From: Halorhodospira halophila SL1
Lineage (GTDB): Bacteria; Pseudomonadota; Gammaproteobacteria; Nitrococcales; Halorhodospiraceae
Direction: 5' to 3'
DNA length: 32,000 nt
Assembly (NCBI RefSeq): GCF_000015585.1
Contig: NC_008789.1
Coordinates: 480,001-512,000, forward strand
Shown here: positions 1-32,000 of the stretch, in pieces
How the letters are laid out: the number at the start of each line of letters is the position of its first letter
How positions within the stretch are numbered: the stretch's first letter is position 1
Program-made: the position numbers and the translations under genes
The notes under the pieces: generated by a model
The model's input: only the letters and a program-made list of their open reading frames with translations
What the model was told of the DNA's origin: nothing
The model's database searches: none

Positions 1-1178
1 CCCATGATTTTCATACGCTGTGTTTCCGAATATGTCGCATGGATGGGTAGTGGCACCACAAGCTGGAGGCCGTGCGCCGACATTTCGTCGGTGTGGGTAC
101 GACTTATCCCAGGCTCGAGCGTCGCGAGGTGTTTCCGTTTGAGTCGTTCGCCCTCGGCGAGGACCTGCCGCCATCGTTCCTTGCAGGTGGTCTTTGCACC
201 AAGGAGGAACAGGCGGGAATTCGGAAACTGCGGATCGTGATACTCGGTGAAGCCGGGAAACAGGAAGTCAGGTTTTGATTTGTTCTCCGTGACCCGGTTC
301 ACCCCCCCTTTTTCGAAACGCAGGCCGTGCCGCTCAAACAGTTCAGTCAGATGGTTCTCGAAGGCATGACCGACCCGGGATTTCCGCCGATTGTGGACGC
401 TTAGTGAGAACCTTATGAATTCGTCGACATCGCCGGCGAACCCCCGTTCGAGGCGTTCCTGAACGATCTCGCGCTCATAGGCCCGGAAGAGCGCTTCCTC
501 CCGTTCCATCCATGCCAAGAGTGTCCGATCCGGCTCGCCTACGGGATCGCCCTGAGTGACCTCACGCGCAAGCGCGGAGAATTCTGCGGTCGAGGGAAAA
601 CGCTCTGGGAAACGGTTCAGGACAAGTTCGAGATCGTCCGCCGCATCGTCCGGTTCGAAGGCTTCTACGCCGACGTCTTCCAGCAGCAGTTTCAGTGGCA
701 GCGTAAGAGAGGATGGAGGCATTCTGGCGGCCTGGAAGCGCTGCCCCATCTCGCCGAACCCGAACACTTGGCGTACCTGGGCCTCGACATCCGACTCCGC
801 CGGCGCGAAAACGATGAGCAGACTACCGTCACGGGCCTTCGCGATCACCATCAGATCACCGGCACTGAGCCGCAGCGTTACCGAATTGCTGCGGTAATAG
901 AGCCGGTACTCTGGGGAGCGGTGCGCCTGTTTCCACCGGCAGTCGTACCAAGACACGGTATCGCGGACGATTTCCGGAGGCTCATGGTCCCCAAGGTAAG
1001 CCATTGTGGCTGGAAACCGGGCGACATCGTTCTTCGAGGGTTCGCCGAGATGGCTCCTGAATCCGGCGCTTGGCAGGCCTCCGATCTCATGCTGGTTCGA
1101 TCTGTCCGGTTCGGCGTCTACGGCGCTGAGCCATTTCGCCGCCGCCCCTTCGAAAAGTTCCGAAATCGAGTCGATCAC
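1..1178 (-). CDS. Type II restriction endonuclease, EcoRII-like (C-terminus cut by window edge)
   Basis: Absent from the ORF track because it has no in-window stop. Hand translation of the minus strand from GTG (1178-1176, overlapping the vsr stop as TAGTG) stays open for 392 codons to the window edge: [35 protein letters not shown]...RVTENKSKPDFLFPGFTEYHDPQFPNSRLFLLGAKTTCKERWRQVLAEGERLKRKHLATLEPGISRTHTDEM. The KPDF...GAKTTCKERWRQ block matches what I recall of the EcoRII C-terminal PD-(D/E)XK domain. The SNQHE-containing N-terminus resembles the EcoRII-N effector domain. The gene lies directly downstream of dcm-vsr. Confidence 0.8.
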   Translation of the reverse strand, partial: MIDSISELFEGAAAKWLSAVDAEPDRSNQHEIGGLPSAGFRSHLGEPSKNDVARFPATMAYLGDHEPPEIVRDTVSWYDCRWKQAHRSPEYRLYYRSNSVTLRLSAGDLMVIAKARDGSLLIVFAPAESDVEAQVRQVFGFGEMGQRFQAARMPPSSLTLPLKLLLEDVGVEAFEPDDAADDLELVLNRFPERFPSTAEFSALAREVTQGDPVGEPDRTLLAWMEREEALFRAYEREIVQERLERGFAGDVDEFIRFSLSVHNRRKSRVGHAFENHLTELFERHGLRFEKGGVNRVTENKSKPDFLFPGFTEYHDPQFPNSRLFLLGAKTTCKERWRQVLAEGERLKRKHLATLEPGISRTHTDEMSAHGLQLVVPLPIHATYSETQRMKIM

Positions 1179-1681
1179 TACGCCTGCTCCCCATAAATAC
1201 TGTCGTCGTTCGCCCCCGGGTGCCGCCCCCCAAGACCGCGGATCTCATGGGTAACTGTACGGCCGGTCAGCCATGTCTCCACCCTTTCAAGCATTTCACC
1301 GGATGGAAGACGATCCTTCCCTCTCATCGCGCATTCCCAAACTTCCAAGACGCGCCACCCGCGATCAAGCAGTTCGGCCCGATTTTTCCGGTCGCGTTCC
1401 CGATTGCGTCCGATCTTTTTTTCCCAGAACTCCTCGCGGGTTGAGGGCATGCGGAAAAGGTGGCAGTCATGCCCATGCCAGAAACATCCGTGAACGAACA
1501 CCACCGCCGAATACCGAGGGAAAACGAGATCGGGGCATCCGGGGAGGTCGCGTACATGGAGTCTGTATCGGAAGCCCCGCGCATGGAGCGCGCGGCGCAG
1601 GACGAGCTCGGGCTTCGTGTCGTGCCCGCGCACCCGGCTCATTACCCGGCTGCGATGTTCCGGAGAGAGCCTGTCGCTCAC
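1178..1681 (-). CDS. vsr: Very short patch repair endonuclease Vsr
   Basis: 167 aa with canonical Vsr blocks: [60 protein letters not shown]. It overlaps the upstream methyltransferase stop by 4 nt, the classic dcm-vsr arrangement. Confidence 0.93.
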
Positions 1682-2988
1682 GCCGTCTCCCTGAACTCCA
1701 TCGGCAGCGCCAGCTGATGGCCATCCTGGTCGGAGCGGATGTCCGCGAGGACGTGTGGCGCCATCGCAGACGCGATCTCACGGATGACCGGAACGACAAC
1801 GGAGTTACCAAACTGGCGATAAGCCTGCGTGTCACTCACCGGGATCCGGAAACTGTCATCGAAGCCCATCAGTCGGGCGCACTCGCGTGGCGTAAGCCGA
1901 CGCGGCCGCTCGCCAGCTCCCCGGTCAACCAGGATCTCGGAGCCGTCCTTGTGGTACCGGGCGGACAGTGTCCGTGCGGTGTCTTCCGGGCCGACCTTAC
2001 TGTAGCCGAAGCCGTTGCCCGCGTGCTCATGCTTGGCCCGATAGTCCTGCAGGTATTTCCAGAGTTTCTCGCTCAGGACGTACTTGTCGCCTACGGTGGC
2101 CAAGTCACCCTCGGTATAAGGGGGTTCCGCGGCTTCCGATCCGTCCTCCGGGTGCAGGACCTCCCGGAGGGTGCGGGCGTCCGGTGCGGGGAAGTCCAGT
2201 TGGTTCCAGGTGAAGGGCGTATCCTTACGGAAGCCAACCATGTAGATCCGCTCGCGGTGCTGGGGCACGAACCCCTTGCCGTCGATGACCCGATCATGCA
2301 CGCGATAACCGAGCTCTTCCAGCACGCGGCGGATCACTTCGTAGGTACGTCCGCCATCATGACTTCGCAGGTTTTTCACGTTCTCGAGGAGGAATGCCCG
2401 TGGACGCTTTACCTCGATGATCCGCGCAACGTCAAAGAACAGGGTTCCCTGCGCCTCGCACAGGAACCCATGCTCGCGTCCCAGGCTGTTCTTCTTGGAA
2501 ACGCCGGCCAGCGAAAAGGGCTGACACGGGAATCCGGCCAACAGGACGTCGTGCTGAGGAATGCGTTCGTCGATAGAGCGGCTGTTCTCATCCGCGTCAT
2601 CTGAGACCGCCGTAATCTGACGGATGTCCGTCTGGATCTCTTCGCCCTCGTTCCCAAAGTTTGCACGGTAGGTCTGGAGGGCGAAACGGTCCCATTCGGA
2701 GGAAAAGACGCAGTGGCCACCGACGCTTTCAAACCCCTGTCGGATACCCCCCACTCCGGCGAACAGGTCAATGAAGGAGAACTGCCCGTCAACGTCAGAC
2801 CGCAGGGGAGCCCGCCGGAGCAGGAGCTGGCTCAGCGCCGGCTCCCAACGATTGGGCATCGGGATCTCGCCTTTCGCCCACCGCCGGACCGTACGTTCGT
2901 CCACCCCGAGTTCACGGGCCACATCCGCCCTCGTGGCCAGCTCCAAGGCCGAGTAAAGCAGTGCGGTCGCAGCATTGGAAGAGTGCAT
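1678..2988 (-). CDS. dcm: DNA (cytosine-5)-methyltransferase with N-terminal HTH
   Basis: C5-MTase motifs occur in order: [50 protein letters not shown]. The N-terminal extension carries an HTH ([16 protein letters not shown]). The ORF is open up to 3066. I prefer ATG 2988 (MHSSNAAT) because GAGGA lies 6 nt upstream, but the start is uncertain. Confidence 0.92.
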
Positions 2989-3208
2989 GGCAGATCCTCT
3001 GGGATTCGTTCCGGACATTGTGCCCGGATTGATTCCCGCCTGTCCAGCACGATGGCTCCTTCGCACCGCGCTTGCCCGACCCCCCCTTTCTCACAGCCTG
3101 GCGGCCATACGACGGATCCCGGGCTGGCCCGCTTGTCACGGCAGGGCTGGATCATCCATCATTGAAATACACAGGGGGGTACCCGCTTAAACAGTCCCGA
3201 TACCTAAA

Positions 3209-3475
3209 ATGCCTGATAGAAACCGGCAACAAGAGAGCCTTTTGGCTGCGGCGGGCGCTTCCATCCGCGAGATCCGTCAAGAGAACGGCCTCAGCCAAGA
3301 GCAGCTGGCCATGGATGCGGGCATAGACCAATCGACCCTGAGCAAGATCGAGCGTATCGGGCCACATGTAACCTCATGGCGGACCCTGTTCGCCATCCTG
3401 GATGTTCTGGGATGTGAAGCCACCATCCTGATATCGAAGCTGGAGGATATCGAAGTTCGCCCACGCCACCTATAG
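3209..3475 (+). CDS. XRE-family helix-turn-helix transcriptional regulator (possible R-M controller)
   Basis: 88 aa. IREIRQENGLSQEQLAMDAGIDQSTLSKIERIG is a textbook Cro/C1-type HTH. It is divergent from the M-V-R operon across a roughly 220 bp intergenic region. No obvious SD precedes the ATG. Confidence 0.8.
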   Translation: MPDRNRQQESLLAAAGASIREIRQENGLSQEQLAMDAGIDQSTLSKIERIGPHVTSWRTLFAILDVLGCEATILISKLEDIEVRPRHL

Positions 3476-3741
3476 GGCGCGGCTTCATCTGCGGGACTGG
3501 ATTGCTATGCTTACAGTGCCGGGGGCGGATAGCAAGCAGGATGGTGTCGCGGCCCCAGGAACCCATCAACCTTCCCTTGAAGCCGAAGCACACTGTGCAT
3601 ACCGTTTCGCGAAGAGGCCATTGGCGGACTCCGTATGCGATCACGGTACGCGGGAAGCGCTACGGCATCGAAAAAGCCGGTCGCGGCCGCGGCACCGACC
3701 AGTCCTCCGCCCGCCCCCGTGTGGCTCGGACAACCTCCTCC

Positions 3742-3755
3742 GGGGGGGGGGGGGG
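3742..3755. repeat. G14 homopolymer tract
   Basis: Counted directly: 14 consecutive G. A 7-bp-stem hairpin CCCAAGG-N7-CCTTGGG (3761-3781) follows, with a loop containing a C7 run. Confidence 0.95.
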
Positions 3756-3824
3756 CTATACCCAAGGCGCCCCCCCTTGGGCTGCTCCCGCGCGGGTTGA
3801 GACGGAGGTCCGCGCCTGCTTCGG

Positions 3825-4274
3825 GTGATGCGCGACCACGGGCTGCTCGCCCCGTGCCGGGCTCGGCGCAATCTCGGGCCCGACTTGCACGACGGAACCA
3901 TCATCACCGAGGCGCCGGACAGGGCAGGACCAGGGCTGCGACCACGACCTTCTTAGCGGACAATGGGCAGGTGTCGGTCTTCGCCGTCGTGGACCACTAT
4001 AACGCCGAGAGGCTGGGGATCCACGCGGCCCGCCCGCGGGACCGTTCCGAGGCGCTGGAGCTGCTGCGCCAGGCGGTCCGGCGATCTTCGGGCTCTTCCA
4101 GCAGGGTATCGCCACCGGGGTAGCCCTGCGTCACGACCATGGAAGCCACACATCAGCGACATCTTCCAGCGCGAGCTCGGCTTCCCGGGCTTCGAGTTCT
4201 CGCCGGCGTTCGTCCACGCCCTGGAGAGTACTGGGGTCATCGAGCGGTTCTTCCGCACCCTCACGAAGCAGCTG
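3825..4274 (+). pseudogene. DDE (rve integrase-core) transposase fragment, 5' and 3' truncated, multiple frameshifts
   Basis: Recognisable rve pieces lie in successive frames: VMRDHGLLAP..HDGTIITEAPDR, then TTTFLADNGQVSVFAVVDHYNAERLGIHAA..EALELLRQAV, then AIFGLFQQGIATGVALRHDHGSH, then ISDIFQRELGFPGFEFSPAFVHALESTGVIERFFRTLTKQL. Three frame changes are needed. There is a stop immediately upstream of 3825. Confidence 0.7.
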
Positions 4275-4277
4275 CCC

Positions 4278-4721
4278 GTGGTGCAGTTGCTCGACATCCA
4301 CGCCAGGGAGGCTGACATCCTCCTGAAGCCAGTCGAGCACGCCGCGCTTGCTCCGCGGTGCAGCCAGCCGGCTGAAGACCATGGCGCGGATCAACGCCTC
4401 CGCGTCGAACTCGCGCCGTGACGAACGCAGCGCCTTGCGGAGGGCCTCATCCAGGCCGAGTTCCTGCCAGGGCTGGTGCAGCGCCCAAAGGTCCCCAGAG
4501 GCGCGAGCACGCTGGAACTCCGGTTCCGCGCTCCGGCGCTCAGACCGCCCAACAGCGCGTTGCAGGCCCTTGATGAGGCCGTCGACCTCGTCATCGCTGA
4601 GTTGGTCGGCCCGCCCGAGGTTCGCGACGGTGCATTGCTTCACCCGTCCGTTGTCGTCGCGGTCGCCCTCGACGAGGCGAACGTAGCGGCGAGGACCCGA
4701 TCGGACGATGCGTACGTACAT
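4278..4721 (-). pseudogene. IS1634-family (IS4-like) transposase, N-terminal fragment
   Basis: MYVRIVRSGPRRYVRLVEGDRDDNGRVKQCTVANLGRADQL...SKRGVLDWLQEDVSLPGVDVEQLHH resembles IS1634-family N-termini as I recall them. Past about aa 148 the listed ORF (4131-4721) merely reads antisense through the rve fragment, so the two relics abut at about 4275-4278. Confidence 0.6.
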
Positions 4722-4828
4722 GACACGACCCTATAAATCCTACGGCCTGCTTTCACGGGCTCTATCGATTGATGCGTGTGACAACAGCTGGTCCGCGCTT
4801 CATGTAGAGACAAAATTGGAAGATCAGC

Positions 4829-4858
4829 AGGTTATCCCCCGCACACCGGGGATGTGCC
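4829..4858 (-). repeat. Solitary type I-E-like CRISPR repeat (or IS-end hairpin)
   Basis: The minus strand reads GCACATCCCCGGTGTGCGGGGGATAACCTG. Compare the E. coli I-E repeat GAGTTCCCCGCGCCAGCGGGGATAAACCG: same CCCCG/CGGGG stem and a similar ATAAxCxG 3' handle. Only one copy is present, with no spacer-repeat periodicity. Confidence 0.25.
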
Positions 4859-4861
4859 AGA

Positions 4862-5332
4862 GCTCTGCTGCGGAAGTCGGGCGAGCAGTTTCGTTACGAC
4901 ATTGATGACGAGGCCTGGACAGCTGCCGAACGTCTCGACGGTAAGCTGCTGCTGGTCACGAGCCTGGACGGCTGGGAAGCGCAGGCGATCGTCGCCCGCT
5001 ACCGTTCCCTGGCCGATATCGAGCGCGGATTCCGGGCACTGAAGAGCACCCTGGACATCGCCCCGGTCTACCACCGGCTGCCCGAGCGCATCCGCGCCCA
5101 TGCGCTGATCTGCTTCCTCGCCCTGGTGCTCTACCGGGTGCTGCGCATGCGCCTGAAATCCAGGGACTCCGCCTTCAGCGTCGAGCGCGCGTTAGAAGCG
5201 CTGGAGACCGTGCAAAGGCACGCGGTCGAGATCAACGGGGAAGCCCACACCGGGGTGTCGATCTCCCCAGAGCAACGACAGCTCTTTCAGGAACTGGAGG
5301 TGAAGCCGCCGAGGCAATCCGACGTCGCTTGA
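4862..5332 (+). pseudogene. IS1634-family (IS4-like) transposase, C-terminal fragment
   Basis: The frame of ORF 5126-5332 extended upstream reads RYDIDDEAWTAAERLDGKLLLVTSLDGWEAQAIVARYRSLADIERGFRALKSTLDIAPVYHRLPERIRAHALICFLALVLYRVLRMRL. This includes the YR..L..IER.FR.LKS.L...PVYH signature of IS4/IS1634 DDE transposases. It has no N-terminal part and is oriented opposite to the 4278-4721 fragment. Confidence 0.7.
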
Positions 5333-5600
5333 GTTGTGCCAACCCAGAGGCGCCCATCCGGCGCATCAATAAGTTATGCGCGCGGCTGTGGAACTCGGGG
5401 GCGCCGGTCCGGGCCGGCTACCCTGCAGCCACGCCGATGGCGGCGTGATCAGCTTACCGGGTGTCCAGCAAACGGGGCACGATACACCCGCCTCTCTGAC
5501 TCAACCTCACGCATTCGCGTGATGGGATACGTGAAGACCCACCTGTGTTCCAATGCTGTCGGATCCCGGATCATGTTTTACGCGCCAAGTGCGAAAGCAA

Positions 5601-6543
5601 CTATTCAACCAACCGGTTTTCCCGGTGCCATTCTAACGCTTCATCCATTACCCGCATGTTGCAATCACTCGGTTCCGTGACGGGTCGGGTATGGAGGCCG
5701 ACCAAGAACTCATTACCCGGTAGATCACGGACCGACTCGGGGACCAATATCTTTCGGTCAGGCGCCACGCCAATCAATCCACGATCAAATGCCCAATGCA
5801 GGTCTTTGGTCAGCGGAAGCCCATTTGCAGGATGATCCGACCCTGCTCTGCTTACAGGGATCACATGTGCAGCGTCCAAACCCAGAACGTTGTCCCCAAC
5901 CGGTGATATGAACTTTCGCCCAGTGAAAGCGCACCTATTATCATACAGTGAAAGAACTTTTCCTCGGAACGCCCTATCGCGTGCCTTCCGAACTGTTTTG
6001 GCCTCGATGATCTCTCGGTTTTCATCGAAAGCGAAGGGAGTTTCAGCGACCTGCCTGTCGAGATATTTTTCAGCCTCCTCGATCTCGTCACTCTCGACCG
6101 GCGGGTTATCCAGGTCTAAGCACCCACACCTGGAACTGCCAATCTTGGTGTTGATTGCGTCATATTCGGGGGTTCCCCGTTCAATCAGATGAAGCTGGAT
6201 ATATCCATCGTCATCAAGGTCTTTCGTGAAGAGAAGAATATCATCCTTTTTGGCTTTGTTCCGGAGGGGCCCGAGGTTATCAGTAAGTCGCCTTTCAGGC
6301 GACCTTTTGCCTCCCCAAGTCTGATACTGGTAGCGTGCTTTGGCAGTACCAACCCTCTGGCCATTTACAAACAGATCCGCGACGAGGTTCAAGCTCAACG
6401 TAGGTTCCTCGCGGGTGGCCACACCCCGGAGGGGGGGGGAAGAAACGCGAAATAGCCTTGGGTATTAAGAAGCCCGCTTGGTGGCCGCGTGCTTTTCCCG
6501 TGTCATTATGGGAAAGCTTCTTGAAAAATGGAGTGTCGAGCAT
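5601..6543 (-). pseudogene. B3/EcoRII-N-like DNA-binding domain fused to an HNH nuclease; frame broken in a C9 tract
   Basis: ORF 6295-6543 begins MLDTPFFKKLSHNDTGKARGHQAGFLIPKAISRFFP, a B3-type pseudobarrel motif as in EcoRII-N/BfiI-C (tentative). ORF 5601-6422 continues the fold and ends in an HNH_2-type nuclease (NRCAFTGRKF..LDAAHVIPVSRAGSDHPANGLPLTKDLHWAFDRGLI). The two frames switch inside the C9 run (G9 on plus strand, 6432-6440). Removing one C gives one 313-codon frame (..AISRFFPPLRGVATREEPTLSL..). This region is visibly less GC-rich than its neighbours. Confidence 0.72.
6432..6440. repeat. G9/C9 homopolymer inside the B3-HNH gene
   Basis: Counted directly (a ggggggggg aa). It coincides exactly with the frame switch between ORFs 6295-6543 and 5601-6422. 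Confidence 0.95.
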
Positions 6544-6884
6544 AGGGCCGTCCAGATCACATGGTCCGAGTTAGATTCGTATCATTGCGACTATCTTGTC
6601 AAGTTGTTTTGAGCGGGGGCCCCGGAGTGCGCAAGGCATAGAGGGGAACACCGGAGGACGTGGGCCTCAGGGAGGTGAGTGGCCACCGCGGCTAGAATCT
6701 GCCAGTGGTGGGGGGCCTTTCTCGCCGCAGGCGAGGCCGGACTCAGGGGCGGCAGCGCGCAGGATACGCGCAATGAGCAGCTCCACCAGCCCCGGGCCAA
6801 AGCCGGGGACGTGACCATGGATCTGGAAGCCTCGGGCGGCGGAAGAGATCAACAAACCACGCTCCGAGCCGGGCCCTCCTTTGA

Positions 6885-8231
6885 CTAGCAGGGTGCTGAG
6901 AAACGGTCTTCTGCGTGGCCACCGAGGGGTGTCGAAGGTGATCTACGATGGCCGGGTGGCGTTCCAAGCGGGGGGTGATACCCGCCAACCCGGCGGTGCC
7001 CCAACCCGCCTGCGCCCGGAAGGGGCCGGGCAGCAGGGGATGGAGGCACTCCGCCCCCATCTCAGCCAGCCCCGAGCAGTTTGGGTGTGCGGACCAGGTT
7101 GTAGGCCAGGGCATGGAACCCGAAGTCCCACCCCACCCTGTCTGGTCCGATGAAGCGGGTCTTGCGAAGGCCACCGACGGTCTTGGACCAGCCGAAGAAC
7201 TCCTCGACGCGCTTGCGGATGCGCTGGCTGACCGCATAGCCGGGGTGGCGCGTCGTCCGACCATCCACAGCATTGAACCGGCGCTTCTCGGCAACATGGG
7301 GCGTAACCTCGTACTCGCGCAGGGCCTGGACGAAATCTCGGGTGTTGTAGCCGGCGTCGCCAGCAAGCGTCAGCCGGCCTCGCTCTGCAGGGATCTCGCG
7401 GATCATCTCCAGGGCCGCCTCCCGCTCGGCGGTGCCACAGGCCTGGGTTAGGCGGGTATCGACGATGAGCCCATGACGGTTCTCCATCAGGGCATGGCCG
7501 ATATAGCAAAGCCGCGCAGGCTGCCCCTGGCCCTTGCGGTAGAGCCGAGCATTCGGGTCCGTGCTCGAGGCGTGGGTATCGTTGCGCCGCTGCTGACCCC
7601 GGAAGTTGACCGTCGGATTGCGCCCGCCGCTCTGCAAGTCATCATCACCCGAGCTGTCGCCGTCCTGGCTGATCGGCTTGAAGCTCTTCATCGAGGCCCA
7701 GGCCTCGATGAGCGTGCCATCGACCGAGAAGTGCTCGTCGGAGAGCAGGGGCCGAACCTCCTCGAGTTCCGTGAACGAGCGCAGCAGGCGCTGCGCAACC
7801 TCCGCCTCGATCAGGCGGTCCCGGCTCTTGGTGAAGGTGGTCGGGTGCCAGACGGGGTCATCGACCTGGAGCCCGACGAACCAGCGGAACAGGAGGTTGC
7901 AGTCGAGCTGCTCCATGAGCAGCCGCCCCGAGCGGATCGAGTACAGGGCCTGAAGCAAAAGCGCCCGGATCAGTCGCTCCGGCGGGATCGACGGCCGACC
8001 GGTGCCCGAGTACACCGCGTCCAGCTCGTCCGAGATCGAGTCGAGCAGCCGATCAACGAGGACACGGATCTCGCGAAGAGGGTGATTCTTGGGGATGCGA
8101 TCTTCGAGGCTGACGTAGCTGAACATGTGCTGTTGCTCGACATCCTCACCGCGCATCCGGAGACCTCCTGTTCCGCCGTCAACGACACCCTCTATGATAC
8201 CGCGCAGCCGAGTTTTTCAGCAGCCTGCTAG
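6885..8231 (-). mobile_element. IS5-family insertion sequence, apparently intact
   Basis: Terminal inverted repeats CAGGGTGCTGAGAAAC (6889-6904) and CAGGCTGCTGAAAAAC (revcomp of 8212-8227) match at 14/16. They are flanked by CTAG at 6885-6888 and 8228-8231, the 4-bp YTAR-type duplication typical of the IS5 group. A single transposase gene lies inside. Confidence 0.8.
7062..8156 (-). CDS. IS5-family DDE transposase
   Basis: 364 aa. The N-terminus QQHMFSYVSLEDRIPKNHPLREIRVLVDRLL...GRPSIPPERLIRALLLQALYSIRSGRLLMEQLDCNLLFRWFVGL is the typical IS5/DUF772 transposase N-domain. The C-terminal DDE region includes LAGDAGYNTRDF. Confidence 0.9.
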   Translation of the reverse strand: MRGEDVEQQHMFSYVSLEDRIPKNHPLREIRVLVDRLLDSISDELDAVYSGTGRPSIPPERLIRALLLQALYSIRSGRLLMEQLDCNLLFRWFVGLQVDDPVWHPTTFTKSRDRLIEAEVAQRLLRSFTELEEVRPLLSDEHFSVDGTLIEAWASMKSFKPISQDGDSSGDDDLQSGGRNPTVNFRGQQRRNDTHASSTDPNARLYRKGQGQPARLCYIGHALMENRHGLIVDTRLTQACGTAEREAALEMIREIPAERGRLTLAGDAGYNTRDFVQALREYEVTPHVAEKRRFNAVDGRTTRHPGYAVSQRIRKRVEEFFGWSKTVGGLRKTRFIGPDRVGWDFGFHALAYNLVRTPKLLGAG

Positions 8232-8275
8232 AGGAGGCGGAAGACACGCCTGAGGCCATCGCCCCAGAGGACCTC

Positions 8276-8677
8276 TTGCTCTGGGACAGAGTCCTCGAAT
8301 ACTGGTACAAATGCATTGAGGGCCGAGAAACCCCGAGCCACCTCTTCGCCGAAGCGCTCGGGGTCGCGCTGCACCATTTCGATGACCTCGTCTCACAAGG
8401 CACAGAGTCGGGCACCAATGCTCAGGCCAAACTGCCAGGGGGTGAGATCGTCCGGCGATTCCTTGAGGAACCGGAGAGCTTCCCCTTTCGCGTGATGGGT
8501 CGCAACGGTGGCTTTACTGGAGCCGATCTGAAGCGCGACATCGCTTCTCCCACGACCTGGCAAGCTCAAATGTACGAGGTGAGTACTGATGATGTGCCCC
8601 CCAACCGCAATTGGTTTCCCATCGAGGAGTTCGTTAAGGCGACCCAAAATCCAGATTACCTCGACGCATCACGCTAA
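8276..8677 (+). CDS. Hypothetical protein (weak call; TTG start)
   Basis: The frame is open from the IS5 right end and has mostly G/C third positions, but there is no recognisable motif and no ATG or GTG start. An 84-aa antisense ORF (8393-8647) with a vague HTH-like stretch competes. It ends 32 bp upstream of the DUF2779 gene. Confidence 0.3.
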   Translation: MLWDRVLEYWYKCIEGRETPSHLFAEALGVALHHFDDLVSQGTESGTNAQAKLPGGEIVRRFLEEPESFPFRVMGRNGGFTGADLKRDIASPTTWQAQMYEVSTDDVPPNRNWFPIEEFVKATQNPDYLDASR

Positions 8678-8708
8678 TACCGACCTGGCCTAGAAGAGCT
8701 CCCTTGCC

Positions 8709-10190
8709 ATGCCCCGCCTGTCCAAATCCCGCTTCATAGCCGGCTGGCAGTGCCCGCTTCGGCTCTGGTACACGGTCCACGAGCCCTGGCGAGCCACGCC
8801 GCCTGATCCCCAGTTGCAAGCGATCTTCGACCAGGGCCACCGACTCGGGCAATTGGCTCAGCAGCGCTATCCATCCGGGGTGCTCGTCGAAGCGGATTAC
8901 CGACACACGCGCCAGGCCCTCGAGCAAACGCAGGTGCTGATGGCCGACCCGGGCGTGCCGGCGATCTTTGAAGCCGCTCTGGAGCACGACCAGGTCCTGA
9001 CCCGAGTGGACGCGCTCGTTCGAAACGGGGACGGGTGGGACCTGGTCGAGGTCAAGGGCGCCACGCGTGCCAAGGAGGTTTTCCAGCTCGACGTGGCGAT
9101 CCAGTATTGGATCCTCACCGGTGCCGGCATCCCGGTACGCGATGCCGGGCTGCTGTTGATCGACCGTGACTACGTCTATCCGGGCGGCGCGCACGACCCG
9201 CAGGAGTTCTTCCGGTTCGAACCGCTGACCAGAACCTGCGAGCACTGGCTTGAGTGGATCGAGGCGCAGGCCGTCTCCTTCCAGGAGGTTGCCGCCCGTA
9301 CAACACCACCCCAGATCGAAATCGGGCAGCAGTGCTTCAGCCCTTACCCCTGCCCGTTCTACAACCACTGCTCTGCTGACAGGGAGTGGCCCGAGCACCC
9401 GATCGAGGAGCTACCGTATCTGGCCGGCGAGCGTTACCAGGGCCTCCTCGAGCGGGGTGTCACAACCATCGACGCCATCCCCGACGATTACCCGCTTACC
9501 GTCGCTCAGAAGCGGATCCGAGACGCCGTTGCCAAGGGGCATCCCTGGACCGATCCCGACCTGGGTGAAGCCGTTCAGGGTGTGGAGTGGCCTCTCTTCT
9601 TCCTGGATTTCGAGACCGCACAGCCGGCCTTACCCCGTTACCCCGGAACCTCCCCGTTTCAGGCCTTGCCGTTCCAGTTTTCCTGCCATATCCAACGAGC
9701 CCCCGGGGTCGCCCCGGAGCACACGGACTTTCTGGCCACCGCCGATACCGACCCCCGCCGCCCACTTGCCGAGGCACTGCTCAACGCACTCGGTGACCGC
9801 GGATCGATCGTCGTTTACTCCAGCTTTGAGCGGCGGGTCCTCGGCGAACTCGCCGATGCGCTGCCGGATCTCGCTGAGCCCTTAGCCGCCCTTCAGGAGC
9901 GGCTGTGGGATCTGCTACGGGTCCTGCGGAACCACTACTACCACCCGGCTTTCAAGGGCTCCTACTCCATCAAGCGGGTCCTGCCCGTACTGGTTCAAGA
10001 CCTCGACTACACCGCCCTGGAAGTGGCCGATGGCCAGGCCGCCGCGCAGGCCTGGATCCAGATGCTCGACACGGATTGCGACGAGGAACGCGATCGGCTC
10101 GCCCAAGCCCTCCGCGAATATTGCTTCACCGACACGCTGGCCATGGTGCGACTGCGCGAGGCGTTACTGCGTGCCGCCGGAGAGCTGTGA
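8709..10190 (+). CDS. DUF2779-type protein: Cas4/AddB-like PD-(D/E)XK nuclease plus DEDD-type exonuclease
   Basis: 493 aa. N-terminal half: Cys15 (GWQCPLRLWY), RVDALV..DLVEVKGAT, QLDVAIQYW and the cluster CFSPYPCPFYNHC, giving four Cys consistent with Cas4-like Fe-S ligation. C-terminal half: FLDFET (ExoI-like), IVVYSSFERRVL (ExoII-like), CFTDTLAMV (ExoIII-like). Confidence 0.85.
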   Translation: MPRLSKSRFIAGWQCPLRLWYTVHEPWRATPPDPQLQAIFDQGHRLGQLAQQRYPSGVLVEADYRHTRQALEQTQVLMADPGVPAIFEAALEHDQVLTRVDALVRNGDGWDLVEVKGATRAKEVFQLDVAIQYWILTGAGIPVRDAGLLLIDRDYVYPGGAHDPQEFFRFEPLTRTCEHWLEWIEAQAVSFQEVAARTTPPQIEIGQQCFSPYPCPFYNHCSADREWPEHPIEELPYLAGERYQGLLERGVTTIDAIPDDYPLTVAQKRIRDAVAKGHPWTDPDLGEAVQGVEWPLFFLDFETAQPALPRYPGTSPFQALPFQFSCHIQRAPGVAPEHTDFLATADTDPRRPLAEALLNALGDRGSIVVYSSFERRVLGELADALPDLAEPLAALQERLWDLLRVLRNHYYHPAFKGSYSIKRVLPVLVQDLDYTALEVADGQAAAQAWIQMLDTDCDEERDRLAQALREYCFTDTLAMVRLREALLRAAGEL

Positions 10191-10261
10191 CACCGCCGGA
10201 GCCAGTTCCCTGCTCCCCCCTATCCGACAAACGCCACCCGACTCCGTCGGCCCGCCTCCCA

Positions 10262-11926
10262 TCACGATGCCGCGTTCTCCAGCCGTTTCCGCCACGCGGA
10301 ACCCTCAGCGACCAGCACCTCGCAGGCCACCGAGGCCCGGGTGAGCGCACAGTAGAGCAGACGCTGCTCACGCTCGGGCCGGCTACCGTCGAAATCGACG
10401 TCCATCAGGATCACGGCGGGGCGCTGCTCGCCCTTGAAGCGATAGACCGTCTCGACGCGTAAATCGCCCTTCGAGTACACCGGCTGGCCGTCTTCGGTGA
10501 AATCCCCCGTAAACCGCTTGAGGCGGTAACGACCCAGCCGGGCCGTCTCCGCCAGTGGATCACGGCCGTGACCGTGCAGGCTCAGCAACACCATCTGATC
10601 CTTGCGAAAGCCCTCGCTCTCGAGGTGTTCCACAGCCTGAAGAAGGGCCTCGCGCTGCTCATCGGCCGTTGCGTACCGGGTAACCCGCGGCTTATGGCCG
10701 TCGAGCGGATTACGCCAGTCGATATCGACCTCGAGCAGGCGACGGACGAACTGCGCAATCCGGCGTGGCGTCCGAAAAGCCTTGCCCGTTCGGTAGGTGA
10801 CGAACGCGGACTGTTGCTGGTCGTTGCGCCCGTAGAGATCCTGCTGGGGGTCTTCCAGCCACAAGACCGGTGCATCATCGTCGACGAGACAGATGCGCAG
10901 GAGCTCCCACCACTCTTCGGAGAAGTCCTGCCCTTCATCGACGATCAATCGGTCGAAACAGGGCAATCGCTCGGAATGCTCGATGAGCCGGTCCGCCACC
11001 TCGCTCCAATACTCCTGGGGCTCCCGCCGCGCCCGCTGCGCATCGAAGCTCTCACCAACGGCCTCAAGCCAGGCATGACAAAGGCGGTGGAAATTGCCGA
11101 CGTCAGCGTTGCCCTCCAGTCGTGCGCGCAGCCGGTCGCCCAGGACGCGGTTGAAACAGACCAGCGCCGGTCGTTCTCCCCGGGCTTGCGCAGCCTCGAA
11201 AAACTCGATCGCGGCAATCGTCTTCCCGCTACCCGCAGCACCGATAACCCGAAGGCGCCATGGGCTCATCTCCAGCCCCTGGACCAGCTCGGTGATGCCA
11301 CCAGCGAGACGCTGGAAGGTCTGCTCCTGAAGCGTGACCTCGTCGCCGAGATCCGGTGCCAAATCCAGCTCCTGCGCGAGCACGCGCCGAACCGTCCGGG
11401 CTGTATCCGGCGCGTCCTGCCCCGGCCCGAGCTGCGCCTCGACGGATGCGGGGAGTTCTTGGACTCTTGAAGCATCGACGATCTGCTCGCGAGAGAGCCC
11501 AGCCGGTGCGTCCCCCTGCAGCCGGTGCGCCGGGCAGTACAGCAGCAGGCTCATACCCGGCGGCTTGCGGCCACCGAGACCGCGCTCGAGGGCTCCGAGC
11601 AACCCTTCGCGGCTGCGGTGCAGCTGCCGGACCACGTCCTTGGGGCCGCGCTCATGCCCGTAGTCCTTGCCGAGCAGGCCGTCGCTCTCAGCCAAAGCCC
11701 CGTTCTTCTGCTCAATCAGCAGGACCTCGCCGGCGGCGTTAACGACGACAAAATCCACCTCACCGAACACGGCGCCCCGCCCGGACCCGGCACTCCAGTG
11801 CACGCCGTGGTAGACGGTGTAGCTCTGCGGCAGCGAGTCGCCCAGCCACTCCAGCGTCCTAAGCTCGCGCTCCGGCGCACCGGCCAGCCGAAGGGTGTCG
11901 ATGTTGGAAGGGTGAACATGCGCCAT
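10262..11926 (-). CDS. NERD-domain nuclease-like / SF1 (UvrD-like) helicase fusion
   Basis: 554 aa. NERD-like GEVDFVVVNAAGEVLLIEQKNG at the N-terminus. Then Walker A GAAGSGKT, Walker B IVDEGQD, and C-terminal UvrD_C-like YRFKGEQRPAVIL and LLYCALTRA. Confidence 0.88.
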   Translation of the reverse strand: MAHVHPSNIDTLRLAGAPERELRTLEWLGDSLPQSYTVYHGVHWSAGSGRGAVFGEVDFVVVNAAGEVLLIEQKNGALAESDGLLGKDYGHERGPKDVVRQLHRSREGLLGALERGLGGRKPPGMSLLLYCPAHRLQGDAPAGLSREQIVDASRVQELPASVEAQLGPGQDAPDTARTVRRVLAQELDLAPDLGDEVTLQEQTFQRLAGGITELVQGLEMSPWRLRVIGAAGSGKTIAAIEFFEAAQARGERPALVCFNRVLGDRLRARLEGNADVGNFHRLCHAWLEAVGESFDAQRARREPQEYWSEVADRLIEHSERLPCFDRLIVDEGQDFSEEWWELLRICLVDDDAPVLWLEDPQQDLYGRNDQQQSAFVTYRTGKAFRTPRRIAQFVRRLLEVDIDWRNPLDGHKPRVTRYATADEQREALLQAVEHLESEGFRKDQMVLLSLHGHGRDPLAETARLGRYRLKRFTGDFTEDGQPVYSKGDLRVETVYRFKGEQRPAVILMDVDFDGSRPEREQRLLYCALTRASVACEVLVAEGSAWRKRLENAAS

Positions 11927-12125
11927 GACGCACCCCGCTCCGCCGTCCCTGGTTCGAACGCATTCGCGCTCTGGCTCATGCCAAACACCCTACCACCCAT
12001 CGGGCCACGGTTTGCCGGACTGATCGGCTGCTGCGTACCTGAGACGCCAAGCTTCTATATGAAGCCGCGGGGACCCCGCGACATCAGCTGTCGCCGCAAT
12101 CGGTTGGAATGGCCTGGTCCCGGGC

Positions 12126-12156
12126 GGGATACACCCATCGACGAACGGGGTATATC
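12126..12156. promoter_or_regulatory. Imperfect inverted repeat in the divergent NERD-helicase / ARH intergenic region
   Basis: GGATACACCC (12126-12135) and GGGGTATATCC (12146-12156) pair at 9/10 with a 10-nt spacer. The repeat lies 50-80 bp upstream of the ARH ATG. A regulatory role is purely speculative. Confidence 0.2.
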
Positions 12157-12205
12157 CTTGGCAAGGACGCCACCGGGACCCATCCGCCATGGACAAGGAC
12201 GAATC

Positions 12206-12967
12206 ATGCTCGGAGCCATCGCCGGCGACATCATCGGCTCGATCCACGAGTTCGGCCCACCGGCCCCGCCAGGGACGCCGCTGGTGGATCCACGCTCCCA
12301 CTACACCGACGACACGCTGCTGACCCTCGCCACCATGGAGGCATTACTGGAGGGCGCTGACTACGCCAGCGTCTACCGTCGGGCATGGGAGGCCGAGCCG
12401 AACCAGTCCTGGGGCGCGCGTTTTCAGCAGTGGGCCCGGGAACCGGGCGCCGCTCCCTACAACAGCTTCGGCAACGGCTCGGCGATGCGGGTCAGCCCCA
12501 TCGCGCTGTGGTTCCAAGACCGTCAGCAGGCCCTCGAAGCTGCCGCCGCCTCCGCGGCCGTAACTCACGACCACCCGGAAGGTATCAAAGGGGCGCAGGC
12601 GACGGTCGATGCGATTCAACAGGCCCGCGACGGCAGGACCGGCGACGCGATTCTGGCTGCGGTATGCGAGCGCTACGGCTACGAGACGACGCCCTCCCTG
12701 GACGCCCTGCGGGCAAGCAGTCGCTACAACGAGACCTGTCAGGGCACGGTGCCCCCGGCCATTCAGGTCGCCTGCCAAAGTGCCTCTTTCGAAGCGTGTA
12801 TGTCGACCTGCCTAACCCTCGATGCCGATACCGACACCCTCGCGTGCATCGCCGGTGGTGTTGCCGAAGCTCGATTCGGCGTGCCGGATTGGGCGGTGGA
12901 ACTCGTGCAGACGCGCCTCGGGCACGAACAGTGGGCCCTGGTGCAGCGGTTTTACCAGGAGGGATGA
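12206..12967 (+). CDS. ADP-ribosylglycohydrolase family protein
   Basis: ARH/DraG-family blocks: MLGAIAGDIIGS, HYTDDTLLTLA, FGNGSAMRVSPI, AVTHDHPEGIKGA, DADTDTLACIAGGVAEARFG. ATG 12206 is preceded by AAGGAC. The upstream part of listed ORF 11525-12967 is antisense to the helicase gene. Confidence 0.88.
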   Translation: MLGAIAGDIIGSIHEFGPPAPPGTPLVDPRSHYTDDTLLTLATMEALLEGADYASVYRRAWEAEPNQSWGARFQQWAREPGAAPYNSFGNGSAMRVSPIALWFQDRQQALEAAAASAAVTHDHPEGIKGAQATVDAIQQARDGRTGDAILAAVCERYGYETTPSLDALRASSRYNETCQGTVPPAIQVACQSASFEACMSTCLTLDADTDTLACIAGGVAEARFGVPDWAVELVQTRLGHEQWALVQRFYQEG

Positions 12968-13416
12968 TGCTCTACTTCGCGTTTGGCTCCAACATGCTCA
13001 CCAGCAGACTCCAGGCACGGGTGCCCTCGGCAACCCCTGTGACTCGGGCATTTTTACAGGGCCACCAACTCGCCTTTCACAAACGAGGCGCCGACGGCTC
13101 GGCCAAGTGCGACGCCTTCTGGACCGGTCAGCCGGAACACTGGCTACCGGGCGTCGTCTTTCGCATGGATGCCGCGCATTTGCCGGCACTCGACGACGCC
13201 GAAGGACCGCGCTATGACCGCATCGACGTCACGGTCCAAAACGACGACGACACGCCCATGGAGGCCTTCACCTACCGGGCCAAGCCCGACGCGGTGATGG
13301 ACGGACTCCAGCCGACAGCGACGTATTACCGCTACGTACTCAACGGCGCGATCGAGCACGGGCTGCCGGCGTGGCACATTGAAGCCATTCGGTACGTAGC
13401 CGAGGCGCCTTCGTGA
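12964..13416 (+). CDS. Gamma-glutamylcyclotransferase (GGCT/AIG2-like) family protein
   Basis: MMLYFAFGSNMLTSRL (YGSNL-type motif) and LPALDDAEGPRYDRIDV (conserved Glu region). Its ATG overlaps the ARH stop as ATGA (12964-12967). Confidence 0.85.
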   Translation: MMLYFAFGSNMLTSRLQARVPSATPVTRAFLQGHQLAFHKRGADGSAKCDAFWTGQPEHWLPGVVFRMDAAHLPALDDAEGPRYDRIDVTVQNDDDTPMEAFTYRAKPDAVMDGLQPTATYYRYVLNGAIEHGLPAWHIEAIRYVAEAPS

Positions 13417-13444
13417 CGGACTAACCGTCGGGGGACTGCAGGAC

Positions 13445-13663
13445 CTAACCATTTAAACCGGATTCCTTGAACGTCCCACCGCCAGCCGGCGACAACGCCA
13501 CGCGCATCGCCTGCCGACGCAAGTCCGCCTGCTCTTCGGCACGGCGCCGGGAAATGCACACCGCCGACGACGACTCACCGGCGAGTGCCGCACCTCCACC
13601 GTGATCGCGCCCCGGTGCACGCTCGATCGGATGCCTCGACGATGCCTGTTGTGCGCTGGCCAT
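13445..13663 (-). CDS. Hypothetical small protein (72 aa)
   Basis: The internal ATG at 13663 of listed ORF 13445-13705 is preceded by GGAGGAAGC, a strong SD. The product has no recognisable motif. Confidence 0.25.
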   Translation of the reverse strand: MASAQQASSRHPIERAPGRDHGGGAALAGESSSAVCISRRRAEEQADLRRQAMRVALSPAGGGTFKESGLNG

Positions 13664-13747
13664 GCTTCCTCCAGACCGACTGGTTCTGTGCGTAGGCTGG
13701 AACATGGCCGCGACAGGCCATGTCGCACGACCGGCGCCGGAATCCGA

Positions 13748-13924
13748 CTAAACGGGTGGGCTGAGACCGCGCACGTAAACCTCCTGCTGCCGAGTCTCCA
13801 CAGCGCCGCGCCGCGCCGCTCGGACCTGACGCAGCGCCTGTTCAGGTGCCACGCCTCGCTCAACGAGCAGTCTGCAGGCGATCACACCCGTCCGACCCAC
13901 CCCCCCCATCGAGCCACAGCGCAT
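13748..13924 (-). pseudogene. Relic of a Cys-based protein tyrosine/dual-specificity phosphatase (C-terminal third only)
   Basis: Hand translation gives MRCGSMGGVGRTGVIACRLLVERGVAPEQALRQVRAARRGAVETRQQEVYVRGLSPPV. It contains a GxGRTG P-loop remnant and the ..A..vR..Rp.avet..Q tail typical of bacterial DSP-like phosphatases. The C-to-R spacing is wrong for CX5R. A TGA sits just upstream. G8/C8 tracts lie at 13900-13907 and 13938-13945. Confidence 0.4.
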
Positions 13925-13991
13925 CTCTCATGGGTCGCCCCCCCCTTGTCGCGCATCCGCCGCCGATCGAGGTTACCTCTTTCGACCCCCC

Positions 13992-14012
13992 TTTCCACAG
14001 AACCTGTGGAAA
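13992..14012. promoter_or_regulatory. Perfect 9-bp inverted repeat TTTCCACAG-AAC-CTGTGGAAA, with a third TGTGGA half-site at 14017-14022
   Basis: Read directly from the sequence, in apparently non-coding DNA. No flanking T-run, so it is not a typical terminator. Operator- or iteron-like. Confidence 0.35.
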
Positions 14013-14232
14013 ACCTTGTGGAGAGAGCCACGCGACGGGGCCAGCCGAGCGGCCTTGCGGTCTATTGGACAAAGAGTAGCCAGACCCTAACGCCAGAGAA
14101 ATCAGCAGGTTGCAAACGGGCCACCGCGAGTCAGGCAGTTAGCGCCGTCAAGCTCGGGGCCTGTGCAGAATTCGGATCCTTGCAGGTGCGACCGATCAGC
14201 GTTGTCAATTCCTGGCCCACAAGGAGGACGCC

Positions 14233-14388
14233 TTAGTCGTGCTGAGACCCGAAGTAGGCGGCCCACTCCGGGGCGTCCGGATCCATGCGCCGGAGCTCCG
14301 CCTCGTCGGCTTCAACGATCAGGCGTTCGACCATCGCCCGCTTCGTTACGCCGTAACGCCGGGCCAATCGGCCCAGGGCCAGGTCCAC
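14233..14388 (-). CDS. Possible small ribbon-helix-helix-like DNA-binding protein (51 aa, GTG start)
   Basis: Hand translation gives MDLALGRLARRYGVTKRAMVERLIVEADEAELRRMDPDAPEWAAYFGSQHD. The L..LA...GVTKRAMVERLI pattern resembles Arc/CopG-type proteins. It is below the ORF-track size cutoff. It competes with plus-strand ORF 14239-14460, which has a good SD but runs into the tRNA promoter and gene. Confidence 0.3.
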   Translation of the reverse strand: MDLALGRLARRYGVTKRAMVERLIVEADEAELRRMDPDAPEWAAYFGSQHD

Positions 14389-14407
14389 CTCAGCGCGGCC
14401 CCAGGGG

Positions 14408-14435
14408 TTGACTCCTCACTGCACGCCGTTAGAAT
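14408..14435 (+). promoter_or_regulatory. Sigma70-type promoter of tRNA-Val
   Basis: TTGACT (14408-14413), 16-nt spacer, TAGAAT (14430-14435). The mature tRNA 5' end lies 15 nt downstream. Confidence 0.5.
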
Positions 14436-14450
14436 GCCCAGCACATCGAC

Positions 14451-14527
14451 AGGCGCGTAGCTCAGCTGGTTAGAGCGCCACCTTGACATGGTGGAGGTCG
14501 GTGGTTCGAGTCCACTCGCGCCTACCA
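14451..14527 (+). tRNA. tRNA-Val (anticodon GAC)
   Basis: 77 nt folded by hand: acceptor AGGCGCG/CGCGCCT, D arm GCTC-AGCTGGTTA-GAGC, anticodon arm CCACC-TTGACAT-GGTGG, T arm GGTGG-TTCGAGT-CCACT, encoded CCA. Confidence 0.95.
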
Positions 14528-14538
14528 GATACGCCGTA

Positions 14539-14595
14539 CTGCGCCCGGTCGCGACCCCTGCTCTCAGGGCCCCATCGCGCCGGGCGCAGCTTTTC
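14539..14595 (+). terminator. Long GC-rich hairpin plus CTTTTC between tRNA-Val and thrS (terminator, attenuator or processing site)
   Basis: CTGCGCCCGG (14539-14548) pairs with CCGGGCGCAG (14580-14589). Inner stems TCGCG and CCCTG/CAGGG add to the structure, followed by CTTTTC. The T-run is weak. Confidence 0.4.
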
Positions 14596-14640
14596 ATGCA
14601 CGTGGCCCCTCGTATCGGTCACCACTGTGGAGGTTCAGCC

Positions 14641-16563
14641 ATGCCCGCCATTACCCTCCCTGACGGTTCCGTCAAAGCGTTCGACCACCCGGTCACCACC
14701 CGCGAGATCGCCGAGTCCATCGGCCGCAAGCTGGCCAAGGACGCCATTGTCGGGCGCGTGGACGGTGAGCTGATCGACCTGGATCGCCCCATCGAGCACG
14801 ACGCCTACGTCGAGATCGTCACCAGCAACGACCCGGACGGGCTTGAGGTGATCCGCCACTCGACGGCGCACCTGATGGCCCAGGCGGTCAAGCAGCTCCA
14901 CCCGGAGATGCAGGTCACCATCGGCCCGACGGTGGATAACGGCTTCTATTACGACTTCGCCGGCGAGCGCTCCCTCTCGGAGGACGAGCTCGAGACCATC
15001 GAGCAGCGCATGAGCGAGCTGGCCGAGGCGGATCACCCCGTCGAGCGCGAGGTCTGGGACCGTGAGGCAGCGCGGCAGTTCTTCCTGGAGCAAGGCGAGA
15101 CCTACAAGGCGCAGATCATCGACGACCTGCCCGAGAGCGAGACCATCACGGTCTACCGCCAGGGCGACTTTGCCGATCTGTGCCGCGGCCCCCACGTGCC
15201 GAGCACCGGCAAGCTCAAGGCGTTCAAGCTGACTAAGGTGGCGGGCGCTTACTGGCGCGGTGATCAGAACAACGAGATGCTCCAACGCGTCTACGGCACC
15301 GCCTGGCCGGACCGCAAGCAGCTCAAGGCCTACCTGGACCGCCTCGCCGAGGCCGAGCGGCGCGACCACCGGCGCCTCGGCCGGACCCAGGATCTCTTCC
15401 ACGTCCAGGAGGAGTCGCCGGGGATGGTCTTCTGGCACCCGCGCGGCTGGCGGCTCTACCTGGAGGTACAGGACTACATCCGCCGGCTGATGCGCGACAA
15501 CGGCTACCAGGAGATCCACACGCCGATGCTGGTAGATCGCAGCCTGTGGGAGCGCTCCGGGCACTGGGCGATGTTCGCCGAGAACATGTTCGTCACCGAG
15601 TCGGAGTCCCGCGACTACGCGGTCAAGCCGATGAACTGCCCATGCCACGTCGAGGTTTTCAAGCAGGGGTTGAAGAGCTATCGCGACCTGCCCCTGCGCC
15701 TGGCGGAGTTCGGCTCCTGCCACCGCAACGAGCCCTCCGGCACGCTCCACGGGCTGATGCGGGTGCGCGGCTTCGTGCAGGACGACGCGCATATCTTCTG
15801 CACCGAAAACCAGATCCAGGAGGAGGTGCGCACCTTCATCGACCTGGTCTACCGCGCCTACCGCGACTTCGGTTTCGAGGACGTACTCATCGCCCTCTCC
15901 ACCCGCCCGGACGAGCGGGTGGGCGACGACGCCCTCTGGGACAAGGCCGAGTCGGCCCTGGCCACCGCGCTGGAGACGCACGGGCTCGACTACACCCTGC
16001 AGCCCGGTGAGGGAGCCTTCTACGGGCCGAAGATCGAGTTCTCCCTGCGCGACTGCCTGGAGCGCGTCTGGCAGCTGGGCACCATTCAGGTGGACTTCTC
16101 CATGCCGGGCCGGCTGGGGGCGCAGTTCGTCGATGACGACGGCGAGCGGCGTACGCCGGTGATGCTCCACCGGGCTATTCTCGGGTCCCTGGAGCGCTTT
16201 ATCGGCATCCTGATCGAGCACTACGGCGGCGCCCTGCCCACCTGGCTCGCTCCGGTCCAGGCGGTGGTGCTCAACATCACCGACCGCCAGGCCGACTACG
16301 CCCGCTCGGTGGAACAACAGCTGCTGGAATCCGGCTTCCGCGCCGAGGCCGACTTGAGGAACGAGAAGATCGGCTATAAAATCCGCGAGCATACGTTGCA
16401 GAAGGTCCCCTACATGCTGGTGCTCGGGGACCGGGAGCTGGAAAGTGGTACGGTGGCCGTCCGCCACCGCGACGGCACCGACCTCGGCTCCATGGAACTG
16501 GAAGAGCTCGTAGCGCGGCTTAGCAACGATATCGCGGGTCACGAGCGCGAACAGGAGGATTAG
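14641..16563 (+). CDS. thrS: Threonine--tRNA ligase
   Basis: [28 protein letters not shown] is the canonical ThrS TGS N-terminus, and the class II core ([20 protein letters not shown]) follows. GGAGG lies 8 nt upstream of ATG 14641. The longer listed ORF (from 14488) overlaps the tRNA gene. Confidence 0.97.
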
Positions 16564-16566
16564 AGG

Positions 16567-17118
16567 ATCGCAACGAGACCGAAACGCGGGCGTGGCGGCA
16601 GTAGCGGCGACAATCGCCGTCTCAACGAGCAGATCACGGTACCGCAGGTGCGGCTGATCGGCTCGGACGGCGAACAGGTCGGCGTACTGGCCACTGAAGA
16701 CGCCCTTGCGCAGGCCGAGAACGAAGGGCTCGATCTTGTGGAAATCGATGGCAACGCGGACCCGCCGGTCTGCCGAGCCATGGACTACGGCAAGTTCAAG
16801 TTCGAGCAGAGCAAAAAGCAGCAGGCGGCGCGCAAGAAGCAAAAGCAGATCCAGGTCAAGGAGGTCAAATTCCGTCCGGGCACGGACGAAGGCGACTTCC
16901 AGGTCAAGCTTCGCAACCTGCGTCGGTTCCTCGAGGAAGGCGACAAGGCGAAGGTCACGATCCGCTTCCGCGGCCGGGAAATGGCGCACCAAGAGCTCGG
17001 TAAGCGCCTGCTCGATCGGCTCGAGGAAGAGCTCGGCGATGTCGGTACCGTGGACCAGCGGCCGCGAATGGAAGGGCGGCTGATGGTCATGATGATGAGC
17101 CCGCGCAAGGGCAAGTAG
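16567..17118 (+). CDS. infC: Translation initiation factor IF-3 (apparent AUC start)
   Basis: The listed ORF starts at GTG 16648, which would remove the conserved N-terminus. The frame is open from 16564 and encodes ..[18 protein letters not shown], aligning with E. coli RPNRINGEIRAQEVRLTG. The only plausible initiator is ATC 16567, 8 nt after AGGAGG (16553-16558). infC classically uses AUU. Confidence 0.88.
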
Positions 17119-17197
17119 GGTGTCGAACCACGCTGCGGGCGCGTTCCGCTAGTCAGGCGGCGCGCTCGCTTCTTTTTGTGATGAGGGGGAGGCAGCA

Positions 17198-17392
17198 ATG
17201 CCCAAGCTCAAGACCAATCGTGGCGCAGCGAAGCGCTTCAAGGTGAAGGCCTCCGGCCGGATCTCCCGCGCGCGCTCCAACCACAGCCACATCCTGACCA
17301 AGAAGGACCCGAAGCGGAAGCGCCGTCTGCGCGAGCTGACCGAGGTCCACGCGAGCGATGCGCCGATGGTCCGGCGCATGGTCGCCAAGTAA
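17198..17392 (+). CDS. rpmI: 50S ribosomal protein L35
   Basis: [22 protein letters not shown].. is the canonical L35 sequence; 64 aa. Confidence 0.97.
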
Positions 17393-17410
17393 ATACGGGA
17401 GCGTTCTTCC

Positions 17411-18819
<1,409 letters not shown>

Positions 18820-18822
18820 ACC

Positions 18823-21201
18823 ATGCGTGTAAGTGAGCAGTGGCTGCGCGAGTGGGTGAACCCGTCGCTCTCGACCCAGGCGCTGGCGGAAGCCCTGACC
18901 ATGGCGGGCCTCGAGGTCGACGCCGTCGAACCCGCCGCCCCGCCCTTCAGCGGGGTAGTGGTCGGCGCGATCACCGACTGCCGACCCCATCCCGAGGCCG
19001 ACCGCCTCCAGGTCTGCACGGTGGACGCGGGAGGCGAGCGGCTGGAGATCGTCTGCGGGGCCCCCAACGCCCGCCCCGGGCTGCACGCCCCCCTGGCGCG
19101 TGCGGGTGCCGAGCTCCCGGGCGGGCTTCAGGTCCAGGCCACCGAGGTGCGCGGTGTGGCCTCGGCCGGGATGCTCTGCTCGGCCAGCGAGCTCGGCCTG
19201 GCCGACGAGGCCGGCGGCCTGCTGGAGCTGCCCGAGACCCTCGCGCTCGGCAACGATCTGCGCCAGGCCCTGGCACTGGATGACACGATCCTTGAGATCG
19301 ACCTCACGCCAAACCGCGCCGACTGCCTGGGCATGACCGGGATTGCCCGGGATGTGGCGGCGCGCACGGGTGCCGAGATGCAGTCCACCGAGCCGCTGCC
19401 GGTGCCGGCGGCCTGCGATGCGCAGCTGGAGATCTCGCTCCAGGCCGAGGCGGACTGCCCGCGCTACACCGGCCGGGTGATCCACGACGTGAACCCGCAG
19501 GCGCCCACCCCCATCTGGATGCGTGAACGCCTGCGCCGTGCCGGGATCCGCAGCGTTTCGGCCCTGGTCGATATCACCAACTACGTGATGCTCGAGTCCG
19601 GTCAGCCGCTGCACGCCTTCGACCTGGACCGCCTGGCACCGCCCGTCACGGCACGGCGGGCGCACTCCGGCGAGACCCTCACCCTGCTCGGCGGGGAGCA
19701 GGTGGAACTCGATGACGGGGTGCTGGTCATCGCCGATGCTAACGGGCCGGTGGCATTCGCCGGCGTCATGGGCGGCGAGACGACGGCCGTGAGTGACGAG
19801 ACCACGAGCATCTTCCTGGAGGCGGCGCACTTCCACCCCACCACCATCGCCGGACGCGCCCGGCGCTACGGCCTGCACACCGATTCCTCCCACCGTTTCG
19901 AGCGAGGGGTGGACTTCGAGGCGCCGCGCGCGGCCAGCGAGCGCGCCACGCAGCTGGTTATCGAAATCTGCGGTGGCCGGCCCGGGCCGATCAACGAGGC
20001 CGTGGCCCATCAGGCACTGCCGCAACGCGCACCCATCGAACTGCGCCGAGAACGGCTGGAGGGACTGCTCGGCTGGTCCATCGAGCCGGAACAGGTCACC
20101 GGCATGCTCCGGCGCCTGGGCACGGAACCTGAACCCAGCGCCGATGGGTGGCGGGTTCAGCCGCCGAGCTGGCGCTTCGACATGGAGCGCGAGGTCGACC
20201 TGATCGAGGAGGTGGCCCGCCTCTACGGCTTCGACAATGTGCCGGAGCGGCCCCTGCGCGCCCCGCTGCACGTGGCCACGGCCCCGGAGCAACAACTCGA
20301 CGACCGTCCGCTGCGCACTACGCTGGTCGAACGCGGCTACTTCGAGGCGATCAATTACGCCTTCGTCGATCCGCAACTCCAACAGCGCCTGGACCCGGAA
20401 TCCGAGGCCCTGCCGCTGGCCAACCCGCTCTCGGCGGAGTTGGCGGTGATGCGCACCTCCCTGTGGCCCGGCCTGCTGATGGCGGCACAGCGCAATCAGC
20501 ACCGCCAGCATGAGCGCGTGCGACTGTTCGAGTGCGGGCGCACCTTCCGCGGCCACCTCGACGATCTGGCCCAGACCCCCATGCTCGCCGGCCTGGCCGC
20601 CGGGCCCCGCTACGCCGAGCAGTGGGATGCGCCACGCCGGAGCGTGGACTTCTTCGACGTCAAGGCCGACCTCGAAGCCCTGATCGCCCAGACCGGCAAC
20701 GCCTCCGCGTTCACCTTCGAGCCGGCACAGCACCCGGCCCTGCACCCGGGCCAGAGCGCCCGGATCCTGCGCGACGGGGTCTCGGTCGGCTGGCTCGGCA
20801 CCCTGCACCCCGAGCACGCCGACGCCCTGGAGCTCCACGGCGCCCCGGTGCTCTTCGAGATCACCCTGGAGGCGCTGAGCAGGGCGGAGCTGCCGCGCTT
20901 CCAGCCCATCTCGCGGTATCCGTCCATCCGCCGGGATCTGGCGGTGCTGGTGGACGACCACGTTCCCGCGGGCGAGTTGCTGCGCACCGCCCGCGAGGCA
21001 GCCGGCGATTGCGCCGTCGGCGGCCGGCTGTTCGACGTCTACCGCGGCAAGGGCGTCCCGGATGGCCAGAAAAGCATCGCCATGGGCTTGATTTTGCAGG
21101 ATTATTCCCGCACGCTTACGGATCGCGACGTGGACGACGTCATGGCGGGCGTGGTCTCCCGCCTGCAGCAACAGTTCGGAGCGAGCTTGAGAGGGGAGTA
21201 G
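18823..21201 (+). CDS. pheT: Phenylalanine--tRNA ligase beta subunit
   Basis: 792 aa starting [14 protein letters not shown] (E. coli [14 protein letters not shown]). tRNA-binding, B3/B4, B5 and FDX-ACB regions are recognisable. Confidence 0.97.
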
Positions 21202-21202
21202 G

Positions 21203-21508
21203 ATGTCGCTGACCAAGGCGGACATGGCCGAGCGGCTCTTCGAGGAAGTCGGCTTGAACAAGCGCGAGGCCAAGGAGCTGGTCGAACTCTTCTTCGAGGA
21301 GATCCGTACCGCCCTCGAGAACGGGGAACCGGTCAAGCTCTCCAGCTTCGGCAACTTTGAGCTGCGCGACAAGAACGAACGGCCCGGCCGCAACCCGAAG
21401 ACCGGGGAAGAGATCCCCATTTCCGCCCGGCGCGTGGTGACCTTCCGCCCCGGCCAGAAGCTCAAGAGCCGCGTCGAGAGCTATGCCGGAACCCGAGAAG
21501 AGCAGTGA
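21203..21508 (+). CDS. ihfA: Integration host factor alpha subunit
   Basis: [35 protein letters not shown]...[29 protein letters not shown] is the canonical IHF-alpha sequence. Confidence 0.96.
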
Positions 21509-21845
21509 GGGCGACCTCCCGCCGATCCCGTCGAAGCGGTACTTCACCATCGGCGAGGTCAGCCAGCTGTGTGCCGTCAAACCTCACGTACTGCGCTACT
21601 GGGAACAGGAATTCCCGCAGCTGAGACCCGTCAAGCGCCGCGGTAACCGGCGCTACTACCAGCGCCACGATGTCATCCTGATCCGCCGTATCCGCGCCCT
21701 GCTCTACGAGGAGGGCTTTACCATCGGCGGCGCCCGCCAGAAGCTGGAAGGTGGCGAAGAGCGCGAGGACGTCGCCCAGAGCCAGCAGATCATCCGGCAG
21801 ATGCGCATCGAACTCGAGGGTGTGCTCAACATCCTCAAGCGCTGA
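21483..21845 (+). CDS. MerR-family transcriptional regulator
   Basis: [45 protein letters not shown] is a MerR-type wHTH. It overlaps the ihfA 3' end by 26 nt. No alternative in-frame start lies before the HTH. Confidence 0.88.
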
Positions 21846-21849
21846 TCCC

Positions 21850-21878
21850 TTGTCTCCCCAGGACGCGATCCGTATACT
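21850..21878 (+). promoter_or_regulatory. Sigma70-type promoter of tRNA-Pro
   Basis: TTGTCT (21850-21855), 17-nt spacer, TATACT (21873-21878), then a GC-rich discriminator. The tRNA 5' end lies 13 nt downstream. Confidence 0.55.
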
Positions 21879-21891
21879 CTGCGACCTGAGT

Positions 21892-21968
21892 CGGGGCGTG
21901 GCGCAGTCTGGTAGCGCACCTGCATGGGGTGCAGGGGGTCGCAGGTTCAAATCCTGCCGCCCCGACCA
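21892..21968 (+). tRNA. tRNA-Pro (anticodon GGG)
   Basis: 77 nt folded by hand: acceptor CGGGGCG/CGCCCCG, D arm GCGC-AGTCTGGTA-GCGC, anticodon arm CCTGC-ATGGGGT-GCAGG, T arm GCAGG-TTCAAAT-CCTGC, encoded CCA. Confidence 0.95.
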
Positions 21969-21974
21969 AACACC

Positions 21975-22011
21975 AAAAGGCCGCGGAACGGGATCGTTCC
22001 GCGGCCTTTTT
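21975..22011. terminator. Bidirectional rho-independent terminator
   Basis: AAAAGGCCGCGGAACG-GGAT-CGTTCCGCGGCCTTTTT is a perfect 12-bp GC stem flanked by an A-run and a T-run. It lies between tRNA-Pro (+) and the convergent gene ending at 22043 (-). Confidence 0.75.
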
Positions 22012-22042
22012 CGTCGGGGGTCGCCGACGTCAGGCCCGAGTG

Positions 22043-22585
22043 TTACTGGTTGCCCGGGTTCTCCGGAGCATTACCCCGCGCCTCATCGGCCCGCTGCTCA
22101 GCCTCCTGGCGCGCGTCGTCCTGCGCCGACCGACCTTGTTCCCGGGCCTCATCTGCCTGCTCCCGGGCCGATTCGCGGGCCTGCTCCCGCGCCTCTTCCG
22201 CTTGCTCACGAGCCGCTTCGCGGGCCTCTTCGCCGCGTTCCTGACCGGCTTCCCGCGCTTGCGACGCACGTTCCTCGCCCTGGCCACGGGCTTCTTCCGC
22301 ACGTTCCTGACCGAATCCCCGACCGTCCTCACGCGCCTCGTTGGCCGTCTCCAAGCCCTCTGCGGCGCGCTCCTGGGCCTGATCCGCGGCCTCCTCCGGC
22401 AGCTCGATCTCCTGTGCCACCTCCTCCTCGGTGGTTTCTTCATCGAGCAGACGCATGGTCGCGTCCAGGGCGTCGTCCTCCGACTCCTCCGCGGCCACCG
22501 GCACGGCCAGCGAGACCATCAACAGCCCCGCCGGCAACAGCCCGTAGCGCAGGGTGCGGCTGGTACTGTTCAGCTTGATCATCAT
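22043..22585 (-). CDS. Secreted, highly acidic low-complexity repeat protein
   Basis: It has a signal-peptide-like N-terminus (LLPAGLLMVSLAVPVAA/EE). The mature part consists almost entirely of E/A/R/Q/G in degenerate heptad-like repeats (EEAREQARESAREQADEAREQG). It is the last gene of the sigma/anti-sigma operon. Confidence 0.65.
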   Translation of the reverse strand: MMIKLNSTSRTLRYGLLPAGLLMVSLAVPVAAEESEDDALDATMRLLDEETTEEEVAQEIELPEEAADQAQERAAEGLETANEAREDGRGFGQERAEEARGQGEERASQAREAGQERGEEAREAAREQAEEAREQARESAREQADEAREQGRSAQDDARQEAEQRADEARGNAPENPGNQ

Positions 22586-22633
22586 CGTGGCGTCCTCCTC
22601 TGGGAAACATCGCTCGTTGACGGATCAACGCGC

Positions 22634-23299
22634 TCAAGACTCACTTTCGCGGCGCTGCGCGAGGGTGACCGGCAACCGCAGTTCCCGGGAACGGCCCTCG
22701 TGCTCGATGCGGGTCACCAATTCCCCCTCCTCGATCCCTGCCCCTGGCACGCCGCGCACCGGGAGGGTCAACCGGTTGGCGCCCGGCTCCAGATCACCCT
22801 CCCAGCTGATCAGCCGCCGGGAGGGTTGGCCCGCCAACTCGAAGCCGTCGGGGACCTCGACGTGGAACCGGACCCCCTCCATACGCCGCTCGGCGTCAAT
22901 GGCCAACCGGACCTCCTGGACCTCGCCCTCTCCCGTTTCAGCCAGCGGTGGCTCTGGATGCGTAGGCTGCCGGTCGTAGAGGGCCAACCCGCCTCCGGCG
23001 AGGATCGCCACCGCCGCCACGCCGGCCACCAGGCGCTGCCGGACCGTGGACCCGGTGGTGTGCTCGACTCGCGCCCGACGCAGTTGCGCCGCCACCCAGC
23101 CGGGCGAGACCGCATCCCGGCGATCCAGGCTGGCCAGGTGCCGACGGAGGCGGAGACCATCGTGGTGCCAGGCCCGGCACGCCGGGCAGGCTGCCAGGTG
23201 CGCGTGGCAGCGCTCCGCCCGGGCGCTGTCCAGCTCCCCCGCCTCCAGCTCCAACAGGCTTGCGCGACACTCCCGGCAATCCATGGTCCGCTCCGTCAT
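22634..23299 (-). CDS. Anti-sigma factor, zinc-finger (ZAS, zf-HC2) type, single-pass membrane
   Basis: MTERTMDCRECRASLLELEAGEL..CHAHLAACPACRAWH contains the H-x3-C-x2-C motif. A TM segment (LVAGVAAVAILAGGGLAL) and a periplasmic C-domain follow. ATG 23299 overlaps the sigma gene stop (TGATG). Confidence 0.8.
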   Translation of the reverse strand: MTERTMDCRECRASLLELEAGELDSARAERCHAHLAACPACRAWHHDGLRLRRHLASLDRRDAVSPGWVAAQLRRARVEHTTGSTVRQRLVAGVAAVAILAGGGLALYDRQPTHPEPPLAETGEGEVQEVRLAIDAERRMEGVRFHVEVPDGFELAGQPSRRLISWEGDLEPGANRLTLPVRGVPGAGIEEGELVTRIEHEGRSRELRLPVTLAQRRESES

Positions 23300-23904
23300 C
23301 ACTGCGTGCCCTCCCCGTCCCAACACGCGCCGGCTCCGGACTCGGTTCCGTCCAGCAGGCGTCGGCGCAGGCGATCTCGCGCCCGTGCCAGCCGCGATTT
23401 CAGGGTGCCCTTGCTCACCGCCGAGATCTCGGCCACCTCATCCAGCGAGAAGCCCTCGACGTAATGGAGAATAACCACGCTGCGTTGCGCCTCGGGCAGC
23501 GCGTCCAGGGCGCGCTGCAACCGCTCGCGGGTCAGCGCCTGCTCGACCAGCTCCGCCGGACCGTCACCCGGCTCAGCCACGGTATAGGGGGCATGGGGAT
23601 CGTCCTGGGATTGATCCTCCCAGGGCGGACGCGCCCGACGGCGTCGGTAGCGATCCACCCAGAGGTTATGGAGCGACCGGGCGAGCCACGGGTAGGGTTG
23701 ATCGAGGGCCAACAGCTCATGACTGCGCGGGTAAAGTCGACTGAGCAGCTCCTGGATAAGCTCCTCGGCCTCGGCATCGTCGCCGCAAAGCCGGCGCGCG
23801 AAGCCGTAGAGGCTGCCCAGGTGGCGACCGATGACGGTCTCGAAGGCGGTCTGCTCGCCGCGGCGTCTCCACAGGTTCAATAGCGTGGCCATACTCACCC
23901 CCAC
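23299..23904 (-). CDS. ECF (RpoE-like) RNA polymerase sigma factor
   Basis: Region 2 (FETVIGRHLGSLYGFARRLCGDDAEAEELIQE, YPWLARSLHNLWVDRYRR) and region 4 (LPEAQRSVVILHYVEGFSLDEVAEISAVSKGTLKSRLARARDRLR). The start is either GTG 23904 or ATG 23892. Confidence 0.9.
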   Translation of the reverse strand: MGVSMATLLNLWRRRGEQTAFETVIGRHLGSLYGFARRLCGDDAEAEELIQELLSRLYPRSHELLALDQPYPWLARSLHNLWVDRYRRRRARPPWEDQSQDDPHAPYTVAEPGDGPAELVEQALTRERLQRALDALPEAQRSVVILHYVEGFSLDEVAEISAVSKGTLKSRLARARDRLRRRLLDGTESGAGACWDGEGTQ

Positions 23905-23929
23905 GCAGGAGACACCCCGGCGGTTCCCT

Positions 23930-25219
23930 TTAGAAGCTTCGGTCGATGAACAGGCTCACCTCGGCGCGCTGGGCGGTATAGGTCTCCAGACCACCCTCCT
24001 CCACGGTCCCGTAGGTCCGCAGATCGTCGATGTGCTCAAGGCGCAGCTGCGCCCCGAGCCGCCAGGCGCGTCCGGCGGGCTGATGGATCGCCATCAGATC
24101 CAGCCGGTAGCGAGTATCGGTACGGCGCCGACGATCGTCACCGTAGTCGTGTCGGTCCCGGTAATCGGCATGGACCCATTCCGGACGCGCAGTCAACGAC
24201 CACGCCGGCGCAGCCTGCCAGGCCAGCCGGGCACCAAGGCGCTGGCGTACCGGGGAATAGCTGACGAACGCCCCATTGCCGGACCAATCCTCGCGGTCGT
24301 GGTGCTCCACTTGGTAGTAAGCCAACCAGCGCAGGGCGCCAACCCGATCCTCCACCCCCAGTCGCAGCCGGTGCTCCAGGCCATCGAGATAGCCCCGGTC
24401 ATTGCCTCCGCGGTGGGCGCGCAGCCGATAGCGCGCCACGAGCCAGCCACGCCCGGGGCTGTTCCAGCGCCCCTGAACCTGGCCCTCGACGCGCCGATCG
24501 ACACCACCGATCCCGCGATTCATGGCCCCGGCGCCGACGCCGTAGCCAAGCTCCACCCGCCCCACGGGCCGCTCGCGCAGGACATCCACGGCTGCGTCCG
24601 TGAAGTCGTAATCGCCCTCGCTGCCGTGGCTGCGGTGGTAGACACTGCCTTGCGCGACCACACCGTCGCGCCGGGTCCCCCGGGCCTGCCAGGCCGCATG
24701 GCCGAACAGGTCGAGGAAGGGATCGCCGTCGCCGGCGAAGGCGCGCGCATTGTCCAGGGTCAGGTCCGAGTCGTAGCCCGCGCCGATCTGCATGTAGCCA
24801 GTGACCGCCGGGCGGGCGTGTTCCAGCTCCTCCAGCCGAGACGCCACTAAGCGCTGCAGGCGTTCAGCGCGGGCCTGCTGCTGAGCCCGCCGCCACCAGT
24901 ACTCAGCCGCCGCCCAGTCCCCCCGCTGCCCCGCAGCGCGCCCCAGGTTGAAGGCGGCCAGCGCGCCCAACTCCGGATCGCCGAGGACGGCTGCAAAAGC
25001 CCGCTCGGCCACCCGGTACTCGCCGGCCTGATACTCGGTCACGCCCTGATTGAAGCGCTCCGTCGGGTTGTCCGCCCACACGGGCCCGACGAACGCCGCC
25101 AACACGATCACCACCAGCAGACCCCCGAGCAACCGCGCCACGGAAAATCCACGCTGATGACTCAAGAAATCAGACGAAGTGCCGACACCTCTGCTGAGGG
25201 TCAGTGAGCCTGGTTTCAC
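23930..25219 (-). CDS. TPR-containing predicted outer-membrane beta-barrel protein (DUF560/Slam-like architecture, tentative)
   Basis: Signal peptide (LLGGLLVVIVLAAFVGPVWA), then a TPR-like region (FNQGVTEYQAGEYRVAERAFAAVL..AAFNLGRAAGQRGDWAAAEYWWRRA). An approximately 290-aa region with alternating hydrophobic/polar residues ends in a terminal Phe (SLFIDRSF), a beta-signal. The start is uncertain (GTG 25219 or an internal TTG before SHQRGFSVAR). Confidence 0.72.
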   Translation of the reverse strand: MKPGSLTLSRGVGTSSDFLSHQRGFSVARLLGGLLVVIVLAAFVGPVWADNPTERFNQGVTEYQAGEYRVAERAFAAVLGDPELGALAAFNLGRAAGQRGDWAAAEYWWRRAQQQARAERLQRLVASRLEELEHARPAVTGYMQIGAGYDSDLTLDNARAFAGDGDPFLDLFGHAAWQARGTRRDGVVAQGSVYHRSHGSEGDYDFTDAAVDVLRERPVGRVELGYGVGAGAMNRGIGGVDRRVEGQVQGRWNSPGRGWLVARYRLRAHRGGNDRGYLDGLEHRLRLGVEDRVGALRWLAYYQVEHHDREDWSGNGAFVSYSPVRQRLGARLAWQAAPAWSLTARPEWVHADYRDRHDYGDDRRRRTDTRYRLDLMAIHQPAGRAWRLGAQLRLEHIDDLRTYGTVEEGGLETYTAQRAEVSLFIDRSF

Positions 25220-25244
25220 TTTCGCTCCCAGTCAGGGTCGATCA

Positions 25245-25517
25245 ATGAGCATTGTCAGTGGTGTCGGCACGGTAGCCGGTCTGTTCGGCGCCTACCAGGG
25301 GTACCAGGCGCAGCAGCGCGCCCAGGAGACGCGTGAGGATCAGACCAACCTCCTGCGCGAGCAGCTCGAGGTGGCCCACGAGAAAAAGCATGAGTACGCC
25401 GACGCCCTGCGCGCCGTCGAGAAGGCGCTGGAGCAGGTCAATGACAGTGGCGCCATCGAGCCGGAACAGCTTGAGGCCCTCGAGCGCAAGGGGCTGAACA
25501 TCGACGAGCAGGCGTGA
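25245..25517 (+). CDS. Hypothetical small protein (Gly/Ala-rich hydrophobic N-terminus plus coiled-coil)
   Basis: MSIVSGVGTVAGLFGAYQGYQAQQRAQETREDQTNLLREQLEVAHEKK.. from ATG 25245, inside listed ORF 25179-25517. Weak SD and no known motif. Confidence 0.4.
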   Translation: MSIVSGVGTVAGLFGAYQGYQAQQRAQETREDQTNLLREQLEVAHEKKHEYADALRAVEKALEQVNDSGAIEPEQLEALERKGLNIDEQA

Positions 25518-25563
25518 GGTCCATGGAGACTCCCCAACTCCACCCACTGACGCCTGCAGCGTC

Positions 25564-26283
25564 TTACAACACAGCCTGCACCACAGCCCCCAACCCGGCC
25601 ACTGCGGACACGCCCAGCACCGCCCCGCGCAACCAGCGCCGATCCAGTGCTCGGGCGGTATAGCCGGACAGCCAGAAGCCGATCGCGATGCCGGGCAGCA
25701 GACTCAGGCCGAGGAGCAGCTCGGTAAGGCCGAAGCGGCCGATCCAGGCCAGCGCCCCCAGGGAGCCGAACGCCCCCACCACGAACACCGCCGACAGCGA
25801 TGCACGCAGCCGTGCGCCGCTCACCCCTTGGTAGGCCAGGGCCAGGGGCGGGCCACCGATGGAGGTGGCCGTGGCCATGAAGCCGGACAGGGTCCCCCCG
25901 GCCAGCAGGCGCCCGCCGGTGGGGCGCGGAGACCCCGCCACCAGGCTCAACGCCACGGCGAGCAGAACCAGGATTCCGAAGATCAGCGACAGGTGGGATT
26001 CATCCGCGCGGGCAAGGACGACACCGGCGAGTGCGGCGCCGGAGAGTTGCCCCGGGATGGCCCAGCGGATCCCGCCAACATCCAGGGCGCGGCGTTCCCG
26101 GATGAGGATCATCAGCGGTGTCACCATGCCGACGACGAGCATCGGCCCGGGCACCAGCACCGGATCGATCCAGTAGAGAACGGGCGCACCCAAGAGGGCC
26201 ACCCCGAAACCAATTGAACCCTGAACGACCGTGCCTGCAATCAGCACCAGGGTTGCCAGAACCCACTCACCGAGCTCGATCAC
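25564..26283 (-). CDS. TauE/SafE (TSUP) family anion exporter
   Basis: 239 aa of polytopic membrane protein with a duplicated GxGGG-type pattern (VQGSIGFGVALLGAPVL, ATATSIGGPPLAL) characteristic of the TauE/SafE family. Confidence 0.88.
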   Translation of the reverse strand: MIELGEWVLATLVLIAGTVVQGSIGFGVALLGAPVLYWIDPVLVPGPMLVVGMVTPLMILIRERRALDVGGIRWAIPGQLSGAALAGVVLARADESHLSLIFGILVLLAVALSLVAGSPRPTGGRLLAGGTLSGFMATATSIGGPPLALAYQGVSGARLRASLSAVFVVGAFGSLGALAWIGRFGLTELLLGLSLLPGIAIGFWLSGYTARALDRRWLRGAVLGVSAVAGLGAVVQAVL

Positions 26284-26349
26284 AGACCGCTGTATCGTCC
26301 AGGGTATTCATCCGTGTAATGGTTTCGAAAACCGACGGAAACCGGACGC

Positions 26350-26724
26350 TCAGGCGTCCGGAATGCGCAGCTCTTCGATATCCCGGCCCAGTTCCTCTTC
26401 CCAGTGGACGACCCATTTCGGCTTGCGGCCGCGCCCGGTCCAGGTGCGATCCGGATCCTCAGGGTGGCGGAACTTCGGCGGGACCTTGTTGCCCTTGGTG
26501 GCCTTGGCGCCGGCGCCCTTGCTCACCCCTGAGACGATCTCGTCGAGATCGAGCCCGTATTTCTGGGCCACCTGTTTCATTTCCTGCTGGGCCTGCTTGC
26601 GGGCCTCTTTCTCGCGGCGCTTCTGCTCCTTCTCGATCATCCGCGAGGCCTTTTGCAGGTCCACGAAGTCGAGTTCTTCCGCCGCCTGGCGGATCGTTTC
26701 AAGGGCTTCGTCAGTGGTTGTCAT
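26350..26724 (-). CDS. H-NS-family nucleoid-associated protein
   Basis: 124 aa with an N-terminal coiled-coil. The C-terminus KFRHPEDPDRTWTGRGRKPKWV contains the H-NS DNA-binding T-W-[ST]-G-R-G-R-x-P-x-W motif. Confidence 0.88.
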   Translation of the reverse strand: MTTTDEALETIRQAAEELDFVDLQKASRMIEKEQKRREKEARKQAQQEMKQVAQKYGLDLDEIVSGVSKGAGAKATKGNKVPPKFRHPEDPDRTWTGRGRKPKWVVHWEEELGRDIEELRIPDA

Positions 26725-26877
26725 TCTCCGCTTCCTCCGCTTTGGAATATCGCTCCACGGCGGGAAATTAGCGAAAAACGATGGAATTGTAAACGGAGGG
26801 GGATCACCCAGGCGAGAAACGGATCCCCACGGATGGGTTTCGCCGCAGAAAAATACCCGATTCAGAATACCCGTCTG

Positions 26878-28334
<1,457 letters not shown>

Positions 28335-28338
<4 letters not shown>

Positions 28339-29960
28339 ACCTTGAACTGCTCGACCAGCTTGCGCAGGTCGCGGGCGAGCACTTCGAGCTCGTCGCCGGC
28401 CTGCTTCGTCTCGTGGCTCTCCCGGGCCGTCGTCTCGGCCGCGTCGTTGATGGAGGTGACGTTGCGGTTGATCTCCTCGACCACCTGGCTTTGTTCCTCG
28501 GCGGCACTGGCGATCTGGGTGTTCACCTCACTGATGGTGGTCACCGATTGCTGGATGTCGCCGAGCACGCCGTCGGCCTCGGAGGCCTGGTTCACCGTCT
28601 CCTGGGTCTGGGCGTGGCCTTGCTCCATGGCCGCCTGGGCGCTCTTGGTCTCCTCCTGCAGCGCGCTGATCATGTCCTGGATCTGCTGCGTGGACTCGTG
28701 GGTGCGCGTCGCCAGCTTGCGCACCTCGTCGGCAACCACGGCAAAGCCCCGGCCCTGTTCGCCGGCCCGGGCCGCCTCAATGGCGGCGTTGAGGGCAAGC
28801 AGGTTGGTCTGCTCGGCGATCTCGCGGATCAGGTCGATCACCGTACCGATCTGCTCGCTGTCGTCGGCCAGCTTCTGGATCGCTCCGGCGGCGCGGGAGA
28901 CATCATCGGCCAACTGGTTGATGCCGCTGACCGTCTGCTGCACCACCTGCTTGCCGCGCTGGGCCGCATCCTCGCCGCTCTGCGTCGCCTCGGCGGCGTG
29001 CTGGGCGTTGCGGGCCACCTCGTGGGCGGTGGAGGTCATCTCGTTCATCGCCGTGGCCACCTGCTCGATTTCCGAGCGCTGGCGGTCGATGCGGTCGTTG
29101 CTCCGGTCGGTGACCTCGGAAACCTGCTGGGCGGAACGATCCAGGCGTTCGGCCATCTCGACCACCCGGCCGATGAGGTCGTGGAAGACGGCCATGGAGC
29201 GGTTGAAGGCGCTGGCCGCCTGACCGATCTCATCGCCGCTGTGCACATCCAGCCGCCGGGTGAGATCACCGCCGCCGCTGGCAATGGCGTTGAGGCTGTC
29301 GGTCATGGTGTTGATCGGCCGCGTGACCGAGCGCTGAATGAAGAGGTAGACCACCAGCAGGAACGGCAGGCTGAGCAGCACGGCGATCCCGAAGATCGTG
29401 GTGCCGAAGCCGATCACCGCCTGGTTCACGTCCTCAAGGGAGATCTCCATGGTGACCGCGCCGAGGACCTCGCCCTCGTTGCCCGGGCCATGGCACTCGA
29501 CGCAGGACTTGCCGAGGAAGTCCGTCTCGTTGAAGTTGGGGATGACCGCCCGCAGGGCTTGCCCGCCGTCGATCTGCGCGATGTAGGGCTCACCGGTCTC
29601 CAGCACCTGGGCCTCGACCTCGTCCTGCGGCTGTTGCCCTTCCTCGCCGGGCCCGTACCACTCCTCGGTCAGCTCGGCGCGCAGCACCCGCAGCCCGGAT
29701 ACGTTGGGCAGTTCCTGGATCTGATCCAGGAACTCGTGGCGCTGGTCCATGGTATTGGTCCACATCATGGCGGTGAGGCCGGCCATGGTCATCTGGTTCA
29801 TCGTATCGGTGAACTCGATGGCCTGATCCACCGCCACATTGCGCTGCTCCCAAGCCGCGTAGGCGATCATGCTCGTCCAAGCGAGGACCAGCATCAGCCA
29901 GATGCCGACGAGCAGGCGGATCCAGATGCGGATGTCGTGGACGCGGCGCAGCAGCTTCAT
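28335..29960 (-). CDS. Methyl-accepting chemotaxis protein with periplasmic heme-c (CxxCH) sensor domain
   Basis: 541 aa: TM1 ([26 protein letters not shown]), a periplasmic domain containing CVECH (codons at 29490-29504), TM2, HAMP, and a highly conserved MA signalling domain ([37 protein letters not shown]). Confidence 0.93.
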
Positions 29961-30059
29961 TGTGGTCTCCCGTTGCAGCCGGCCGAAAGGCGCAGGCCCT
30001 GACCCGGTTATCGGCGCGAATCTAACACACCTTATAGGGCCACGCGCCGCGCTTGCGCC

Positions 30060-31466
30060 CTAGCGCCCCATCCCCGGGGGCAGCCCCCCGGGGCCACCGG
30101 GACCACCCGGCCCACCGGGACCGCCGCCGCCCATCAGCTGCTGGAACATGCGCTGCGGGCCGCCCTTCTTCTTGACCTGCTTCATCATCTTCTGCATCTG
30201 CTTGAACTGCTTGAGCAGGCGGTTCAGGTCCTGGACCTGAACCCCAGAGCCGGCGGCGATGCGCTTCTTCCGCGAGCCATTGATCATATCCGGCTTGGCG
30301 CGTTCGGCCGGGGTCATGGAGTTGATCATGGCCAGCTGGCGGCGGACGATACGGTCGTCGAGCTGATCCTTGACCTTATCGAACTGCTTGCCCATGCCCG
30401 GCATCTTGTCCATCACCCCGCCCAGGCCGCCGAGCTTGTCGATCTGCTGCATCTGCTCTTTGAAGTCGTTGAGGTCGAACCCCTTACCGCCCTTCTTGAG
30501 CTTCTTCTCAAGCTTTTTCGCCTTCTCCTGATCGACGCTGCGCTCGACCTCCTCGACCAGACTGACGACATCGCCCTTGCCGAGGATCCGCGAGGCGACC
30601 CGCTCGGGGTGGAAAGGCTCTAGCGCGTCGGTCTTCTCGCCGATGCCGAGGAACTTGATCGGCGCGCCGGTCACATGACGGACCGACAGGGCCGCACCGC
30701 CGCGGGCATCGCCGTCGGTCTTGGTCAGCACCACGCCGGTCAGCGGCAGGGCCTCACCAAAAGCCTGGGCCGTCTTGGCCGCATCCTGACCCGTCATGGC
30801 GTCGACCACGAACAGGGTCTCGGCCGGGGTCACCGTCTTATGCAGGCGCTTGACCTCGTCCATCATCGCCTCGTCGATGGTCAGCCGGCCGGCGGTGTCG
30901 ACGAGGAGGACGTCGTAGTAATGGCGCTTGGCGTGGTCGACCGCGTCCTTGGCGATGCGCTCGGGCTTGTCGCCGGATTTGGAGGGGAAGAAGTCGACCT
31001 CCACCTGGCCGGCGAGGGTCTCGAGCTGGTCGATCGCCGCCGGGCGGTAGACGTCGCAGCTGACTACCAGGACCTTTTTCTTCTCGCGCTCGCGCAGGTA
31101 GCGGGCGAGCTTGCCGATGGAGGTGGTTTTGCCCGACCCCTGCAGGCCGGCGACCAGCACCACCGCCGGGGGCTGGACGTTGAGGTTGAGCGGTTCGGCC
31201 TCCGCGCCCATGACGCGGACGAGCTCGTCCTGGACGATCTTGATGAAGGCCTGCCCCGGCGTCAGGCTCTTGGCCACCTCGGCGCCCTCGGCGCGCTTCT
31301 TGACCTCTTCCGTGAAGCTGCGCACCACCGGCAGCGCCACGTCGGCCTCGAGCAGCGCCTTGCGCACCTCACGGACCGTCTCCTGGATATTTTCATCGGT
31401 GATCCGGCCCCGCCCGCTCATGCGCTGCGTGACGGAGTCGAAGCGTCCGGTGAGATTCTCAAACAT
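30060..31466 (-). CDS. ffh: Signal recognition particle protein Ffh
   Basis: MFENLTGRFDSV.., GLQGSGKTT, DTAGR, TKTDGDARGGAALS and a Met-rich M domain. An unusual Gly/Pro tail (GGGGPGGPGGPGGPGGLPPGMGR) ends the protein. Confidence 0.97.
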   Translation of the reverse strand: MFENLTGRFDSVTQRMSGRGRITDENIQETVREVRKALLEADVALPVVRSFTEEVKKRAEGAEVAKSLTPGQAFIKIVQDELVRVMGAEAEPLNLNVQPPAVVLVAGLQGSGKTTSIGKLARYLREREKKKVLVVSCDVYRPAAIDQLETLAGQVEVDFFPSKSGDKPERIAKDAVDHAKRHYYDVLLVDTAGRLTIDEAMMDEVKRLHKTVTPAETLFVVDAMTGQDAAKTAQAFGEALPLTGVVLTKTDGDARGGAALSVRHVTGAPIKFLGIGEKTDALEPFHPERVASRILGKGDVVSLVEEVERSVDQEKAKKLEKKLKKGGKGFDLNDFKEQMQQIDKLGGLGGVMDKMPGMGKQFDKVKDQLDDRIVRRQLAMINSMTPAERAKPDMINGSRKKRIAAGSGVQVQDLNRLLKQFKQMQKMMKQVKKKGGPQRMFQQLMGGGGPGGPGGPGGPGGLPPGMGR

Positions 31467-31607
31467 GGTCCGGCCTATCCGTTCGGAAACCTGAAACAGG
31501 CCGCATTATACGGGTCCGCTGCGCCGGCGTGCGAATCCAGTGTGCCGTTGCGGCTTGTCGCAGGGTGGTTCCCGGGTGGCACGGTTTATGCCATCATCCG
31601 AGGCACT

Positions 31608-32000
31608 ATGGTTATCTCTGCCCTCACCGTTGTCACCACCCTCCTCTACCTGGCTGCCACGGCCGCCCTGGGCGCCCGTCTGCTGCTGCACGAGGAGCGC
31701 AGCCCGGCCCGCTCGACGGCGCTGGCGCTGGCCGCCGCGGCGGTCGGTACGCACGTGGTGGTGGTCGGCGATACCACCTGGGTGGATGACGGGCTCAACC
31801 TGAGCATCTTCAGCGCGCTATCACTGGTTTCCTGGATCACCAGCACCGGGCTGGTGATCGTCAGTCTGCGCCAGCGGGTCGAGCACCTGGGCATCCTGCT
31901 CTGGCCGCTGTCGGCCATGGCGGTGGCTCTGACGCTGTTCGCGCCCCCGGAGGCCACCCTGGATCGCGAGATGGCGGTGCAGATCCATATCGTGATCTCC
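31608..32000 (+). CDS. Cytochrome c assembly-family inner membrane protein (YpjD/CcsA-like), N-terminal part; runs off window
   Basis: Hand translation from ATG 31608 is open to 32000 (131 codons): MVISALTVVTTLLYLAATAALGARLLL...LSIFSALSLVSWITSTGLVIVSL..LGILLWPLSAMAVALTLF, several TM helices. It is divergent from ffh, as ypjD is in E. coli. It is not in the ORF track because it has no stop in the window. Confidence 0.65.
   Translation, partial: MVISALTVVTTLLYLAATAALGARLLLHEERSPARSTALALAAAAVGTHVVVVGDTTWVDDGLNLSIFSALSLVSWITSTGLVIVSLRQRVEHLGILLWPLSAMAVALTLFAPPEATLDREMAVQIHIVIS

Follow-up and report, generated by a model that had tools for sequence, protein, structure and literature searches.

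A DUF2779 nuclease gene beside a NERD-helicase gene and an IS5-truncated third gene in Halorhodospira halophila: a possible facultative nuclease-helicase partnership

Two large open reading frames (ORFs) lie tail to tail in the window, by which we mean the whole 32,000-nucleotide stretch of Halorhodospira halophila DNA that was analyzed. One encodes a DUF2779 protein and the other a fusion of a NERD domain to an SF1 helicase (hereafter NERD-helicase). Both ORFs have exactly the coordinates given by an earlier sequence-only reading of this DNA, whose description of a convergent pair 71 bp apart holds. The features of the locus are:

6885-8231, minus strand: IS5-family insertion sequence (Pfam DUF772 + DDE_Tnp_1)
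7062-8156, minus strand: IS5 transposase ORF (same Pfam matches)
8232-8677, plus strand: remnant of a third gene, partner A, directly after IS5 (ORF called 8276-8677, 133 aa)
8709-10190, plus strand: DUF2779 ORF, 493 aa
8709-9383, plus strand: Cas4/MGME1-like PD-(D/E)XK nuclease domain, DUF2779 N-terminus (aa 1 to about 225)
9384-9593, plus strand: DUF2779 helical linker (aa about 226-295, from alignment and model)
9594-10190, plus strand: RNase H-fold DEDDy-type 3′-5′ exonuclease domain, DUF2779 C-terminus (Pfam DUF2779 at aa 297-420, running on to the C-terminus)
10191-10261, no strand: convergent intergenic spacer, 71 bp
10262-11926, minus strand: NERD-helicase ORF, 554 aa
10262-11287, minus strand: compact SF1 (UvrD/HelD/Schlafen-like) ATPase core (aa 214-554)
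11588-11869, minus strand: NERD PD-(D/E)XK nuclease domain, NERD-helicase N-terminus (aa 20-113)
12206-12967, plus strand: ADP-ribosylglycohydrolase (ARH; Pfam, context gene)
to 13416, plus strand: gamma-glutamyl cyclotransferase-like gene (GGCT; Pfam, context gene) after ARH, the pair spanning 12206-13416
14451-14527, plus strand: tRNA-Val(GAC), where the variable island gives way to the thrS core operon

The window is a defense island of Halorhodospira halophila. Its variable part (about 1-14.4 kb) has a lower GC content than the neighboring core genes, and its defense genes include an EcoRII-type restriction-modification (R-M) system, Vsr, and an HNH nuclease. The context that had been described for the pair, with IS5 on one side, ARH/GGCT on the other, and an IS- and R-M-rich stretch around them, was borne out. 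The NCBI assembly contig shows the same arrangement, and the helicase gene also stands beside the DUF2779 3′ end on two short contigs that were sequenced separately. Neither a convincing intrinsic terminator nor a stable hairpin was seen in the spacer between the two genes (z-score 0.6).

Conserved residues suggest that the DUF2779 protein is a Cas4-like Fe-S PD-(D/E)XK nuclease joined to a DEDDy-type exonuclease. Its nuclease motifs comprise C15 (GWQCP), D101, E114 and K116 (LVEVK), and Q132/Y133 (QLDVAIQY), together with a cysteine cluster of C209, C215, and C221 (CFSPYPCPFYNHC), and its exonuclease motifs comprise D300 and E302 (FLDFET), E374 (SSFERRVL), and Y471 and D475 (YCFTDT). In alignments of 28 homologues of DUF2779 and 22 of the NERD-helicase (37-60% identity), the quoted residues of both proteins were invariant or near-invariant, far beyond chance. 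For DUF2779, D101, E114, K116, and Q132 were invariant (Y133 directly follows Q132 in the window protein), as were C209, C215, and C221 and the exonuclease residues D300, E302, E374 (a Glu replacing Asp), Y471, and D475; C15 occurred in at least 90% of the homologues. The four cysteines are placed as in Fe-S cluster nucleases and are putative 4Fe-4S ligands.

Pfam DUF2779 (PF11074) matched this protein with 145.9 bits (cut-off 23.3), TIGR03491 (RecB-like nuclease) matched at E = 7e-11, and PADLOC returned Cas4/DruK-type PD-(D/E)XK matches, while Pfam RNase_H_2 stayed under its cut-off (17 bits versus 22). The best Foldseek matches of the confident AlphaFold2 model (pLDDT 94.8) were Cas4, MGME1, and RecE, and DinG-exo and RNase H matched weakly (E = 0.013-0.1). 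Neither Pfam nor the model revealed a P-loop or helicase domain. The linker, which holds a conserved G-[IV]-x-x-[IV]-x-x-[IV]-P segment, conserved columns at L235, L246, P258, L263, and Q267, and modeled helices at 240-248 and 265-276, might form a helix-hairpin-helix-like DNA-binding element. PF11074 had been assigned to a 3′-5′ exonuclease clade (PMC3985635), and the two-domain architecture has been described before (PMC3985635; PMC13621843).

The NERD-helicase combines a NERD nuclease domain with an SF1 UvrD-like helicase that is predicted, from sequence and model, to unwind nucleic acid. All four NERD-motif residues, E56 and D58 (GEVDF) and E72 and K74 (IEQK), were invariant. The SF1 residues are the Walker A K235 (GAAGSGKT), the Walker B D330-E331 (VDEGQD), Q333, R385, R496 (YRFKG), and R530 (LTRA), among which K235, D330/E331, R496, and R530 were invariant. 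Pfam NERD (PF08378) matched with 26.7 bits (cut-off 22.1) and UvrD_C_2 with 42.2 bits (cut-off 27.4), and HelD matched by sequence at E = 8e-11. The AlphaFold2 model was again confident (pLDDT 88.7), with SLFN11/14, UvrD, RecD2, HelD, and Dna2 as best Foldseek matches (E about 1e-12 to 1e-10 for UvrD, RecD2, and HelD). For both proteins, the domain assignments of the sequence-only reading (a Cas4-type and a DEDD half; NERD plus SF1 UvrD-like) proved right by Pfam, alignment, and Foldseek, all motifs that it quoted are present and conserved, and its remark that the DUF2779 architecture has no experimentally defined role is still true.

Among known systems, the window DUF2779 protein shares its two-domain plan, its D/E/K residues, and its acidic residues with Tyr with PF11074 proteins and TM0106/TIGR03491 RecB-like nucleases (PMC3985635; PMC13621843). 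It differs in having four putative Fe-S cysteines, versus two in the Mycoplasma protein (PMC13621843), in being shorter (493 aa), and in lying in a defense island beside a NERD-helicase and a nuclease-partner remnant. Cas4/solo-Cas4 is its best structural match (8d3l_I, E = 8.6e-5; 4r5q), and has the D-E-K active site and the placement of four cysteines in common with it; unlike Cas4, the window protein is fused to an exonuclease, the window has neither cas genes nor a CRISPR array, and the neighbors include no cas genes. A CRISPR-associated Cas4 was rejected on that absence, on the lack of a Pfam PF01930 match, and on a PADLOC Cas4 match of only E = 1e-4.

Across the pair, there is a likeness to AddAB/RecBCD/AdnAB/Dna2 in the SF1 motor, the PD-(D/E)XK nucleases, and the Fe-S “staple” nuclease domain, and Dna2 is itself a structural match of the NERD-helicase. 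Unlike in AddAB/RecBCD, however, the nuclease is N-terminal to the motor and of NERD rather than RecB type, the other protein lacks a helicase-like scaffold, and the genes are convergent; membership was rejected on the N-terminal NERD nuclease and the missing DUF2779 P-loop. Staphylococcal Nhi joins a nuclease and an SF1-type helicase in a single polypeptide and reportedly breaks down phage replication intermediates (PMC11084316). The NERD-helicase may follow the same logic of two activities in one chain, a likeness of layout and not of demonstrated sequence relationship. Nhi-type membership of the NERD-helicase lacks support: At E <= 0.01, there was no match to a PADLOC model named Nhi, in a library that may hold no Nhi model.

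NERD-helicase fusions are already listed as defense candidates. The PADLOC models C3a187 (“NERD+UvrD”) and RTasNERD-Hel describe the same NERD + SF1 fusion and matched at E = 6e-16 and 7e-12, mainly over the helicase half (aa 193/226-551); both are candidates and not validated systems. The reverse transcriptase–associated cluster was described for UG34 reverse transcriptases by Mestre et al. (PMC9226505), and membership in it (UG34/RTasNERD-Hel) was rejected, as a reverse transcriptase gene is absent near the pair in the window. Gabija was rejected as well, with only marginal GajB matches over short stretches (E >= 1e-4) and no adjacent GajA-like gene. The top whole-protein structural matches were group III Schlafens (SLFN11/SLFN14), eukaryotic innate-immunity proteins that likewise have an N-terminal nuclease and a C-terminal SF1 helicase but differ in nuclease fold and substrates (tRNA/rRNA), at an identity of only 12-14%.

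Upstream of DUF2779, the IS5 element is bounded by 20-nt terminal inverted repeats (6885-6904 and 8212-8231; 90% complementary), and the reading frame that follows stays open from the IS5 end onward. The 133-aa ORF there, which the sequence-only reading had overlooked and which alters the picture of the original unit, is what remains of partner A. In the closest relatives, this PD-(D/E)XK-type gene encodes about 317 aa and directly precedes DUF2779. The remnant retains only the C-terminal domain, being 42% identical (E = 2e-29) to the H. halochloris upstream gene over aa 188-311 of the latter and 50% identical to partner A of a metagenome locus (L175). The nuclease half (E69, P97-D98, and E121-x-K123 in the family alignment) is missing from the window, where the stretch left of IS5 yielded no N-terminal half; the remnant is thus a pseudogene.

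This truncation, exactly at the IS5 end, raises the question of whether the IS5 event also took a promoter or an essential subunit, leaving ORFs that are intact but inert. No sigma-70-like promoter was found between IS5 and DUF2779, which fits such decay, although the scan is a weak test in an organism of 65% GC. Both ORFs are nevertheless full length with every conserved catalytic residue present, the arrangement recurs on the NCBI contig and, for the helicase and the DUF2779 3′ end, on the two separately sequenced short contigs, and most genomes have DUF2779 without partner A. We regard a non-functional locus in this strain as very improbable.

We observed DUF2779 and NERD-helicase genes together in 8 independent loci, 3 of them operon-like, in Gammaproteobacteria, Alphaproteobacteria, Chloroflexota, and unassigned metagenome contigs; a lack of any such co-localization had been named beforehand as counting against a joint module. 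The most complete known form is L175, which holds the closest relatives of all three window genes in the order NERD-SF1 helicase, partner A (a 317-aa PD-(D/E)XK protein), DUF2779 (73%, 50%, and 59% identity), all co-directional with gaps of 71 nt and 25 nt and followed by two GmrSD genes. In a Chloroflexota locus (L081), DUF2779 overlaps a downstream NERD+UvrD helicase gene by 42 nt, followed by a PDDEXK_4 nuclease, and in a Dehalococcoidia locus (L025), the helicase precedes DUF2779 by a 20-nt gap. The two genes are divergent and about 300-440 bp apart in L089, and 2.3-5 kb apart in L007, L122, and L103. The NERD-helicase family counts 253 (E <= 1e-30) to 4646 (E <= 1e-3) representatives among 1.84e9, from which a rough estimate puts the number of chance adjacencies expected in about 37 DUF2779 loci outside Nitrospirales at well under 0.01. 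It was also the most recurrent PADLOC family among 134 neighbor ORFs of 32 such loci. These data support a link between the two families that exceeds chance.

The link is facultative, not obligate. A NERD-helicase lay within 10 kb in 3/80 DUF2779 genome loci (absent in 77/80), and DUF2779 within 10 kb in 2/80 NERD-helicase metagenome loci (absent in 78/80), i.e., in about 3-4% of sampled loci in either direction, rates that are rough because loci were fetched by peptide patterns and ranked by similarity. Of the suggestion that the pair forms one module, the association beyond chance therefore stands, whereas an obligate module is disfavored by this low co-occurrence, the variable order, orientation, and spacing, the housekeeping synteny of DUF2779 in Nitrospirales (see below), and the other partners of the NERD-helicase. 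Part of the co-occurrence may reflect a shared island guild, as IetA-like tandem-AAA ATPase genes and WYL regulators recur beside both families at similar rates.

Nearly as probable as a partnership are two independent single-gene systems that share an island, a stand-alone, usually WYL-regulated NERD-SF1 helicase defense protein and a DUF2779 nuclease that comes with an upstream nuclease partner. WYL-WCX regulators recur beside both families and are the most frequent neighbors of the NERD-helicase (9/87 loci, plus L178). Other defense genes accompany the NERD-helicase in several loci, with a DUF6361-PLD-DEAD helicase set occurring twice and BREX, McrBC, a Zorya-type gene pair, a reverse transcriptase, or DO-GTPase genes once each. 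DUF2779 has tightly abutting partners of its own, namely family A (L084, L175), family B (L086, L087, L010), or a WYL regulator (L004, L122), and in H. halochloris, Aquisalimonas, and Natronospira, it occurs with an upstream partner gene and no nearby NERD-helicase. IetA-like genes are about as recurrent near DUF2779 as the helicase is, and the window genes, being convergent, are not co-transcribed. Independence does not readily explain the operon-like contacts (an overlap, gaps of 20-25 nt) in two or three phyla, the co-localizations outside obvious defense islands (L007 is flanked by a TPP enzyme and an OYE oxidoreductase gene), or the persisting linkage of the closest relatives of all three genes despite rearrangement.

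Housekeeping neighborhoods, which had likewise been named beforehand as evidence against a defense module, were found for part of the DUF2779 family. In about 45 Nitrospirales loci, DUF2779 lies without a helicase in conserved synteny, with MatE, ketopantoate reductase, HAD hydrolase, and ValS in one lineage and radical-SAM, aroQ, efp, accB, accC, and thiE in the other, and its neighbors in the 32 non-Nitrospirales loci are mostly metabolic. DUF2779 could on this basis be mainly a DNA-repair or nucleic-acid turnover nuclease, motor-less like MGME1 or an MrfB-type exonuclease and sometimes captured by islands, with the helicase as unrelated defense cargo. WYL regulators (PafBC-type) control DNA-damage responses too, and the Foldseek matches to MGME1 and RecE point the same way. 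The Mycoplasma homologue MMSYN1_0389 is quasi-essential in the minimal cell JCVI-syn3.0 (PMC13621843); in M. bovis, a DUF2779 gene is among the CDSs disrupted in transposon mutants, in a table shared with recD, holA, and dnaB (PMC7373297). Yet the clade at 57-60% identity lies beside defense sets (BREX + AbiE; Dnd + Mrr; GmrSD) or IS66 and MobA genes with variable nuclease partners, the window copy lies in a lower-GC, IS- and R-M-rich island, and the recurrent contact with NERD-helicases is left unexplained. We consider this reading improbable.

The reading that we prefer, at a probability of roughly 45%, is a facultative nuclease-helicase partnership whose third part is missing here and which would break down DNA starting at ends or nicks. 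The window would carry the remains of a loosely coupled unit. In that unit, the NERD-helicase would load onto a DNA end, a nick, or a replication intermediate, with the NERD domain cutting and the SF1 motor unwinding the DNA. The motor-less DUF2779 protein would then degrade both displaced strands with opposite polarities, 5′-3′ by the Cas4-like Fe-S nuclease and 3′-5′ by the DEDDy exonuclease. The net effect would resemble AddAB/RecBCD or Dna2 end processing, possibly aimed at invading DNA. An IS5 insertion with an adjacent deletion removed the partner A nuclease half in H. halophila, leaving at best a two-gene version, and with the helicase now convergent with DUF2779, the two genes need separate transcription. 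A bolder and more doubtful version holds that DUF2779, the NERD-SF1 helicase, and the small PD-(D/E)XK protein form an unrecognized three-component DNA-end-degrading immunity or repair system. This would be a split AddAB/Dna2-like machine with one motor and up to four nuclease sites, found in varied gene orders in Gammaproteobacteria and Chloroflexota, often WYL-regulated, and present in H. halophila as an IS5-damaged two-gene version.

One scan of species-representative genomes gave at least 593 confirmed DUF2779 matches, a sign of how widespread the family is. Its recurrent, at times operonic, association with NERD-SF1 helicases and small PD-(D/E)XK proteins offers a first concrete, testable hypothesis for its function, that of a motor-less dual-polarity exonuclease working with a nuclease-helicase, for which the L175-type three-gene cluster is a better cloning locus than the window. 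If true, a new nuclease-helicase system enters the defense and repair repertoire and a solo Cas4-like family is explained; if false, the locus adds two more unvalidated single-gene candidates in a defense island. New here are the co-localization in 8 loci, the closest-relative gene order, and the IS5-truncated third gene. On the far side of the NERD-helicase, the ARH/GGCT pair is divergent from it, with 279 bp between the starts, and ARH homologues adjoin NERD-helicase-like genes in two other loci too (L100 and L195).

Both convergent ORFs of the gene pair are real: ORF calling returned them exactly where the sequence-only reading had placed them, tail to tail and 71 bp apart, and all of the motifs quoted in that reading were found at the residues it had named, invariant or nearly so among homologues of 37-60% identity. 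The pair and the features around it are as follows (positions in the window).

~4823-5332: second transposase fragment
5601-6422: HNH_2 nuclease, C-terminal half like phosphorothioate-dependent restriction enzymes (E = 7e-21, below the family cut-off)
6885-8231: IS5 element, inverted repeats 6885-6904 and 8212-8231
8232-8677 (ORF 8276-8677): remnant of partner A, the C-terminal part of a ~317-aa PD-(D/E)XK gene
8709-10190 (+): DUF2779 gene, 493 aa
10262-11926 (-): NERD-helicase gene, 554 aa
12206-13416: ADP-ribosylglycohydrolase (ARH) gene, then a GGCT-like gene, divergent from the NERD-helicase and 279 bp away
14451-14527: tRNA-Val(GAC), island-core boundary

The NERD-helicase protein matches an H. 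halophila database entry at 100% identity, and contig NRRO01000022 carries the same whole gene order as the window. For the DUF2779 protein, the protein search gave no match above 60% identity, yet an identical gene was called on NRRO01000022 in the same collection; the absent top match probably reflects an indexing gap of that collection. A promoter and terminator scan, and folding of the 71-bp spacer, gave no signal above shuffles.

The DUF2779 protein is a member of PF11074, with a strong Pfam match (145.9 bits, aa 297-420), and its N-terminal half weakly matches PD-(D/E)XK/Cas4 models and the TM0106 RecB-like family. The DUF2779 profile found no match by sequence among PDB chains even at E ≤ 1, and only the comparison of folds was informative: the AlphaFold2 model was very confident (pLDDT 94.8), and Foldseek matched the N-terminal half to Cas4 (8d3l_I, E = 8.6e-5; 4r5q), MGME1, and RecE and, more weakly, the C-terminal half to RNase H-fold proteins that include the DinG exonuclease domain. 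A complete Cas4-type site is present in residues that are invariant or nearly so (D101, E114, K116, Q132, followed in the window protein by Y133, and C15, C209, C215, C221), as is a DEDDy-type site built from the invariant residues D300, E302, E374, Y471, and D475. The protein is not a CRISPR-associated Cas4, and no CRISPR array was found within the window. The architecture itself is not new, as it was noted in a survey of the RNase H-like superfamily (PMC3985635), and a detailed analysis exists of the Mycoplasma gene MMSYN1_0389, which is quasi-essential (PMC13621843); according to both papers the family has no known function, in agreement with the sequence-only reading, which was aware of no role defined by experiment.

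The second protein matches NERD (26.7 bits) and UvrD_C_2 (42.2 bits) in Pfam and belongs with the NERD and SF1/UvrD-like proteins, and the homologue alignment showed that it retains the NERD motif (E56/D58...E72-x-K74) together with all SF1 ATPase motifs. Its model (pLDDT 88.7) is structurally most like SLFN11/14, UvrD, RecD2, HelD, and Dna2. PADLOC lists similar NERD-SF1 fusions as candidates only, namely C3a187 "NERD+UvrD" and RTasNERD-Hel, a helicase that accompanies some UG34 reverse transcriptases (PMC9226505). The PADLOC scan of this protein gave no match at E ≤ 0.01 to any model named Nhi, in a library that may lack one. The gene does not form part of a reverse transcriptase-associated NERD-helicase system, and the window pair is neither Gabija nor AddAB/RecBCD. 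A PHROGs search for phage origin returned a generic helicase match only, and among 2.9 million viral contigs there were just 7 and 10 distant relatives of the two genes, with no contig carrying both.

While both genes proposed in the two-gene picture of the sequence-only reading stood, that picture had overlooked a third. In the three closest named relatives of the DUF2779 gene (H. halochloris, Aquisalimonas, and Natronospira), a gene of 246-319 aa without a Pfam match abuts or overlaps the DUF2779 start, and the window ORF 8276-8677 (133 aa) is a homologue of the H. halochloris gene over the C-terminal residues 188-311 (42% identity, E = 2e-29). For this small family, partner A, 43 proteins were found; their alignment carries a PD-(D/E)XK signature (invariant E69, P97-D98, and E121-A-K123), and Pfam scans of 18 members gave no match. 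An intact copy abuts DUF2779 in H. halochloris and in the metagenome locus L175. The remnant in the window is cut exactly at the right IS5 inverted repeat, from where its reading frame is open, and a permissive tblastn search left of the IS5 (6300-6900) recovered none of the N-terminal nuclease half, which is absent from the window. We therefore take the IS5, probably with an adjacent deletion, to have destroyed the partner A gene. A locus that is dead in the window altogether is nonetheless very improbable in our estimate, as the two other genes retain their catalytic residues.

A second and unrelated family of small proteins, partner B, likewise abuts DUF2779 (L086 9149-9991, L087 9260-10000, and L010 11473-12231 among the compared loci). 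Its genes lie upstream of DUF2779 in two Gammaproteobacteria and on the downstream side in a Dehalococcoidia MAG, and the proteins carry a D...EAK motif and match no Pfam family. Comparison of partner A with NERD, partner B, and PDDEXK_4 showed no relationship, as hhalign aligned the D...ExK core with a probability of just 0.3-2%. Three Dehalococcoidia loci (L045, L060, L071) have another conserved gene, of 229-266 aa, downstream of DUF2779.

The most telling locus for a link between the families is L175. Its copies of the three genes are the nearest relatives known, with identities of 73% (helicase), 50% (partner A), and 59% (DUF2779), and they lie in the co-directional order helicase, partner A, DUF2779, with gaps of 71 and 25 nt and two GmrSD genes behind them. 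An operon-like layout also occurs in two Chloroflexota-type loci. The NERD+UvrD helicase gene of L081 comes after DUF2779, with a 42-nt overlap, and precedes a PDDEXK_4 nuclease gene, and in L025 the helicase lies 20 nt ahead of DUF2779. In L089, one of five helicase loci inspected individually, the two genes are divergent and ~300-440 bp apart. Overall, in samples biased by retrieval with short peptide patterns and ranking by similarity, with neighboring ORFs called naively and the genome set dominated by Nitrospirales, a NERD-helicase lay within 10 kb of DUF2779 in 3 of the 80 best species-representative genome loci (L007, L081, L025), and DUF2779 within 10 kb of a NERD-helicase in 2 of 80 metagenome loci (L122, L103). 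The independent co-localizations, window included, number eight, and their gene orders differ. NERD-helicases are uncommon, with 253 representatives at E ≤ 1e-30 and 4646 at E ≤ 1e-3 out of 1.84 billion. A rough estimate, in which cluster counts stand in for gene frequency and which is good only to an order of magnitude, puts the expected number of chance adjacencies in a few dozen loci far below 0.01. Because same-strand listing of upstream and downstream ORFs was too noisy in high-GC DNA, it was replaced by all-against-all ORF clustering. Among 134 neighboring ORFs, taken from up to 2.6 kb to each side of DUF2779 in 32 loci outside Nitrospirales, the NERD-helicase was the most recurrent PADLOC family, with three members, while most neighbors belonged to metabolic Pfam families.

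Against obligate pairing, each family lacked the other in >95% of its sampled loci, the three close relatives have DUF2779 and its partner gene with no helicase nearby, and orientation and spacing vary, being convergent in the window. The low co-occurrence and variable arrangement rule out an obligate two-gene module. They are also what two independent systems would give, a reading that we regard as quite possible, with the operon-like contacts and the chance estimate on the other side. We favor a facultative nuclease-helicase partnership, with a probability of roughly 0.45. We rate the locus as a variant within a known kind, the nuclease-helicase defense or repair modules, in which the putative DUF2779/NERD-helicase link is facultative and the window copy is damaged; in the literature searched on DUF2779/PF11074 and anti-phage NERD-helicases, we found no report of DUF2779 paired with NERD-helicases and small PD-(D/E)XK proteins.

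In Nitrospirales, which make up ~45 of the 80 genome loci, DUF2779 sits in two conserved housekeeping syntenies, one with MatE, ketopantoate reductase, HAD hydrolase, and ValS, the other with a radical-SAM enzyme, aroQ, efp, accB, accC, and thiE. This synteny and the metabolic neighbors elsewhere rule out a pure defense-island gene. The sequence-only reading had staked its proposal on orthologues not lying mainly in housekeeping neighborhoods without defense-island enrichment, which fails in Nitrospirales, and on the two families co-localizing at all, which they do. A housekeeping DUF2779 gene beside an unrelated helicase would fit the syntenies, and we consider it unlikely, with direct operon-like contact to DUF2779 seen only for the helicase and small nucleases.

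Neighbors common to both families were WYL-WCX regulators and an IetA-like tandem-AAA ATPase family, and DUF2779 and the NERD-helicase are therefore members of a loose neighborhood guild. WYL-WCX regulators lie near or adjacent to the NERD-helicase in 9 of 87 loci, plus L178, and are commoner there than DUF2779; they overlap or abut DUF2779 in three loci (L004, L103, L122). This suggests that both genes are often under WYL-type control, sensing DNA damage or infection; no WYL gene was found in the annotated part of the window (~1-14.5 kb). WYL-WCX is also the most frequent immediate neighbor of the NERD-helicase family. The tandem-AAA family (692-749 aa, 32-45% mutual identity, with the L004 member matching PADLOC IetA) occurs within 10 kb of DUF2779 and NERD-helicase in six loci, and the window has no copy. 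Other defense genes at helicase loci comprise a DUF6361-PLD-DEAD helicase set (two loci), BREX, McrBC, a Zorya-type pair (EH_Signature and SNF2), a reverse transcriptase, and DO-GTPase genes.

WYL-WCX regulators: L093 9654-10628; L178 224-1327; L122 5179-6222; L103 950-1942 and 7133-8149; L004 9009-10004; also L106, L118, L119
Tandem-AAA ATPases: L004 6775-9024; L011 ~12000-13655; L087 13780-15858; L103 2017-4164; L100 ~19895-21445; L106 ~4826-6484
DUF6361-led gene sets, directly beside the NERD-helicase on two unrelated contigs: L093 1637-7960; L094 9818-14835

The DUF6361-led set lies upstream of the NERD-helicase in one contig and on its downstream side in the second. On L093 the set runs from DUF6361 through a PLD-like protein to a large DEAD/Helicase_C protein, and in L094 the two genes after DUF6361 have no recorded Pfam match.

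Domain content, conservation of catalytic residues, and linkage of the families are shown; beyond these, the mechanism that we propose draws on established knowledge of Cas4, AddB, Dna2, DnaQ-like exonucleases, and SF1 helicases. Two predicted nuclease sites, presumably of opposite polarity, lie in DUF2779, which lacks a motor, and the NERD-helicase has a predicted motor and an endonuclease-type site; jointly they would make up the parts list of an end-processing machine. Given these complementary parts, we suggest that, where both are present, the NERD-helicase would open DNA at ends, nicks, or replication intermediates, DUF2779 would then degrade the displaced strands, and partner A or PDDEXK_4 may make an additional cut. 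In the window's clade the target would be foreign DNA, as the island context suggests: an EcoRII-type restriction-modification system, Vsr, and an HNH nuclease occur here, and close relatives carry BREX, Dnd, and GmrSD. Elsewhere, the Nitrospirales and Mycoplasma data suggest a role in repair or turnover, and the same chemistry could underlie both.

The island at 1-6422 also holds an EcoRII-C endonuclease, Vsr, a Dcm-type methylase, and an HTH regulator (~1-3475). ADP-ribosylglycohydrolase genes adjoin NERD-helicase-like genes in three places: in the window, in L100 (12065-13873, a tandem-ARH protein right after McrB-McrC-NERD-helicase), and in the viral contig L195 (9989-10765), which may be coincidental or point to another accessory association. 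At the island-core boundary, the longest thrS ORF (14488-16563) overlaps tRNA-Val(GAC), and the true thrS start must therefore lie further downstream than 14488. A short imperfect tandem repeat at 22140-22227 (period 45 or 24, ~2-3 copies), unrelated to the gene pair, starts ~170 bp downstream of tRNA-Pro (21892-21968).
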